From positions 70,997 to 134,996 of the forward strand of contig JAJYZB010000002.1 in NCBI GenBank assembly GCA_021800275.1: a stretch of DNA of 64,000 nucleotides, given 5' to 3'. Every line of letters starts with the position of its first letter. The first letter of the stretch is position 1. Source of the DNA: a bacterium. Lineage in GTDB: Bacteria; Vulcanimicrobiota; JABDET01. The notes beneath the pieces are model-generated. The model was not told the origin of the DNA, searched no databases, and worked only from the letters and a program-made list of their open reading frames with translations. Positions 1 to 64,000 of the stretch are shown one piece after another. Position numbers and translations under genes: made by a program.

Positions 1-438
1 GAAAGTTATGATGAGGCTGCTGCTCAAGAATTTTTAAAACGAGGAGCACAATTAATTCTATTAGCTGGCTTTATGCGAATCCTCTCCACAAAATTTTTGT
101 CCTATTTTCCTGGAGCCGTGATCAATATCCATCCTGCTCTCCTGCCTGACAATCCCGAAGAAAATGAAATCATTCTCCCTGATGGAACCACTTCCAAAGT
201 ATTTAGAGGGAGCAGTGCAGTCAAACAAGCCCTAGAAGCAGGAACATCCTGGTCTGGCTGCACGATTCACCTAGTTACTGAAAAAGTTGACGCTGGACCT
301 GTTCTCATAAAAAAACCGATTAAAATCTACCCGGACGATACCATTTTTTCGCTGCATTCACGAATTCAAGAACAAGAACATATCCTTTTGCCTCTTGGAA
401 TTCAAGTGTGGATGAAGAAAAGGTTAACGATCTGTTAA
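1..438 (+). CDS. purN: Phosphoribosylglycinamide formyltransferase (PurN), C-terminal part; 5' end truncated by window edge
   Basis: Frame is open from position 1; translation contains the PurN-type 'INIHPALLP' and 'GCTIHLVTEKVDAGPVL' motifs; stop at 436-438. Confidence 0.8.
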   Translation, partial: ESYDEAAAQEFLKRGAQLILLAGFMRILSTKFLSYFPGAVINIHPALLPDNPEENEIILPDGTTSKVFRGSSAVKQALEAGTSWSGCTIHLVTEKVDAGPVLIKKPIKIYPDDTIFSLHSRIQEQEHILLPLGIQVWMKKRLTIC

Positions 439-525
439 TTCTCTGTAAATTCTTTCCTTTTCCTCTAGACAAAAGCTGTATTTGGAGGTAAAATAAAAAT
501 AAGAAATTTATATGGAGGTGTGCAA

Positions 526-882
526 ATGGCAATCAATCCGAGTTCATTAACAGGGAGTTATCTCCAAAACGATCCCGCTTACGGCGTTTTACAAGCCGCT
601 AAATCAGCCCAAACAGCCCATACAATTGGAAGCATTGGTGGATCCCTGGGGGGAGGAGCAATTGGAGCTCTTGTAGGAACAGCGGTGAGCCCAGGGGTAG
701 GGACACTGATTGGAGGTATGATAGGAGGTATGGCGGGAAATGCGGTAGGAAATGGAATCGCCAGCGCTGCGACCCAGCCAAAACTAAATCAAGCTTTCCA
801 AAATCAGACCAACACTTATCTTCAGCAGGATCAAACCATGCAGTCAAACGTTTTCGCTGCTATACAGTCTGGAGCCATCTAA
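526..882 (+). CDS. Small glycine-rich hypothetical protein (glycine-zipper-like GxxxG repeats)
   Basis: ORF 520-882; GGAGG at 514-518 sits 7 nt before the ATG at 526, so 526 is preferred over the GTG at 520; central 'GGSLGGGAIGALVGTAV...GGMIGGMAGNAVGNG' segment. Confidence 0.5.
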   Translation: MAINPSSLTGSYLQNDPAYGVLQAAKSAQTAHTIGSIGGSLGGGAIGALVGTAVSPGVGTLIGGMIGGMAGNAVGNGIASAATQPKLNQAFQNQTNTYLQQDQTMQSNVFAAIQSGAI

Positions 883-1006
883 TTTACCGCTGAAGATTTT
901 TAGAAAATAATACTTAAAAAAGCTAGGTCTTTTTAGAAAAAATAGAAAGACCTGATTTTTTTATGGTAAAAGAGTAAAATCCAAAATCTTGTAGAATAAC
1001 TCTTTT

Positions 1007-2224
1007 ATGTCATTATTTGAAAGTTTTTCATTAGTTGCAGATGAAATCCGACATGGAAAAGTGGAAGACCAAACTTTTTCTAACCACCTCAACATCCTGG
1101 AATCGGACTGCCTGCAGACAGAAAAACAAATTCAAGAATGGGCAGACCCTGAATTTGAAGAAGAACTCATCAGGCTGAAATCATCTTTTTCACAACTAAA
1201 GGATGGTATTTCTGAACTAAAAAGTTACTTTCAAAACCGCCGCGAAGAGAAGATAGAGAAAGGGCTTGCTCTTCTTGAATCCGCATTTGGAGAGATCTCA
1301 AGTGGAATAAATAACTTTTTCCTCCAAAAAGCAGCCAAATCCCCCTCTAAAGATGGTCCACTCAACATTTTAATTCATGCTGCTCCTGGTCTAGAACAGG
1401 GGGTTGGAGAGGCTTTTTTCGGAAACATGCTTCCACTTTTTGAACGGCACTTTAAAGGAATCAGGCGCAATTTTCGTCATATCCTCCAAATTTGTGAAAT
1501 GAACTCCCACTTGCAAGAAGCAGAAGAATCAACTCTCCCTGATATTCAAACAGCCTCCCATGCTCTTCAACAAATCCAAGAATCTTTTAAAAGAAAGAGT
1601 TACGCAGAAATTCAAGAGAATTTAAAAATCCTTGTAAAATTCATTGAACAGTATAATGAATTTTGCAAGAAAATTTTAGATGTCATCGCAAAGAAAGAAG
1701 AAAAAATATGTCCTAGGTGTGGAACTCACAATCCAGGAGAGACTAAAACCTGTGTTTACTGCAGCTTTGTTTTCCCGTTTCAAGATGATCGACCAACTTT
1801 CGCTGCCAATCTAGATGTAAAAGAAGGGGAAGCTCCTTTGGGTGAACCGATTTTATCTAGAAACCTAGCAAAAATTTACCGAGATTTAGGAAAAATCCAC
1901 AACATGGCAGAAGATTATCAAGATGGAGAAGTCAGCAAACAAGATTTAACCGCAGCCATAGAACAAGCAAAAGAAAAAACAGTCAATATCCTGAATCGTC
2001 TTTCTTCAGAAAAAGAAAAATTAGGAACACCTTCTTCTAAGAATGAAGAAAATATTAAATTAATAGAAACTGAACAAGAGGGATTCCAATTAATTTTAGA
2101 AGGGCTGCACACAACCCAAACCTGGATAGAATCAAAAAAAACAGAAGATTATTGGAATGGCTTCAAACAAGGTTTTTCAGGAATGGTGAGGCTGCAGGAA
2201 ACAAAATCACTCCAACATTCCTAA
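1007..2224 (+). CDS. Hypothetical coiled-coil protein with a CPRC...CVYC zinc-ribbon
   Basis: 405 aa ORF, E/K/Q-rich; 'CPRCGTHNPGETKTCVYCSF' four-cysteine motif; no family recognised. Confidence 0.5.
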   Translation: MSLFESFSLVADEIRHGKVEDQTFSNHLNILESDCLQTEKQIQEWADPEFEEELIRLKSSFSQLKDGISELKSYFQNRREEKIEKGLALLESAFGEISSGINNFFLQKAAKSPSKDGPLNILIHAAPGLEQGVGEAFFGNMLPLFERHFKGIRRNFRHILQICEMNSHLQEAEESTLPDIQTASHALQQIQESFKRKSYAEIQENLKILVKFIEQYNEFCKKILDVIAKKEEKICPRCGTHNPGETKTCVYCSFVFPFQDDRPTFAANLDVKEGEAPLGEPILSRNLAKIYRDLGKIHNMAEDYQDGEVSKQDLTAAIEQAKEKTVNILNRLSSEKEKLGTPSSKNEENIKLIETEQEGFQLILEGLHTTQTWIESKKTEDYWNGFKQGFSGMVRLQETKSLQHS

Positions 2225-2399
2225 AAAAATCTTTAAAAATCTTTAAAAAAGCCCTTTTTCTAGAAGGAATCTTAATTTATCAAGGCAAATTTGCCATAAA
2301 GCAAGCATATTTTACAAAGTGAAAGGAGGGTAGAGGGTTACAACGCTAGCTTGCATCAATCCCCAAAGGGGAAGAAATTAATAAAAGGGAGAGTGACTT

Positions 2400-2705
2400 A
2401 TGGCTTCAGGAAACAACAAAACAATGACAAAAAGCAGAATCATTTCGCACTTAGCGGAAAAAGTGGAAACCACAAAAAAACAGGTAACTGAACTTTTAGA
2501 AGAACTTGTTTCTCTGGCTATCAAAGAGACCAAGAATAATGGACAATTTGTGGTCCCTGGAATCGGCAAATTGGTGAAAGCGAATCGAAAAGCCAGAACG
2601 GGAAGAAATCCACAAACTGGGGAAGCGATTAAAATTCCCGCCAAGACCGTTGTAAAATTCCGAGTTGCGAAAGCTTGCAAAGAAGCAATTGTGCCAAAGA
2701 GATAA
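2400..2705 (+). CDS. hup: HU/IHF-family nucleoid-associated DNA-binding protein
   Basis: 101 aa; HU-like 'TKKQVTELLEEL...FVVPGIGKL...ARTGRNPQTGEAIKIPAKTVVKFR' arm; AGGGAGAG upstream of the ATG. Confidence 0.85.
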   Translation: MASGNNKTMTKSRIISHLAEKVETTKKQVTELLEELVSLAIKETKNNGQFVVPGIGKLVKANRKARTGRNPQTGEAIKIPAKTVVKFRVAKACKEAIVPKR

Positions 2706-2747
2706 GATAAAGCAGATTACTGCTTCTGCGTAACTGCATCACGATTG

Positions 2748-2783
2748 AAAGAGGGTTGTATGAAACAGCCCTCTTTCTTTTAT
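2748..2783. terminator. Candidate bidirectional intrinsic terminator between convergent genes
   Basis: 8 bp stem aaagaggg (2748-2755) pairs with ccctcttt (2769-2776), 13 nt loop, followed by a T-rich tract; lies between the HU gene (+) and the 2780-4318 gene (-). Confidence 0.45.
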
Positions 2784-4318
2784 ATTGAACGATAAAGATT
2801 TTCTCCAGAGATTCCTAGCAAAGAGTACATCTGAACAAAAGCGGACTGATCCAAATAATCAGGTACAGTTCCTCCATAATGCCCAATTCCCCCCTGATCC
2901 AATAACCCTGTTTTAGGATCCCTGGCATTATTCCAAGCTGACTGCAGATAACTCTTCAGCAGAACCCTTCCAGCCATTGAATTAGACTGAGCTTGCTCCA
3001 CTAAAGGAGAAGCAGCAGGAACCTTACCTCCTCCCTGGCTTGCAGCATCTCCAAGACTGAGCAAATTCCTGAAATAAATGGCATTAAAAGCTGGAGGCTG
3101 TTTCCAGAGACGGGTTTCACCTGCAGAATTGTGTGATTCTGCCGGCTGGCTCAGCTCTTTCATAGAAGCTATAGCAGTCTGATTAGCCAGAGCAAGATAA
3201 TGATTGGCAAGAGCCAGGTCTCCTGAATTCTCTCCAGGATTCTCCTGATACATTTGATAATAAGCTTTTGCCAGCAGAGCATTGGCTCCTAAAGTAACCC
3301 CTTGATTATAACTGTAAATCGCTTTCGCTGATTGATCTGAACCTTGATGATCCTGGTAAAGCCCTTGAGGAGTCCTGAGATGCGTATTCAAATAATCCAT
3401 GTTTTTCTGGGCAAATTGAAGATACTCTTGACGCCCAGCAGCAAAATAAAGCTCCATCGCAAACTCTGATGAGGCTCCAGTAGCAATCGTATTAATCCCC
3501 TGACTTTTCGTTCCATCCAGTTCTCTCCAGTGCATTCCACCTGTTTCAGCCTGCCCAGTTCGAATAAACTGATAAAGCTGCTCAGCTTGTGTTAAATACT
3601 GCTGTTCATGAGTTTGAGAGTAAGCCTGCATTAAATCAAGCCCAATCCAGGAATTGTCATCATAATAAAAATATTCATCTTGTCTTGGAATTCCTAATAA
3701 ACCCGTTGGTCCGCTGGGACTGTAAGCAGAAACTGTATGCTCATTTCCATTTGGACCTTTGACTTGAATGCCGCTGATTTGATAAAATCTTAAAGAATCC
3801 AAAAGGGCTTTTGAGTCAATACAACTCCCATTCAATGCCGACAAATCCAAAGCTCCTGCAGTCCCTTGAGACTGAGGCCAGGCTCCCGCAAATTTAGAGC
3901 CAAATCCTAAAAATTGTTCAATACTTCCTGCAGTGGAACTGTTGGGTTGAAGGGTATTCTTAAACAATCCGCTTGAAGTCTCAGAAAATGGTTTTAAAGC
4001 ATCCCAGCTTTTCTCTGCAGCAGCGCTTGGATTCTGAACAGCCTGTTCACCTGTTATGAGCTGGGCTTTTGCCTCTTCGCTGAAACTGACTTTATCCCCA
4101 GGGATTACAGAAGAACTTGTATCAGTTAAATCATGATAGGCATGATCCACAACATGAGTTACATAACTTTCCCCATAATGCGCTCCCTCTTCTACCCAAT
4201 GAGGCAAATTTCCCGCCCCTCCTAATGCTGAAGCTGAAATGGCTGAGGCTGCAAGAGCTGCCCCAAACAAACGCTTTGTCTTATCAAATCTAGTATGAGA
4301 TCTGGAATGAATTCTCAT
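2780..4318 (-). CDS. Secreted (alpha/alpha)6 glycoside-hydrolase-like protein, possibly GH76-like
   Basis: ORF 2780-4342; ATG at 4318 gives an N-terminus 'MRIHSRSHTRFDKTKRLFGAALAASAISASA' that looks like a signal peptide; 'YFYYDDNSWIGLD' and 'GGMHW' resemble GH76 motifs; family call is from memory. Confidence 0.4.
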   Translation of the reverse strand: MRIHSRSHTRFDKTKRLFGAALAASAISASALGGAGNLPHWVEEGAHYGESYVTHVVDHAYHDLTDTSSSVIPGDKVSFSEEAKAQLITGEQAVQNPSAAAEKSWDALKPFSETSSGLFKNTLQPNSSTAGSIEQFLGFGSKFAGAWPQSQGTAGALDLSALNGSCIDSKALLDSLRFYQISGIQVKGPNGNEHTVSAYSPSGPTGLLGIPRQDEYFYYDDNSWIGLDLMQAYSQTHEQQYLTQAEQLYQFIRTGQAETGGMHWRELDGTKSQGINTIATGASSEFAMELYFAAGRQEYLQFAQKNMDYLNTHLRTPQGLYQDHQGSDQSAKAIYSYNQGVTLGANALLAKAYYQMYQENPGENSGDLALANHYLALANQTAIASMKELSQPAESHNSAGETRLWKQPPAFNAIYFRNLLSLGDAASQGGGKVPAASPLVEQAQSNSMAGRVLLKSYLQSAWNNARDPKTGLLDQGGIGHYGGTVPDYLDQSAFVQMYSLLGISGENLYRSI

Positions 4319-4420
4319 TATTTTCTCTTTATAAGATAACACAAAAGTAAAAGCATTTACATTAACAAAACGTTAAATGTAGTTCATTAAAATAACAGAA
4401 GAAACATTGCGCTCAAGGAA

Positions 4421-6379
4421 CTAAAAACTTTTTTCTATGGCTTCTAAAGCTCCCAGACTTTCAAGTCCTGACAAATCCCCTAAATCATTCAACCTCAGAT
4501 ATTTAGCACGGATGACCCGCCTCATGACTTTCCCGTTTCGAGTTTTCGGAATCTCTCTCACAAAGCGAATTAGCTGCGGAGCAACCGCTTTACCTAGAAC
4601 TTTTTCCCCTGTTTTTCGAAGTTCTTCTCTGAGCTTTTCATCAGGATCTGTATTAGGTTTTAAAACCACAAAACAAACAATAGATTCCCCTTTCAACTCA
4701 TCAGGAATTCCGATGGCTGCTGCTTCTGAAACAGCAGGATGAGCTGTAAAAGCAGATTCTACCTCAGCGGGTCCAATCCGTTTTCCCGCCACTTTAATGG
4801 TATCATCAGAACGCCCTTCAATGAACCAGAACCCCTCTTCATCTTTTTTCACCCAATCTCCATGGACCCAAACATCAGAAAAACGAGACCAGTAAGTCTC
4901 TTCATAGCGTTTCGGATCTTTCCAGAATCCTCGCGTCATTCCAACCCAGGGTTTTCGAATCACCAGCTCTCCTACTTCCCCCTCTATAGATTCCCCTTTT
5001 TCATTCACGACATCTGCAGCGATTCCAAGGGTTGGTCCCGCGAAAGAGCAGGGTTTCAAAGACTGCAAAAAACTGCAGGCTAAAATCCCGCCCGAAATTT
5101 CAGTTCCTCCTGAGTAATTGATTATGGGAATTTTTTTCTTGCCGATTTCTTCAAAATACCAATTCCAGGCTTCTAGATTCCATGGCTCACCCGTTGATCC
5201 TAAAACACGAAGAGAAGATAAATCACGTTTTCGAACTCCATCTAAAGAGTATTTCATAAAAGCCCTGATTACGGTTGGAGACAGTCCGAGCATAGTAATT
5301 CCATAAGATTCAATGAGATTCCACAAACGATCCGGTTCAGGATAATCAGGAGCTCCATCATAAATAAAAAAAGTGCTTCCCACAGTTAATGTACCAGCAA
5401 CTTCCCAGGGTCCCATCATCCATCCCATATCACTGAACCAGAAAAGGATATCCTCAGGTTTTAAATCAAAATGATAGGCTAAATCCATTGCCGCTTTAAA
5501 AGGAAAGCCGCAGTGCACATGAACTGTCCCTTTCGGTTTTCCTGTTGTTCCAGAAGTATAGATAATCATGTAAGGATCTTCAGGATCCATGATTTCTGTT
5601 TCACAGTGAAAAGAAAAACGATTTAAAAATTCTCCCCAATCCAAATCTCTTGCCTCATCCCAGGGGATTTCATCTCCAATTCGGCGGTGGACAAGACAGT
5701 GTTTAACCGTTGGAGAAAGCGCTAGAGCTTCATCCGCTGTTTCTTTCATGGAAATTTTTTTTCCACGGCGGTAAAAACCATCTGAAGTCATTAAAAGTTT
5801 AGCTTCACAGTCATTTAATCTGGAAGCAATAGCCTGAGCCCCATAGCCTGAAAAAAGAGGAACAAAAATAGCTCCAATTTTAGAAGCAGCAAGAGTAGAA
5901 ATCACACATTCAGGGGTCATCGGCATAAAAATCCCAATCCGATCCCCTTTTTTAATCCCAAGAGCCTTTAAACCATTTGCCAATTGAGAGACTGCTCTGT
6001 TGAGGTCATAATAAGAAAGTTTTTGACTTTTTCCTTCTTCCCCTTCCCAAACTACTGCCAACTGATTTCTCCGAGTACTTTGGATATGCCGATCAATAGC
6101 ATTTCGAATTAAATTCATCTTTCCCCCAGAAAACCACTTTGCCCACTTCCAGTCAGCTGCAGGGATATCTAAAACTTTCTGATAAGACTGATACCATTCC
6201 AGATTTAAATCCTTAACAAAAGCATCCCAAAACCAGGAAACATCCTGGACTGTTTTTCGATAGAGAGATTCATAAGAATCAAATCCATGTTTTCTCAAAA
6301 ACGCATACAGACGACTGGAGCAAGTTTGATCTTCAGTGGGCTTCCAAGCGATCTGATCCAAAGTGTTCCACCTCACCAT
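4421..6379 (-). CDS. AMP-forming acyl-CoA synthetase (acetyl-/acetoacetyl-CoA synthetase family)
   Basis: 652 aa; 'YTSGTTGKPKG' adenylation P-loop; N-terminal 'WFSGGKMNLIRNAIDRH' typical of Acs/AacS. Confidence 0.75.
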   Translation of the reverse strand: MVRWNTLDQIAWKPTEDQTCSSRLYAFLRKHGFDSYESLYRKTVQDVSWFWDAFVKDLNLEWYQSYQKVLDIPAADWKWAKWFSGGKMNLIRNAIDRHIQSTRRNQLAVVWEGEEGKSQKLSYYDLNRAVSQLANGLKALGIKKGDRIGIFMPMTPECVISTLAASKIGAIFVPLFSGYGAQAIASRLNDCEAKLLMTSDGFYRRGKKISMKETADEALALSPTVKHCLVHRRIGDEIPWDEARDLDWGEFLNRFSFHCETEIMDPEDPYMIIYTSGTTGKPKGTVHVHCGFPFKAAMDLAYHFDLKPEDILFWFSDMGWMMGPWEVAGTLTVGSTFFIYDGAPDYPEPDRLWNLIESYGITMLGLSPTVIRAFMKYSLDGVRKRDLSSLRVLGSTGEPWNLEAWNWYFEEIGKKKIPIINYSGGTEISGGILACSFLQSLKPCSFAGPTLGIAADVVNEKGESIEGEVGELVIRKPWVGMTRGFWKDPKRYEETYWSRFSDVWVHGDWVKKDEEGFWFIEGRSDDTIKVAGKRIGPAEVESAFTAHPAVSEAAAIGIPDELKGESIVCFVVLKPNTDPDEKLREELRKTGEKVLGKAVAPQLIRFVREIPKTRNGKVMRRVIRAKYLRLNDLGDLSGLESLGALEAIEKSF

Positions 6380-6474
6380 ACTATCTGTTGAATTGTTTTA
6401 TACTGAATTCTGCACTGCAAGGATGACTGCTGAAGATTTTCCAGACGAATCAAATTCCAAAACATTCGATCGGG

Positions 6475-7563
6475 CTAACTGCTGACAGGAGTTAATACAG
6501 GAAGTCCTGCTTTTAAAACGCTCAATCTTCCTGCCATCTTACCCGCCACTTCTCTGAATGCACGAGAAGCAGGAAGGGCTGGATCAAAAACAACAACAGG
6601 TTTACCTTCATCCCCTGATTCTCTGACTAAAGGATGAAGAGGGATTTTCCCTAAGAATGGAACCCCATTTTCTCGGGAAGCCATCTCCCCGCCTCCATTT
6701 CCAAAAATCTCTTCTTTATGATGGCAGGATGGACATTCATAATAACTCATGTTTTCAACAACTCCTATGATCGGGGCTTTTAGTTTTCCAAACATGCTGA
6801 TCGCTTTTGCGGCAATTCGAGTGGCTGCTTCTTGGGGAGTTGTAACAACCACGACTCCTGACAAAGGAATCAATTGAGCAACAGTTAAAGCCGCATCCCC
6901 TGTGCCAGGAGGGAGATCAATCAATAAATAATCTAAATCCCCCCATTCTACAGCTCCCACAAATTCATGCACCATTTTTGCAACCATGGGGCCTCTCCAA
7001 ACGACTGCTTCTCCTTTAGGAAGGATCAATCCCATGCTCATAACTTTACACCCATACTGAAGGAGAGGAGCTAATCTTCCATTATGAACCTGTGGAGTCT
7101 GTTCCGAGATATTCATCATAAAAGGAATTGTAGGTCCATAGATGTCAGCATCCAAAATGCCTACTTTTGCTCCTTCTTGCACTAAAGCCACTGCCAAATT
7201 AGAAGCAACTGTTGATTTCCCCACCCCTCCTTTACCACTGGCAACTGCAATTGAGTACTTAACCCCTGGAAGAATCTCTTCCTTTCCAGAAATTTGAAAA
7301 GGAATCTTTTTCGCCATGTTCGAAGAAAGATTCACAACAACTTCTTTTGCTCCTGTTTTTAATACTGCTTGACGAACTGCTTCCTGAAACTCCCCTTTGA
7401 TAGGACAAGCTGGAGTCGTCAGTTCAAGAGTTAAACTGACAGCCCCATCCTCATTTACTTTTAAATCTTTAATCATATTTAAACTCACAACGTCACGTCC
7501 AAGCTCAGGATCTTTGACTGACTTTAATGATTCGAGAACAACTTCAGAACTTAATTTTGACAT
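6475..7563 (-). CDS. apbC: Mrp/NBP35-family Fe-S cluster carrier ATPase (ApbC) with N-terminal MIP18/DUF59-like domain
   Basis: 'GKGGVGKST' deviant Walker A, CPxC-containing C-terminus; ATG at 7563 with AGGTG upstream preferred over the GTG at 7575. Confidence 0.85.
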   Translation of the reverse strand: MSKLSSEVVLESLKSVKDPELGRDVVSLNMIKDLKVNEDGAVSLTLELTTPACPIKGEFQEAVRQAVLKTGAKEVVVNLSSNMAKKIPFQISGKEEILPGVKYSIAVASGKGGVGKSTVASNLAVALVQEGAKVGILDADIYGPTIPFMMNISEQTPQVHNGRLAPLLQYGCKVMSMGLILPKGEAVVWRGPMVAKMVHEFVGAVEWGDLDYLLIDLPPGTGDAALTVAQLIPLSGVVVVTTPQEAATRIAAKAISMFGKLKAPIIGVVENMSYYECPSCHHKEEIFGNGGGEMASRENGVPFLGKIPLHPLVRESGDEGKPVVVFDPALPASRAFREVAGKMAGRLSVLKAGLPVLTPVSS

Positions 7564-7756
7564 TCTTATTTTCACCTGCCTCAGAAATTATTACCCAAAA
7601 GTCAGATTTATCCCTGCGTAAATTTAAACAGGCAATTGTAAAAATTTTGTAATCCATAAGTTAAATCTTGGTAAACTCCCTAGACAGTCTTTAATTTCTG
7701 CGTGATAACAACGTCATTCGAGGAGTGTAATCATTAACCATTTCCGCTACAAGGCA

Positions 7757-9019
7757 ATGGACTGGCAGGATCGGGTCATAGATGGTATTATCCAAGCCCA
7801 GACCCTTGAACAGGCTTATCGAAATTTAGACAAAAAATTCCCTACCATTATTAAAGTAATACAGATCGCTCCCGAAGATCTTCCTGAAAATCCAGCTTCC
7901 ACGCAGCTTAAAAAAGTTTATTGGAAGCTGCCTGTTATTTCTGAACTTCTGTTCTCCAAACAGCGAAATCAAATTTGGAAAGGGAAAATTTCAACTGAAA
8001 ATTCAGCTCTTGCTGCAAAGCAGCTGTGGATCTTGCTGCATGCAGGATTTCCTGTGACTAAAGGATTAACTTTAATTGAACAAACTTCTGAGCCGCACCT
8101 TGGTTCAATCATAAAAGACATTCATCAAAACATCAAAAATGGGATTTCTTTTTCACAAGCAGTGGCAAAACATCCCAATCTTTTCCCACCTGTATGTCTG
8201 GCTATTATTCGCAGTGGAGAAACTTCGGGAAAATTAGAATACTGTTTCCAAGAGATTTCTGAACTTCTGGAAAAACAATTTGTTTTAAAGAAAAAGATTT
8301 GGGCGGCTCTGAGTTACCCTTTCACACTGACAGTGGTCAGTTCATTGATTTTATTCTTTTTTTTGGGGTATCTGCTGCCATCAGGAATGGCAGTTTATCA
8401 AAATTATCATTTTCAGCTGCCTCTTGCTACCAAATGCCTGCTAATCGTCATTTCTATCTTCCATTCCCAGCTTTTTAAAATCGCCATTTCAGCAGGAGCT
8501 GCTGTTTTTATTTTCCTGTATTTTTTCTTGTTTGGAACCGACATTTTTAAGAAAAAAATAGATCTGTGGCTTTTAAAAATTCCCGGGGTCAAAGATCTGA
8601 CTCTAAAAATCTGCATTCATCGTTCTCTATTCACTCTGGCATTTTTGATTGAAAATGGAATCTCAATTACGGAATCCTGCAATCTGGCAGCCGATGTCTC
8701 CGGAAACGCAATTTTTAGTAATAAATTTAAAACTATTGGCGAGCACATGAAAAAAGGGGAAGGAGTTCATGAATCATTTCGTTCCACTGACTTATTTACA
8801 AAACTAGCGCTGGATCTCATTGGAACAGGCGAATCTTCCGGAAAACTTCCTGAACTCTTAAAAAAAGCTTCTCAAATTTATGCACAGGAAGTGGATACTA
8901 AATTAGACACCCTGGTCAAACTCCTTGAACCCTGTTTTCTAGTAGGACTGTCTGGAATCGTTTTATTGATCGCTATTTCAGCTTTTATGCCAATGCTGAC
9001 CTTATCGCAGCATCTATGA
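7757..9019 (+). CDS. Type II secretion / type IV pilus inner-membrane platform protein (GspF/PilC family)
   Basis: 420 aa, two GspF-like repeats ('SGETSGKLEYCFQEISELLE', 'GTGESSGKLPELLKKASQIY') and TM segments. Confidence 0.8.
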   Translation: MDWQDRVIDGIIQAQTLEQAYRNLDKKFPTIIKVIQIAPEDLPENPASTQLKKVYWKLPVISELLFSKQRNQIWKGKISTENSALAAKQLWILLHAGFPVTKGLTLIEQTSEPHLGSIIKDIHQNIKNGISFSQAVAKHPNLFPPVCLAIIRSGETSGKLEYCFQEISELLEKQFVLKKKIWAALSYPFTLTVVSSLILFFFLGYLLPSGMAVYQNYHFQLPLATKCLLIVISIFHSQLFKIAISAGAAVFIFLYFFLFGTDIFKKKIDLWLLKIPGVKDLTLKICIHRSLFTLAFLIENGISITESCNLAADVSGNAIFSNKFKTIGEHMKKGEGVHESFRSTDLFTKLALDLIGTGESSGKLPELLKKASQIYAQEVDTKLDTLVKLLEPCFLVGLSGIVLLIAISAFMPMLTLSQHL

Positions 9020-9072
9020 AAGGACAAAGGCGATATGCAGATACTCATTCTCAACAAAACAGAGGAATACCG

Positions 9073-9528
9073 ATGAAAAAAAAAGGATTTTCTCTTTTAG
9101 AAGTAATGACTGCTCTCCTGGTCATCACGATTGGAATTCTTGGCGTAGCTTCTGTGTATATCTGGACATTGACAGGAGCAGAACATGGAACCCAGGTAGG
9201 AGCTGCTCTCCAAACAGCACAAGCGTTAATTGGACTAATCAAATCAGAGAACCAGGTTCCTTTTGGAAGCCCCTCCCTTCAAGTTGATGACTCATATCAA
9301 GACAATTCAGGCTTGTTTGATGCCTCTGGAGTTCAAAGACCCTTAAATTATAAACCTTTTGCCAGCAATTTTCCCGCCCATTCACCTTTTACAAGAAATA
9401 TCCATATTTCTCTTTTAGGAGAGGAATCATATCAACAAAATATTGCTGTTATTCAGGTTAAAGTTTTTTGGAAAGAAAAAGGAGCGGAAAAAGATGTTTC
9501 TTTTGTCGCCTATCAAAGGCAGCCGTAA
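9073..9528 (+). CDS. Prepilin-type N-terminal cleavage/methylation-domain protein (minor pseudopilin, GspH/PilV-like)
   Basis: ATG at 9073 after AGAGGA; N-terminus 'MKKKGFSLLEVMTALLVITIGILG' is a class III signal-peptide motif. Confidence 0.75.
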   Translation: MKKKGFSLLEVMTALLVITIGILGVASVYIWTLTGAEHGTQVGAALQTAQALIGLIKSENQVPFGSPSLQVDDSYQDNSGLFDASGVQRPLNYKPFASNFPAHSPFTRNIHISLLGEESYQQNIAVIQVKVFWKEKGAEKDVSFVAYQRQP

Positions 9529-10201
9529 GAACAAGTCCTCTGTCAGGCATGCCAATGCTATCCTGCACAGGTCCGGGTTTACCCTTTTCGAACTTTTGAC
9601 TGCTGCTGTGATTTCTGCTTTTATGACAGGAATTGTTCTTTTAATTTACACTGCCTTAAGAAATGCTTACTGGCAGGGAACAAACGTGATAGGAGCTCAG
9701 GAAGGTGCAAAAATCGCGATGATGCAGATTAAAGAAGTTCTAGGAAATGCCTGTCCTCCCAGCCCTATTCAAGATGCTCTTGTATCCCCTTCCATTGGAG
9801 GAAACAGTTCAGAAGTGGAATTTTGGGAACCCTGCGGCGGGCTCAGTCACCCTTTGAATCCAAACAGCCCTCTTTATACCCAATGCAGTCGAGAACTTCA
9901 GAATGCCGGCGTCAAACTGAAAGGGGGAGGATTGTTTTTTAATCCTCAAAACCCTTTCTATACAGAGATGGTTTTATCGCTCTTAAAAAATCAAGTTGTC
10001 TTATACAACGTGCAGGAAAATTTAACGCTTTACCAGCCTGAACAAACTGCGAACTTTATTACTAATGTCAATTTTGACAGACTTGAAGAAAACGCATTAG
10101 AAGTGACCATTACAAAACAAGAGGTGAGCAAAAATGCAGCAGGACAGAATAAAATTATTACCTCTCAGGCAGAGCAAATCATCTTCTTTCCACAAAAGTA
10201 A
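9494..10201 (+). CDS. Prepilin-type pseudopilin (GspJ/PilW-like), unusually long leader
   Basis: 'GFTLFELLTAAVISAFMTGIVLL' prepilin motif; ATG at 9494 with GGAG 10 nt upstream; start uncertain (ORF track opens at 9443). Confidence 0.6.
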   Translation: MFLLSPIKGSRKNKSSVRHANAILHRSGFTLFELLTAAVISAFMTGIVLLIYTALRNAYWQGTNVIGAQEGAKIAMMQIKEVLGNACPPSPIQDALVSPSIGGNSSEVEFWEPCGGLSHPLNPNSPLYTQCSRELQNAGVKLKGGGLFFNPQNPFYTEMVLSLLKNQVVLYNVQENLTLYQPEQTANFITNVNFDRLEENALEVTITKQEVSKNAAGQNKIITSQAEQIIFFPQK

Positions 10202-11906
10202 AGAGTTTGAAGCTCCTGTTTTCAAACCAAGCTCAAATGGAAAAAGAGGGAGCATTCTCCTTTTATCCCTCTTTATGATGATCATCTTATTTTTATTGGG
10301 AACTGCTCTCTTTGTACTTCTTCCCACTAATTTTTCCGTGATCATGAAAGAACAAAATGATGCTCAAGCCCGATATGCGGCAGATGCTGGCATTCAGGTG
10401 GCTTCTGCCCTGATTTCTGATGATATTCAAAACGGAGAAGCTGACGAAATTCCTGGAGAACTAGATTCCTCTTCTGGCAGTCCACTTGCTCCTTGGAAGT
10501 ATCAAGTCCAAATAACTCCTGGAGCAGAAAACGGCTCAGGTTCTTTATTAAGTTATGCTCTTGAATCCACTGGAACCAATGGAACTTTCAGCAAAAGGAT
10601 CACCACTGTGATTGAACAGGAAAGTTTTGGAGAGTATCTTGTTTTTACTAATTCAGAAATAGCCCCGGATGGTTCGACACTCTGGTATGTTCCAGGACTA
10701 ACACTCATGGATGGACCTGTTTTTACCAATGGACAATTTAATGTTGACATCCCTGAGAATTATTATCAAGATGGGTTCTGCTGTGACAGCAGCGGAAATA
10801 ACCTCCCTCCATCCCCCTTTTTTCTCTCTACTGCAACAAGTGTCTCTCCTCCAAGCTACCAGTACCCTGACGGCGTGAATTATGGGGGTTCACCTCCTTA
10901 TGACAGCAGTGGAAACCCTATCCCAGGTGATTACGAAGATATTTATAAAGGGGGAAGATCCGATCTTATAACAGGAGCAAAACCCATCCCGTTTCCAACT
11001 GGATATCTAAATATTCAAGATGCTTCATGGGGTGGAAACAGCGGATTTCCAACGGCTTCAGGACTCTATGTGAACCAATCACTAATTGGGACCAGCGCTC
11101 CAACTCATGGAAGAGGAAATCCATCATCTCAAAATTACCCTTATGTTACAACTGGCATCTACGTTCAAGGAACTGTGAATCAAATCACTATGGGAACTGA
11201 TCCAGTTTCTGAAAATTCAACCACTACTCTATCTCAAGGAGCCTCTGTGTACAAAATTACTTATGTGAACACAAATCCAGTTACCCTTCCTGCGGAAACA
11301 ATTGTCAATGAAAAACCAATTTCAGGGCCCAGGACGATCAACACAAACTCCCTGATCATCCGAAATAATAACCAATATTTTATCTATCAAGGACTTTCCA
11401 ATGGAACTATTTTTGTTAATGGGAATATTGGCTCCAGTTCAAGAGGAGGAATTTTGGGAAAAATTAAAGGGAAATACAGTGTCGCAGCCATTGGAAATCT
11501 CTATATTGATGGGAATCTTGATTATCAAGACACTCAGGCGGGGCAGCCCCCCACAAATTCCAATGACCTGCTGGGACTAATTGGAACCAATGTGATTATT
11601 GGAAACTCTGCTCCTTCCAATCTTACTATTTATGCCGATATCTATGCAGGAAAACAGAGCGACGGATCATTAAAAGGATGGGTCTATGCCCAAAATTTTG
11701 ATACAAGACAAACTGGAACTCTGCAGTTATTCGGCGGAGTAGTTTCAGTTTACCGTATTACAACTGGAATGATTGATCTTTACACTGGTGAAATGTTGAG
11801 TGGATACGCAAAAACACTCCACTATGACCCCCGCCTAGCCCAAACTCCTCCCCCTTATTTTCCAACAACAGGAAAGTTCAGAACGATTTACTGGCATGAA
11901 GAATAA
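10134..11906 (+). CDS. Large PilX-N-like minor pilin / pseudopilin-associated protein with G/N/S/T-rich extracellular region
   Basis: GAGGTG 8 nt before the ATG; 'KRGSILLLSLFMMIILFLLGTALFVLL' resembles the PilX N-terminal domain; 590 aa. Confidence 0.45.
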   Translation: MQQDRIKLLPLRQSKSSSFHKSKEFEAPVFKPSSNGKRGSILLLSLFMMIILFLLGTALFVLLPTNFSVIMKEQNDAQARYAADAGIQVASALISDDIQNGEADEIPGELDSSSGSPLAPWKYQVQITPGAENGSGSLLSYALESTGTNGTFSKRITTVIEQESFGEYLVFTNSEIAPDGSTLWYVPGLTLMDGPVFTNGQFNVDIPENYYQDGFCCDSSGNNLPPSPFFLSTATSVSPPSYQYPDGVNYGGSPPYDSSGNPIPGDYEDIYKGGRSDLITGAKPIPFPTGYLNIQDASWGGNSGFPTASGLYVNQSLIGTSAPTHGRGNPSSQNYPYVTTGIYVQGTVNQITMGTDPVSENSTTTLSQGASVYKITYVNTNPVTLPAETIVNEKPISGPRTINTNSLIIRNNNQYFIYQGLSNGTIFVNGNIGSSSRGGILGKIKGKYSVAAIGNLYIDGNLDYQDTQAGQPPTNSNDLLGLIGTNVIIGNSAPSNLTIYADIYAGKQSDGSLKGWVYAQNFDTRQTGTLQLFGGVVSVYRITTGMIDLYTGEMLSGYAKTLHYDPRLAQTPPPYFPTTGKFRTIYWHEE

Positions 11907-12104
11907 AACACGAATCCTTTCAGTCCTTGATTTCTTGGCAACATTCACCAGTTCCACATTTCCAGGGAGCTGTCTGCTTCAATATCTCACTGCAAATCAT
12001 ATACCCACTTAAAAAAGTTTTGTACGTTCCAAGGATAGAAAAAATGAGGAAACTGGATAAGCTGAAGCAGGCTTTCTCATCATAAAATAGAACATTAACT
12101 CGGA

Positions 12105-12581
12105 ATGAAAACAGAAAAAGCAGTGCTTGCAGCAGGCTGCTTCTGGGGTGTTGAATCTGAATTAGCAAAACTTCCAGGAGTTGTCTCCACAACAGTTGGA
12201 TACACGGGGGGAACTTTCCCAAATCCGACTTATGAGGATGTCTGCACCGATAAAACTGGACATGCTGAAGCTGTTGAGGTTCTCTTTGACCCTGAAAAGA
12301 TCTCTTATGAAAAACTTTTAGAGCATTTCTGGGAGATCCATGATCCCACCACTATCAATCGCCAGGGACCAGATGTTGGAACCCAATATCGATCTGCGGT
12401 TTTCTTTTCAAATGCTGAACAGGAAAAAACAGCAAAACAGTTAAAAGAAAAGTTAAATCACTCGAAAAAGTTTAAAAAACCCATTGTGACAGAAATTGCT
12501 CCTTCCAAAGAATTTTATCCCGCTGAAGAGTATCATCAAAAATATTACTTAAAACACACCAATCTGCACTGCGGAATATAA
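12105..12581 (+). CDS. msrA: Peptide methionine sulfoxide reductase MsrA
   Basis: 'AVLAAGCFWGVE' active-site motif, 158 aa. Confidence 0.9.
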   Translation: MKTEKAVLAAGCFWGVESELAKLPGVVSTTVGYTGGTFPNPTYEDVCTDKTGHAEAVEVLFDPEKISYEKLLEHFWEIHDPTTINRQGPDVGTQYRSAVFFSNAEQEKTAKQLKEKLNHSKKFKKPIVTEIAPSKEFYPAEEYHQKYYLKHTNLHCGI

Positions 12582-12685
12582 TTATTCCAATCCTTGATTC
12601 AAATCGAATCAGATATCATCTGATCACGACAAACACTTTTAGATATGAAAAGCAGCATGGCATCACAGGGAACTGTTCCCAACCA

Positions 12686-13873
12686 TTACTTCTGAATCAG
12701 TTCCAGATTTCCCCTTGGAAGAACCCAGTGTGTTCCATCTTTCAAAATCACTTCAGCGACCCTGACCTTAGCTTCGGTTTGAATGGTCTGCGGATCTGAG
12801 GGAAGAGCAGCAATTTTTGCAGTCTGCCCAAAATAAGGATCTCGAATAATGCGAACAGAGCTTCCCTCCTGCAGCATCATGCTCTCATGAGCATCATGCT
12901 CTTTTCCAGAAATCCCTTCATCCCGACTTTTTTCAGAAATCATTCCAACAAAAGTTGTTCCTTTTTCTCCTATCCCTTCTTCAAGATATGAAATGATCAC
13001 TTCAGGACGAATCACTCCCGCCCGTATCTGAGTGGTCCCATTGATTGCAACCTGCCTCCCTTCTGATTCTTTCAATAACCGAAAAGTTTTTTCTGCCATA
13101 GAAATCCTTCCAAATCCCTCGGTTAAAATGATCGTAATTCCCTTGTTTTCCCCTCCAGTTACAGCAACCCCTAAATCATACCCTAGAAAATCTCGAAGAT
13201 CCTGATCCTCAATTCCGCCAATAATGATCCCTTTAATCCCCAATTGTACTGCTTTTTGAAGAGCTTTCAGGGTGATGAGACTCCCCCCAAAAAGAATTTT
13301 TCCTAGAAAACTTGAATCTAAAGCTTTTTCATCCAAAATCTCATCTGGTTTATCAACAGCAGATTGTAAAACTCCCCAGGTCTCCCCTCCAATGCCAAAA
13401 ATCCCGTGAATATATGTTCCATAAGTTTTAATTACAACCCCTTCACCAGGGATAACTTCTTCCACAATTCCACTCACATACGCTTTCATTTCAAGGGGGA
13501 CAGGCTCTTGTCTTAATGTTATTTTTCCAGTAGCTTCTGAAATCGTTTCCACAAAACCTGAGACAGGAGATAAAAATTCAGATTTAAATAATCCAAACAA
13601 TCCGGGATTCTTGGCAATTAACTCCCCTTTACTGACGTGCTCTCCTTCTTTTTTTAAAAGATACTTCCGAACAGCTTTTGGATCAATCCCCAAATGATTT
13701 GCCACATTGACTAATTCCACATTTCCAGGAAGATGAGTTCTGGCAGCAGCAGTATCACTTTCCACTTTTTCTCCCAGTGAAACCAGAACCTCCCCTTTTA
13801 AAGGAAGCCGACGCTCTTTCCTAACAAGGGCGCGTTTAACAACTTTTAACCCAGGTGTATAGGCATTTCCCAT
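12686..13873 (-). CDS. Conserved hypothetical protein with a lipoyl/biotinyl-like hairpin segment
   Basis: 395 aa ORF with ATG start; 'GELIAKNPGLFGLFKSEFLSPVSGFVETI' resembles a barrel-sandwich hybrid; no family recognised. Confidence 0.4.
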   Translation of the reverse strand: MGNAYTPGLKVVKRALVRKERRLPLKGEVLVSLGEKVESDTAAARTHLPGNVELVNVANHLGIDPKAVRKYLLKKEGEHVSKGELIAKNPGLFGLFKSEFLSPVSGFVETISEATGKITLRQEPVPLEMKAYVSGIVEEVIPGEGVVIKTYGTYIHGIFGIGGETWGVLQSAVDKPDEILDEKALDSSFLGKILFGGSLITLKALQKAVQLGIKGIIIGGIEDQDLRDFLGYDLGVAVTGGENKGITIILTEGFGRISMAEKTFRLLKESEGRQVAINGTTQIRAGVIRPEVIISYLEEGIGEKGTTFVGMISEKSRDEGISGKEHDAHESMMLQEGSSVRIIRDPYFGQTAKIAALPSDPQTIQTEAKVRVAEVILKDGTHWVLPRGNLELIQK

Positions 13874-14086
13874 ATCAAGGTGAACAAGCCGCCATGACTG
13901 AGCTCTTGTACTCCATTTAAACTTTCGTTAAACCACGCATCAAAAATTTTCGCAAACCTTGCCCCTCCTCTTTCTACCGTATTTCGAGATCCAAAATCTT
14001 TCTCATTCTATATTGACACAAAGGGCTTCAGTCAGTGTCATTTTATCATCCTCCAAGGGTGAGTCTGTGAAACCTTCCATGTGCTA

Positions 14087-14503
14087 TTAGCCCGTTTTAA
14101 GAGTAGGCTCAAGTTCCGGATTAATGGCTTTCATGAGTTGATTGAGCTTTTCGATAGTAGGAATACTTCTACCCTGCTCGTAGCGCGCGTATGCATTCGG
14201 AGATTTTGAATCAAGCCTGTGCGCCATCTCCAGCAAGGTCAGATTGTGCGCTTCCCTCTGCCGTTTCAACATCAGGGCGAATAGTGTCCCTTCCTGGTTG
14301 GCGCCAATTGTAAAGCTCGACCCTGCAGATGGCCGCACGTCCACCTTAAAATCTTTTCTGCCGATCAAGACTTTAATTGCATCGGCAATCATCCAGTACG
14401 CGCTCTTTTTTGATGTGGCTTGTGTCATGATGTCTAGCAGTGGAACTTCGATCAACCAATAGCCGCTTCTTCTGTCTTTCCAAACACGTCCTTCAAATCT
14501 CAT
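14087..14503 (-). CDS. hicB: HicB-family antitoxin with C-terminal XRE-type helix-turn-helix
   Basis: N-terminal 'SGYWLIEVPLLDIMTQATSKKSAYWMIADAIKVLI' HicB fold signature; C-terminal 'LTLLEMAHRLDSKSPNAYARYEQGRSIPTIEKLNQLMKAI' HTH; GGGAGA RBS. Confidence 0.75.
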   Translation of the reverse strand: MRFEGRVWKDRRSGYWLIEVPLLDIMTQATSKKSAYWMIADAIKVLIGRKDFKVDVRPSAGSSFTIGANQEGTLFALMLKRQREAHNLTLLEMAHRLDSKSPNAYARYEQGRSIPTIEKLNQLMKAINPELEPTLKTG

Positions 14504-14714
14504 ATTTTTCTCCCTTCACTCCTGGATGTGCCTGGGCTTTTCGAAGGATTTTTCGGGCCAAGGGCTCGGCAATCTCCCTGTGTCGAGGAACAGGCTCTGT
14601 TTCTTTTCCGTTCGTCCATATTTCGTGATTCCCGCCTTCTCACGACAACCACCATCCGAAGGAGCTCAAGCAGCTTTCCAGGTCACGCTTCTTCACTAAA
14701 ATAATTTTACACAT
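14493..14714 (-). pseudogene. hicA: HicA mRNA-interferase toxin gene interrupted by an in-frame TGA at codon 25
   Basis: Minus-strand translation 'MCKIILVKKRDLESCLSSFGWWLS*EGGNHEIWTNGKETEPVPRHREIAEPLARKILRKAQAHPGVKGEKYEI'; the stop is plus 14640-14642 (tca); the 3' end overlaps the hicB start by 11 nt. Confidence 0.65.
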
Positions 14715-14726
14715 AAATGTGTAAAA
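14705..14726. promoter_or_regulatory. Perfect 10 bp inverted repeat (TTTTACACAT-AA-ATGTGTAAAA) overlapping the hicA start codon; candidate HicB operator
   Basis: Read directly from sequence; the right half-site contains the hicA ATG. Confidence 0.4.
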
Positions 14727-14850
14727 AGTTAAGAGTCCGAATCGAGTCATATATAATCTTACCACGGAGAGCATTATCGCGTCATAAATTTTCCCCTTTA
14801 TGTCAATGGAAGCAGCCAGGTGTATAGGCGTTTACCATTCGTTAACCCAT

Positions 14851-15336
14851 CTAAATCTCTCTAAAAAGTTTCTTCACTCCCACTATAAGAACACCCACTT
14901 TCCTCTCCCATACCTCTACTTCATAAGATTGAAACACGTTTTTTTCTGCAGGAGCTGTCCACTTCTTATCTTTCTCAAAAGGATACTCTGTGTTTCTCTT
15001 AGTCCATTTATCAGATGGAGCAGTTTGTTCCATTTCAAACAAAAACTTTTTCATTTCCTTAGAAAATAAGCGAGAAATACTGCCGCGAAGTTTTGGTGAA
15101 GATTCTGCTGCCCTTAAAATGCCTTGTATAAAACCTTTGAGAGCATGTGATGGCTTTATTTCTCCTACTGCCTTCAAAAAAAGAGCTTTGACAGCTTTTT
15201 CGCTAGCCTGCTGACAGTGAGCAGCTCGATAGCAAAGAGGAGTCAAAGGAAGACTATTTTTAATCTCAGCGACAAACTGATAATCGAATTCAGCCTGTTT
15301 TAAGAAAGCGCTGCTTTTCTCGCTGCGGCTGTTCAT
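14851..15336 (-). CDS. HEPN-domain protein
   Basis: 'CYRAAHCQQASEKAVKALFLKAVGEIKPSHALKGF' matches the HEPN core (QQAxEKAxKA...H). Confidence 0.6.
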   Translation of the reverse strand: MNSRSEKSSAFLKQAEFDYQFVAEIKNSLPLTPLCYRAAHCQQASEKAVKALFLKAVGEIKPSHALKGFIQGILRAAESSPKLRGSISRLFSKEMKKFLFEMEQTAPSDKWTKRNTEYPFEKDKKWTAPAEKNVFQSYEVEVWERKVGVLIVGVKKLFREI

Positions 15337-15718
15337 CTTTATAAAGTCTAGAAATTAAATTTTTACACTCAGGATCTTGATATAAAATTTCAAACTGATC
15401 GCTTCTAATTTCCCTGATGATACTCCACTTTTCTTCCAGTGAACGATCAAAATCTTGCTTTGAGAGTAAAGAGAGTTTAAGCAGACCATGAAGAACTATA
15501 AAATCACTGGAGGAACCAAATGAAACATGATAAATTTCTTTTTCATTTGCGACGTTTGGAAACTGATCAAGCACTTCAAGCAAATAAACATTCTTTTTAT
15601 CATGAATTTTGTACCAGACAGCAGCAAGAAGGGGGCTGTCATCCAATCTTTTATGTCTCCTTATTAATTTCTTTAAATGCGTTTTTTGAAAATTATAAAA
15701 CGCGTTGTCATCTTGCAT
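15290..15718 (-). CDS. Hypothetical protein immediately upstream of and overlapping the HEPN gene (possible cognate partner)
   Basis: 142 aa, ATG start 21 nt after the upstream gene's stop; 47 nt overlap with the HEPN ORF; 'VSFGSSSDFIVL' only loosely resembles a nucleotidyltransferase motif. Confidence 0.35.
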   Translation of the reverse strand: MQDDNAFYNFQKTHLKKLIRRHKRLDDSPLLAAVWYKIHDKKNVYLLEVLDQFPNVANEKEIYHVSFGSSSDFIVLHGLLKLSLLSKQDFDRSLEEKWSIIREIRSDQFEILYQDPECKNLISRLYKDEQPQREKQRFLKTG

Positions 15719-15739
15719 TGACTCACCATCCTCTTTTTT

Positions 15740-17545
15740 TCAATTCGCTCCAGCATCAGGGTAAACCTTTAACACACGATTCCACTCATTCAATTTTTCA
15801 ATTCTGTCAGATTTATTTTTAGGAAGAGAAAAAGGGCGTCCTCTCCCATCTAAAATAATCCCCACAGCCCCTCCCTTTACTTCAGTTTCAAAGGCTTCCC
15901 CTTTTCCTTTTCCGCAGTCTATCCCAGAGGCTGGCTGCAGAAAAACTTTTGCAGTCTCCCCTATTCCTAAAGGAATACACTGCAGGGTTCTCCTGTTTAA
16001 TTCAAGTTCTTCAATTTTTCCATTCTTAAACTGAATTCGAATTTTAGCCAGAGGTTTCCCCTCTTTCACTTCTCCAACAGGGGAGATGCAGGTTCCAAGC
16101 CAGATCAAGCAGTCTTTCTCAAAAACCTGTTCTGCTGCTTCAGGATGAACCTGACTTAAAACTCCTAATTGAGGCATCATGAAAATACTGTCCACAGTTA
16201 AAAAAGTGACTCCTTCAGGGAGATAGGCATCTATCATCATTAAAGCTGCTTGAGAGCGCCTGGGGGCATGACTTAAAACTCCGCCGCTGCCGATCAGCAT
16301 ATCCAGTTCCATCATTTTAATCAGAGTTTCTCCAGACTCGGTTTGAGCAAATGCATCCGAAATATTTCTCTCCTGCTGCACCCCTTTTAATCCAACTGCT
16401 AATAATTTATGCTGCTCAAATGAGAGCCTTAAAGCCTCTCTACAGACTGCCTGCTCTACAATCAATTCTTCCAGCAGCTGAGGGATTGTGGTCGGACGAA
16501 TCATTTTGTTTTTAATCTTATTTCGCAGCTCTTTTTCATTTAAATCAAAAGGTACCCACTGCAGAATCTTTTCAAGACCTGACTCTTTAAACACATTGGA
16601 TATCGAATAACTCATTCCTAAATTCGCGCTGACTGTGCGATTGTAAACATGATGAAAAACCGAAAAAACATCTGTAGTTGCCCCTCCAATATCAGCTCCC
16701 AGCACATTCATTTTATGTTTTTCAGCAATTTTCTGCATCAAAAGTCCAACAGCAGCAGGAGTTGGCATAATAGGGACATCAGTCCATTCCATCAGATTTT
16801 TATAACCAGGGGCATGAGCCATCACATGATTTAAAAAAAGCGCCTGAATGCTCTGACGAGCAGGAGCTAAATTTTCTGTTTTATCTGTAGGTCTTAAATT
16901 GTCAGTAATTTGAAGAGCAGTTTTATGATCCAGAATCTGTTTTACACTTTCTCTTGCCTCTATGTTTCCTGCATAAATCACAGGCAGCTCATAGCCGGAT
17001 CCGAGTCTTGGCTTAGGATCCGCTGCAGAGATCAATTGTGCAGCTTCCACCACATGAGAAACAGTCCCTCCATCCATTCCTCCTGATAAAAGAATCATAT
17101 CCGGTCTTAGAGATCGAATTCTTTCAATTCTCTGGTGAGGAACTCTGCCATCATTGGCAGCTGTCACATCCATCACAATAGCTCCAGCCCCTAAGGCTGC
17201 TCGAGCAGCTGATTCAGCAGAAATCTCTTTCACAACTCCTGATACCAGCATCTGCAGCCCACCTCCAGCGCTGGAGGTGGATACATAGAGATCCACCCCC
17301 TCATTTCCTGTTTGAGGTTTGATGATTTTCTCGTTTTTTAAAAGAGGTCTGCCAGCTAATTCTTCTACTTCAGTGATCGCGTTAATAACTCCACGAGTCA
17401 CATCTTCCACAGGAGCTTCTACTGTTGTCGGAGCTTCTCCGCGAGCCACTAAACGGTACTCTTCCCCTTTTTTGGCGATTAAAATCGCTTTAGTGGTAGT
17501 GGAGCCGCAGTCTGTGGCAAGGATGCTGCAGATTTCTGGTTTCAA
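15740..17545 (-). CDS. ASKHA-fold ATPase-like protein of the GlmL/MutL (glutamate-mutase accessory) family, function unknown
   Basis: 601 aa; N-terminal 'ILATDCGSTTTKAILI', 'ILLSGGMDGG' and 'LGADIGGATTDVFSV' phosphate-binding-like motifs; family assignment from memory. Confidence 0.45.
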   Translation of the reverse strand: MKPEICSILATDCGSTTTKAILIAKKGEEYRLVARGEAPTTVEAPVEDVTRGVINAITEVEELAGRPLLKNEKIIKPQTGNEGVDLYVSTSSAGGGLQMLVSGVVKEISAESAARAALGAGAIVMDVTAANDGRVPHQRIERIRSLRPDMILLSGGMDGGTVSHVVEAAQLISAADPKPRLGSGYELPVIYAGNIEARESVKQILDHKTALQITDNLRPTDKTENLAPARQSIQALFLNHVMAHAPGYKNLMEWTDVPIMPTPAAVGLLMQKIAEKHKMNVLGADIGGATTDVFSVFHHVYNRTVSANLGMSYSISNVFKESGLEKILQWVPFDLNEKELRNKIKNKMIRPTTIPQLLEELIVEQAVCREALRLSFEQHKLLAVGLKGVQQERNISDAFAQTESGETLIKMMELDMLIGSGGVLSHAPRRSQAALMMIDAYLPEGVTFLTVDSIFMMPQLGVLSQVHPEAAEQVFEKDCLIWLGTCISPVGEVKEGKPLAKIRIQFKNGKIEELELNRRTLQCIPLGIGETAKVFLQPASGIDCGKGKGEAFETEVKGGAVGIILDGRGRPFSLPKNKSDRIEKLNEWNRVLKVYPDAGAN

Positions 17546-17619
17546 GATGCTTCTAAATTTCCTTATCTAATGCTTTTTTCCTGGAAAGCACCTTCATGGA
17601 ATCGGTATGACTGCGTATT

Positions 17620-18270
17620 CTAATTTTCTAAAATTAAAATTCCTTCTCGAATTGCATATTTGATCAGTTCTGTTCGATTGTGCAGATTCAATTTTTCCAT
17701 GATATGATATCTGTGGGTCTGGACAGTTTTTACAGAAACAAACAATTGATCCGCAATCTCCTGATTTGATTTTCCATCCGCTAAAAGCTTTAAAACTTCT
17801 AATTCACGAGGGCTTAACGTTCGCTGCATAGAAGCTAATGTTTCCCCTGATGCGCACCCTTTTAAAAGAGTTCGTGTTAATGAAGGAGAAAAGTAAAGAT
17901 CCCCCTCATAAGCTGTAAAAATAGCTGAAATCAGCTCCTCTCGATTCGTTCCTTTTAAAATATATCCTGAACTCCCTGCTTGAACAGCTGAAAAAAAATA
18001 GTATTCTGACTCATATTGAGTCAGAATTAAAATCTTAATCTCTGGATAAAGTTTTTTAATGGTTTGAGTGGCTTTTAATCCATTCAAAATAGGCATCCCA
18101 ATATCCATTAAAATAACATCTGGCTTCAATCTTCCCGCCAGCTCCACTGCTTCTTCTCCATGGGAAGCTTTTCCAATGACTGAAATTTCAGGTTCCCGTG
18201 ACAGCAGACTTTCAAGCCCTTCCCTTAAAATCGTATGATCATCAGCTATCAGCACTTTAATCATGGACAA
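17620..18270 (-). CDS. Two-component response regulator, NarL/LuxR family
   Basis: REC domain ('VLIADDH...DVILMDIGMP') plus LuxR HTH ('LSPRELEVLKLLADGKSNQEIADQLFVSVKTVQTH'). Confidence 0.85.
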   Translation of the reverse strand: MSMIKVLIADDHTILREGLESLLSREPEISVIGKASHGEEAVELAGRLKPDVILMDIGMPILNGLKATQTIKKLYPEIKILILTQYESEYYFFSAVQAGSSGYILKGTNREELISAIFTAYEGDLYFSPSLTRTLLKGCASGETLASMQRTLSPRELEVLKLLADGKSNQEIADQLFVSVKTVQTHRYHIMEKLNLHNRTELIKYAIREGILILEN

Positions 18271-19395
18271 TCACTTCCTTTTTTGAAAGTTGCTCTGCTG
18301 CTCTGATGAAGAAAGCCCTGAATCTCCTGCAGGGAAAACAGCAGAAGGAAGAAAAACCTTTATTGAAGCGCCTCTGTTTATGGAAGAGTGCACTTCAAAG
18401 ATTCCTGAGAGTAAAGAAGCCCTTTCTGCGATTCCTAAAAGTCCCATACCCTGACTTGTTTTTCGAGCTGTTTCGACATCAAATCCAATGCCATTATCTT
18501 CAACTTTTAACATCACTCCATCGGGCTGAAAACAGAGTCGTACTGAAACTTTTGTCGCTTTAGCGTGCTTCATAATATTATTCGCAATCTCCTGAGAAAT
18601 CCGATAAACTGCAACTTCTGCAGCATCAGACAAAAGAATCTCCTTTCCTTCTGTGGCAAAATCTGTGTGGATTCCATTTTTTCCTAATTCTTCTCGAAAA
18701 AGTGACAAGAGTGCCTGTTTCAGCCCCATGTCTTCCAGCAGCATAGGACGTAGATTAAAAACCAGGTGCCTCAGTTCTTTTAAATCTTGATCAATCACTT
18801 GTTTCACCTGTGCCAAAGTCATTTTACACGAATCCAAGACTGAAGAATCAAGAGGAGCAGAAATGAGCAGTTCCACTTCTTCAATCCGCATTCTGAGGGT
18901 GGTCAGCCCCTGCATGGTTTCATCATGAAGATCACGAGCAATCCGCCGGCGTTCTTCTTCCTGCGCAAAAATCAATCTCTCAGCTAACAGATGAGATCTC
19001 TGTCTCTCTAAATTGAGAACATCCAGCATTTGATTTAAAGATCGAACACACAAATTGACTAAAGGTCCTGATGCAGGATGAGAAGCAGCGCGAAAATTTA
19101 AATCACCTTTTGCCACCTGATCCATGGCTTGAGATAAAGAACGGAGTGGAGCAAGAACCATTTTAACAAACCAGGAGCTTAACCAAAGGGTTCCTGCAGC
19201 AGATAAAACAATCAACAAAATCCCCTGACTATGGGTTAAAGGAAGACCTCTCATTCCAATGAATACTAAAAAACACCAGAACAAAACAATAAAAAAATTG
19301 GCCCAGAAAATTTTCTTGGATGTGTCCAGTCTTTTAAACCACTGCAGAAATTCTGTCGAATCATCCAAAGAAGAAATCTTTTTAGAATCTGTCAT
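18271..19395 (-). CDS. Sensor histidine kinase (HisKA_3/NarX-type) with N-terminal TM segments
   Basis: 'ERRRIARDLHDETMQGLTTL' H-box, 'EDNGIGFD' and 'GMGLLGIAERA' HATPase motifs; directly abuts the response regulator gene. Confidence 0.8.
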   Translation of the reverse strand: MTDSKKISSLDDSTEFLQWFKRLDTSKKIFWANFFIVLFWCFLVFIGMRGLPLTHSQGILLIVLSAAGTLWLSSWFVKMVLAPLRSLSQAMDQVAKGDLNFRAASHPASGPLVNLCVRSLNQMLDVLNLERQRSHLLAERLIFAQEEERRRIARDLHDETMQGLTTLRMRIEEVELLISAPLDSSVLDSCKMTLAQVKQVIDQDLKELRHLVFNLRPMLLEDMGLKQALLSLFREELGKNGIHTDFATEGKEILLSDAAEVAVYRISQEIANNIMKHAKATKVSVRLCFQPDGVMLKVEDNGIGFDVETARKTSQGMGLLGIAERASLLSGIFEVHSSINRGASIKVFLPSAVFPAGDSGLSSSEQQSNFQKRK

Positions 19396-19591
19396 AACCT
19401 AACCTCTTGCATCATAGATCCAATAATCCTCTATGCTTTTTTTATCGTATCAGAAGTTTCCTGGTTTTTCTATCAGTCAGATACCTGATTTGTTATACTG
19501 GTCTTCTGGCCTCTTTTCTGCAGCATAAAAAATCAGGTGTTTTACTGATACTCTGCATTCATTTTTTATGCTATGATAGAATTTGTTCTTG

Positions 19592-20263
19592 ATGATTATG
19601 GACTTAAGCGTTCGAGAGACCTCTTCTCTATTAAATATTTCTGAAAATAAAATTTACCGCTGGATTCAAAACGGTTCCATTCCCGCACACAAGCTGCATG
19701 AACAGTATTACTTAAACCGTGTATATCTCCTGGAATGGGCTGCTGCACATCATTATTCTGTGTCAAACCCATCTTTTAACATTAATCCACTGCAGCAGAA
19801 GGCTCCTCTTTCCATGGCTTTAAAAAAAGGAGGAATTTTTTATAATCTTTCTGGCGTCTCTAAAAAAGAAATTTTCCAAGCAGCAGCACATCTGCCTGGA
19901 ATCCCCAGCTGCATCAATCGCAAGCTTTTAAATCAAATTTTACAAAGGGACAGCATGACTCCACTCCTTTCTTTTACTAAAGAGGGAATCTTTATTCCTC
20001 ATCCTCGATATCCATTTGTATTTTCGATTCCTGATCCAGTCCTGCTGCTGTGTTCTCTCAAGTCACCTGTTATTTTTACCCTGAACTGTCCACCTGCTCA
20101 AGCTTTTTTTCTTCTTTTTTCCCCCTCTGTTCTCTTCCACATTCAAATCACAACTCTCTTAACAGTTTTCCTATCCGATGCTGTTCTGAAGGATCTCATT
20201 CTTCTGAGCGCCCCTGGAGAAGCTATTCTAGATCGCATCAAAACTCTAGAAGCGCAAATTTGA
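19592..20263 (+). CDS. Helix-turn-helix (excisionase/MerR-like) protein fused to a PTS EIIA(Ntr)-like domain
   Basis: 'LNISENKIYRWIQNGSIPAHKL' HTH; C-terminal 'GIFIPHPRYP' resembles the EIIA-2 His region; stop TGA overlaps the ATG of the next gene (TGATG at 20261-20265); start ambiguous (TTG 19583, ATG 19592 or 19598). Confidence 0.5.
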   Translation: MIMDLSVRETSSLLNISENKIYRWIQNGSIPAHKLHEQYYLNRVYLLEWAAAHHYSVSNPSFNINPLQQKAPLSMALKKGGIFYNLSGVSKKEIFQAAAHLPGIPSCINRKLLNQILQRDSMTPLLSFTKEGIFIPHPRYPFVFSIPDPVLLLCSLKSPVIFTLNCPPAQAFFLLFSPSVLFHIQITTLLTVFLSDAVLKDLILLSAPGEAILDRIKTLEAQI

Positions 20264-22257
20264 TGCAGGTACTTATTTTAATTTCGCTGCTGATCCTTGG
20301 CACAGTCCCTCTGCTGATCCTGTTTTTCGCTGAAAACGAAAAGCTAATTCTTGCTGTTGGAACAATTGGAAATGGAGCTGCCTGCTGCATCGGTTTAACT
20401 GCAGCTCTTGGAGCTCTTATAACGGGAGAAACCTGCTCTTTAAAAGCAGTATGGTCACTTCCCTTGGGAAAAGTTGCCATTGGACTTGACCCTCTTTCCT
20501 CCTTTTTCCTGGTCTGTATTTTCCTGGTATCCGGGCTTTCAGTCCTGTATGGAAATGGATATTTTTCTTATGAGATAGGAAAAAAAAAGTTAAAGTCCCC
20601 TCTTATTTTTTCCAGCCTGTTAACAGCTTCTATGGTAGGAGTCGTCATTTCGCGAAATGGAATTTTATTCCTTATGTCATGGGAGATCATGTCTCTTTCC
20701 TCATTTTTCCTGGTCACCTTTGAAAATGAGCGCAGAGAGGTTCGCAGAGCAGGGATCTTATATCTCATGGCATCCCAGGCAGGGGCTCTTCTTCTTTTTG
20801 TCTTATTCGCTCTTTTAAACCGAAATTCAGGCAGCTTTAATTTTAATTCTTTTCACATTTCTTATGCGAAAATGCCGCGGACTGCTGATCTCTGTTTTTT
20901 ATTAGCGCTGCTTGGATTTGGGACAAAAGCAGGTTTCTGGCCTATTCATATTTGGCTGCCTGAAGCCCATCCAGCTGCTCCAAGCCCTGTTTCTGCTGTC
21001 ATGTCAGGGGTGATGATTAAAATGGGAATTTACGGAATTCTACGCACCCTTCTTTTTTTAGGAACTCCGCCGCTCTGGTGGGGAGGAGTGGTGCTTGGAA
21101 TAGGAGTAGTTTCAGGAATATTAGGAGTCCTGCATGCTTTAACAGAGCATGATCTAAAACGTCTTCTGGCCTATCACAGTGTTGAAAATATTGGAATTAT
21201 TACAATTGGGATTGGACTCGGTCTTTTAGGCAAGGCTTTAAATAACCCTGTCGTCACTTTTTTAGGATATGCTGGAGCCCTGCTGCACGTGCTGAATCAT
21301 GGAATTTTTAAAGGGCTGCTGTTCCACAGCGCTGGAAGTGTGATTCATGCAGCTGGAACAAGGAATATGGAAGAGCTTGGAGGATTGTACCGCTTTATGC
21401 CAGTAACAGGAAGCGCTTTTTTAGTTGGTTCTATCGCCATCTGCGGACTCCCCCCTTTCAATGGATTTATCAGTGAATGGCTGCTCTATATGGGAGGATT
21501 CATCGGTTCTTCTCATTTTTTTTCGACAGCAGGGGAGCTGCTCTGTCTAACTGCAGTACCAGCTTTAGCCCTGATTGGCGGGCTGGCAGTTACCTGTTTT
21601 GTAAAAGCTTTTGGGATCACTTTTCTCGGAAATCCCAGAGTCAATATCCCTGTTAAGATCCATGAATCCAATCACTCCATGCTGATCCCCATGATTCTAG
21701 GCTCTTTTCTGTGTGTTCTGATCGGCTGCTGGCCCCTTGGAATTCTCAATATCATCACTCCTGCTGCAGCAGTTTTAGGAGGGGGAGCTAGTGGCACAGC
21801 ATCTGTGCTGAAAACTCTTGCTAGAGTCCCTTACTTTGCAGCCCTGCTCTTTATTCTAATCCTTTTATTTTCCCTGCTGCGGTGGAAACTGCTTCAAAAT
21901 CGCGATGTCAGAACAGCTTCTACCTGGAGCTGTGGTTATACCACCTATCATACAAGAATGCAGTACACGGCTTCCTCTTTTGCTGAACCAATCCTCACCC
22001 CTTTTGCATCCTTAATCCATTCTCAGATACGGCATGGAAAAAAAGTGGATGGGTATTTTCCCGCTGAAGCCCGATATGAAAAACATTTAGGGGATATTGC
22101 TCATCAAAAATGGTTTCTCCCGTCTATTCGAAAAGCAGTCGGCTTTCTTTCGCAGCTTCGCATCCTGCAGCATGGGAAAGTCCAACTGTACCTTCTCTAT
22201 ATTGGTGGAGCTTTTGTCATGCTTTTAATATGGCTCTCCATCTGGGGAGGTCATTGA
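20263..22257 (+). CDS. Proton-pumping antiporter-like membrane subunit (HyfB / NuoL / MrpA family)
   Basis: 'WPIHIWLPEAHPAAPSPVSAVMSG' signature, many TM helices; ATG at 20263 overlaps the upstream stop. Confidence 0.8.
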   Translation: MQVLILISLLILGTVPLLILFFAENEKLILAVGTIGNGAACCIGLTAALGALITGETCSLKAVWSLPLGKVAIGLDPLSSFFLVCIFLVSGLSVLYGNGYFSYEIGKKKLKSPLIFSSLLTASMVGVVISRNGILFLMSWEIMSLSSFFLVTFENERREVRRAGILYLMASQAGALLLFVLFALLNRNSGSFNFNSFHISYAKMPRTADLCFLLALLGFGTKAGFWPIHIWLPEAHPAAPSPVSAVMSGVMIKMGIYGILRTLLFLGTPPLWWGGVVLGIGVVSGILGVLHALTEHDLKRLLAYHSVENIGIITIGIGLGLLGKALNNPVVTFLGYAGALLHVLNHGIFKGLLFHSAGSVIHAAGTRNMEELGGLYRFMPVTGSAFLVGSIAICGLPPFNGFISEWLLYMGGFIGSSHFFSTAGELLCLTAVPALALIGGLAVTCFVKAFGITFLGNPRVNIPVKIHESNHSMLIPMILGSFLCVLIGCWPLGILNIITPAAAVLGGGASGTASVLKTLARVPYFAALLFILILLFSLLRWKLLQNRDVRTASTWSCGYTTYHTRMQYTASSFAEPILTPFASLIHSQIRHGKKVDGYFPAEARYEKHLGDIAHQKWFLPSIRKAVGFLSQLRILQHGKVQLYLLYIGGAFVMLLIWLSIWGGH

Positions 22258-23183
22258 TGCTGGTTCTTGACATTTTTATTCACCTGATCCTCCTAATTTT
22301 ATTCCCTCCTTTTTTAATTGGATTTATCAATAAAGTAAAAGCCTGGACAGCAGGAAAACAAGGTCCTTCTTTATTTCAAGTCTATTATGACATAGAAAAG
22401 CTTTTAAAAAAAGGGGCTGTATACAGCAGCACAGCCACCTGGATCTTTAAAGCAGGACCTATCCTGACTTCTGCCAGTCTTGTCTGCGCAGGATTAATCC
22501 TTCCCATGATGAGAAATCACTCTACTTTTGGATTCACAGGAGATCTCATTTTTTTTGTCTATCTCTTTGCTCTTGGACATTTTTTTCTTTTAATTTCAGC
22601 CCTTGATGTGGGATCCAGTTTTGAAGGAATGGGAGCCAGCAGAGGAGCTGCTTTTGGAACTTTCGCAGAACTGGCTCTTTTTTCAGCCTTGGCGATTTTC
22701 TGCATCCCTGCTGGAAGCCCTACTTTTAAATCTGTTTTCACAGCTTTACCCTGGAAAACATGGGGTTTTGCTCACCCCGCATATTTAGCAGGAGCCCTCG
22801 TTCTATTGGCTGTGCTGCTGACAGAAAATTCGCGGCTTCCCATTGATGATCCCAATACCCATCTTGAACTCACCATGATCCATGAAGTCATGGTTCTGGA
22901 TCACGGAGGTCCTGATTTTGCTTTTATCCTTTACAGCAGCTCTCTGAAACTACTTCTGCAGGCAGACCTTTTGATTCACTTCCTGCTTCCTTTCCCTTCT
23001 CATCTCACAGAGGAAGGAGTTCTTCTTCTCCTCAGCGGTATTTTGGGGATAGGAATTCTGATTGGGATTTTAGAGTCTGTTACTGCGCGGCTCAGACTGC
23101 AGCGAATCCCTCAATTTTTAATCGGCGCTTTTATCCTGACAGTTTTAGGGTTAATGATCTCTTTTTATCGAGGGGCGCCGTGA
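22257..23183 (+). CDS. HyfC / HycD / NuoH-like membrane subunit
   Basis: N-terminal 'FLIGFINKVKAWTAGKQGPSLFQVYYDIEKLLKK' (NuoH-like); TGATG overlap with the upstream gene; GGGGAGG RBS. Confidence 0.75.
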   Translation: MLVLDIFIHLILLILFPPFLIGFINKVKAWTAGKQGPSLFQVYYDIEKLLKKGAVYSSTATWIFKAGPILTSASLVCAGLILPMMRNHSTFGFTGDLIFFVYLFALGHFFLLISALDVGSSFEGMGASRGAAFGTFAELALFSALAIFCIPAGSPTFKSVFTALPWKTWGFAHPAYLAGALVLLAVLLTENSRLPIDDPNTHLELTMIHEVMVLDHGGPDFAFILYSSSLKLLLQADLLIHFLLPFPSHLTEEGVLLLLSGILGIGILIGILESVTARLRLQRIPQFLIGAFILTVLGLMISFYRGAP

Positions 23184-23833
23184 TCCCTTACGTTAATTTT
23201 ATCCTGACTGCTGCTATTGCTCTAAATCTTTATATTGTCTCTTCAAGCAGACTGAGGAGCTGTGTTCAGGCAGCTGCTTTACAAGGGAGTGTTTTAGCTT
23301 TTCTTCCTATTCTGCTCTGGGGAACCCAGGCTTCTAAACTAGAAATCATCAATCTCCTTTTAATCGGGATTGGAACCCTGGGTGTGAAAGCCCTCCTGAT
23401 TCCTTTCCTTATGTTTCGTTCTATTCAAGAAGCCAATGTGCGCCGAGAAGTAGAACCTTTTATCAGCCTCCATCTTTCTCTTTCTGCTGCAGCAGTTCTG
23501 GTGATCATTTCCTTTTGGATTTCGAAGGTGACGGGTCTCCCCCATCCTCCCTCTGCCTATCTTGTTCCAGCGGCTTTTTCTGGGATTTTGATTGGGTTCT
23601 TAATCATGGTCAGCAGACAGAAAGCGATCACTCAGGTGATCGGCTACTTAATCTTTGAAAATGGAATCTTTATTTTTGGACAAATACTGTTTCAAAAGAT
23701 CCCCTTAGCTGTAGAATTAGGGGTGCTGCTGGATCTTCTTGTGGGGATTCTTGTCATGGGAATCGCCATTTATCATATCAGCCGAGAGTTTGACCATATT
23801 GATGTCAGTCGTTTGGATGGATTAAAAGGATGA
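23180..23833 (+). CDS. HyfE-like small membrane subunit
   Basis: 217 aa polytopic membrane protein; GTG start overlapping the upstream stop (GTGA); position in operon matches hyfE. Confidence 0.6.
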   Translation: MIPYVNFILTAAIALNLYIVSSSRLRSCVQAAALQGSVLAFLPILLWGTQASKLEIINLLLIGIGTLGVKALLIPFLMFRSIQEANVRREVEPFISLHLSLSAAAVLVIISFWISKVTGLPHPPSAYLVPAAFSGILIGFLIMVSRQKAITQVIGYLIFENGIFIFGQILFQKIPLAVELGVLLDLLVGILVMGIAIYHISREFDHIDVSRLDGLKG

Positions 23834-25296
23834 ACCACAGCTCCCTTCTCATCTGGATTTTCCTTCTTTTTCCTGCTGCAGCTGCAGTGGGATGTCTTAT
23901 CCTCAGAAAAGCAAGCTGGATATTTCGTTTTATTATGGTTGGGGCCGCAGTGGATGCAGGGCTTGGTTTTATCCTTATTCAATCACTTTTTCAAAAAGGC
24001 GCCCTGCGCGCAGCAGGTTCATGGCTTCGAGTTGATACTCTTTCAGCTTATTATATTCTCATCATGATTCTCGTATTTTTAATGGCTTCAATTTATGCTG
24101 CCCGATATTTCAATGAGGAGATTCAAAAAGGATCCTTAAGTGACAAAACAGCTGCTCGATTTGGATCCCTCTGGTTTGGAACTTTAAGTGTTATGACCCT
24201 GGTCCTTCTTTCTAACAATCTCGGATTAATGTGGGTTGGAATTGAAGCCACCACGTTAGCCACGACGTTTCTTATCAGTCTGCATCCTTCTCCATTATCT
24301 TTAGAAGCCGCCTGGAAATATGTGCTGATCTGTTCTGTTGGGATTGCTCTTGCCTTCCTTGGAACTCTTTTTGTGGGAGCAGCAGACAGCAGCAGTCTAA
24401 TATGGACCAAACTGGCAAGCCATGCTTCAATCTTAAATCCTCAGTTAATGAAAATGGCTTTTATTTTCCTTCTGATAGGATATGGCACAAAAGTAGGGCT
24501 GGCTCCTCTTCACACCTGGCTGCCGGATGCCCACAGCCAGGCCCCTGCGCCAGTCTCAGCAGTTTTTTCCGGATTCATGGTCAATGAAGCCATGTACTGC
24601 ATTATGCGTTATCTTCCAATTGTTAATGGAGCAGTTGGGAATTCCCATTTTTCAAGGGATCTTCTTTTATTTTTTGGCATCTTTTCAATGGCTGTCGCAG
24701 CAGTCTTTATTCTATTTCAACATGATATTAAAAGACTGCTGGCTTACAGTACAGTGGAACATCTAGGAATTACTGCAATTGGCTTAGGACTTGGAGGACT
24801 CGGGGTTTTTGCAGCGCTTTTTCATACGTTAAACCACTCCATCTGCAAAACAACTGGTTTTTTGTCTGCAGGAAAATTAGGCCAAAAATACGGCACTCAT
24901 GATTTAAGAAAAATGCCAGGAACTCTTCAGAAAGAACAGGTCTGGGGATTGGGTCTATTCTTGAGCCTTATTATCTTAGTCGGATCTGCCCCTTTTGCTG
25001 TGTTCATGAGTGAACTCCTGATCATCAAAGCAGCTGTGGATCATCACCACTTTCTGCTTTTAACATTTTTTCTAACAGCTCTGGGAATTGTTTTTATAGG
25101 AGTTCTTTCTCACGCAGTTTCAGCAGTTTGGGGAGAACCCCCAGGTGATCATGTTCTTCCTGAACCCAATCACCTGGGAGATATGCTGCTGGTTGGAGCC
25201 CCACTTCTTTTACTTTTAATATTAGGAATCTGGATGCCTCATCCACTTCGAGAGCTTTTAGAAAAATCAACTTTTATTTTAACAGGAAAACAATGA
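23830..25296 (+). CDS. HyfF / NuoN / NuoM-like antiporter-type membrane subunit
   Basis: 'LAPLHTWLPDAHSQAPAPVSAVFSG' signature; ATGA overlap with the upstream gene. Confidence 0.8.
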   Translation: MNHSSLLIWIFLLFPAAAAVGCLILRKASWIFRFIMVGAAVDAGLGFILIQSLFQKGALRAAGSWLRVDTLSAYYILIMILVFLMASIYAARYFNEEIQKGSLSDKTAARFGSLWFGTLSVMTLVLLSNNLGLMWVGIEATTLATTFLISLHPSPLSLEAAWKYVLICSVGIALAFLGTLFVGAADSSSLIWTKLASHASILNPQLMKMAFIFLLIGYGTKVGLAPLHTWLPDAHSQAPAPVSAVFSGFMVNEAMYCIMRYLPIVNGAVGNSHFSRDLLLFFGIFSMAVAAVFILFQHDIKRLLAYSTVEHLGITAIGLGLGGLGVFAALFHTLNHSICKTTGFLSAGKLGQKYGTHDLRKMPGTLQKEQVWGLGLFLSLIILVGSAPFAVFMSELLIIKAAVDHHHFLLLTFFLTALGIVFIGVLSHAVSAVWGEPPGDHVLPEPNHLGDMLLVGAPLLLLLILGIWMPHPLRELLEKSTFILTGKQ

Positions 25297-26798
25297 ACGT
25301 AAACTCTTCTTCACCCTCTGTGTTCTGGATCCGAAATGGAGACTCCATCCCATTATCCCGGGTTCCTTTCTACACTCCTGAAGATTTCCGCAGAATCTGC
25401 CTTGAACAGGTTTATTCAGGGGGAAGGCTTGCTCTGCTTTCATCAGTTCCCGCTCTCTACGGCAGAAAAGGAGGGAAGACCCTCCTGGCTCTTGCAGCTG
25501 ATGATGAGAATGGAAAAATTGGAGTTCTGTGCGCTGATTTAGAAGAGAAAAACTCTTATTTAAGCCTTTCTTCAGAAATTCCGCAGGCTCAGGGATTTGA
25601 GAGAGAAATCTTTGAAGAACAAGGGATTCTTCCAAAAAATCACCCCTGGCTTAAGCCCTTAAGAAAACAAGAAACTCCTTATCCGTTTTTTAAAGTAAAA
25701 GGGGAGGGAATACATGAAGTGGCTGTTGGTCCTGTTCATGCAGGAATTATTGAACCAGGGCATTTTCGATTTCAATGTTCAGGAGAAACTGTTCACCATT
25801 TAGAAATCCAGTTAGGGTATCAGCACAGAGGAGCTGAAGAGCTTTTTCTTCGATCCTCACCTGAACGAAGATTGGTCATCTCAGAATCTTTTGCTGGTGA
25901 TACGGTTATTGGACATGCTCTGGCTTACTGCATGGAAATTGAAGCCCTTTCTAAGTCAGAACCCCCACTTTATGCCCATATTCTTCGAGGGGCAGCCCTT
26001 GAATTAGAACGAATTTCGAATCATATAGGGGATCTAGGGGCTCTGTGCGGTGATATTGGGTATCTTCCTGGAGCTGCCTGGTTCGGGAGAATCAGAGGGG
26101 AATTTTTAAACTGGCTAATGGAACTATCCGGGAACCGATTTGGAAGAGGACTTCTGAAGCCAGGAGGGGTGAGGTTTAATTTGAGCGCTCAACAAACAGA
26201 AAATTTCTTAATCCGCTTAGATAAAGCAGAAAGAGATCTAAAAGAAACAGCTGAACTGACCTTCAATCATCCTGCAGTTTGTTCAAGATTTGAAGAAACA
26301 GGGATCGTTTCGCGCGCTGCTGCAGAGGCTTTAGGAATGGTAGGACCAGCAGCCCGCTCCAGCGGCTGTGAAAGAGATGTCAGAAGGGATCACCCCTTTG
26401 GGATTTTTCGATTTTATCATATTCCAACAGCTGCAGCAGATACAGGAGACGTCATGGCTCGCGCTGTGCTGAGGTGGCTCGAAACAGAACGTTCTATTCA
26501 ATTTATCCGGGAGCAGCTGACAGGACTCCTTGAACAATCGCTGGAAGTTGAACTGCAGACAGAAATTCAAAAAATGTCTCCAGAACACCTTGCTGTTTCA
26601 ATGGTAGAAAGCTGGAGAGGAGAAATTCTGCATTTGGCTGTCACCACTTCAAAAGGGGAAATAACAGGATATAAAATTGTGGATCCTTCTTTCCACAATT
26701 GGTTTGGACTGGCTCTTGCTTTACGCGGAGGCCAGATCTCTGATTTTCCTTTGTGCAATAAAAGTTTTAACCTTTCGTACTCTGGACATGATTTATAA
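25293..26798 (+). CDS. Fused NuoC-NuoD-like 'large subunit' (HycE/HyfG-like) lacking both NiFe-binding cysteine motifs
   Basis: NuoC-like 'FEREIFEEQGILPKNHPWLKPLR'; NuoD-like 'GPVHAGIIEPGHFRF...LGYQHRGAEE'; L1 position reads 'ERRLVISESFAGDTVIGH' (no CxxC); C-terminus reads 'DPSFHNW' instead of DPCxxC. Confidence 0.75.
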   Translation: MNVNSSSPSVFWIRNGDSIPLSRVPFYTPEDFRRICLEQVYSGGRLALLSSVPALYGRKGGKTLLALAADDENGKIGVLCADLEEKNSYLSLSSEIPQAQGFEREIFEEQGILPKNHPWLKPLRKQETPYPFFKVKGEGIHEVAVGPVHAGIIEPGHFRFQCSGETVHHLEIQLGYQHRGAEELFLRSSPERRLVISESFAGDTVIGHALAYCMEIEALSKSEPPLYAHILRGAALELERISNHIGDLGALCGDIGYLPGAAWFGRIRGEFLNWLMELSGNRFGRGLLKPGGVRFNLSAQQTENFLIRLDKAERDLKETAELTFNHPAVCSRFEETGIVSRAAAEALGMVGPAARSSGCERDVRRDHPFGIFRFYHIPTAAADTGDVMARAVLRWLETERSIQFIREQLTGLLEQSLEVELQTEIQKMSPEHLAVSMVESWRGEILHLAVTTSKGEITGYKIVDPSFHNWFGLALALRGGQISDFPLCNKSFNLSYSGHDL

Positions 26799-26821
26799 AT
26801 ATTGATCATGGAGAAAAACCA

Positions 26822-27607
26822 ATGTTTAAACTTTTAAAAGCAAGACTGCACCAGGGATATCAAACTTCCCGATTTCCTGAAGCAGAGATAAAACTCCCTG
26901 AGCGATTTAGGGGAAAACCTGTCCTTGATCCTGCCCCTTGTCAAGAGAACTGCTCAGCCTGTGCAGCAGTTTGTCCTACACAGGCGATAACTCTTGATCC
27001 TTTTCAAATCGATCTCGGAGCCTGTTTGTTCTGCCCTCTCTGCCAGGAAGTATGTCCCGAGAAAAAAATTCATTATACCCCTGATTATCATTTAGCCGTC
27101 AATTCCAAAAAGGACTTAAAAATTTCAGAAAAAGAAGCAAAATTAGCAGAGGCGCTGAAGACTGAAATGCTGAAAGTGTTGGGACGATCCTTAAAACTCC
27201 GTCAGGTTTCTGCAGGGGGATGCAGTGGATGTGAAGCAGAGCTGACAGCCTTAGGAAATGTCGTGTTTGATTTGAGCCGCTTCGGCATACAATTTACAGC
27301 ATCCCCTCGTCATGCTGATGGAATTGCTGTAACAGGGCCTGTTTCAAAAAATATGGAAGCAGCGCTGCGAGAAACCTATGCAGCAGTCCCCTCTCCTAAA
27401 ATAGTGATTGCTGTAGGAGCCTGCGCCATCAGCGGCGGCCCTTTTGCAGGAGCCAAAGCAGCTCTCCTAGGAATTCCTGAAGATATCCCTGTGGATCTGT
27501 ATATCCCAGGCTGCCCTCCACATCCCTTAACCATTCTGGATGGCCTGCTGCGATTATTGAACCGAATCAAAGGATCTCCTTCCCCATTCCAAAAATCAGG
27601 TGTTTAA
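26822..27607 (+). CDS. Fusion of a 2x[4Fe-4S] ferredoxin domain (HyfH/NuoI-like) with a NuoB/HycG-like small subunit
   Basis: 'CQENCSACAAVCP' and 'CLFCPLCQEVCP' clusters; then 'GGCSGCEAE', 'GACAISGGPF', 'PGCPPHP' small-subunit cysteines; GGAGA RBS. Confidence 0.75.
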   Translation: MFKLLKARLHQGYQTSRFPEAEIKLPERFRGKPVLDPAPCQENCSACAAVCPTQAITLDPFQIDLGACLFCPLCQEVCPEKKIHYTPDYHLAVNSKKDLKISEKEAKLAEALKTEMLKVLGRSLKLRQVSAGGCSGCEAELTALGNVVFDLSRFGIQFTASPRHADGIAVTGPVSKNMEAALRETYAAVPSPKIVIAVGACAISGGPFAGAKAALLGIPEDIPVDLYIPGCPPHPLTILDGLLRLLNRIKGSPSPFQKSGV

Positions 27608-27708
27608 CCGATACCCTTTTTTTCCTTTTTCTGATAGTCTAAGGAAAGAGACTGTATTAAATCTTCCGTTTTCGAGGAAAACAAGGGAGACAGCAGTAGA
27701 GGAAAACA

Positions 27709-28131
27709 GTGAAAATGCAACCAAAGAAAAAAGTAAAAAAGGGTCCTCTTTTGTTAAAAGCCGTCAAAAAGAGACCAGGGCAAAAGTCAGATCCTGAGAG
27801 TTCTGCCTCAAATTTTACAAAGAACGATTTATTTGGGATAAAAGACTGCCTCGGAATCTCTGATAAAGAACTAGCTCAAATCCTTTTAATTGAGCCTGAA
27901 GTCTTAACAGAACCTGATTTTAAAAACATTCCTATTTCCAGAATCGCTGATCTGCAGAAGGTCGTCAGCAGGGCTGTCGAAATCTTTACTTTAAAAGGAA
28001 TGAGTGAGTGGTTTCATCAACCCCATCCTGAACTCGAGGATCAGTCCCCTCTGGAAGTTTTGAGAGCGCCAGAAGGGGATCAAAAAATTCTGCAGCTTCT
28101 TGCAGCAATTGAATGGGGGGTACCTGTATGA
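27709..28131 (+). CDS. Xre-like antitoxin with DUF2384 (MbcA/ParS-type) toxin-binding domain
   Basis: C-terminal 'WFHQPHPELEDQSPLEVLRAPEGDQKILQLLAAIEWGV' matches the DUF2384 signature; stop overlaps the downstream RES gene start. Confidence 0.65.
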   Translation: MKMQPKKKVKKGPLLLKAVKKRPGQKSDPESSASNFTKNDLFGIKDCLGISDKELAQILLIEPEVLTEPDFKNIPISRIADLQKVVSRAVEIFTLKGMSEWFHQPHPELEDQSPLEVLRAPEGDQKILQLLAAIEWGVPV

Positions 28132-28703
28132 ATATTTTAATGCAGGAAGGAACATTTTACCGAATTGTCATAGGCTGCCGCAGAAAAGAGATTCATAAGC
28201 CTGCCGAGAACTTAATTTTCGGAGGACGATTTACCCCCCCAGAACTTTCCAATACTCTTTATTTAAGCTCTTCTGTTCAAGGATGTCTGGAAGAAATTCG
28301 ATTTAGAATCGGAGGGGATCTAAGAAAAGTTAAACCTCTTGTTTTAGGAACTTTTCAGACGCGATTTTCAAAAATATTAGATTTAACAGATGAAGCTGTT
28401 GTTAAAGTTTTTTTAGGAGATAATCACAGTAAAATTTTTTCCTCAAACTCTGCAAATTACGAGACAACACACCGTCTTGCAGCAGCAGCTGTAAAACGCG
28501 GTTTTGAAGGAATTTTGTATCATTCTGCTGTTTCTCCAGAACATAAAAATCTGGCTGTTTTTTTAGACAATCTGGGTCCAAATTCGTTTATTAAGAAGAT
28601 TTCTATAGATAAAGTGAATATCGGGTGTCAGCCTTTGTCTGGCCGCAGCGCCTGCAGCAGATCTTCAGAATCGGTCTGGCAGAAGGTTTATCAGGTTATT
28701 TAA
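28128..28703 (+). CDS. RES-domain toxin (MbcT/ParT-like NAD+-targeting family)
   Basis: 'GGRFTPPELSNTLYLSSSVQGCLEEI' and 'GILYHSAVSP' carry the R, E and S positions; ATG at 28128 overlaps the antitoxin stop (ATGA). Confidence 0.7.
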   Translation: MNILMQEGTFYRIVIGCRRKEIHKPAENLIFGGRFTPPELSNTLYLSSSVQGCLEEIRFRIGGDLRKVKPLVLGTFQTRFSKILDLTDEAVVKVFLGDNHSKIFSSNSANYETTHRLAAAAVKRGFEGILYHSAVSPEHKNLAVFLDNLGPNSFIKKISIDKVNIGCQPLSGRSACSRSSESVWQKVYQVI

Positions 28704-28807
28704 AAAATAATATCCTATAAAAGATAAAAACTCAAAATCCTGTCAAAAATTTGCCAAAACTTTAAAACAGGAAATAGGCTCGCAAATCGTAATGGAGGGT
28801 AATAACT

Positions 28808-29488
28808 ATGCTGAAAGTAGGAGTGGTTTTAAGTGGATGTGGAGTCATGGATGGTTCAGAAATTCATGAAGCCGTTTTGACCCTGTATTTCCTTGACAAA
28901 CAAGGTGCAGAGGTGGTTTTTATGGCTCCTGACCTATCCTTTAAAGCGGTGGACCATTTATCAGGGAGAGAAACAGGGGAAATGCGGAATGTTCTCGTGG
29001 AATCCGCCAGGATTGCCCGCGGAAAAATTCGAGATATAAAAGAGGTGAAAGCTGCTGAATTAGATGCTTTGATCTTACCAGGAGGATTTGGAGCCGCTAA
29101 AAACCTCTGCGATTTTGCTTCTAAAGGAGCTGGTGCTGCCCCTCATCCAGAAGTTGCAAGACTGGTGAAAGAGATGCATCAGTTTAAAAAACCGATCGGA
29201 GCAGTCTGCATTTCTCCTGCTTTAATCGCCAGTATTTTTAAAGGCACATCCATAACACCCCTTCTAACCATTGGAACAGACTCCTCAACAGCAGAAGCTC
29301 TAGAAAAAATGAATGCCAGACATGAACCCCATTCTGTTCATGAAATTTCAGTTGATCGAGAGAATAAAATTGTCAGCACTCCTGCTTATATGCTGGGACA
29401 GCGAATCTCAGAAGTTGGTTCAGGAATTGAAAAATTAGTCAGTGAAGTTTTGTCGCTGGCTCGAGAAAAAGCAGGAGCGGTCCGGTAA
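28808..29488 (+). CDS. elbB: DJ-1/PfpI-family glyoxalase ElbB
   Basis: 'KVGVVLSGCGVMDGSEIHEAVLTL' N-terminus and 'AVCISPALIA' nucleophile elbow. Confidence 0.8.
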   Translation: MLKVGVVLSGCGVMDGSEIHEAVLTLYFLDKQGAEVVFMAPDLSFKAVDHLSGRETGEMRNVLVESARIARGKIRDIKEVKAAELDALILPGGFGAAKNLCDFASKGAGAAPHPEVARLVKEMHQFKKPIGAVCISPALIASIFKGTSITPLLTIGTDSSTAEALEKMNARHEPHSVHEISVDRENKIVSTPAYMLGQRISEVGSGIEKLVSEVLSLAREKAGAVR

Positions 29489-29644
29489 GATAATTCAAAA
29501 AATCCACCTTTTCTGATTTTTCAGCGCCCTACTTTTCTCAATCAATTTCCAGAATAAATAGAAAGCAACATGGGAATTGAAATTTTAGATGCCTCAAAAC
29601 ATTTAGAACTTAACCGATCCGCTCCAAAGGTGAAACTGGAAAAT

Positions 29645-29995
29645 TTAAAATCGGCTTGAAGTTGTAATTTTTTTTATAATTTCAAACCTATTTTTGACAG
29701 GGGTATGCTGCGATAAAAAGGAGATGAAATCTGATGGCGATTCTGCATCAAAAACGGAAATAAACTTATGAGGATTATCGCAAACTCCCTTTCTGAACGC
29801 AAAAGCTGATACTTCACTTCTGCTTTCGTCGTTTTCTAATCTCTGACATAATCTCTTTTGCTGTGCCAGAACTGAGACGGCCTGCTTTAATATCTCCACT
29901 GGCTTTTCGTTCTCCTTCCTGCCAGGCTGGAGACCCGACAGGATCATTTCTAGAGCCATTGGTGGAATTTCTATCCACGGCAGAAATATGCCCAC
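29645..29995 (-). CDS. Hypothetical ORF of doubtful validity
   Basis: 116 aa ORF with no recognisable domain; an overlapping alternative frame also encodes a long open stretch. Confidence 0.2.
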   Translation of the reverse strand: MGIFLPWIEIPPMALEMILSGLQPGRKENEKPVEILKQAVSVLAQQKRLCQRLENDESRSEVSAFAFRKGVCDNPHKFISVFDAESPSDFISFLSQHTPVKNRFEIIKKITTSSRF

Positions 29996-30046
29996 CTTTT
30001 AGGTGCTTAACTTTGCCGCCAAAATCTCGTGGAACTGATAATATTT

Positions 30047-30445
30047 TTAAGTTTGCTCAAATCGCCAGAAGTCGCTCGGTTTAATCACAGGAATTCCATC
30101 AAAATTCTTAAGAGCCAGTAAATCGCTGTCGCCACTGATAAGACAGTCAGAGCCTCCATTCCGCCCTGCAGCTAGAATCCCATTATCATCCGGATCTCGG
30201 CAAATAGAAGGGATAGGTAATTTAACATCCACTAGGCAGGCATTTTCTCTAATAAATTCCAAAAACAGACCTACATTATCTTTTGAAAAGTGAAGTTTAT
30301 TCATTAATTTGTCTAAAATCTCATGCAGAATCTGCTGGGATGTCAAAAGAGAATGATTTAACAGGCAGTGGTCCAGAAGTTCGCTGCACGCGCCTGGAGA
30401 AACAAATGCAGCAATCCAGATATTAGTGTCAAAGAAAACTTTCAC
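30047..30445 (-). CDS. PIN-domain ribonuclease toxin (VapC-like)
   Basis: 'KVFFDTNIWIAAF', 'RDPDDNGILAAG', 'DCLISGDSDLL' PIN acidic motifs; GTG start overlapping the upstream reading frame. Confidence 0.75.
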   Translation of the reverse strand: MKVFFDTNIWIAAFVSPGACSELLDHCLLNHSLLTSQQILHEILDKLMNKLHFSKDNVGLFLEFIRENACLVDVKLPIPSICRDPDDNGILAAGRNGGSDCLISGDSDLLALKNFDGIPVIKPSDFWRFEQT

Positions 30446-30513
30446 GAAATAATACGAAAAACATCTTCTTCTGAAAAGATACCTTTACTTCTAGCCTCCA
30501 GCATCAGACGCTG

Positions 30514-30659
30514 CTAAATTTCTTTAAATTCACGACGGGCTAAATAAATGCGCACAGCTTCCCGAACAATGTCGCTGCGATTGACTTTTTCTTGTTTTGA
30601 CACTTGATCCAGCTTTTTTTGATCTCTTTAGGAAGAGAAATAGTAACCGAATCTCTCAT
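30514..30659 (-). pseudogene. Ribbon-helix-helix (CopG-like) antitoxin gene disrupted by a frameshift in an A7 homopolymer
   Basis: GGAGGA RBS then ATG at 30659; 'MRDSVTISLPKEIKK' continues as 'KLDQVSKQEKVNRSDIVREAVRIYLARREFKEI' only if one A is added to the run (plus-strand T7 at 30614-30620); the span is 146 nt, not a multiple of 3. Confidence 0.55.
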
Positions 30660-30752
30660 TCATGTCCTCCTGTATTAAATTGTAACACATCTCTGTGGTT
30701 CAGTCAATGGAAACTTCTCTATGAAGATAAGGGGTTTGCAAGAAGTACCTTT

Positions 30753-32075
30753 TTACTTCCTCAAATCAAGAATTCTCCTGAGCTTCCCTGTTCTGGGATT
30801 GACCCCCATTTTATCCAAAGTGGTCCATTCGACCTCCATCGGATGAATTAAATTTCGTTCCACAGCAATTAAATACGCAGAACGTTCCTGATTGAAACAA
30901 TTCAAAATTTTCTCCCAGGCATTTTTCAACTTTTCCAATCTCTTTTCCTGAACTTGCAGTGATCTGTCCTCCTCAGGCTGAATCGCAATTCTCACCACAA
31001 GACCATCTTTCCTGTCCTTATGGTAAATCATGAATTGAAACCCTGAAATTTGAACCCCTGGATCGGCTTGTTCCATCACAGATCTCATATCTTCATAATA
31101 AACAGAAAGAGGACCAACTCTAGCGGCATCTTCAGCTCTCCCTAAAAGTCGAAATTTTCGGTCCTGATTCTCCCCATGATAAACTTCTTTCCACTCTGCT
31201 CTATCTCCAACAGGATAGCGAATAATTGGCATCAGGCGCCTCATTAAGCTCGTAGCCACCAGTTTTCCGGGCTGGTTTATCTCGTGAATCGGCTCACCTG
31301 TATCTTCATCCAGAATTTCAAGAATAACCACTTTTGAAAAACTTTTGTGCTCATCCAGTTCACAGTCTGCATCCGCATACCCCAGCAGCCCTGCATCCAC
31401 ACTGGCGTATCCAACAGAAGAAATTTTCACCCCAGGAAAAACAGACTGGAGCTGTTCCCTTTGATCCTGGTAAACAGACTCTCCTCCATACAGCAGCTTC
31501 TGGATCCGAATCTCTGGATACACAGAACGATTTTCAGAATAATAAGCTGCTGCACTGAGAAGAGTGGTTGGAGGACCCACCAGAACATTGAGTTTAAAAT
31601 CCTGAATCGTTTTTAAAATAACCTCGATTGGAGTTCCCCCTCCAATCGGAAACTGCAGCACAGGAACAGGTCCTTCTTCTAAAGATCTCATGATAAAAAT
31701 AAATGAACCATACAAATCTCCAACATAAAAAAGATTTCCTACTCTATCCCCTTCTAAAATTCCAGTCCTGCTCATCCCTTCTCCAAAAAGCCGAACCATA
31801 CATGACCATTCTTCACGACTGAAAACAGAAAACTTCGGGTTCCCTGTGGTTCCTCCGCTTTTAAACACAATCCCATCAGGTGCTGCGGAAGTCAGAACAC
31901 GATTATCATGAATCGTGTTAGCTTTCCAAAAATCATCTTGATTGATGATTGGGAGATTCGAAAGTTTTTCAAATGAAAAAATCCCTTGATAAAGCTTCTT
32001 ATAATACGAAGAATGTTTCAGCGCCCACTCCACTATCTCTTGCCAGGTATATTTTTTTATTCCATCCTGTCTCAT
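30753..32075 (-). CDS. Adenylate-forming enzyme of the PaaK/F390-synthetase/CapK family
   Basis: 'FKSGGTTGNPKF' phosphate-binding loop; N-terminal 'YKKLYQGIFSFEKLSNLPIINQDDF' PaaK-like; 440 aa. Confidence 0.65.
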   Translation of the reverse strand: MRQDGIKKYTWQEIVEWALKHSSYYKKLYQGIFSFEKLSNLPIINQDDFWKANTIHDNRVLTSAAPDGIVFKSGGTTGNPKFSVFSREEWSCMVRLFGEGMSRTGILEGDRVGNLFYVGDLYGSFIFIMRSLEEGPVPVLQFPIGGGTPIEVILKTIQDFKLNVLVGPPTTLLSAAAYYSENRSVYPEIRIQKLLYGGESVYQDQREQLQSVFPGVKISSVGYASVDAGLLGYADADCELDEHKSFSKVVILEILDEDTGEPIHEINQPGKLVATSLMRRLMPIIRYPVGDRAEWKEVYHGENQDRKFRLLGRAEDAARVGPLSVYYEDMRSVMEQADPGVQISGFQFMIYHKDRKDGLVVRIAIQPEEDRSLQVQEKRLEKLKNAWEKILNCFNQERSAYLIAVERNLIHPMEVEWTTLDKMGVNPRTGKLRRILDLRK

Positions 32076-32396
32076 TTCACTCTCGCTTCATTTTCCCCAT
32101 TAATCTCGAACACAGATCTGGATAAACAGCATCTAGTCGTTTTTTGATCGTCTCTTTCATGTTCATCTTTGTTATGTTCTGCCCTTAAAAAAGAAATCTT
32201 GCTCTGCAAAGCTTTTTCTTGAGTGGAATTAGAAGCTGGCATTTCTCAAACTCTGGCAAAAATTTGGCCCTAAAATCCTGCATTCCTAGCAGCGAGGATT
32301 AGACAGGGAGTAGATAATATTCAAATCATTTCCCACAGCGATATATTTTCAATTAACAGGAAAAATAACAGGTGCAAGAAAAATGTAAATGAAATT

Positions 32397-33350
32397 ATGA
32401 AAACCGATAAAAAGCTGTTTGGATTGATTTCAGATCCGGCTGATCCTCATACTCTTTCCATTGCAGAAGAGCTGAGAAAACTAGGGCATGAGTCCCAAAT
32501 CATCGTCTCTTCTGGCGGAGGAAAGTTCTCTTTTTACGAAGGAGAATGGAAATATGAGGGACAGAATCTGGATAAAATAAAAGTTTTCTATTTCCGAAAT
32601 ATGCTGAGTCAAACCCCTGCCGCTAAACAAGAAGGGGGAGAACACAGACTTTACAGGGATTGGTACTACCAGTCCATGCATGCTCGGGAAATTTATGGAG
32701 TCCAGCTTTCCTGGATTCAAGGGCTCCAATCTGCCGGCAAAATTCTCGTGAATCCTCCAACCCCAATGATTGTTGGAGTGCTGAAGCCTCATCAACTTTA
32801 CCTTTTAAAAAAAGCTGGATTTCCTGTCCCGCCCACAATCATTACCCGTGATCCTGAGGAAGCCAGAACCTTTATCCAAGCTCATGGAAAAGTCATTTAT
32901 AAACCGGTGATGGGAGGGGCTTTTGCAGAGTTAATAGATGAAAAAGCGATGCAGCGCCTGGATGCCATCCGGAGTCATTATGTGATTTTTCAGGAATATA
33001 TTGAAGGAACCGATATTCGAGTAACCGTGACAGAAGATGAAATTCTGGCTGCTGCTGAACTGGAGAGTCAGGCTGTAGATTTCCGCGCCACACCCGGGTA
33101 TTTGGAAAACAAAGCCGAAGTCAATTCCTGTGAAATTCCGGAGAAAATCTCAAAAATATGTTTTGACGGATTAAAACTTTTAAACCTTCATTACTCTGGA
33201 ATTGATTTAAAAAGAACTCCTGATGGAAAATATGTTTTTTTAGAATTTAATCTTCATCCCGCCTTTCTGTGGATTGAGCAGAAACTCAATAAACCGATTT
33301 CTCACGGGATAGCCGATCTCCTAATAAAAATAGCGCGTGAGGCAGACTGA
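32397..33350 (+). CDS. ATP-grasp-fold ligase (RimK-like)
   Basis: 'VIYKPVMGGAF', 'VIFQEYIEGTDIRVTV', 'VFLEFNLHPAF' ATP-grasp motifs; 317 aa. Confidence 0.65.
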   Translation: MKTDKKLFGLISDPADPHTLSIAEELRKLGHESQIIVSSGGGKFSFYEGEWKYEGQNLDKIKVFYFRNMLSQTPAAKQEGGEHRLYRDWYYQSMHAREIYGVQLSWIQGLQSAGKILVNPPTPMIVGVLKPHQLYLLKKAGFPVPPTIITRDPEEARTFIQAHGKVIYKPVMGGAFAELIDEKAMQRLDAIRSHYVIFQEYIEGTDIRVTVTEDEILAAAELESQAVDFRATPGYLENKAEVNSCEIPEKISKICFDGLKLLNLHYSGIDLKRTPDGKYVFLEFNLHPAFLWIEQKLNKPISHGIADLLIKIAREAD

Positions 33351-33418
33351 CTTTAAGGAGCCAATCTAACTCACACGCAAGGGGTGTGTTATGGGTGAGT
33401 TTCAATTATAAGTGATGA

Positions 33419-34054
33419 TTAGCCATCATCTGTGCCGCCGCCAGGCAGACCAGCGCTCATCATCATCGTGTGCAGACCTCCTGGCTGTGATTGACCAGGC
33501 AGTGGATAATTGATAAAACCAGGGGGCTGCGGGTTTTCCCAGAAAGGGGGATTCGAGTAACTGAATTCATTGACCTGATCATAAGGATTCTGACCCCATG
33601 GATCTCCATATCCGCCATATCCGCCGCATCCGCCAGGAGCCTCTCTCTGAAAATCAGTTGTTGTTTCGTTCTGGCGTCCGCCAAATCCGATATTATCCTG
33701 CTGAACCTGCATATTGCCATTCTGATCAAGAGTATAAGAAGTTGTGCTGGGGCCAGTTCCAAAATCGTTCGGAGGGGCAGGAGTCGTTATCTGAACACAT
33801 TGATCCCCATTTTGATTAATCCAAACATTATAATTATTCCCATTCGCAGAATAGGTCGTATGCTGTATTCCATTTTGATCCGTATAAGTATTGGTATCGT
33901 ACTGACCATTAAACGCATTTTGTGTTGCCTGATCAATGATCCCTAAATTCTGGTTGTACTGCTGATCCTGTGAATTAAACGGCATGACCGGCGATACCCA
34001 GGAAGTTGGACTCATCTCCTGCAGCAAATTATTCAAGCCTCCGATTCCACCCAT
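33419..34054 (-). CDS. Q/N/G/T-rich low-complexity protein beginning 'MGGIGG'
   Basis: AAGGAGG 8 nt before the ATG; 211 aa dominated by Q, N, G, T, with a 'GGCGGYGGYGDPWG' segment. Confidence 0.5.
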   Translation of the reverse strand: MGGIGGLNNLLQEMSPTSWVSPVMPFNSQDQQYNQNLGIIDQATQNAFNGQYDTNTYTDQNGIQHTTYSANGNNYNVWINQNGDQCVQITTPAPPNDFGTGPSTTSYTLDQNGNMQVQQDNIGFGGRQNETTTDFQREAPGGCGGYGGYGDPWGQNPYDQVNEFSYSNPPFWENPQPPGFINYPLPGQSQPGGLHTMMMSAGLPGGGTDDG

Positions 34055-34356
34055 TTTTTTACCTCCTTAAAAGAGCTTTGCTGTTTTTTATATCAATTCA
34101 CTAACTCTTTTTTTTGATTTTCTTTAATTATAATCCATTTCAGCCCTTATTTCTTGCATTCTTGTGTAGAAAATGTTAAAATTTTGTTAAAATGAACCTT
34201 GGACTCAATCATCTGTGTTTAGCGCTATTCCCAGCAGAGGTGAAATGAACAGGAGAACGGAGCTGCAAATCCATTTTTGTAAATTTACCATACTTGTTCT
34301 ATAAATTTGCCGTCCTTTAGTAAGGAAAACGAGAAAATAGATAGAAAAATCTCTCT

Positions 34357-36627
34357 ATGGCAAAAATTCTGCTGGTTGAAGATGATGTCCATATTTTGAA
34401 AACTCTAGAGAAGATCCTAAAAGAGCGAGGATTTGAAGTTGTCACTGCTGCCAATGGCTTGGAAGCTATCGAATTAGCGCAGAAAGAAGAACTCTCAATG
34501 GTCATTACCGATGTAAGAATGCCTGGAATGGATGGGATTGAAGCCCTTGGAAAAATAAAAACTTATCAACCTGATGCCAGAAAATTAATTATCACAGGTT
34601 ATGCGGGAGATGATGCTCCAATTAGAGCTATTCATCTTTCTGTGGACGACTATTTAATGAAACCATTTTCCCCCGAAAAGTTTTTGCAAAGTGTTGAAAC
34701 AGCGATTCTGAAATATCAATCTGAAGCGCAAAAAACTGAGGCTGCAATTTTCTCTTCCAGCCTACAGCAAAGTCTTAGAACTCTTGTGCAGGAGATTGAA
34801 ACAAGAATTCCAAATGGAACTGAGCGTTCCCGAAGGATCTCTGAATTGGGAACAAAGCTTGGTCAAATAGCAAAACTTGAAAAAAATCAAACTGAAATCC
34901 TGCTTTTTCTTTTATCTTTCCATGATCTCGGCTATTTATCTTATTCAGATCAAGAACTGGAAAATTTACTTTCCATCAAACATGCCGAATGTCTGGGAAA
35001 AATTTTCAAAGGGATGCCCGGTGGTGAACAAATCGCGCTCCTTTACTTGAATCACCATATGCCTTTTGAAGAATCAGATGAAAATTTTTCTATCCTGCCT
35101 CATCTCCTTTTCCTCAGCGAGTCTTTCGAAAACTTAATCTCTACAGGGCTCAGCTCAAAAGAAGCTCTGCAGACCCTGTTAAAAGATGCGGGAAAACTTT
35201 GGGAGCCTTCTCTCCTCGAGATGCTTGAGGATGCTTTGTTCAATCCTCTGCAGAGATTTTCTGAAAAACCCTCCTCAAAAATTTATGAAATACTCCTGCA
35301 TCTCGGAAAAACTTATACTTCTATCGGAGAAATTGAAACAGGAAAAGCGGCCATCCAAAAACTTTTAGAAAAAGAACACGAGATAGATGATCCAGATTTT
35401 AAGTTCAGGCTTCATCTCGCCTTGGCGCAGAACTTAATTCGAGATCAGAAATTCTTGGAAGGGGAGGAAGAAGCCTGCAGAACCCTTGAAACCGCTCTGA
35501 CTTTAAATCTCAGCCCACTCATGATCTCATCGGTTCTTCTGGAAATTGTTCTAGCAAGACTGTTTCTGGAAAAGACCGATAAACTGGAAGAATTCCTTGA
35601 AAAGGGAAAAAGCCATTTTGAAAAATTCAGCGATAAACGGAATTTAGCTCGAACCGAGCTCTATTTTTCCATTCTTGCCGGGATCCTCAAAAAAAGTGAT
35701 CACGCCAAAAGTCATTTCGAAGTCTGCAGAAAGATTGTGGAAGAAGAAAAACTTGAAGACTTCTGGGAATCCGAATTCTCAGCCTTGAAACTTATGAAAA
35801 CACGCTCGGATTCTGATCAGGTCTTCAATTCGAACATTCCTGAAGAAAAAGGACTTAAAATTTACTCTCTTGGACCCGTTCGGATTTATCGAGATGGAAC
35901 TATGATTTCAGAAGAGGCATGGAAAAGCAAAAAAGGAAAAATTCTCTTAAATTATCTTCTGCTGAACATGGAACGGCCTGTTTCAGAAGATAAATTATGC
36001 GATCTATTCTGGCCTCAAGGGGATCCAGAAAGATCCAGAAAAAATCTCCATCATGTCATCTATCTTTTAAGAAGAATTCTTGAACCAGACTTAAAAGATG
36101 GGGCTGATTCGCAGTATATTCTTTCACAACACAATGCCTATCAATTTAATAAATCATCAACCTACTGGTGGGACGTCCATGAGTTTAAAGAAAATATCCA
36201 GAAAGCCCAGTCTTTCTGCAGTTCGAAACAGCACGAAAAAGGGATTGAAACCATACGAAAATTAGAGAATCTTTATGGAGGGGATCTTCTAGAAGATTAT
36301 CTGGAAGAAACCTGGTGCAATTTTGAGCGAGATAGATTAAAGGAACCATTCTTAAATTTGCTTTTAGCCGCTTCATCCTATTATGAACAAAAACAAGACG
36401 ACGTGATGGCTTTAGAATTTGCCCAAAAAACCCTATCCCTGGAGCCATTCCGTGAAAAAACGGCTCAACTGGTCATCCATCTCTTATATAAAAGCGGGAA
36501 AAGAACAGAAGCAGTCAGAAAATATCAAATTTGGTGTTCCCAATTAGAAAAAGAGTTAAATTTAAAGCCCTCACCTGAATTCGCTGCGCTTTATGAAAAA
36601 ATGGTGATTGGCAGCACCTCTTATTGA
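34357..36627 (+). CDS. Multidomain regulator: REC receiver, degenerate HD-GYP-like domain, OmpR-type winged helix and BTAD (SARP-like) domain
   Basis: REC 'ILLVEDD...MVITDVRMPGMDG'; middle 'LSFHDLGY...NHHMPFEE' (HD-GYP-like without the GYP signature); 'IYSLGPVRIYRDGTMISEEAWKSKKGKILLNYLL' wHTH followed by a helical BTAD-like tail. Confidence 0.6.
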   Translation: MAKILLVEDDVHILKTLEKILKERGFEVVTAANGLEAIELAQKEELSMVITDVRMPGMDGIEALGKIKTYQPDARKLIITGYAGDDAPIRAIHLSVDDYLMKPFSPEKFLQSVETAILKYQSEAQKTEAAIFSSSLQQSLRTLVQEIETRIPNGTERSRRISELGTKLGQIAKLEKNQTEILLFLLSFHDLGYLSYSDQELENLLSIKHAECLGKIFKGMPGGEQIALLYLNHHMPFEESDENFSILPHLLFLSESFENLISTGLSSKEALQTLLKDAGKLWEPSLLEMLEDALFNPLQRFSEKPSSKIYEILLHLGKTYTSIGEIETGKAAIQKLLEKEHEIDDPDFKFRLHLALAQNLIRDQKFLEGEEEACRTLETALTLNLSPLMISSVLLEIVLARLFLEKTDKLEEFLEKGKSHFEKFSDKRNLARTELYFSILAGILKKSDHAKSHFEVCRKIVEEEKLEDFWESEFSALKLMKTRSDSDQVFNSNIPEEKGLKIYSLGPVRIYRDGTMISEEAWKSKKGKILLNYLLLNMERPVSEDKLCDLFWPQGDPERSRKNLHHVIYLLRRILEPDLKDGADSQYILSQHNAYQFNKSSTYWWDVHEFKENIQKAQSFCSSKQHEKGIETIRKLENLYGGDLLEDYLEETWCNFERDRLKEPFLNLLLAASSYYEQKQDDVMALEFAQKTLSLEPFREKTAQLVIHLLYKSGKRTEAVRKYQIWCSQLEKELNLKPSPEFAALYEKMVIGSTSY

Positions 36628-36637
36628 TTGGCATAAA

Positions 36638-38533
36638 TTAAAGCTGATCTAAAGCTCTATCAATCACAGACGCTTTTTCGAGAGAAGGCTTTATATTTTC
36701 TACTGCTGGGATTTTTAAAACAAACTGACTCCCCTCCCCCTTCTTGCTTTTCACCTGAATTTCCCCACCCATTGATTTGATAATTCCAAAACTGACTGAC
36801 AATCCTAACCCTGTCCCTTTTCCGATCTCTTTTGTCGTGAAAAACGGATCAAAAATTTTAGAAAGATTCTCTTCTGAGATTCCGCAGCCATTATCCGAAA
36901 TGCGCAAAATACTTTCTCGAGAATCTCCAAAAATATTGATCTCAATCACACCTGGGTTTTCTTTTTTTTCAAAAATCGCGTCTCTGGCATTTGATATTAA
37001 ATTCGCAAGAACCTGTATTAAATTATCAGGAACTCCATACACAGGCAGGCAGTCTTGAAAATCCGCTTTAACTTGAATATTATCCAGAGTTAACTGCTTA
37101 TCCCATAAATTCAAAGCCGCTGCAGCAGCCTCCTCAAGCTTGAAATTCTTTTTTTCATCAGCAGATTTTCTGGAAAAATTTAAAAGTTTTTGAACGATTC
37201 CCTGACATCTCTGAGAAGCTTGAAGAATGGTTTCAACAGCATCTTTATCCTCAGGTTTCTGCTGCAGCTGCCAGGCATTCAACACAATGGCTCCAAGGGG
37301 ATTATTAATTTCGTGCGCAACTCCTGCGGCCAGCTGCCCAACAGCAGCCAGTTTACTAGTTTCAATCAGCTGCGCCTGCATTTTTTTTAAATGATCGTTC
37401 GCCTGCAGGACTTCCTGATACAAAAAACTATTATTGACAGATGAAGAAATCTGACCCGCTAAAATCGTCAGAAATTTCTCCTGCTCTTCTCCAATGAAAG
37501 GGCGGCTGAGAAGCAGATATCCCAGGATTTCTCTTTCTGTTCTGAGAGGAATGACAGCTAGGGGAAGAAGGGCTTTAGGAAAAAGATGAGTGGGATGTTT
37601 GATGACACTCGTCAATTCGCCTTTTTCATTTAGAAAATCATTCTCCATCAAAGTCTCGGGCAGAGGGCTTCTCTCAAACTCCCCACAAGAATTTTTTTTA
37701 CAAAAAGAATCTTTCTCTTTTAAATAGATACTCACTCCAGAGGCTTTCAGTTTTTCCATAAGACCCATTAAAATCTCAGGAGCCATCTTCTGAAAATCCA
37801 AAGCCGCGGACAATTTTTTAGAAAGTTCGTAAATAATTTGCAGCTTTTCTTTTTCAACGTAAGATTTAAATCCAAATTTAAAAACAAAAAAAGCCACAAA
37901 AAATGAAACTGGGATAAAAAGAAAAAGGGGAGTTGAAAGGGAATGCTTTGCAATCGGAACAAAAGGCGCTAAAAGATAAAAAGGCAGTTCGAAAGCATAT
38001 CCGGCGCCAATCTCTTTTAATGAGAACTTCTCTTGAAATCTTCCAGCTTGAAAGACAAATGTCGTAAAATCGGTAAGAAGATGAAAAATAACAGCTGCTG
38101 CCAAAGGAAAAAATAAAGCATCTGAAAAGTTAAAAAAGTTTATTTTGCCCCCAATCTGTCCATAAAATAGAGAGGTCAGTCCTGTTGTGAAAGTATATCT
38201 GCTCACATTTGAAAAAATGGTATCAAAATTTATGCGGCCTTTTCTAACGAAGAAAAAAATAAGGAAGCCAAAGAAAACGGGTAGAACAGTTTGATTTCCC
38301 CATAATAAAATATAACAAAAAATCAGCGGATTTTCAAATCCAAAAGTAATGCTTGACCAGGGAAGTCGAACATACGTAAAAAGGGCGAGAACCAGAAATA
38401 CAGCTCCTAAAACAGTCTCTGTCCAATGGCTGAAAGGATGGCGCAAAAAAGCGCGCGCTAAAAATAAAATTGACACAATAGAGATAAGAATCTCAACAGC
38501 TAAGAATTTAAATCTCTTCTTATTAATGCTCAA
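36638..38533 (-). CDS. Membrane sensor histidine kinase (multi-TM N-terminus, HisKA plus HATPase_c)
   Basis: 'AAGVAHEINNPLGAI' H-box; 'ISDNGCGISEENLSKIFDPFFTTK' and 'GTGLGLSVS' ATPase motifs. Confidence 0.8.
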   Translation of the reverse strand: MSINKKRFKFLAVEILISIVSILFLARAFLRHPFSHWTETVLGAVFLVLALFTYVRLPWSSITFGFENPLIFCYILLWGNQTVLPVFFGFLIFFFVRKGRINFDTIFSNVSRYTFTTGLTSLFYGQIGGKINFFNFSDALFFPLAAAVIFHLLTDFTTFVFQAGRFQEKFSLKEIGAGYAFELPFYLLAPFVPIAKHSLSTPLFLFIPVSFFVAFFVFKFGFKSYVEKEKLQIIYELSKKLSAALDFQKMAPEILMGLMEKLKASGVSIYLKEKDSFCKKNSCGEFERSPLPETLMENDFLNEKGELTSVIKHPTHLFPKALLPLAVIPLRTEREILGYLLLSRPFIGEEQEKFLTILAGQISSSVNNSFLYQEVLQANDHLKKMQAQLIETSKLAAVGQLAAGVAHEINNPLGAIVLNAWQLQQKPEDKDAVETILQASQRCQGIVQKLLNFSRKSADEKKNFKLEEAAAAALNLWDKQLTLDNIQVKADFQDCLPVYGVPDNLIQVLANLISNARDAIFEKKENPGVIEINIFGDSRESILRISDNGCGISEENLSKIFDPFFTTKEIGKGTGLGLSVSFGIIKSMGGEIQVKSKKGEGSQFVLKIPAVENIKPSLEKASVIDRALDQL

Positions 38534-38539
38534 TGTGGA

Positions 38540-39082
38540 TTAATGATCCACCCGCGGACCTAAAATTGGACCCACTGCACTACACATATTATCCATTAAA
38601 TTTTCCGGATTTTCCCAATTGAAATCTTCTTCAACTTTTTTTCTTCCCAGATCGTAGCTCCTAATTGTATTGTAAATGGAAGGCTGTGAAGAAAAATTCT
38701 GAGGATCGATCCATGGACCCTGAATTGGACCCTGGCTGTCAAATCCTGATGAAATTCCACCTGTCCCGAAGAAAGAACTCCATGGAGAACCAAGCCCTGA
38801 AAGAAATCCAGGAGAGTATAAAGGCGAAGAATACGGACTGCCGTAAAATGAATTCAACCAGTTTCCTGACCACGGGCTTTCACAAAACTGTTCACAAGGA
38901 GGGCAGCTGCAGAACCCGGAATCAGACCCCAAAGCATTCTCCCAGGAAGACTTAAATTGAAGTTGGGGATACGAGGATGAACAAGGATTAAAAGAAGGAC
39001 TTGCCGGACAGCTGCATGCTACTTCCGATGGAGCAGAAAAATCAAAAAACTGATTTCCCGAAAAAATCTCTCCTATGCTCAT
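38540..39082 (-). CDS. S/P/G/C-rich low-complexity hypothetical protein
   Basis: 180 aa ORF; TTTACA-N16-TATAAT promoter-like sequence and a GGGGG RBS upstream. Confidence 0.4.
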   Translation of the reverse strand: MSIGEIFSGNQFFDFSAPSEVACSCPASPSFNPCSSSYPQLQFKSSWENALGSDSGFCSCPPCEQFCESPWSGNWLNSFYGSPYSSPLYSPGFLSGLGSPWSSFFGTGGISSGFDSQGPIQGPWIDPQNFSSQPSIYNTIRSYDLGRKKVEEDFNWENPENLMDNMCSAVGPILGPRVDH

Positions 39083-39149
39083 CTGAAAACCCCCTTTGTT
39101 TGTATTATACCTTCAAAACTCTATTTGTAAAGTTCTGACAAAAAAAATT

Positions 39150-40172
39150 TCACGCCTCCTGGTGATTTTTTAGTGATTTTGTGAATCCATCGGGATGTTT
39201 TTTATGCCATTGATAGGCTGAAGAAAGAATTTTATCAAGAGATTGGCATTGGGGAACCCAGGACAGCTCCTGGCGAATTTTTTTAGAACTGGCGACAAGA
39301 ACAGCAGGATCCCCGGGTCTTCTTCCCGCAGTCTGAACAGGAACTTTTCTGCCCGAAATTTTCTCCAGATTTTCAATAACCTCTCTCACACTGTACCCTT
39401 TTTCACTCCCGATGTTATAGACTGTTGAAGCTAAACCCTTATCAAGGGCTTCTGCGGCTAAAAAATGCGCCTGAGCCAGATCCCAAACATGAACATAATC
39501 TCGGATACAGGTTCCATCTGGAGTGGGATAGTCCATTCCATACATAGAAAGAAAAGGGATCAAGTTAAGGGACGCTTGACAGGCTAAAGGAATCAGATGG
39601 GATTCAGGAAGATGTGCCTCTCCTAAATTACCGGAAGGATGGGCTCCAGAGGCATTAAAATAACGGAGACAGACTGAACGAATCCCAAAACTTCTCTCAT
39701 ACACCTGGAGCATCTCTTCCATCATCAATTTTGTCAATCCATAAGGACTTGTCGGCCTCAAAGGAAAGCTTTCTGATATTGGATTCTCAACCGGTTCTCC
39801 ATAAACAGCTGCTGAAGAAGAAAACAGAACCCAGGGAATCCGACATTTCCTGACAACTTCTAAAAAGGGAATCGCTTTTGAGACATTATTCTCAAAATAC
39901 TTTCCTGGATTTTTCACGGATTCTCCAACCTCAATGAACCCTGCAAAATGCAGCACCCCAGCCACAGGATAAGTATTGAATATTTGGTTTAGAATTTCTA
40001 CATCTGAAATATCAGACTGAAAAAAAGGAATGTCAGCAGGAACCGCTTCTCTGTACCCTTTTGACAAATTATCCAGAATAATGCACTTTTTTTCCCTCTC
40101 AAGAAAAAAACTTAAAACATGACTGCCTACGTATCCAGCAGCACCTGTGAAAAGATAATACTTTTGGGACAT
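39150..40172 (-). CDS. galE: NAD-dependent epimerase, UDP-glucose 4-epimerase-like
   Basis: 'FTGAAGYVGSH' Rossmann motif; 340 aa with GalE-like overall layout. Confidence 0.8.
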   Translation of the reverse strand: MSQKYYLFTGAAGYVGSHVLSFFLEREKKCIILDNLSKGYREAVPADIPFFQSDISDVEILNQIFNTYPVAGVLHFAGFIEVGESVKNPGKYFENNVSKAIPFLEVVRKCRIPWVLFSSSAAVYGEPVENPISESFPLRPTSPYGLTKLMMEEMLQVYERSFGIRSVCLRYFNASGAHPSGNLGEAHLPESHLIPLACQASLNLIPFLSMYGMDYPTPDGTCIRDYVHVWDLAQAHFLAAEALDKGLASTVYNIGSEKGYSVREVIENLEKISGRKVPVQTAGRRPGDPAVLVASSKKIRQELSWVPQCQSLDKILSSAYQWHKKHPDGFTKSLKNHQEA

Positions 40173-40354
40173 GTCAGGGATCGTTCTTGTCCTCTATTGT
40201 TTCTCCTTTTCTTCTTTTTTCTTCATTTTCCACAGATTTTTGACATCGCATTATATTTATGTCAGATTATTGTCTTGAACTTAAAATTTTAAAAAAAATG
40301 AAGATTGACTATTTCACAATTGTCGTGATATTAAAAACAAGAACCTCAACAAGA

Positions 40355-40384
40355 TTTACAAAATGTTAAACTTCTTGTCATAAC
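40355..40384 (+). promoter_or_regulatory. Sigma70-like promoter (TTTACA-N18-CATAAC) with a conserved AAAATGTTAAACTT spacer motif
   Basis: About 50 nt upstream of the 40436 gene; 24 of 31 positions are shared with the 43123-43153 element. Confidence 0.4.
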
Positions 40385-40435
40385 TTAGCAGCAAGAAAGT
40401 GTTATGATAAGGGGAACAGCAGGAGGGTGAGAATT

Positions 40436-41716
40436 ATGGGCGGCATTAGCGTAGCATTAGGAAACATAGAAAAATCTGCAGTTAATTCAGTTGATAATAT
40501 TGGAAATACGCTTGGACATGATCTCGGCATAAACAAACCAGCGACTCCACCACCCCAGACACAAACTCCTGATGTTCAAACACAGACACAAGCTCAGGGT
40601 GGAACTCAGCCCCAAACTCAGGATAAAACCTCAATCTTATCCCAAGCAAAATCCACTCTCACAAACTTTGGTCATTCTGTGGCAGGGGCTTTAGGAGTCG
40701 GTAAAACCAGCGCAGGCGCTGTGGCGACTGCTGCAGTCACAGGAGGTGCAGTGGCAGGACCCCTTGGAGCTGCTGCAGCAGGTGGAGTAACGGCAGCAGT
40801 TGTGGGTGGAGCAAGTCTTGCAGCTAATCAGGAAAACAAACAAGGGGCAGATGCTAGCGCAGGCTCAATTCTTAAAGATAATCTTGTCAGTGGAGTAACA
40901 GGAATTGGCCAGGATCTAGGACTGCTTCAAAATTCTCCTCTCACAAAGACAGGTTATCCTCCAATTTATGGAGGAACTCAAGCACAGGCGAATCAAATCT
41001 GGGGATACATGGACGGAAAACCTCCTATGCCTCTTGCTGACAGGCAAGCCGTTCATTCCATCCATGTGGGATCCAATTACACAACAGGAGCTTTTCAAAC
41101 TGTGGCTAAAGGAGCGAATGGACAAGACCAGAATTTCGGAGATATTTATCTCAATACAAATGATTTAAAAAATCAAGGGCAGTATGTTGTTCTTCATGAA
41201 TCAGGACATGCGGTAGAAATACACAATGGAACCTTACAGGGTCCGACAGCGAGTGTCTGGAATGGACCAGATATCTACGGCACAGCTGCAGCTGATTCTC
41301 AAGCAGGGGAAGCGAATAATCCAGCAGCAGAAACTTTTGCTGATGCTTATGCAGCATATTACAGTGGAAATGGAGCTGCTCTGCAGAAAGTTGCTCCCCA
41401 GGAATATAATGCCATTGCATCAGGAGCTTACAAAGCCCAGGGACCTTCAACTGTTACTACAGGAGATCAAGTGATGAGTGGACTCACTAATTTTGGAGAG
41501 GCAGTCTCCTCTGGAATTGGGTGGTTAGGAAACACAATTGGAGGAGCTGTTGGAGCAGGGTTAGCCGCTGCGGGGAATGGCTTTCTAGCGAATACCGGAT
41601 TTGGAGCCAATGCTTTTGCAGGATCAGCTGCTCCTGTTTTGCAAGGAATAGGAGCTGGCAATCTGGCGGATAATTCTGCTGGCGGCGGACCGAGGGTTCC
41701 AGTCTGGGGTGGGTAA
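40436..41716 (+). CDS. HExxH zinc-metallopeptidase-like protein with anthrax-lethal-factor-like (ATLF / M34-like) catalytic core and Gly/Ala-rich flanks
   Basis: 'VVLHESGHAVE' followed ~40 aa later by 'AAETFADAYAAYY' (HExxH plus E-x-F-A-E/D-A-F/Y); AGGAGG 9 nt before the ATG at 40436 (ORF track opens at the GTG at 40427). Confidence 0.5.
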   Translation: MGGISVALGNIEKSAVNSVDNIGNTLGHDLGINKPATPPPQTQTPDVQTQTQAQGGTQPQTQDKTSILSQAKSTLTNFGHSVAGALGVGKTSAGAVATAAVTGGAVAGPLGAAAAGGVTAAVVGGASLAANQENKQGADASAGSILKDNLVSGVTGIGQDLGLLQNSPLTKTGYPPIYGGTQAQANQIWGYMDGKPPMPLADRQAVHSIHVGSNYTTGAFQTVAKGANGQDQNFGDIYLNTNDLKNQGQYVVLHESGHAVEIHNGTLQGPTASVWNGPDIYGTAAADSQAGEANNPAAETFADAYAAYYSGNGAALQKVAPQEYNAIASGAYKAQGPSTVTTGDQVMSGLTNFGEAVSSGIGWLGNTIGGAVGAGLAAAGNGFLANTGFGANAFAGSAAPVLQGIGAGNLADNSAGGGPRVPVWGG

Positions 41717-41727
41717 GAATATGCAGA

Positions 41728-43089
41728 ATGTTTGTGTCTAAAAATAAAAATTATTCTTTACAGGTTTATCTAGGATTTTTAAATTTAACAGCATTTTTTT
41801 GTTTATTTTTCTCATTGCACAAAAACTCTTTTGATATCAGCGAAGTCTTACTAGGATTCTGGGTTCTCCTTTTCTTTTTTGCGAATATGCTTTCAACAAA
41901 AGTTTTTATAAAAAATTTCGAAATGTACTTAAATGTTTCTTCTGCCATCAGCACAGCGAGTTATTTTCTATTCGGTTTAACCCCTTGCCTTTTAGTCATT
42001 ATCTTCGGATTTTCAAGTTTTTTTCTATGGAAGCGATGGCATTTTTATAAGTGGGCAGGAACAGTCTCATTTTGGGTGATCAGTTATTCGATTGATAGTT
42101 TTTTTATTTCTCTAATTCAAACCCCTTTTTCTTATCCATGGATTATCGTAAAGGTGATTGTTTTTCAAGCGATTTTTATTCTACTTGGAACCCTTCTTGC
42201 TGATCTTCTCATCAGTTTTGGGCAAAAAATTTCATTAAAAACACTTTTACTTTCAGAAACAAAAGAAGTTTTGTCAGGAAATCTCATGGAAACTTTCATT
42301 TATTCCATGCTTGCCTGCATCCTGATGTCTCTCTGGCTCCACACCCCCTGGGCAGTCTCCCTTCTTTTCATTCCATTTTACGGATTAAAACTCGTGATGG
42401 AAAGCGGACAGAAAATTCAAGCTGAACTGGCAAAAGCCATGAATGCCTTAAATGACATTTTAGAGGCAAAAGATGAATACACTGAACGGCATACAGATCG
42501 AGTGGCTAAATATGCAGTGATCATTGCTAAACATTATGGAGGGTTCTCTGATGAACAATTAGACCTGATCGCCAAAGTGGGGAAGATTCATGATGTCGGA
42601 AAAGTGATGGTCAGAGATGATGTATTGAAAAAACCAGGAAAATTAACTCCTGAAGAATATGAACACATCAAACTTCATGTCCAGAAAGATTTTGTCACAA
42701 ATACAATCCCTCCTGAATATCCGCTTGCCAAATGGCTGCAGCTTGCCAGACTGCATCATGAACGATATGATGGCAAAGGATATCCGTTTGGATTAAAAGG
42801 AGAAGAAATTCCGATAGAACTCAGAATTATCTCTGTGGCTGATGCCTGGGATGCCATGACCACCCGCAGGGTTTATCGGGCAAGTCTCGCAAATGACACC
42901 GCTCTGCAAACTCTTAAAGAGGGGGCTGGAACTCAATGGGATCCAACCGTTATCAACGCTTTCTTCAAAGCTTATGATTCAGGACAAATTCAAGCGCTTC
43001 AAGCTGAACACAAAGCAAAGCTGCAAAAGCAGAAATGGGATGCCCTTCAAAAACTAGACCAGTATCTGTCTCTTGAAAGCAGTCTTTAA
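41728..43089 (+). CDS. Membrane-anchored HD-GYP phosphohydrolase, paralogue 1
   Basis: Multi-TM N-terminus; 'KIHDVGKV' and 'HHERYDGKGYP' HD-GYP motifs; starts 11 nt after the metallopeptidase-like gene. Confidence 0.8.
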   Translation: MFVSKNKNYSLQVYLGFLNLTAFFCLFFSLHKNSFDISEVLLGFWVLLFFFANMLSTKVFIKNFEMYLNVSSAISTASYFLFGLTPCLLVIIFGFSSFFLWKRWHFYKWAGTVSFWVISYSIDSFFISLIQTPFSYPWIIVKVIVFQAIFILLGTLLADLLISFGQKISLKTLLLSETKEVLSGNLMETFIYSMLACILMSLWLHTPWAVSLLFIPFYGLKLVMESGQKIQAELAKAMNALNDILEAKDEYTERHTDRVAKYAVIIAKHYGGFSDEQLDLIAKVGKIHDVGKVMVRDDVLKKPGKLTPEEYEHIKLHVQKDFVTNTIPPEYPLAKWLQLARLHHERYDGKGYPFGLKGEEIPIELRIISVADAWDAMTTRRVYRASLANDTALQTLKEGAGTQWDPTVINAFFKAYDSGQIQALQAEHKAKLQKQKWDALQKLDQYLSLESSL

Positions 43090-43098
43090 CCCAGAGCC
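42331..43098 (+). repeat. Direct repeat copy 1 (3' part of HD-GYP paralogue 1)
   Basis: Aligns base for base with 44108-44875 at a constant 1777 bp offset; the 3' portion is nearly identical by eye. Confidence 0.8.
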
Positions 43099-43123
43099 AT
43101 AGGCTTAAGACCGGAGACCAAAA

Positions 43124-43153
43124 TTTACAAAACGTTAATCTTTCCATCATAAT
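43124..43153 (+). promoter_or_regulatory. Sigma70-like promoter (TTTACA-N18-CATAAT) with a conserved AAAACGTTAATCTT spacer motif
   Basis: About 50 nt upstream of the 43204 gene; near-duplicate of the 40355-40384 element. Confidence 0.4.
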
Positions 43154-43203
43154 GCTGCAATACTTGTATGTTATACTAAAACCAGGAAGAGGAGGCATTA
43201 ATA

Positions 43204-43488
43204 ATGAATGTAGCCTTGATTCGTTCTCACAACACAGGAAGCATTGTTTCAGGCAGCACAGGAACAGCCGCAGCAAAAGCTCTTAATACTGCTCCCCCAC
43301 ATGTCAACTCTCAAGTCCGAGACACAGCTTCAATTTCGTCCCCAACAGTGGATGCTTTTGCAAAATTCCACAATTCCATAAAAGGAGCATTAGACGGCAC
43401 CAGTGGAAGTAAAGAGAAGAATTCTCCAAAATTTCATCATAAAAACCACGGCAAAATCACAATAGGGATTGGAAACCCACATCCTTAA
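43204..43488 (+). CDS. Small S/T/G-rich hypothetical protein
   Basis: 94 aa ORF with AGGAGG 8 nt upstream of the ATG; its stop lies inside the apparent start region of HD-GYP paralogue 2. Confidence 0.45.
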   Translation: MNVALIRSHNTGSIVSGSTGTAAAKALNTAPPHVNSQVRDTASISSPTVDAFAKFHNSIKGALDGTSGSKEKNSPKFHHKNHGKITIGIGNPHP

Positions 43489-44866
43489 GGAGTCACAAGA
43501 AAACCTCTTGTCAGAACCTAAGAATCTCTCCTTAAGAATTTTCCGCTGTGCTTCAATTATAATTGGAATTACAGCTTTTCTTTATGGAACTTTTCACTCC
43601 AACGCAGCAGTAAATCTTTTTTCTCTTTTTGTTTGGAGCTTATTTCTTTTTTGCGCCAGTATGCTGGAATGTAAAATCTCAATTAAAAATCTCACTTTCT
43701 ACTTGGATATTTCTAATGCCATTGGAATTGGAGCTTATTTTCTTTTTGGATTAAAATTCTTTCTGCTGGTTCTAGGGTTAGGAAAACTGATGTTTTATCT
43801 ATTGAAAAAATACCCTCTTTATCCCTGGTGGGCTCAAGCCATTACTTTCTGGTGTATTTCTTATGTAATCCCAAGCTTATTTATCCCATACAATTTAGTT
43901 CATCTCACTTTCCCAGAAAAAATACTTCATATTATCCTTTTCTCGGTAATCTCAGGTCTAATTTTAATTCTGCTTATGGATCTTTTAAACGGTTTTCAGG
44001 AGAATATCTCTCTAAAAGAAATGCTCATGATCGAAATAAAAGAAGGGCTATTTATAGATTTTATCCAGATCTTCATTTTTGCCATGCTTTCCTTTGACTT
44101 AATCTTCCTCTGGCTCCACACCCCCTGGGCAGTCCCCCTTCTTTTCATCCCATTTTACGGGTTAAAACTCGTGATGGAGAATGGCCAGAAGATCCAGGCT
44201 GAACTGGCAAAAACCATGAATGCCTTGAATGACATTTTAGAAGCCAAAGATGAAGACACAGAAAAACATACTGAAAGGGTTTCTAAATATGCCGTGATCA
44301 CTGCTAAACATTATGGAGGATTTTCTGATGAGCAATTAGACCTGATCGAAAAAGTGGGAAAACTCCATGATGTCGGAAAAATTTTGGTCAGAGATGACGT
44401 ATTGAAAAAACCAGGCAAATTAACTCCTGAAGAATATGAACACATCAAACTTCATGTCCAGAAAGATTTTGTCACAGATACAATCCCTCCTGAATATCCG
44501 CTTGCCAAATGGCTGCAGCTTGCCCGACTGCATCATGAACGATATGATGGCAAAGGATATCCGTTTGGATTAAAAGGAGAAGAAATTCTGATAGAACTCA
44601 GAATTATTTCAGTGGCTGATGCCTGGGATGCCATGACCACCCGCAGGGTTTATCGGGCAAGCCTCTCAAACGAAACCGCGCTGCAGACTCTAAAGGAAGG
44701 GGCTGGAACTCAATGGGATCCAACCGTTATCAACGCTTTTTTCAAAGCTTATGATTCCGGAGAAATTCAAGCGCTTCAAGCTGAACACAAAGCAAAGCTG
44801 CAAAAGCAGAAATGGGATGCCCTTCAAAAACTAGACCAGTATCTCTCCCTTGAAAGCAGTCTTTAA
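43469..44866 (+). CDS. Membrane-anchored HD-GYP phosphohydrolase, paralogue 2
   Basis: Same motifs as paralogue 1; the N-terminal TM region also aligns; the start at 43469 is a TTG and is uncertain. Confidence 0.8.
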   Translation: METHILKESQENLLSEPKNLSLRIFRCASIIIGITAFLYGTFHSNAAVNLFSLFVWSLFLFCASMLECKISIKNLTFYLDISNAIGIGAYFLFGLKFFLLVLGLGKLMFYLLKKYPLYPWWAQAITFWCISYVIPSLFIPYNLVHLTFPEKILHIILFSVISGLILILLMDLLNGFQENISLKEMLMIEIKEGLFIDFIQIFIFAMLSFDLIFLWLHTPWAVPLLFIPFYGLKLVMENGQKIQAELAKTMNALNDILEAKDEDTEKHTERVSKYAVITAKHYGGFSDEQLDLIEKVGKLHDVGKILVRDDVLKKPGKLTPEEYEHIKLHVQKDFVTDTIPPEYPLAKWLQLARLHHERYDGKGYPFGLKGEEILIELRIISVADAWDAMTTRRVYRASLSNETALQTLKEGAGTQWDPTVINAFFKAYDSGEIQALQAEHKAKLQKQKWDALQKLDQYLSLESSL

Positions 44867-44875
44867 CCCAGAGCC
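44108..44875 (+). repeat. Direct repeat copy 2 (3' part of HD-GYP paralogue 2)
   Basis: See copy 1; both copies end with the same stop context 'TAACCCAGAGCC'. Confidence 0.8.
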
Positions 44876-45037
44876 GCCTCAAAAATATTCTGAGCGCTTT
44901 TTAAACAAAAAGTAAACTTAAAAACGCGAAGTTAATTTTCGGTGAACATTTGCTGACTGCCGTTGACTCTTAAAATTTTGTCGTGTAAAATATAATTAGT
45001 GAAGAGCAGTAAAAAATAAATGGAGAGGAGAAGTGCT

Positions 45038-46429
45038 ATGACATTTACGTTTGATGATGTGTTTGAGAGTCATTTAGATTTCCCCGAAAAATCTCTTTAT
45101 TTTTTCGATCTTTTTTTAGCGGCAACTCTTATTTGCCTTGCTGCCGTTACTCTGCTTTTCCCTTTTCACTTCAACCTGCAAACTTTTCTTTTATGGGGAA
45201 TTTTAGCGTGGGTAGGGCACAGACGCAAATTTTTTCTAAAAATCAAACAAACTTCTTACACCCTGGATCTCGCGCATCCAATTTATCTGGCTGCATTCTT
45301 CCTCCATGGACTTCCTTTTGCTCTCTGGGTTTTCACTGCTTCAGGAGCGATTCAAGTTATTCTCGCAAACAAAGGTATCAGGCGCTTTGGTCTGGAAGTA
45401 GGAACCACTGTTTTAATCTCAACCCTCATCTATTCAATCCCATTTTTCCGTTCACCCATCAATAAAACTAATTTGCCCCAAGCTCTGCTCTTCATCCTGT
45501 TATTTCAGGCTCTTTATGTTCCATTTCATGCCATGATGCTCAGACTTTTTCAAGGAAGACGAACCAATCTCAAATCTTTCGAAAAAAATTCAAAAGAAAC
45601 ATTCGACTTGCTAAATATTAAAGAAATAATAGAGGAATTGGGTTTTCAACCCTTTCTATCCAGTCTGGTCATTCTAATTTCTTTATGGCACGAACTTTTA
45701 ATCCTCTTCTTTTTCTTGTTCGTGTCAGACATAATTTTTTCCCTGGAAGAACAATCCCGCCTTGGGAGAGGACTCGAGCAGACCACCCAAATTTTAAATC
45801 AAGCCCTCTTGACAAAAGATGGAACCACAGAACGCCATACCGAAAGAGTCAGGAGATATGCGGAACTCATTGCCAAAGAAATGAGACTCTCTCCTAAAGA
45901 AATTGAAAAAATTGGCTGGGCTGCTAAACTCCATGACATTGGAAAACTCTTTATTAAAGACGAAGTGTTAAAAAAAGCGTCTAATTTAACACAGAACGAA
46001 TACGAACACATCAAGCTTCACGTAAAACTGGATAACCTTCTGGATCCTTTGTTTAAAATACACAATCCCCTTGCTGAATTCATACACGTGGGGAGACTGC
46101 ACCATGAACGATACGATGGACAAGGATACCCTTTCGGATTAAAAGCGTCAGAAATCCCGCTTGCAGCTCGCATTATTTCTGTTGCTGATGCCTGGGATGC
46201 CATGACTTCCAACCGCCCCTATCGAAAACCCTTTGAGGAAAAACTAGCTCTGAAAATCTTAAAACAGGGGGCAGGGACTCAATGGGATCCTGAAGTTGTT
46301 TTCATCTTTAATCACCTGTATGATTCTCCAGAAATGATGGGCATCAGAAATGAATATCAGGATTGGAAAAAAACCGAAACAAAAAGAACACTGCAGAGAT
46401 TCGCAAGGCTCCTGGCATTTGAGACGTAA
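45038..46429 (+). CDS. Membrane-anchored HD-GYP phosphohydrolase, paralogue 3 (more divergent)
   Basis: 'KLHDIGKL' and 'HHERYDGQGYP'; GAGAGGAG 8 nt before the ATG at 45038 (ORF track opens at 45020). Confidence 0.75.
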   Translation: MTFTFDDVFESHLDFPEKSLYFFDLFLAATLICLAAVTLLFPFHFNLQTFLLWGILAWVGHRRKFFLKIKQTSYTLDLAHPIYLAAFFLHGLPFALWVFTASGAIQVILANKGIRRFGLEVGTTVLISTLIYSIPFFRSPINKTNLPQALLFILLFQALYVPFHAMMLRLFQGRRTNLKSFEKNSKETFDLLNIKEIIEELGFQPFLSSLVILISLWHELLILFFFLFVSDIIFSLEEQSRLGRGLEQTTQILNQALLTKDGTTERHTERVRRYAELIAKEMRLSPKEIEKIGWAAKLHDIGKLFIKDEVLKKASNLTQNEYEHIKLHVKLDNLLDPLFKIHNPLAEFIHVGRLHHERYDGQGYPFGLKASEIPLAARIISVADAWDAMTSNRPYRKPFEEKLALKILKQGAGTQWDPEVVFIFNHLYDSPEMMGIRNEYQDWKKTETKRTLQRFARLLAFET

Positions 46430-46545
46430 GCCTGTTTTTCACACGATTGCAGAAATTCACGCAGCAGGACATGATCGCGTGGAATAACAATTATCACGCT
46501 GCAAGAGGATTTTTAAAAACCGTCTCGAACAAGCAATCAAGGTTT

Positions 46546-47460
46546 ATGAACGTGCGAAAAATAATTCTGCTGCTGAACATCTATCTGTTTTTATCGCTCA
46601 CCGCTTTTGCCTCTACATACTGGCATTATGCGGGATATGACATTTCCCCAGATGGTCTGATGCTCTCAAACTGGACAATCTCTGGACCTGCCGGTGGACC
46701 TAATCCAAGGTTATCCCATCCTCTTGGGAAAGCCATTTACGCGACTTTTACCCTGACCAATGTCAGCGATCAACCCATTCTTCTAACGAAAATTTATGTG
46801 GCATGTCATTATACGGGAAAGGCTCAAAAAATTCAAGCAGAACAAAAAGAAGATTTCGGCTTTCTTCAAAATGTAAGATTGAACCCTGGAGAATCTAAAA
46901 CTTTAACAGCGAGCTTTCCTTTAAACAAAACAGGAAATTGGAGACTCTGGCCTGCCTACAGGATTGGAAAAATTAAAAGCCACATCAGGTGGCATGATGT
47001 GATTTTAAGAGTCAGCAGAAGAGCTCTAGGTTTATTAGGCGGGATTCAATATTACAGAGGACCTGAAATAGTAAAAAGAGATGGACTCGAAGTGACAAAC
47101 TTCAAGTTGCATACCGTCAAAAATCCAAAAGTTGGAGATTATGCTGTTGTTGATTTTGACATTACCAATACAACCCAATATCGAATTTCTCTCAGCCCAA
47201 ATGGACTTTTTGTGTCTGCCAGAGACAATTATCCAACCGTGATTAAAAATTTTGGATTTAAATCCATTGTTCTTTCTCCCGGGCAAAGCGCCCATGTTCA
47301 TGCTGCCAGAGTGATGGATGGGAAAGGATTGTGGATGTTCTGGGCAGGCTACCAGATTAAGAAAGGCAAAAACACCTATTTTGGCAGAACAGTGACAACG
47401 ACTGGAGATATTTCACCTTTTAAATGGCATGATTTAGATGTGATTGTTCACGGCCACTAA
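46546..47460 (+). CDS. Secreted hypothetical protein built from two homologous domains
   Basis: ATG at 46546 gives a signal-peptide-like '[23 protein letters not shown]'; the two halves end in similar 'W..WPAYRIGK...WHDVIL' and '[11 protein letters not shown]...WHDLDVIV' segments. Confidence 0.5.
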
Positions 47461-47471
47461 GGGCTTGCTCA

Positions 47472-49268
47472 ATGCCCTCACGACAATCTCTAATCCGCAA
47501 TTTTTCTATTATTGCTCATATTGATCACGGAAAAAGCACGCTGGCTGACCGCCTTCTTGAAATCACTGGTTCCATCTCAAAGCGAGAAATGCAGGATCAA
47601 ATTTTAGACAGCCATCCTCTTGAAAAAGAAAGAGGAATTACAATCAAAGCTCACCCTGTTCAGCTGCATTACAAAGCTAAAAATGGATCTATTTATACCC
47701 TCCACCTTATTGATACTCCTGGCCATGTAGATTTCAATTATGAAGTTTCTCGATCTCTAGCAGCCTGCGAAGGAGCTCTTCTGGTGGTGGATGGAACTCA
47801 AGGAGTAGAAGCCCAGACTCTTGCCAATTATCTCCTGGCTGTTGAAAACATGCTGACCATTATCCCTGTCATCAATAAAATTGACCTGCCAACCGCTGAA
47901 CCCGATCGAGTTGAAAAAGAACTAAACGAACATCTTCTTCTAGAACCCTCAAAAATTTTAAAAGTAAGTGCAAAACAGGGAACTGGAATTGACGAAATCC
48001 TGGAGATGATTGTTGAAAAAATCAAACCCCCGGCAGGGAGCCCTGAATCCCCTCTCCGCGCTCTAATTTTTGACTCACATTATAACGCTTATCGTGGAGT
48101 CGTTGTGTCAGTCCGTGTGGTAGATGGAATTCTTAAAGCGCAGCAGAGGATCAAGATGATCTCAACTGAAAAAGAATATATTGTTGAAGAAGTAGGCGTT
48201 TTTACTCCTGAAATGAAACCCGTTGAACAAATTGAAGCTGGGGAAGTCGGTTATGTGATCGCCGGCATAAAAACAATCAGTGACACGCAGGTAGGAGACA
48301 CATTGACACATGCTGAACGCCCTGCCCTTCAGCCTCTTCCAGGGTATCGCAAAGTCACCCCAATGGTTTACTGCGGGTTTTATCCAATCGAAAATTCAGA
48401 TTATCTCTCTTTAAAAGATGCGCTCGAAAAACTAAAACTAAATGACTCCTCTTTATTTTATGAACCAGAAACATCGGCCGCTTTAGGATTTGGATTTAGA
48501 TGCGGATTTTTAGGGCTTCTCCACATGGAAATCATTCAAGAACGGCTGGAAAGAGAATACACCTTAACCCTTTTATCCACTGCTCCTAATGTGGTCTATC
48601 ACATTAAAACAGGCGACGGGAAAAACCATGTTATTCATAATCCGGCTGACTGGCCTGATGGAAAAATTGAAATAGTTGAAGAGCCATTTGTAAAAGCCAT
48701 CCTTTTTACTCCTGAAGAATATGTTGGATCTCTGATGGACATCTGTCAAATGAAGAGAGGAATTTACCAGCATCTGGAATATCTATCTCCTGGAAAAGTG
48801 GAGCTCCAGTATGAGCTTCCTCTTGCAGAAGTGATTACTGATTTCTATGATCAACTAAAAAGCAGAAGCCATGGTTACGCCTCTATTGATTATGAATTCT
48901 CAGGATACAAAGCTTCTGATCTGGTTAAACTTGAAATTTTGATCGCTGAAGAGGTTGTGGATGCTTTAAGTTATATTATCCATAGAGATAATGCCCAGCA
49001 GTTAGGGCGTTCTCTGGCAAATAAATTAAGAGAAGTGATTCCCAGGCAGTGGTTCGATGTCCCTATTCAAGCTGCGATTGGCGGCAAAATCATCGCTAGA
49101 GAAAATATAAAAGCGATGAGGAAAAATGTGCTTGCCAAATGTTATGGAGGAGACATAACCCGGAAAAGAAAGCTTCTAGAAAAACAAAAAGAGGGAAAGA
49201 AAAGAATGAAACAGTTAGGTAAAGTTGAAATTCCTCAAGAAGCCTTCTGGGCAATCCTAAAATTATGA
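47472..49268 (+). CDS. lepA: Translation elongation factor 4 (LepA)
   Basis: '[20 protein letters not shown]' G1 motif, 'DTPGHVDF', full-length 598 aa. Confidence 0.95.
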
Positions 49269-50674
49269 TCGAAAAAATCCTTGTCGTAGATGACGACCCC
49301 CATATCCTTTATCTTTTGAGAATCACTTTAAAAACAGAAGGATTTGTGGTTGTCACATGCCAGGATGACCACGGTCTTTTAGAAGTCATTAAAAAAGAAA
49401 AACCCAATCTTTTGATTCTAGATATCCTGCTGCCTGAGACAAACGGCTGGGATATCTGCAAACAGTTGCGAAAAGAACCTGAAACCAGCCAACTTCCTAT
49501 CATCTTTTTGTCTGCCCTGCCTTTGAAGGAAAAAGAAAGACTTCTTTTATCAGAATTAAACATCTTCGACTATATCACAAAACCGTTCGAACCTACTTCT
49601 CTTCTTGCAAAAGTAAAGAACCTTTTTGGAGTGCCCCAATCCCTGCGTCATCTCCTTCTTAAAACTTCTGATAAACCAGAAATAAAAAGAGGAATCTCCA
49701 CAAAAAAAGAAGAGGTTGTGATCATGGGAGCTGGACTTGCAGCTGTGGCAGCTGCAGAATCCTGCGCCAAGATGGGAATAGAACCATTAGTCATCAGCCC
49801 CTGGCCCTTTCTAGGAGGAGAAGTTTTAGCTTTGTATTCTCTTCTTCTACCAGCAGATGCACTGGAATGGAAAAACGAGAAAATTTTTCGCCTCCTGGAG
49901 AAACGAGAAAATATCAGATTTATAAAAGCTTTAAATAATTTTGTCCTTGATCCCGAAGGGGTCCGCCTGTCTGTCTATCAGATTCTGAAAGACTGCAGCG
50001 CTCCTTTTTATCTAAACAACCATCTTCTGGATATTATTCGAGAAGGAACAACTGTAAAGGGGGTCGTTGTAGAAGGAGAAAATGGCCCTGAAAGAATTGA
50101 AAGTAAAATCGTGATTGACGCAACTCTCGATAATAAAGCCAGTGAGATCGCTGGCATCCCCATTATTCATGAAAAAATAGAAGCAGAGGGAAATTTTATT
50201 TGGGGAGGAGTGGATGGAAATGCTTTCGAGAAAAGCCAGGAATCTGGAAAATTCACCTGGGGATGGAAACTCGAACTTCTGCCTTCCCTCAAAGAAGCTG
50301 TTCTGCTGAATGTAAAAATGGGTGAAGACTGGGAATCTTTCTTTTATGAAGGGATTGAAAAGCTGACCCTGTCTCTGAGAGAAAAGATCCCGGGATTTGA
50401 AAAAACATACTTATTGAGAAGGCCCCTCCATATTATGCTTGAAAAAAGAAAAATTTCCATGAGTTCATTCCCAGGTTATGGAAACATTATCCCTAAAACT
50501 TATGATCACATTCTAGTTGTTCAATCCTCTCCACTTGACCTCGGGAACTTTTACAAATCGGGAAAAATCGCCGGAATATTGGCAGGAATTTCAGTTTCGT
50601 TAAATCAAAATCCAAAAGAAATTGAATCCGGAATCATTCGAGAGCATCTTGAAAAAGAAGGAATCCATATCTGA
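49265..50674 (+). CDS. Receiver (REC) domain fused to an FAD/NAD(P)-binding oxidoreductase-like domain
   Basis: '[14 protein letters not shown]...[15 protein letters not shown]' REC; '[21 protein letters not shown]' dinucleotide-binding motif; start overlaps the lepA stop (ATGA). Confidence 0.6.
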
Positions 50675-50682
50675 GTAAAAAT

Positions 50683-51927
50683 TTAAGGGATATCTTTCAT
50701 CAAAAGATCGGCTTTTGCCCATGCCCTCAACCCTGAAATCTCAACAGGATAAATGCTTTTCTTTTTTCGCATCGTTTTGCTGCCAACAGACAATTGTATC
50801 CGCTTTCCACTTTTCTCCCATAATTTTATCACTGCCGCAGGCTTAAAAATTCCAGGAGGGCTGCCAGAATAGAGAGGGCTTTCCAATCCTTTTAAATCAT
50901 TAATGATCAAATTGGCTTTCCAGCCTCTTACTTTTGTTTTCAAAGGTTTCTCAATCTTCCATCCTTTGCTTGTTTTCTTAAAAAGATAATCCTGAGTTCC
51001 ACGCTCAACTTCCAATTTTTCCACAGAACTTTCTTTAAAACCAAGCAGATGCAGATCCACAAAATGGCGAGGAGACTTCTCCAAGTCTTTTACAAGGGAT
51101 CCCGTTACAAAATAAGGATAATTCCGAGTGCTACTGAAAGCAGGGAATCCAATGCTAATTTTCTTAAAAATCTCTACATATTCAGGTTTTGCTTTGCCGA
51201 CTGTCCAGAGAGACAAAACAATCTGCGGCAGCTTTTCTTTCAAAGTTTCCTTTGTGCCTGAGGAAAACTTTTTCATTCGGAAACCAGAAATCTCACTCAA
51301 TAAATTCTGCACTTTCGCTGTTTCTGCTTTTGCCTTCAGAGGAGATATTAAAATCCATCCCATTTTTTTTCTTTTTAAAACAAGGGGCATCCCCTTAGAC
51401 TGAATCTCAATCTGAGATACATCGGCTGGTTTCAGATGAAAAAGCTTTTTAGATCTCCAGCGATTCAAAGGCTGCTCCACCAGTTTGCCTAGAAAAAGAG
51501 AAACGATGCACAATTTTTTTTGAGCGGGAATATAGGCATAATAGCCCTGATTAGTCGGAGTTAAATCACCAAGCAGCAAAGTCAAAATAGCGCCTGAACT
51601 CTGCCGGATTGAAACTGCATAAGAAAGCTTTGAAAGGCCATAATCCCTCATCTTTTCCTTTTGGAGTACACTGCCTTCACTGCTCAAACGAGAAAGAGAC
51701 TCTGTCAAATTTTCTGCCTGCACAGAAGATGCCCAATCAAAAATTGGCTTTCCCAGCAGCCAGCTTCTCTTTCCCTTTCGCTTCAACTCAATCACTTCTG
51801 TCCCATGTTTAATTTGTACCATTTGAATTTCACCCGCTTTAAGATCCTTGAAAATCCTATTTTTACTCCGCGCAGCAGGATGTTTTTGAAGATAAAAAAA
51901 ATACCCTAAAAGTCCAAGAAAAAGCAA
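50683..51927 (-). CDS. DUF4340-like protein, terminal gene of a GldG-type ABC transporter operon
   Basis: 414 aa, N-terminal TM helix; position downstream of the GldG-like gene matches the usual operon layout; domain call from memory. Confidence 0.55.
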   Translation of the reverse strand: MLFLGLLGYFFYLQKHPAARSKNRIFKDLKAGEIQMVQIKHGTEVIELKRKGKRSWLLGKPIFDWASSVQAENLTESLSRLSSEGSVLQKEKMRDYGLSKLSYAVSIRQSSGAILTLLLGDLTPTNQGYYAYIPAQKKLCIVSLFLGKLVEQPLNRWRSKKLFHLKPADVSQIEIQSKGMPLVLKRKKMGWILISPLKAKAETAKVQNLLSEISGFRMKKFSSGTKETLKEKLPQIVLSLWTVGKAKPEYVEIFKKISIGFPAFSSTRNYPYFVTGSLVKDLEKSPRHFVDLHLLGFKESSVEKLEVERGTQDYLFKKTSKGWKIEKPLKTKVRGWKANLIINDLKGLESPLYSGSPPGIFKPAAVIKLWEKSGKRIQLSVGSKTMRKKKSIYPVEISGLRAWAKADLLMKDIP

Positions 51928-51956
51928 AAAATAAACGAGAGTAGAAATACTTCTTT

Positions 51957-53348
51957 TCAGAGGCTTCTCCTGCGAATCCAGTTGGAAAATCCAAAGGCAA
52001 TCCCAAATCCTGGGAGAATAATAAAAACCAATAAAAGCAGCTGAGCAGCAGAAACTCTGTCCAAAATTAAAGGCTGCCCCTGATTATTTTTGGGAGGAAT
52101 CGCAAGGGTGTTAGGACTCTGGGAAAGCCAGGAGACAATATTCAAAACAAAATCCTGATTGGCGTAATCTTGTATCCACTGATTATCCGCAAATGAACCG
52201 CTCCCGATCACAACAACTCTTCCAGGAAGTTTTTTGTTTTTTAAATTTGGAAGCTGCACTGTCATGGCAACTGGAATCTTTCCACTTAAAATTGGTTTTT
52301 TAAATGTGACTTGCACCTTTTTGCCCTGAAAATGCAGCGGGAATGCCTGACCAAACGTAGAAGTGCTGACCAGAGGAGAAACCTTCATGGCAGAAGGAAG
52401 GGACATAGATGGCAAGAGGTTCCTGGCTAAAGGCAGCACCAGAAAAGAGGGAGTATTGGTTTTTTCAAAAGGGCGCGTAATCGGGCTTTGCCCATAATGA
52501 TTCGCAACTAAAATCCCAGGACCAGCTCCTAAAAGTCTCACGTTTGGATCCGCATCAATCACCAGATTCTTTCCTGCTTCAATCCCAAAAGACTTCAAAA
52601 AATTCACGTTCTTAGGGGAAGTTCTAAATCCGATAAAAAACAAAATTCTTCCACCTTTGTGAAAATAACTTAAAAGCTCCTTTTTTTCAATAGAAAAAAA
52701 AGGATAATGAGGGTCTGCCTCAATGACACAGGAAGCATTCTTAGGAATGGCTTTTTCTTTATATAAAACAAGATTTCTAACCACGAAATTCTCATGTGTC
52801 ATGGCTTGAATCACTTGAGAATAGCCGGTTGAACCACTCGAATTTGGATTAGGGGCTCCGGGCTCATCCAAAAAATAAACAACCCGTTTTTTCCCTGTGA
52901 TGAGCAAATTAATGGCATTCGTGATTCGGCTCTCATCAGGCTGGGTAATAAGGGTAGGAGGATTGTTCTGATACTTTACAGCAACCACAGGAGGAGGAGA
53001 TGTAATTCCAAATTTTCTAGCTGTCAAAGGTTCTGAATTCGGATTCACAAAATGCACCCTGATCTCCGAAGAAGCAGCTCTGTATTCATGAATCAACTCT
53101 TCCAAAGATTGGTCATGAGGAGAGATAAACGCCCAGAGATTTAATCTGTGATGCAGAGAGGAGAGCACTTTTTTCGATAGTCCTGAAAGAGAAAAAATTT
53201 TATTTTTCGTTAAATCCCACTGCTTTGGATGGAGAGAGATGAAATACTGAATGAGAATGCAAATTCCTAAAACAAGAACAATATTGAACCATGAACCTGC
53301 GCCTTCTTTAAAGGAACGAGAAAATCTCATTCTTTTGCTCCCTGCCAA
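51957..53348 (-). CDS. GldG-like ABC-transporter auxiliary component
   Basis: 463 aa with N- and C-terminal TM helices; overlaps the upstream ABC-2 permease gene. Confidence 0.6.
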   Translation of the reverse strand: MAGSKRMRFSRSFKEGAGSWFNIVLVLGICILIQYFISLHPKQWDLTKNKIFSLSGLSKKVLSSLHHRLNLWAFISPHDQSLEELIHEYRAASSEIRVHFVNPNSEPLTARKFGITSPPPVVAVKYQNNPPTLITQPDESRITNAINLLITGKKRVVYFLDEPGAPNPNSSGSTGYSQVIQAMTHENFVVRNLVLYKEKAIPKNASCVIEADPHYPFFSIEKKELLSYFHKGGRILFFIGFRTSPKNVNFLKSFGIEAGKNLVIDADPNVRLLGAGPGILVANHYGQSPITRPFEKTNTPSFLVLPLARNLLPSMSLPSAMKVSPLVSTSTFGQAFPLHFQGKKVQVTFKKPILSGKIPVAMTVQLPNLKNKKLPGRVVVIGSGSFADNQWIQDYANQDFVLNIVSWLSQSPNTLAIPPKNNQGQPLILDRVSAAQLLLLVFIILPGFGIAFGFSNWIRRRSL

Positions 53349-54109
53349 ACTCGACTCTGCAAAACTTGATACGTTAAAAACTGGAAGAAAAAAATAAAAA
53401 GCAAATAAAAACTCAAATCAGGGATGCTTAAAACTCCTTTGGAAAAATTGACAAAATGAATCAAAATAGAGAACTGATGCAAGATTTTAGCGATTTTAAT
53501 AGTAGAAAAGCGATTTATTCCCCATGAGAGCATCCACAACATGAGCAGAACTCCAAGAGTGATGACAAAAGATGTTCCTGTATTTTCATTTAGAGATGAA
53601 ATCCAGGTTCCCACAGAAATATAAAGCCCGCCCATCAAAAACATCCCTAAATACTGCACAAAAATAACGGGCCACTGAATTTGCGCCAAATGTTTCAACT
53701 GAAGAAACAAAGGATACAACAGGGTTGGGAGAACGATAAAAGCCATCAGGGTTATAGCACCGAAAAACTTGCCTAACATCAAGTCTAAATCACTGATTGG
53801 ATAGCTGAATAAAAGTTCAATGGTTCTAGTTCTCTTTTCCTCAGAGAAAAGTCTCATGGTAAAAAGAGGTGTCAAAAATAAAAGAATCAAGGTCAAATTT
53901 TGAACAAGGGAACGAAAAACAAACTGCATCACATCAACATCTGACATCCCGAATGGGTTTGAGCTGTTCATGGCTAGAGAATAAACAATAGCCCAGAACA
54001 GGTAGCCAGAGACAAAAAGAAAACAGGTGAATGCTGCATAAGCTGCAAACGAAGCAAACGCAATTTTAGTCTCTTTCGCCCAGATAATCCAGACGTTTCT
54101 TAATTTCAT
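53327..54109 (-). CDS. ABC-2 type transporter permease
   Basis: 260 aa, six predicted TM helices; start overlaps the ATPase gene stop. Confidence 0.65.
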   Translation of the reverse strand: MKLRNVWIIWAKETKIAFASFAAYAAFTCFLFVSGYLFWAIVYSLAMNSSNPFGMSDVDVMQFVFRSLVQNLTLILLFLTPLFTMRLFSEEKRTRTIELLFSYPISDLDLMLGKFFGAITLMAFIVLPTLLYPLFLQLKHLAQIQWPVIFVQYLGMFLMGGLYISVGTWISSLNENTGTSFVITLGVLLMLWMLSWGINRFSTIKIAKILHQFSILIHFVNFSKGVLSIPDLSFYLLFIFFFQFLTYQVLQSRVWQGAKE

Positions 54110-55035
54110 GCGGATTCTTCCTTAGTAAGGATTTTCAGATAAACATCTTCAAAGCTCATCTCGCGCGTTTTCAGAGTCAATAAACTCCAATGATTATTAA
54201 TCACTGTGCTGGCAATCTCGTTACGCACATCTGTTTCTTGTGTTTCAAGGATAAAGGTCTGGGTTTCATCTGAAGGCTGACTTAAAACATTGACTTTTAA
54301 AATACCCTGAAGTCCTGATAACACCTTAACAATAGACTCCTGGGGACCTTTTATTTCGACTTCAACCTGGGGGGCATTTTGAATGCTTTTTCCAAGTGAT
54401 TCTGGGGAGCCTTCTGCCGCGATTTCGCCCTTGTGAATAATCACGACTTTTTGGCATGTCATGCTGACCTCTGGCAAAATATGGGTGCTCAGGATAACGG
54501 TCTTTTTTCTGGAAAAGCTCTTAATTAAATCCCGAATCTCTCGAATCTGTTTAGGATCAAGACCCACTGTAGGTTCATCTAAAATCAACACATCAGGGTT
54601 ATGAATAAGCGCTTGAGCCAGTCCAACTCTCTGCCTGTATCCTCTTGAAAGACGAGTAATAAGGGCATTAGACACTGATTCTAAGCCGCATTGTTCAATC
54701 ACCAGATCCCTATCTTTCTTTCCGCATTTCCAGATAGAAGCCACAAAATCCAAATATTCCATAACAGTTAACTCTGGATAAAGCGGGACTTGTTCAGGCA
54801 GATAACCAATCTTTCTTTTTACTTCCATTGGCTCTTTAATCACATCCATTCCTGCCACAATCGCTCTGCCTGAAGTAGGAGGAATAATTCCTGCCAGAAT
54901 GCGCATGGTTGTGGTCTTCCCCGCCCCATTAGGACCTAAAAAACCTAAAATCTCCCCGTCCTTTATTGTAAACGAAAGCTTTGATACAGCCTGTACTGCT
55001 CCAAAACTCTTCGTTAATTCTCTAACTTCGATCAT
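54106..55035 (-). CDS. ABC transporter ATP-binding protein
   Basis: Walker A 'GPNGAGKTT', signature 'LSRGYRQRVGLAQAL', Walker B 'LILDEPTVGLD'. Confidence 0.9.
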   Translation of the reverse strand: MIEVRELTKSFGAVQAVSKLSFTIKDGEILGFLGPNGAGKTTTMRILAGIIPPTSGRAIVAGMDVIKEPMEVKRKIGYLPEQVPLYPELTVMEYLDFVASIWKCGKKDRDLVIEQCGLESVSNALITRLSRGYRQRVGLAQALIHNPDVLILDEPTVGLDPKQIREIRDLIKSFSRKKTVILSTHILPEVSMTCQKVVIIHKGEIAAEGSPESLGKSIQNAPQVEVEIKGPQESIVKVLSGLQGILKVNVLSQPSDETQTFILETQETDVRNEIASTVINNHWSLLTLKTREMSFEDVYLKILTKEESA

Positions 55036-55146
55036 GCTCTTATCACAGCTGACAGCAAAATCTTATTTTCCAAACATGATTGTTTTCCTGCTTCAATTCC
55101 TGCCCAAAGGATAAAAATTCTAAATAGTTTAATAGGATTTCTAGAA

Positions 55147-56085
55147 TTAATGGCTTCCAATTCTATACTTAACACCCGTGTCAATAATCGTGGGAACCGG
55201 CGGGTCAGCCACATAATCGTAAAACCCTTTTTTTACTTTTCTTCCTAAATATCCCATTCTAACCATAAAGCGATTTAAAGGACAGGGTCTAAACTTGGGA
55301 TCCCCAAACTCTCGGTAAAGAGTTTCACAGGCATGAAGCTGGACATCCAAACCCACTAAATCTAAAAGCTGGAGTGGGCCAATCGGCATATTCCCCCCCA
55401 GCTTCATGGCTTTATCAATATCTTCCACTTTCCCAATCCCCTCATAAACAGCCCAGAAAGCCTCGTTTAAATAAGGAATGATCAAACGGTTAAAAATAAA
55501 CCCAGGTGTATCTTGAGCTTCAATGGGTTCTTTTCCCATTTTTTTTGCCAGATCCCAGGTTGTTTGAAACGTTTCCTGAGAAGTCAGTCCTGTTCTCACT
55601 ACTTCTACCAACTTCATCACTGGAACAGGATTAAAAAAGTGCATTCCTACAACCTTTCCCCCTCTTTTTGTGCAAAGGGCAAGTTCTGTTACAGAAAGAC
55701 TGGAAGTATTGGTGGCAATTACAGCTTCTGGTTTCGCGAGAGAATCCAGCTGCCGAAATACTTCTTTTTTTATTTCAAGATCTTCGGTAACAGCCTCAAT
55801 GATAAAATCTCCATTTTTAACCTTCTCAAACTCTGTTGTCAACTTCAAACGGGACAAAATTCCATCTTTATCAGAAAGAGAAATAGTCCCCTTTTTAACC
55901 AGTCGAGAAAGACTGTCTTCAATCCCTTCTTTTCCTTTCTTTAAAAATCGCTCTTCTGTATCCCGAACAATCACGGAGTATCCTGATTGAGCAAGAACCT
56001 GAGCGATTCCAGCTCCCATGGCTCCTGAACCTAAAACAACCACGGTTTTTATTCCTGCTACTGTATCTGCTAAAGATGCTGCCAT
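55147..56085 (-). CDS. hbd: 3-hydroxyacyl-CoA / 3-hydroxybutyryl-CoA dehydrogenase
   Basis: 'VVVLGSGAMGAGIAQV' NAD-binding motif and Hbd-like C-terminal domain. Confidence 0.85.
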   Translation of the reverse strand: MAASLADTVAGIKTVVVLGSGAMGAGIAQVLAQSGYSVIVRDTEERFLKKGKEGIEDSLSRLVKKGTISLSDKDGILSRLKLTTEFEKVKNGDFIIEAVTEDLEIKKEVFRQLDSLAKPEAVIATNTSSLSVTELALCTKRGGKVVGMHFFNPVPVMKLVEVVRTGLTSQETFQTTWDLAKKMGKEPIEAQDTPGFIFNRLIIPYLNEAFWAVYEGIGKVEDIDKAMKLGGNMPIGPLQLLDLVGLDVQLHACETLYREFGDPKFRPCPLNRFMVRMGYLGRKVKKGFYDYVADPPVPTIIDTGVKYRIGSH

Positions 56086-56090
56086 GTTGA

Positions 56091-59000
56091 TTACCCCCTC
56101 TCTGCCAGAATCACTTTGATCTGTTTAGCAACAGTACTTTGATTCCCGGCTCCATTGAATGCGCGAACTTGAATTTGCTTGATGTTTGAAACAGGGATAC
56201 CTAAGAAATTAAAATAAAACTTTTCTTTTTTTGAATCAAAAAGCCCATTTTCAGGGACCGCTTGAAACCAGGCTCCACCTTTCATTCGAATTTCAACGTT
56301 CCTAACATAACTTCCCAAATCCTCTGCTTTTCCCTCTACATGAAGAAATCCATTCTGCACATCTACTTTCGTCACAGAAATCTGAGGGATGGTGGAATCA
56401 AACGTTAAATTTTTAATCACTTTCTTCTCTATTATGACCTGTGTAGGAAGATTAGAAGGGGCATTAGAAATAGCAAGTTTCAAATTTAACGTCCCATTTT
56501 GGTGTATAAAATTCAATGGGATTATAAAAGGAACTGCTCCTTTTATAGGAGTCGAAAAAAGATTGGAATAAACTTTTTTCTCCTTTCCATTTCTCTGAGT
56601 CCAGATTTGAAGAAGGAGAGTATTCCCATCAGAATCCTGCAGAGTTCCACGCAGCATTGATTTAAAGTCAATCACATCTCCTGATTTGGGCAGCAAGAGG
56701 TTAACAACAGGGGGAACACTTTCAGGTTTCCAAAAAATCTGTACTCCACTTAGAAGAGGACTCTTTCCTCCAGAGGCTTTAGCAAGAGATATCCTGAACT
56801 GCAGATATCTTCCATTTCCTACAATCTTTCCTCCTGAAGAAGGATAGGGGGGTGACCATGAACTCCAAGAAGAATTAACGATAGGAGTGCTGCCAGTCCT
56901 TGTTCTGACCACAATATCAGAACCTTTGGGTGTTTTCCCATACCATATGAGTCTTCCCCACAGCGAATTAATCCCAGAGTTCAGGACCTGAGACAAAAAT
57001 ACTCCATGATTAAACTCTTCATCCGAAAAATGGAAGAGTCGAGAAGAGATTCCCGAAACAACAAAATCATCCCCCTTCCCGCTCCCTTTCAATCCAATTT
57101 TTAAAGAACTGTCCAGTGAAAGCGCTCCATTCCATAAAAGAGAAACAGCTCCGTTATGGCGGATAGAATAAAGCGCCGCTGGAATTCCAGTTCCCGCCAA
57201 CAAAGTTCCGCGCTTTATCCCTAGCCAGGTAACATCCTGTGAAGGCAGAGTGGCTAAAAGACGCAGAACACCATCAGGTTTAAGCTTATAAACCATTCCA
57301 TTTCCTGAAACACCAATGAATAAATCCCCTGCTGAATTTTCGACCAAAGAAAGAACTGCCTGGGCATTTAAATCAGCTGCAGTTTGAACTTTCCCTTTTC
57401 GGCTAATCCGTAGCAAAAGCCCGTTGTTTGCTGTGCCTGCGTAAACGCCATGAGCATCCGGACAAATGACAGTGATGTGTGACTCCGCTGTTCTAGCAAA
57501 AAGAATGGGAGGATGCTCAGGATCCAGGCGATTTATCGTATAAAGGGCGCCTTCAGGATTCCCTGCGGAAAAATAAACGGTATTACCATAAGGAATAATA
57601 TCCCAAATATATTTTTGAGGAATCTGATAATCATGAATGATTTTCCCATGAGGACTAAGCCAGTAAAGACGTCCATCCATAGTTCCAGCTAACAGATCTC
57701 CGTTTGGTAAAGAAGCCAGACTTAAAATTGCAATACTTCTAGAGTCAAAAAATAAAACTTTCTTTTTTTTAGTAATTTTATAAATTTTTCCAGGGTTCGC
57801 AGTTCCAACATAGGCAGCTTCATTAAACCAGGCAAGTGAAAAAAGATTGTTTTGTTTAAAATACGCTAAAGTCCTTAAATCAGGAGAAATTAAAAGATTC
57901 CCATCTGGTGAGACGGCAAGATGTTTCAGTATTCCATTCTGCCAGCTCTGCATCCGATCAAAAGAAAGTGTCATCACATTGCTCGGCTGCTGCAAGTTCA
58001 CCATGGGAAGAGAAGGTAATGGGTTAGCAATTCCTTTCTTCTCTCCCTGGGTTGAAATTCCAGATAATTTCTTCTTGACCGTTTGCTCAGATCCAGTTTT
58101 ATTAGATAAATCAGCCTCTGCAGGCAAATCACTTGACAGAAATCGAAATCCATTCTGAGATGTCCCAGATAAAATGGGATGGGGCTGAACAGGAAGAATA
58201 TGAATCTGAGGCTGCTTCAGCTTGGGCTGAAAGCTTCCCTCAACCATTACGTGTTTAATTATATTCCCCAAGATGACATATGGCATTCGATAGACTTCTT
58301 TCAAAGTATCGGGATGTATAACTAAATTTTCAGAACCTGCTGTTTTTAAAAGAGCGGCAAAAGGGGAGGGAAAATTCGAATACGATTTTCCTTCCCAATT
58401 AATGGCCCCTCTAGGCAGCCCAAGGCGAACTATCAAAGAATTAAAAGGAGGCGATTTTTGAATCTGATGAATAATCTCTCTAATATTTAAAGGAGATGCC
58501 TCTGGAATATTCATGTTCCTTTTCAGCAGATCATTGGCTGTTCCCCCAGCCACTCCAACCTGAATCATTCCTTGAACATCAGACGGAATTTTAATTCTCA
58601 ATTTTTTTTCTACCACTTTCTGGTCATACGGTTTCAGCCAAACTCTAACTCCTAAAAATCTGCCTGGTCTAACTTCTTCTCTATCTAAAACCACTTTCTG
58701 CAGAGTTGCTTCCCTGATCCCTGACTTAACATTGACTCGAACATTCACTTTCAATAAATGAACTTTTTTAAAATTATTTTCCAGTACTTTTTCAATTGGG
58801 GCTAGAACGTCTAAGGTCGTAATGGCTGAAATGCTCGCTTGAGAAAAAAGAAGATTTTTCTTTCGAATTGGAGGATATCCTTGAAATTGCACCGTGTAAG
58901 CAAGTGATGCTGTTGCTCCTCCTAATAATTTTGTAACAGCAGGAATCGCCTGACTCACTGCCAGAGTCGCAAGTCTTGGGGTCAAAACAGAAGATCGGAT

Positions 59001-60056
59001 AATTCGAACATGAAACTCTTTTTTTATCCTTCTCCGCTTGTCGAAAACAGTGATGTTAATCGGTATAAGAGAAGCTGGTTTGCCCAAAAATCCCCCAATT
59101 CCATAAAGCCTATCCTGGGCTATTTGCCCCACGGGTCGAATAGGAGAAGCAAACTTAAAAGGAAGCTCCAAACTTGGAAGGATATAATGGACATAGGTTT
59201 GGACCATTGGAAAATCCACATTCCCAAGGAAAAGGAATGGATGGCCGAAAGCCAAAACCTGAGATCCACTGCGGTAAGTCAGTGTCCCGGTAGCCACCAA
59301 ATTCATGTCGCCTTCCATTAAAGCAACTCCAACAGATTGTCCGGGCTCAACAGGAGGAGGATCTTTCACTGTCATTTTTCCTCCCCCAGGAACGATCGCA
59401 TCCATTGGGAAGATCCTCCCAAGAGTTTCTAATCCTTCGGCATTAAATCCTGAAGCTGATAAGACTCCTCCCAATGGGACTAAAGACAATGAATTGGGGG
59501 AAGCATTGAAATCTTCTCGACTCTCAGCATTCTGCCCTCCGGGAATGTCAGCAGTTATCGTGCTGACCATTTTCCCGCCAATCCTCAAGGCTTTTCTTAA
59601 GTGATAAGCGCCATTATAAGCGAGAGGAAGATTCTTTTCAGGGAGATTCGTTGTCAACATGGCATGAATAGGGACGACTCCAGCAACAGCGGCTTTCGTA
59701 AAGGGCCATCCATAGGCAATGGCTCCAGCTAATTTTCCGTCAAAATAAACAGGAGAACCACTCATCCCAGCGACCAGGCCAATTCCTCTCTTAGCGAGGA
59801 AAGGGCTCTCAACTTTTACGAGAATCAAATCAGCCCCTGAAATAAACTTTGGAATAACTCCTAAAACAACCACCTTAAACGTCGAAATTTTAGTTCCCTC
59901 AAAAACTGTTTTGCCATACCCAACCATTCCGCGATGCAAATTCCGAGCAGAGATAAAATGTCCTGAAGCAAAAGCAGGAAAAATTAAAAGGATGGCAGCA
60001 AAGGCAAAAAAGAAAAAGCGTCTCATCTTTCTGATTTCAATTTTTCTCCGTTTCAT
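56091..60056 (-). CDS. Very large secreted protein: N-terminal SpoIVB-like (S55) serine peptidase domain plus long beta-rich C-terminal region
   Basis: 'GLVAGMSGSPVYFDGKLAGAIAYGW' serine-protease motif; ATG at 60056 gives 'MKRRKIEIRKMRRFFFFAFAAILLIFPAFASG', which looks like a signal peptide (ORF track opens at 60155, overlapping tsaD). Confidence 0.6.
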   Translation of the reverse strand: MKRRKIEIRKMRRFFFFAFAAILLIFPAFASGHFISARNLHRGMVGYGKTVFEGTKISTFKVVVLGVIPKFISGADLILVKVESPFLAKRGIGLVAGMSGSPVYFDGKLAGAIAYGWPFTKAAVAGVVPIHAMLTTNLPEKNLPLAYNGAYHLRKALRIGGKMVSTITADIPGGQNAESREDFNASPNSLSLVPLGGVLSASGFNAEGLETLGRIFPMDAIVPGGGKMTVKDPPPVEPGQSVGVALMEGDMNLVATGTLTYRSGSQVLAFGHPFLFLGNVDFPMVQTYVHYILPSLELPFKFASPIRPVGQIAQDRLYGIGGFLGKPASLIPINITVFDKRRRIKKEFHVRIIRSSVLTPRLATLAVSQAIPAVTKLLGGATASLAYTVQFQGYPPIRKKNLLFSQASISAITTLDVLAPIEKVLENNFKKVHLLKVNVRVNVKSGIREATLQKVVLDREEVRPGRFLGVRVWLKPYDQKVVEKKLRIKIPSDVQGMIQVGVAGGTANDLLKRNMNIPEASPLNIREIIHQIQKSPPFNSLIVRLGLPRGAINWEGKSYSNFPSPFAALLKTAGSENLVIHPDTLKEVYRMPYVILGNIIKHVMVEGSFQPKLKQPQIHILPVQPHPILSGTSQNGFRFLSSDLPAEADLSNKTGSEQTVKKKLSGISTQGEKKGIANPLPSLPMVNLQQPSNVMTLSFDRMQSWQNGILKHLAVSPDGNLLISPDLRTLAYFKQNNLFSLAWFNEAAYVGTANPGKIYKITKKKKVLFFDSRSIAILSLASLPNGDLLAGTMDGRLYWLSPHGKIIHDYQIPQKYIWDIIPYGNTVYFSAGNPEGALYTINRLDPEHPPILFARTAESHITVICPDAHGVYAGTANNGLLLRISRKGKVQTAADLNAQAVLSLVENSAGDLFIGVSGNGMVYKLKPDGVLRLLATLPSQDVTWLGIKRGTLLAGTGIPAALYSIRHNGAVSLLWNGALSLDSSLKIGLKGSGKGDDFVVSGISSRLFHFSDEEFNHGVFLSQVLNSGINSLWGRLIWYGKTPKGSDIVVRTRTGSTPIVNSSWSSWSPPYPSSGGKIVGNGRYLQFRISLAKASGGKSPLLSGVQIFWKPESVPPVVNLLLPKSGDVIDFKSMLRGTLQDSDGNTLLLQIWTQRNGKEKKVYSNLFSTPIKGAVPFIIPLNFIHQNGTLNLKLAISNAPSNLPTQVIIEKKVIKNLTFDSTIPQISVTKVDVQNGFLHVEGKAEDLGSYVRNVEIRMKGGAWFQAVPENGLFDSKKEKFYFNFLGIPVSNIKQIQVRAFNGAGNQSTVAKQIKVILAERG

Positions 60057-60069
60057 CTGGTTCTCTGCA

Positions 60070-61074
60070 TCAACTAAGAAACCCTTCCAATTGAGGAATA
60101 ACATCCATGGTAAGTTCTTCTTGAACTCCTTTTTGATATAAAAAACTAGCGGCACAAGCGATCATTGCGGCGTTGTCAGTGCAAAATTTGGGGGAGGGGT
60201 AATACAGAGAAAAATTAAGTTCTTGAGAGGCCTGTTTTAGTTTCTCCCTTAAACGGGTGTTGCAGGCAACTCCACCTGCAAGCAAAACCTGCTTAATGCC
60301 GGTGTTGGAAATCGCTCGCTTAGTTTTTTCCACCAGAGGATCTACCACTGCCTCCTGAAAAGAGGCAGCAGTATCTTCTATGGAAAAATTTTTAAACTCC
60401 CCTCTTTTCTGCGCATTCATCACAGCGGTTTTCAATCCGCTGAAACTGAAATCCAGAGAATTAGATTCTAAATAGCTCCGAGGAAATCGAATTTTCTTTG
60501 GATCTCCTTTTGCAGCCAGCTTATCAATGATAGGCCCGCCAGGATATCCTAAACTCAAAATCCGCGCCACTTTATCAAAAGCTTCTCCTGCGGCGTCATC
60601 ACGGGTTGTCCCAAGAGTTTCCCAAGAAAAATGCTCTCTCATTTTAACGAGGCAGGTATGCCCTCCTGACACAACAAGAGCGATAAAAGGAAACTCTAGT
60701 TCGGAGTGCTCTAAAAAGTTAGCATAAACATGAGCAACCAGGTGGTTGACACCCACCAGAGGGAGATTCAAAGCAGCAGCCAGGCTTTTCGCTGCTGCTG
60801 CACCTACCAACAAAGCTCCTACCAGACCTGGACCTTTTGTGACAGAAATTAAATTCACCTGATTCCAAGAAATGGCGCTCTGCTGAAGCGCCTGATCTAT
60901 TAAAATATTAATATTCTCAAGATGTTTGCGTGAAGCAATTTCAGGGACTACTCCTCCATACTCGCTGTGGATCTCAACTTGAGAAGATATCAAGTTTGCT
61001 TTTATTTTAACGGCATCTTCCACAAATGCGACTGAAGTTTCATCACAACTGGTCTCAATTCCTAAACAAATCAT
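60070..61074 (-). CDS. tsaD: tRNA N6-adenosine threonylcarbamoyltransferase TsaD
   Basis: 'MICLGIETSCDETSVA' N-terminus, 'GVNHLVAH' motif. Confidence 0.9.
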   Translation of the reverse strand: MICLGIETSCDETSVAFVEDAVKIKANLISSQVEIHSEYGGVVPEIASRKHLENINILIDQALQQSAISWNQVNLISVTKGPGLVGALLVGAAAAKSLAAALNLPLVGVNHLVAHVYANFLEHSELEFPFIALVVSGGHTCLVKMREHFSWETLGTTRDDAAGEAFDKVARILSLGYPGGPIIDKLAAKGDPKKIRFPRSYLESNSLDFSFSGLKTAVMNAQKRGEFKNFSIEDTAASFQEAVVDPLVEKTKRAISNTGIKQVLLAGGVACNTRLREKLKQASQELNFSLYYPSPKFCTDNAAMIACAASFLYQKGVQEELTMDVIPQLEGFLS

Positions 61075-61616
61075 GATGGTTGGATTTCCTGGAAATCCGA
61101 TTCTCCTTTATCAAAAGGTTCTTTTAATTTTTGCAGTTTGAGTTTGAAATTTTCTCCTCTTAAATTTCCCGCCCACATAATAACAGCATTTTCATTTTCT
61201 TCCATATAATAGTTCTTTCTAATCCCGACAGATAAAAATCCAAATTTTTTATATAAATTCTGGGCAGCCTGGTTGGATTCTCTGACTTCGAGAGTAGCCC
61301 ATCTAGAACCTTTCGAGGAGGCAAACGCCAGTAAATGGAAAAGGAGCTGTTCTCCAATTTTTTTTCCTCTATATTCAGGATGAACAGCAATAGTCGTAAT
61401 ATGAGCTTCATCCAGCACAATCCAAATGCCTGTGTAACCCACTAAAATTTTTTCATATCGAGCAGCGAAATAAAAAGCTAAACGATTGTTGGTTATTTCA
61501 TTTATAAAAGCGACCGCTGGCCAATATGACTTGAAAGTCTGTCTCTCGATGGACATCACTTCATCAATATCGCTTTCAACCAGTGGCTGGATGGAAACTC
61601 TCAAAACATCGCTCAT
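61071..61616 (-). CDS. rimI: GNAT N-acetyltransferase, RimI-like
   Basis: 'HITTIAVHPEYRGKKIGEQLL' acetyl-CoA-binding motif; sits between tsaB and tsaD. Confidence 0.75.
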   Translation of the reverse strand: MSDVLRVSIQPLVESDIDEVMSIERQTFKSYWPAVAFINEITNNRLAFYFAARYEKILVGYTGIWIVLDEAHITTIAVHPEYRGKKIGEQLLFHLLAFASSKGSRWATLEVRESNQAAQNLYKKFGFLSVGIRKNYYMEENENAVIMWAGNLRGENFKLKLQKLKEPFDKGESDFQEIQPS

Positions 61617-61619
61617 GTC

Positions 61620-62306
61620 CTAGCTTCTCTTTCTTTCTATTTCGGCGTTAGATCCTCTTAAATACAGCGGATCAACAGCAAATAAATCGCCACTCAATAT
61701 ATTCTTCTTCTGATAAGCCAGAATCCCTATCGTAGAAGCTTTTATGATACCCGAAGAATCAGCGAATAAAGCTTCAGGAAGCCCTGCTGCAAGCGCATCG
61801 CGAAAAGGATTATTTTCACCCACCACAATCCAGGATCCCTTGTATCTCTGCGCCTTGATCACAATTTTGTCAGGAGAAAGACACCCAAGCTCTTCTTTTA
61901 AACTCAAAGAAGAGCCGCGGCCTTCGAAAAAGCCATAAAAAAGCTCTCCCCTTCTTGCGTCAATACAAGATAAAATCATCCCATTCCAGGGGAGAACTTG
62001 GAAGGCTAAAGTCTCAAGTCCTGATATTCCGTATAAAGGAATTCCACGAGCTTGAGCAAAAGCGCGTGCTGTTGCCAACTGAAGCCTCACCCCGGTAAAT
62101 GAGCCTGGACCAATTCCAACAGCAAGAGCATGCACTTGCTCCACTGGCAGATTCGTTTCTTTTAATATTTTTTGAATGGTTGGAGAAAGCCAGATTAGCA
62201 GGTTCATTGGGGAACGAATCAGTTCTTCTGCATGAAGAACACCATTTTTAAAAATAGCCACGCTCCCAACATCAGTTGAAGTGTCAAATGCTAAAAGGTG
62301 AGCCAT
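61620..62306 (-). CDS. tsaB: tRNA threonylcarbamoyladenosine biosynthesis protein TsaB
   Basis: 'LLAFDTSTDVGSVAI' N-terminus. Confidence 0.8.
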   Translation of the reverse strand: MAHLLAFDTSTDVGSVAIFKNGVLHAEELIRSPMNLLIWLSPTIQKILKETNLPVEQVHALAVGIGPGSFTGVRLQLATARAFAQARGIPLYGISGLETLAFQVLPWNGMILSCIDARRGELFYGFFEGRGSSLSLKEELGCLSPDKIVIKAQRYKGSWIVVGENNPFRDALAAGLPEALFADSSGIIKASTIGILAYQKKNILSGDLFAVDPLYLRGSNAEIERKRS

Positions 62307-62746
62307 TCAGCCGAAATTCCTTTAGGTATGAAAGAAAATATTCTAGAATCTGAAGTCTCTCCATAAGATATCGAAATCTCCAAATGCGGAAAAGAAAAAC
62401 TGCCTTCAGCTCTGTCAATCCACTCCAGGAGTGAAATTCCATTTCCGCCCAGATACTCTTCCAGCCCAAGATCCAAAAAATCTTTAGAAGTAAGTCTGTA
62501 TAAATCAAAATGATAGACAGGGACTTTTTGACCTCGAATTTCTCCTGAGTACACATTCATTAAAACAAAAGTTGGACTGACCACTAATTCAGAAACCTTC
62601 AATCCTCTGCAGATCCCCTGAATAAAAGTAGTTTTTCCTGTTCCCAGCTCCCCCTTGAAACCCAAAACAAAACCTCGATCTAAATAACTCGATAATTTTT
62701 CTCCTAATTCCTGAGTTTGTTCAAATGAGCTTGTTTCAATCACCAT
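62291..62746 (-). CDS. tsaE: tRNA threonylcarbamoyladenosine biosynthesis ATPase TsaE
   Basis: 'GELGTGKTTFIQG' P-loop. Confidence 0.85.
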   Translation of the reverse strand: MVIETSSFEQTQELGEKLSSYLDRGFVLGFKGELGTGKTTFIQGICRGLKVSELVVSPTFVLMNVYSGEIRGQKVPVYHFDLYRLTSKDFLDLGLEEYLGGNGISLLEWIDRAEGSFSFPHLEISISYGETSDSRIFSFIPKGISAEWLTF

Positions 62747-62879
62747 TTAAATTATTTCCTGTTCAAGTGGCATTCCAAACCTTATCTTTAATCTCGCAGC
62801 ATAACATAATTCGAGTCAAAATGCAAATACCTCCCAGGAATCCTGAAAAATCGGCGGAATTTTAATCATTGGGCAAACA

Positions 62880-63827
62880 ATGGAAGGTCTAGCTAAAATC
62901 TTATTTCTGATGTTCATGGGGGGAGGAATTGCCCTTGTCGGGGATCGAATTGGGAAATATTTCGGGAAAAAAAAATTGACTATTTTCAATATCAGACCGC
63001 GCTATACCTCCATGATCTTTACTTTTCTTTATGGAATGGCAATCAGCCTTGTAACCATTGGATTTTTAGTTCTTGTATCAGGAAATGTCCGAATTTCTTT
63101 ATGGGGTGTCCATTCCCTGGAAACAGCCAAAAATAAACTGGAAAATGAAGTTCAGCAGCTGACCCATGTAACAGCAGAAACCCAGCTTGTTTTTCATTTA
63201 AATCAGCCTCTTGTTATGGGAGTTGTGAAAGGCGGCGAACCTGCTCAAATAATCGCCCGGCAGCTGCATTCCCTTTTAAAAAAAGCGAATGCGCAGTCTA
63301 TCAAAGATTACAATCGGATTGAAGCCATTCAAGGGAAAAATCAGGTTCCACTCAATACCCGTTTAATTTCTATTAAAAACACCAATTACAGCCAGGTTGT
63401 CCATTTTCTATCTGCAGCTTCAAAAAGTTACGTCGTCATCATTTCCACTACTCGCAATACTTATCTTATGGAACCCGTTTCTGTAAAATTCGGCTTAACG
63501 GCTAACAGAAAAGTGTTTGCGGCTGGCCAGATTATCACCAGCATTGAAATTGACGGGACCCAGCCTGGGAATCAAATTTTAGTCAGTCTTTTTAAACTTC
63601 TAAGCCTCCTCCAAAAATCTGCTTTAAAGGCAGGAATGATTCCCAATCCAGTGACAAATGATTTTGGCGGGAAAATTCTGGTGGCAACTCTTTTAGATAA
63701 GAAAGCTGAAATTAAAGCGATTGACGGACCTGCTGTAATTCGAGTTATAGCCCAAAAAAACATCTACATCACAGGGCCATTGGACGTCACCTTCCAAGTT
63801 AGCCCTGCTGGCATTAGTTCAGAATGA
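62880..63827 (+). CDS. Hypothetical membrane protein (N-terminal TM helices plus coiled-coil)
   Basis: 315 aa ORF with ATG start; no catalytic motif recognised. Confidence 0.45.
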   Translation: MEGLAKILFLMFMGGGIALVGDRIGKYFGKKKLTIFNIRPRYTSMIFTFLYGMAISLVTIGFLVLVSGNVRISLWGVHSLETAKNKLENEVQQLTHVTAETQLVFHLNQPLVMGVVKGGEPAQIIARQLHSLLKKANAQSIKDYNRIEAIQGKNQVPLNTRLISIKNTNYSQVVHFLSAASKSYVVIISTTRNTYLMEPVSVKFGLTANRKVFAAGQIITSIEIDGTQPGNQILVSLFKLLSLLQKSALKAGMIPNPVTNDFGGKILVATLLDKKAEIKAIDGPAVIRVIAQKNIYITGPLDVTFQVSPAGISSE

Positions 63828-64000
63828 TTTTGCTCTCTATCGATCCGGGTAGAGAAAAATGTGGATTAGCCGTCCTGGAAGATAAAGGAGAAATATTGGA
63901 TCAGGCAGTCATTCCTACTTCACAATTTGAGATAGAATTTGAAAAAAAACTTAAACAGTGGAATCCAGAAATTATCCTGGTTGGGGATGGAACATTTTCA
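63824..64000 (+). CDS. ruvX: RuvX/YqgF-like putative pre-16S rRNA nuclease, 3' end truncated by window edge
   Basis: 'MILLSIDPGREKCGLAVLED...IILVGDG' matches the YqgF N-terminus; ATGA overlap with the upstream gene. Confidence 0.6.
   Translation, partial: MILLSIDPGREKCGLAVLEDKGEILDQAVIPTSQFEIEFEKKLKQWNPEIILVGDGTFS

What the first reader, a model, noticed from the sequence alone, without database searches (positions are those of the whole stretch)
41728..46429. Three tandem membrane HD-GYP paralogues, two with a near-identical 3' segment
Paralogues 1 and 2 align across their full length, but by eye the last ~480 bp are almost identical while the 5' portions have diverged, and the identity continues past the stop codon (TAACCCAGAGCC). 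This pattern suggests recent gene conversion homogenising the catalytic domain while the sensor domains diversify. The direct repeats 1.8 kb apart could also mediate deletion or amplification.
Basis: seen in the sequence. Interest (0 to 1): 0.5.

Follow-up and report, generated by a model that had tools for sequence, protein, structure and literature searches.

The report
Tandem HD-GYP genes exchanging catalytic halves
Two neighbouring membrane c-di-GMP phosphodiesterase genes have old, very different sensor halves, but their catalytic halves are kept alike by ongoing gene conversion, and the switch point is also the edge of a strain-variable sensor cassette in the sister species.

Summary

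**The repeat.** g1 (41728-43089) and g2 (43469-44866) are about 50% identical over the first ~600 nt. They are 92% identical over 768 nt, at an exact 1777-nt offset, up to 9 nt past both stop codons.

**Evidence for conversion.**
- Synonymous divergence is saturated in the 5' part and 0.67 then 0.16 in the 3' part. Orthologues in the sister species show 0.9-1.9 throughout.
- The 3' halves are sisters in 100% of bootstraps; the 5' halves are not.
- In three other assemblies of the same species, 21 of 22 SNPs are clustered switches to the other copy's base, in both directions.

**Context.**
- All sampled relatives carry only g1- and g3-type genes.
- In the sister species, a ~1.2 kb block has three discrete alleles (dS 0.4-0.75) inside DNA that is 97-100% identical. 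The block covers the 3' half of the upstream orphan gene U plus the g1-type sensor half.
- That block ends within ~17 nt of the g1/g2 switch point.
- g2 carries its own U-like promoter and a 94-aa ORF.
- The sensor half is a divergent MASE9-like domain whose predicted fold resembles ECF S-components.

The mechanism itself is known. The polymorphic partner/sensor cassette is moderately novel, and its function is only inferred.

The parts
40343..40435 (+). Promoter/5'UTR region of gene U. It contains the TTTACA...CATAA element and an AGGAGG ribosome-binding site.
   Evidence: Conserved with the sister species and with the region upstream of U' (alignment A2; repeat D10).
40436..41716 (+). Gene U (426 aa), a lineage-restricted orphan. 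It has a Gly/Ala/Gln/Thr-rich N-terminal half, a central HExxH-containing region and a Gly/Ala-rich, moderately hydrophobic C-terminal tail. In the sister species its 3' ~600 nt belong to the hypervariable cassette.
   Evidence: Only 4 clusters among 5.8 billion proteins. No Pfam or NCBIfam family; ATLF at E = 0.12 only. The allelic block starts about 575 nt before the g1-type start codon. Composition and hydropathy.
41728..42321 (+). g1 sensor half: an integral-membrane, MASE9-like domain with a predicted ECF S-component-like fold. This is the specificity allele of g1.
42322..43098 (+). Repeat copy 1. It covers the last TM helix, the linker helix, the HD-GYP domain, the stop codon and 9 nt beyond (g1 3' part).
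   Evidence: Ungapped match to 44099-44875 with 65 differing sites in 777. In L180, seven sites at 42324-42384 carry the g2 base.
43112..43203 (+). U-like promoter/5'UTR upstream of U'. It has TTTACA-18-CATAAT at 43124-43153 and a GAGGAGG ribosome-binding site.
   Evidence: 62 of 95 ungapped matches to the region upstream of U in L005; 0 of 2000 shuffles reach this. Alignment A2. Promoter scan.
43204..43488 (+). U' (94-aa ORF) in the position that U holds before g1. Possibly a decayed or short derivative of U.
   Evidence: Called as a gene in all assemblies and has a strong SD. Homology to U is not significant: BLASTP finds nothing, and hhalign gives E = 0.09 for a collinear 30 columns.
43469..44098 (+). 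g2 sensor half, a second and much more divergent allele of the same membrane domain. The start is at TTG 43469 or TTG 43508.
   Evidence: 36-39% aa identity to every g1-type allele and 29% to L169. pS to g1 is 0.75-0.76, above the g1-orthologue value of 0.52 (p = 1.5e-4).
44099..44875 (+). Repeat copy 2 (g2 3' part plus 9 nt).
   Evidence: As for copy 1. In L181, nine sites at 44662-44698 carry the g1 base. In L004, five sites at 44477-44611 carry the g1 base.
42640..42884 (+). Youngest layer of shared sequence: 98% identical to 44417-44661, with pS 0.04-0.10.
44876..45037 (+). Ancestral intergenic region between a g1-type gene and g3.
   Evidence: Aligns with the g1-type-to-g3 spacer of the sister species (alignment A5).
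45038..46429 (+). g3, an old HD-GYP paralogue with its own membrane domain. It is present and conserved in the sister-species contigs and is not part of the conversion; the more distant L169 has only a 286-aa HD-GYP gene in this position.

Best explanation
**What the genes are.** g1 and g2 are two receptor-type c-di-GMP phosphodiesterases. They share one output module: the last TM helix, a signalling helix and the HD-GYP domain. Their integral-membrane sensor modules (MASE9-like, ECF S-component-like fold) are different and old.

**What keeps the 3' parts alike (shown).** The ~0.78 kb 3' module of the two genes is kept alike by repeated short-patch gene conversion, with tracts of tens to about 250 nt. 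Conversion runs in both directions and is still going on in the population.

**Why conversion stops at codon ~198 (inferred).** That point is the junction between the sensor and output modules. Upstream of it the copies are too diverged (~50%) for homologous exchange. Selection probably also preserves two distinct sensor specificities.

**The same junction in the sister species (shown).** It is the right-hand edge of a ~1.2 kb hypervariable cassette made of the 3' half of the upstream orphan gene U plus the sensor half of the g1-type gene. The cassette exists as three discrete, ancient alleles on otherwise near-identical genomes.

**Origin of g2 (inferred).** g2 is a second [U-promoter, U-remnant, sensor, HD-GYP] module placed in tandem. 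It arose either by an old duplication retained only in this species or by capture of a divergent allele. This species therefore carries two sensor specificities feeding one kind of output.

**Function of the cassette (inferred).** Because U's C-terminal half and the sensor vary as one block, they probably act as a cognate pair: a ligand, a ligand-maker or a membrane partner together with its receptor.
For: - **Mosaic identity and synonymous divergence:**
- **Control:** the orthologous 3' parts have dS 1.5-1.9, so there is no special synonymous constraint.
- **Shared history of the 3' parts:** 127 sites have g1 = g2 but differ from the sister species, against 65 sites where g1 and g2 differ. 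NJ bootstrap for {g1,g2} is 100% in the 3' part.
- **Strain polymorphisms that are paralogue switches:** L181 9 of 10 SNPs, L004 5 of 5, L180 7 of 7. Chance probabilities are 8e-18, 6e-11 and 2e-17.
- **Relatives lack g2:**
- **Sister-species hypervariable block:** flanks are 97-100% identical with dS 0.01-0.07. The block has dS 0.40-0.75 and dN 0.18-0.23. There are three discrete allele classes on 8, 6 and 1 contigs. The last dense mismatch falls at gene nt 586-594, against 603 for g1/g2.
- **U-like promoter before U':**
- **HD-GYP identity:**
- **g2 is under purifying selection in the 3' part:** dN/dS about 0.12.
Against: - All data come from short-read metagenome assemblies, and no reads or long reads were available.
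- The L180 tract lies at a contig end, and the k used for the L004 assembly is unknown.
- Only one haplotype of the 5' halves is known for the window species, and only three haplotypes for the sister species. Co-variation of U and the sensor therefore cannot be separated from simple linkage within one recombination block.
- Homology of U' to U is not significant at the protein level.
- Whether g2 arose by old duplication or by import is unresolved. The position of its 5' half in the tree is poorly supported.
- No functional data exist for U or for the sensor. The structure prediction for U failed with pLDDT 29.
Confidence: 0.8

Rival explanations
1. A single duplication of uniform age. The 3' part only looks similar because the HD-GYP domain is under strong purifying selection, while the membrane half evolves freely.
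For: dN is low in the 3' part (0.04) and high in the 5' part (0.54-0.58). The HD-GYP core is conserved even in g3.
Against: Synonymous divergence differs about threefold or more between the halves (pS 0.75 against 0.27, p = 1e-16), and again within the 3' part. The same 3' part is saturated at synonymous sites between orthologues (dS 1.5-1.9). Identity extends 9 nt into non-coding DNA. The strain SNPs are paralogue switches.
Confidence: 0.02
2. Assembly artefact: one gene was mis-assembled into two copies, or the copies are chimeric.
For: All sources are short-read metagenome assemblies. Contig L180 begins exactly at the repeat boundary.
Against: Independent assemblies from three archives give the same arrangement. 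The copies differ at 65 sites and share at most 82 identical nt, below k = 141. Each copy has unique flanks and a distinct 5' half with an intact ORF.
Confidence: 0.02
3. No conversion was needed at the origin. The g2 module was imported from a moderately related lineage (about 8-9% diverged) that carried a very different cassette allele. On this view the 3' similarity is simply the donor-recipient genome divergence.
For: Hypervariable alleles sit on near-identical backgrounds in the sister species, so such alleles do move or persist independently of the genome. The two species co-occur in the same samples. The relatives lack g2.
Against: It does not explain the layered ages inside the 3' part (86.7%, 98%, 75.7% and 97.2% identity). 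It also does not explain the polymorphic paralogue-switch tracts in both directions. The promoter and U' are far more diverged than 9%. It can describe the origin, but conversion is still required afterwards.
Confidence: 0.25
4. The variable U C-terminus and membrane domain are a polymorphic toxin/immunity-like pair with a downstream 'orphan' module (U'-g2), rather than a signal/receptor pair.
For: The layout resembles CDI/Rhs loci: a variable C-terminal part of the upstream gene, a variable multi-TM protein immediately downstream, and a second module in tandem. U's tail is Gly/Ala-rich and moderately hydrophobic, like membrane-active bacteriocins (the comparison is from my own knowledge). U gives a faint ATLF/zincin hint at E = 0.12.
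Against: No toxin, immunity or defence family was detected, although PADLOC was not searched. The 'immunity' would be fused to an intact, purifying-selected HD-GYP enzyme, which points to signalling. U' lacks the variable C-terminal part altogether. The homology shared between modules lies downstream, not upstream as in orphan CT arrays.
Confidence: 0.15

Closest known systems
HD-GYP c-di-GMP phosphodiesterases with integral-membrane MASE9 sensors (T. maritima TM1467, S. venezuelae HdgA; Galperin & Chou preprint 10.1101/2021.11.05.467447). Solved HD-GYP domains: PmGH 4mcw, PA4781 4r8z, DvhD 9rbz.
   Same: - Pfam HD_5 is above the cut-off, and the HD and HHERYDGKGYP motifs are intact.
- The architecture is an N-terminal multi-TM domain followed directly by a helix and HD-GYP, as described for MASE9-HD-GYP.
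- A profile link to MASE9-positive clostridial homologues exists.
   Different: - The membrane domains of g1, g2 and g3 do not hit Pfam MASE9 themselves.
- phmmer finds the g1 domain only in its own cluster among 1.8 billion representatives.
- Tandem copies with converted output halves, and strain-level allelic sensor cassettes, were not mentioned in the passages of that survey that I read.
Concerted evolution of bacterial paralogues by gene conversion (for example tufA/tufB and rRNA operons; from my own knowledge).
   Same: Homologous exchange keeps part of two paralogues nearly identical within a genome while the orthologues diverge. Tracts are short and bidirectional.
   Different: Here conversion is confined to one functional module and stops at a domain junction. 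The result is two receptors with a common output and distinct inputs.
Pherotype loci: agrBDC of Staphylococcus and comQXP of Bacillus (PMC8768832 and PMC4408185; the details of the variable segments are from my own knowledge).
   Same: - A sharply bounded hypervariable block lies in otherwise conserved DNA.
- The block covers the 3' part of an upstream gene and the membrane sensor half of the downstream receptor, while the receptor's catalytic half is conserved.
- There are a few discrete, deeply diverged alleles; comQ clusters are 65-70% identical at the nucleotide level, and the block here is 55-88%.
- SNPs in the variable block are linked to each other but not to the flanks.
   Different: - The receptor output is an HD-GYP phosphodiesterase, not a histidine kinase.
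- No small pre-peptide gene or known processing enzyme is present.
- No evidence of a secreted signal was found.
- The second, tandem receptor with an orphan-like upstream ORF has no counterpart in agr or comQXP.
Polymorphic toxin/immunity loci with orphan modules (CDI, Rhs; from my own knowledge).
   Same: A variable C-terminal region of one gene is followed by a variable cognate gene, with an additional module downstream in tandem and recombination between modules.
   Different: No toxin or immunity domain was detected. The shared homology is the downstream catalytic domain. The downstream protein is a signalling enzyme.
ECF-transporter S-components (CbiM, RibU, FolT, BioY, ThiT).
   Different: There is no significant sequence similarity (6-17% identity). 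The domain is fused to HD-GYP rather than partnered with ECF T/A subunits. The similarity rests on a predicted model.

Membership tests
HD-GYP domain (c-di-GMP phosphodiesterase class II) | Sequence model match above the curated threshold | tested here: met
   Pfam HD_5 gives 98.6, 93.7 and 107.4 bits against a cut-off of 27.2 for g1, g2 and g3.
HD-GYP domain (c-di-GMP phosphodiesterase class II) | HD dyad and the HHExh(D/N)GxGYP motif (definition quoted) | tested here: met
   H288 and D289 are present, as is H343-H344-E-R-Y-D-G-K-G-Y-P353. These residues are invariant across alignment A4. They align with the PmGH motifs.
HD-GYP domain (c-di-GMP phosphodiesterase class II) | HD-GYP fold | tested here: met
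   [not shown]
HD-GYP domain (c-di-GMP phosphodiesterase class II) | c-di-GMP hydrolysis | not testable with these tools
   This needs an enzyme assay. In the PmGH alignment g2 has D four residues before the first conserved His, where PmGH has E; g1 reads KDEYTERH there, giving Y at that position. That this is PmGH's third-metal ligand is from my own recollection.
MASE9 membrane sensor domain (PF20972) | Match to the Pfam model | tested here: not met
   The membrane halves of g1, g2 and g3 give no hit at E up to 5.
MASE9 membrane sensor domain (PF20972) | Transitive homology through intermediate sequences | tested here: inconclusive
   The g1-type profile against the clostridial N-domain profile gives hhalign E = 1.4e-5, probability 80%, over 157 columns. 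Of six clostridial N-domains scanned, one passes MASE9 (32.4 bits against 24.3) and two are subthreshold at E about 0.1.
Gene conversion / concerted evolution between paralogues | Mosaic synonymous divergence with sharp boundaries | tested here: met
Gene conversion / concerted evolution between paralogues | Paralogues cluster by genome in the converted segment only | tested here: met
   {g1,g2} has 100% bootstrap support in the 3' part. In the 5' part g1 lies nearer to the sister alleles.
Gene conversion / concerted evolution between paralogues | Polymorphic tracts in which one copy carries the other copy's bases | tested here: met
   L181 (9 sites), L004 (5 sites) and L180 (7 sites). Caveat: these are assemblies, not reads.
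agr/comQXP-type pherotype locus | Hypervariable block spanning the upstream gene's 3' part and the receptor's sensor half, with conserved flanks and discrete alleles | tested here: met
   Shown in the sister species.
agr/comQXP-type pherotype locus | Secreted peptide signal, its processing enzyme, and a histidine-kinase receptor | tested here: not met
   No AgrB/AgrD or ComQ/ComX-like family was detected. The receptor output is HD-GYP. This is therefore an analogy, not membership.
agr/comQXP-type pherotype locus | Allele-specific activation and cross-inhibition | not testable with these tools
   This needs experiments.
Polymorphic toxin/immunity system | Recognisable toxin and immunity domains, or a pre-toxin conserved motif at the variable junction | tested here: not met
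   U has no Pfam or NCBIfam hit, and ATLF reaches only E = 0.12. The variable block starts inside the HExxH region, not at a domain junction.
ECF transporter S-component | Six-helix S-component fold | tested here: met
   [not shown]
ECF transporter S-component | Sequence family membership and partnership with ECF T/A components | tested here: not met
   No ECF or S-component Pfam hit was found. The domain is fused to HD-GYP. No ECF genes are adjacent.

The most novel reading that the evidence does not exclude
The locus is a self/non-self or 'pherotype'-type recognition system wired to c-di-GMP. On this reading the variable C-terminal part of the orphan protein U makes, or is, a strain-specific membrane-acting ligand. 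A matching hypervariable MASE9/S-component-like sensor reads that ligand and switches an HD-GYP phosphodiesterase. The window species has captured a second, orphan receptor (g2) for a foreign allele. Gene conversion keeps both receptors on an identical output module.
Probability: 0.2. Interest if true: 0.75.

Novelty: new variant of a known kind. Interest (0 to 1): 0.45.

Why it matters
Segmental gene conversion between tandem paralogues is a known process. Here it is caught in action in an uncultured lineage, and it is confined exactly to the output module of a sensor enzyme. That shows how a bacterium can hold several input specificities on one standardised c-di-GMP output.

The wider finding is a hypervariable block with discrete alleles that couples an orphan protein's C-terminus to the membrane sensor of an HD-GYP enzyme. 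It has the population-genetic signature of quorum-sensing pherotype loci, yet the read-out is a second-messenger phosphodiesterase. If that analogy holds, it would give a first candidate ligand system for a MASE-type membrane sensor, none of which has a known ligand as far as I know. It would also link kin or strain recognition directly to c-di-GMP.

Tried and rejected
- **Metagenome scan.** It returned only distant HD-GYP genes and no close relatives.
- **Homologue search with the g2 sensor half alone.** It returned nothing, not even g2 itself, probably because of filtering of the hydrophobic query.
- **phmmer of the g1 sensor half against 1.8 billion representatives.** It found only its own cluster.
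- **Structure prediction for U.** It failed with pLDDT 29, so no fold search was run on it.
- **afdb50 fold library.** It was unavailable.
- **Rfam.** There were no hits in the whole window at gathering score, or in 40100-47500 at E up to 1. No riboswitch is detected in the conserved leader upstream of U and U'.
- **Homology of U' to U.** BLASTP was not significant and hhalign gave E = 0.09, so the idea is kept only as a possibility.
- **Recent interspecies transfer of U's allele B.** It was rejected. The window and allele B share the protein sequence in U codons ~241-300 (pN 0.02-0.03), but pS there is 0.53-0.62, which is the interspecies level.
- **Direction of conversion from outgroup states.** It could not be resolved: 34 sites favour one direction and 23 the other.
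- **Taxonomy.** It could not be established. The record title says only 'bacterium', and no paper mentions the assemblies.


Full report
**1. What is in the sequence**

Three same-strand ORFs occupy 41728-46429:
- g1, 41728-43089, 453 aa.
- g2, 43469-44866, 465 aa from a TTG. A second TTG at 43508 aligns better with the g1 start.
- g3, 45020 or 45038-46429.

Residues 1-220 of each protein are hydrophobic, with 6-7 segments, and are modelled as a helical bundle. The description 'three tandem membrane HD-GYP paralogues' is therefore correct.

**2. The repeat**

g1 and g2 align without gaps at an offset of exactly 1777 nt from 42322/44099 to 43098/44875.
- BLAST gives 91% identity over 805 nt.
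- 42331-43098 is 92.2% identical, and there are 65 differing sites in 777.
- Upstream of 42322 identity falls to about 50%.
- Downstream, identity continues for 9 nt after both TAA codons and then disappears.

The block is layered:

| g1 coordinates | Identity to g2 |
|---|---|
| 42331-42639 | 86.7% |
| 42640-42884 | 98.0% |
| 42885-42921 (37-nt patch) | 75.7% |
| 42922-43098 | 97.2% |

The whole similar block is ~780 nt. No further copy exists in the window.

**3. Not an artefact**

The arrangement occurs in independent assemblies from ENA, NCBI (GCA_027371935.1) and JGI (3300039716) at 99.9-100% identity. L001-L003 contain both genes, L004 reaches most of g2, and L180 and L181 cover part of the array. 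The longest stretch identical between the two copies is 82 nt. That is shorter than k = 141, the k of the k141_* contigs, so graph collapse or chimeric joins are not expected there.

**4. Test of gene conversion against constraint**

Nei-Gojobori estimates for g1 against g2:

| Region | Synonymous divergence | dN |
|---|---|---|
| Codons 1-197 | pS 0.75-0.76 (saturated) | 0.54-0.58 |
| Codons 198-304 | dS 0.67 | not quoted |
| Codons 305-end | dS 0.16 | 0.015 |

- Fisher tests give p = 1e-16 for 5' against 3' and p = 1.5e-5 between the two 3' layers.
- The control matters. Between g1 and its orthologues in the sister species, the same 3' part has dS 1.5-1.9. The low values for g1/g2 are therefore not due to synonymous constraint.
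- In the 3' block, 127 sites are shared by g1 and g2 and differ from all sister-species sequences, against 65 sites where g1 and g2 differ.
- Neighbour-joining on the 3' part unites g1 and g2 in 100% of 500 bootstraps.
- In the 5' part, g1 is nearer to the sister-species alleles (distance 0.67) than to g2 (1.26). The placement of g2 is unresolved.
- The g1-g2 5' pS (0.75) also exceeds the g1-orthologue 5' pS (0.52, p = 1.5e-4).

The sensor half of g2 is therefore older than the species split, and the catalytic half is younger.

**5. Conversion caught in the population**

Three further contigs of the same species differ from the window almost only by clustered switches to the paralogue's base:

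| Contig | Sample | SNPs against the window | Switch tract | Tract length |
|---|---|---|---|---|
| L181 | ERZ27237019 | 10 in 2289 nt | 9 at g2 44662-44698, all the g1 base | 37-128 nt |
| L004 | JGI 3300039716 | 5 in 4420 nt | all 5 at g2 44477-44611, all the g1 base; back to the g2 state at 44662-44674 | 135-245 nt |
| L180 | ERZ27237364 | 7 in 10.5 kb | all 7 at g1 42324-42384, all the g2 base | not bounded on the left (contig end) |

The probabilities of such coincidences for random SNPs are 8e-18, 6e-11 and 2e-17. Exchange is therefore recent, short-patch and bidirectional.

Caveats:
- The L180 tract abuts the contig start, which lies exactly at the repeat boundary.
- The k used for the JGI assembly is unknown.
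- No reads were available.

**6. Relatives and copy number**

The closest genome in the GTDB representatives is L005, MAG YP4.bin17. Fourteen further contigs of that sister species were also examined. lepA dS to the window is 1.08. All of them carry only a g1-type and a g3-type gene. So does a more distant relative, L169.

The spacer between g2 and g3 in the window is homologous to the spacer between the g1-type gene and g3 in the sister species. The extra material is therefore [U-like promoter, U', g2 sensor half, one copy of the 3' block].

The 95 nt upstream of U' (43112-43206) match the promoter and leader of gene U at 62 of 95 positions, and 0 of 2000 shuffles reach this. This region has a promoter-like TTTACA-18-CATAAT and a strong Shine-Dalgarno sequence.

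U' (94 aa) is not significantly similar to U. It sits where U sits before g1, and its stop overlaps the g2 start region as U's stop abuts g1.

I infer that g2 is a second [U-sensor-HD-GYP] module whose U has decayed. Whether it is an old duplicate lost elsewhere or an imported allele cannot be decided. A deletion between the repeats would restore the relatives' arrangement without a scar.

**7. The unexpected context**

The sister-species contigs are 97-100% identical over more than 10 kb of flanks, with dS 0.01-0.07. A ~1.2 kb block is the exception, at 55-88% nt identity, dS 0.40-0.75 and dN 0.18-0.23. It runs from about 575 nt before the g1-type start, inside gene U, to nt 586-594 of the g1-type gene.

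The block exists as three discrete allele classes, found on 8, 6 and 1 contigs. U's 3' part and the sensor half always go together.

The right edge (nt 586-594) lies within about 17 nt of the g1/g2 switch point (nt 603). It is the junction between a polymorphic sensor cassette and a conserved output module.

Synonymous divergence between alleles approaches the interspecies level. The alleles are ancient or imported, not products of recent hypermutation. The two species co-occur in the same samples.

**8. What the parts may do**

*Gene U.* U (426 aa) is an orphan, with four clusters among 5.8 billion proteins. It has no family assignment. It contains an HExxH-bearing central region and a Gly/Ala-rich, moderately hydrophobic tail. 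Its structure prediction failed.

*The sensor half.*
- It has no direct Pfam hit.
- It is found only in its own cluster by phmmer.
- Its profile matches clostridial HD-GYP N-domains at hhalign E = 1.4e-5. One of those passes Pfam MASE9 and two are subthreshold.
- MASE9-HD-GYP is a described architecture, thought to bind its ligand within the membrane (10.1101/2021.11.05.467447).

*Inference.* U's C-terminal half and the sensor vary as one block. I infer that they form a cognate pair, and that g1 and g2 give this species two input specificities on one c-di-GMP-degrading output. This step is inference only.

**9. Comparison with known systems**

- The conversion itself is ordinary concerted evolution.
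- The population pattern is that of agrBDC and comQXP pherotype loci. Those have a variable block in linkage disequilibrium with itself but not with the flanks (PMC8768832). They also have a few clusters at 65-70% nt identity (PMC4408185).
- The defining components of those systems are absent here, so this is an analogy and not membership.
- A toxin/immunity reading is a weaker alternative.
- Full-text searches combining HD-GYP with hypervariable/polymorphism terms, and S-component/ECF with sensor domain and c-di-GMP, found no paper on such a cassette or fusion. That is only absence in the searchable library.

**10. Verdict**

- The gene-conversion interpretation is supported and is now backed by population evidence.
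- The novelty lies in the module-limited conversion and the allelic U/sensor cassette.
- Interest is moderate (0.45). It would be higher if the cassette proves to be a recognition system.

Noticed in passing
L005 about 9425-10594; L165 about 4640-5808; L167 1-940 (sister species). Corresponds to window about 41150-42320.: A ~1.2 kb hypervariable block covers the 3' half of orphan gene U plus the sensor half of the g1-type gene. It has three discrete alleles (dS 0.4-0.75) inside DNA that is 97-100% identical. The pattern resembles agr/comQXP pherotype loci.
   Followed up: yes
[not shown]
   Followed up: partly
window 40436-41716: Gene U is a lineage-restricted orphan with 4 clusters in 5.8 billion proteins. 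It has an HExxH motif (VLHESGHAVE; CESGH in the distant relative L169), a faint ATLF hint (E = 0.12) and a Gly/Ala-rich tail ending in WGG. AlphaFold gave pLDDT 29.
   Followed up: partly
L180 1-62 (window 42323-42384): This contig starts exactly at the 5' boundary of the repeat, and its first 62 nt carry g2-type bases in the g1 copy. It could mark a graph branch caused by another sensor allele or arrangement in that sample.
   Followed up: partly
window about 42486 (g1) against about 44263 (g2): In the PmGH alignment g2 has D four residues before the first conserved His, where PmGH has E (recalled as Glu185, the third-metal ligand). g1 and all sister alleles read KDEYTERH there, giving Y. This is a possible difference in metal centre between the paralogues.
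   Followed up: no
window 40173-40435, against L005 7985-8557 and L165 3274-3759: The sister species has an extra 161-190 aa ORF between the epimerase gene and U. The window lacks it.
   Followed up: no
window 49265-50674: A response-regulator receiver domain is fused to an FAD-dependent oxidoreductase domain (469 aa). It lies directly after lepA with a 4-nt overlap and is conserved in the relatives.
   Followed up: no
window 46447-47460: A protein of 304-337 aa between g3 and lepA has no family assignment, only faint hits to DUF1573 and Fn3-like. It is conserved in position in the sister-species contigs.
   Followed up: no
samples ERZ27237177, ERZ27237364 and JGI 3300039716: The window species and its sister species (lepA dS about 1.1) were assembled from the same samples. 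The two cassette-bearing lineages therefore coexist.
   Followed up: partly
window 34357-38533: A REC-BTAD regulator (756 aa) and a HisKA/HATPase histidine kinase (631 aa, opposite strand) lie just upstream of the locus. They are conserved in the sister species.
   Followed up: no
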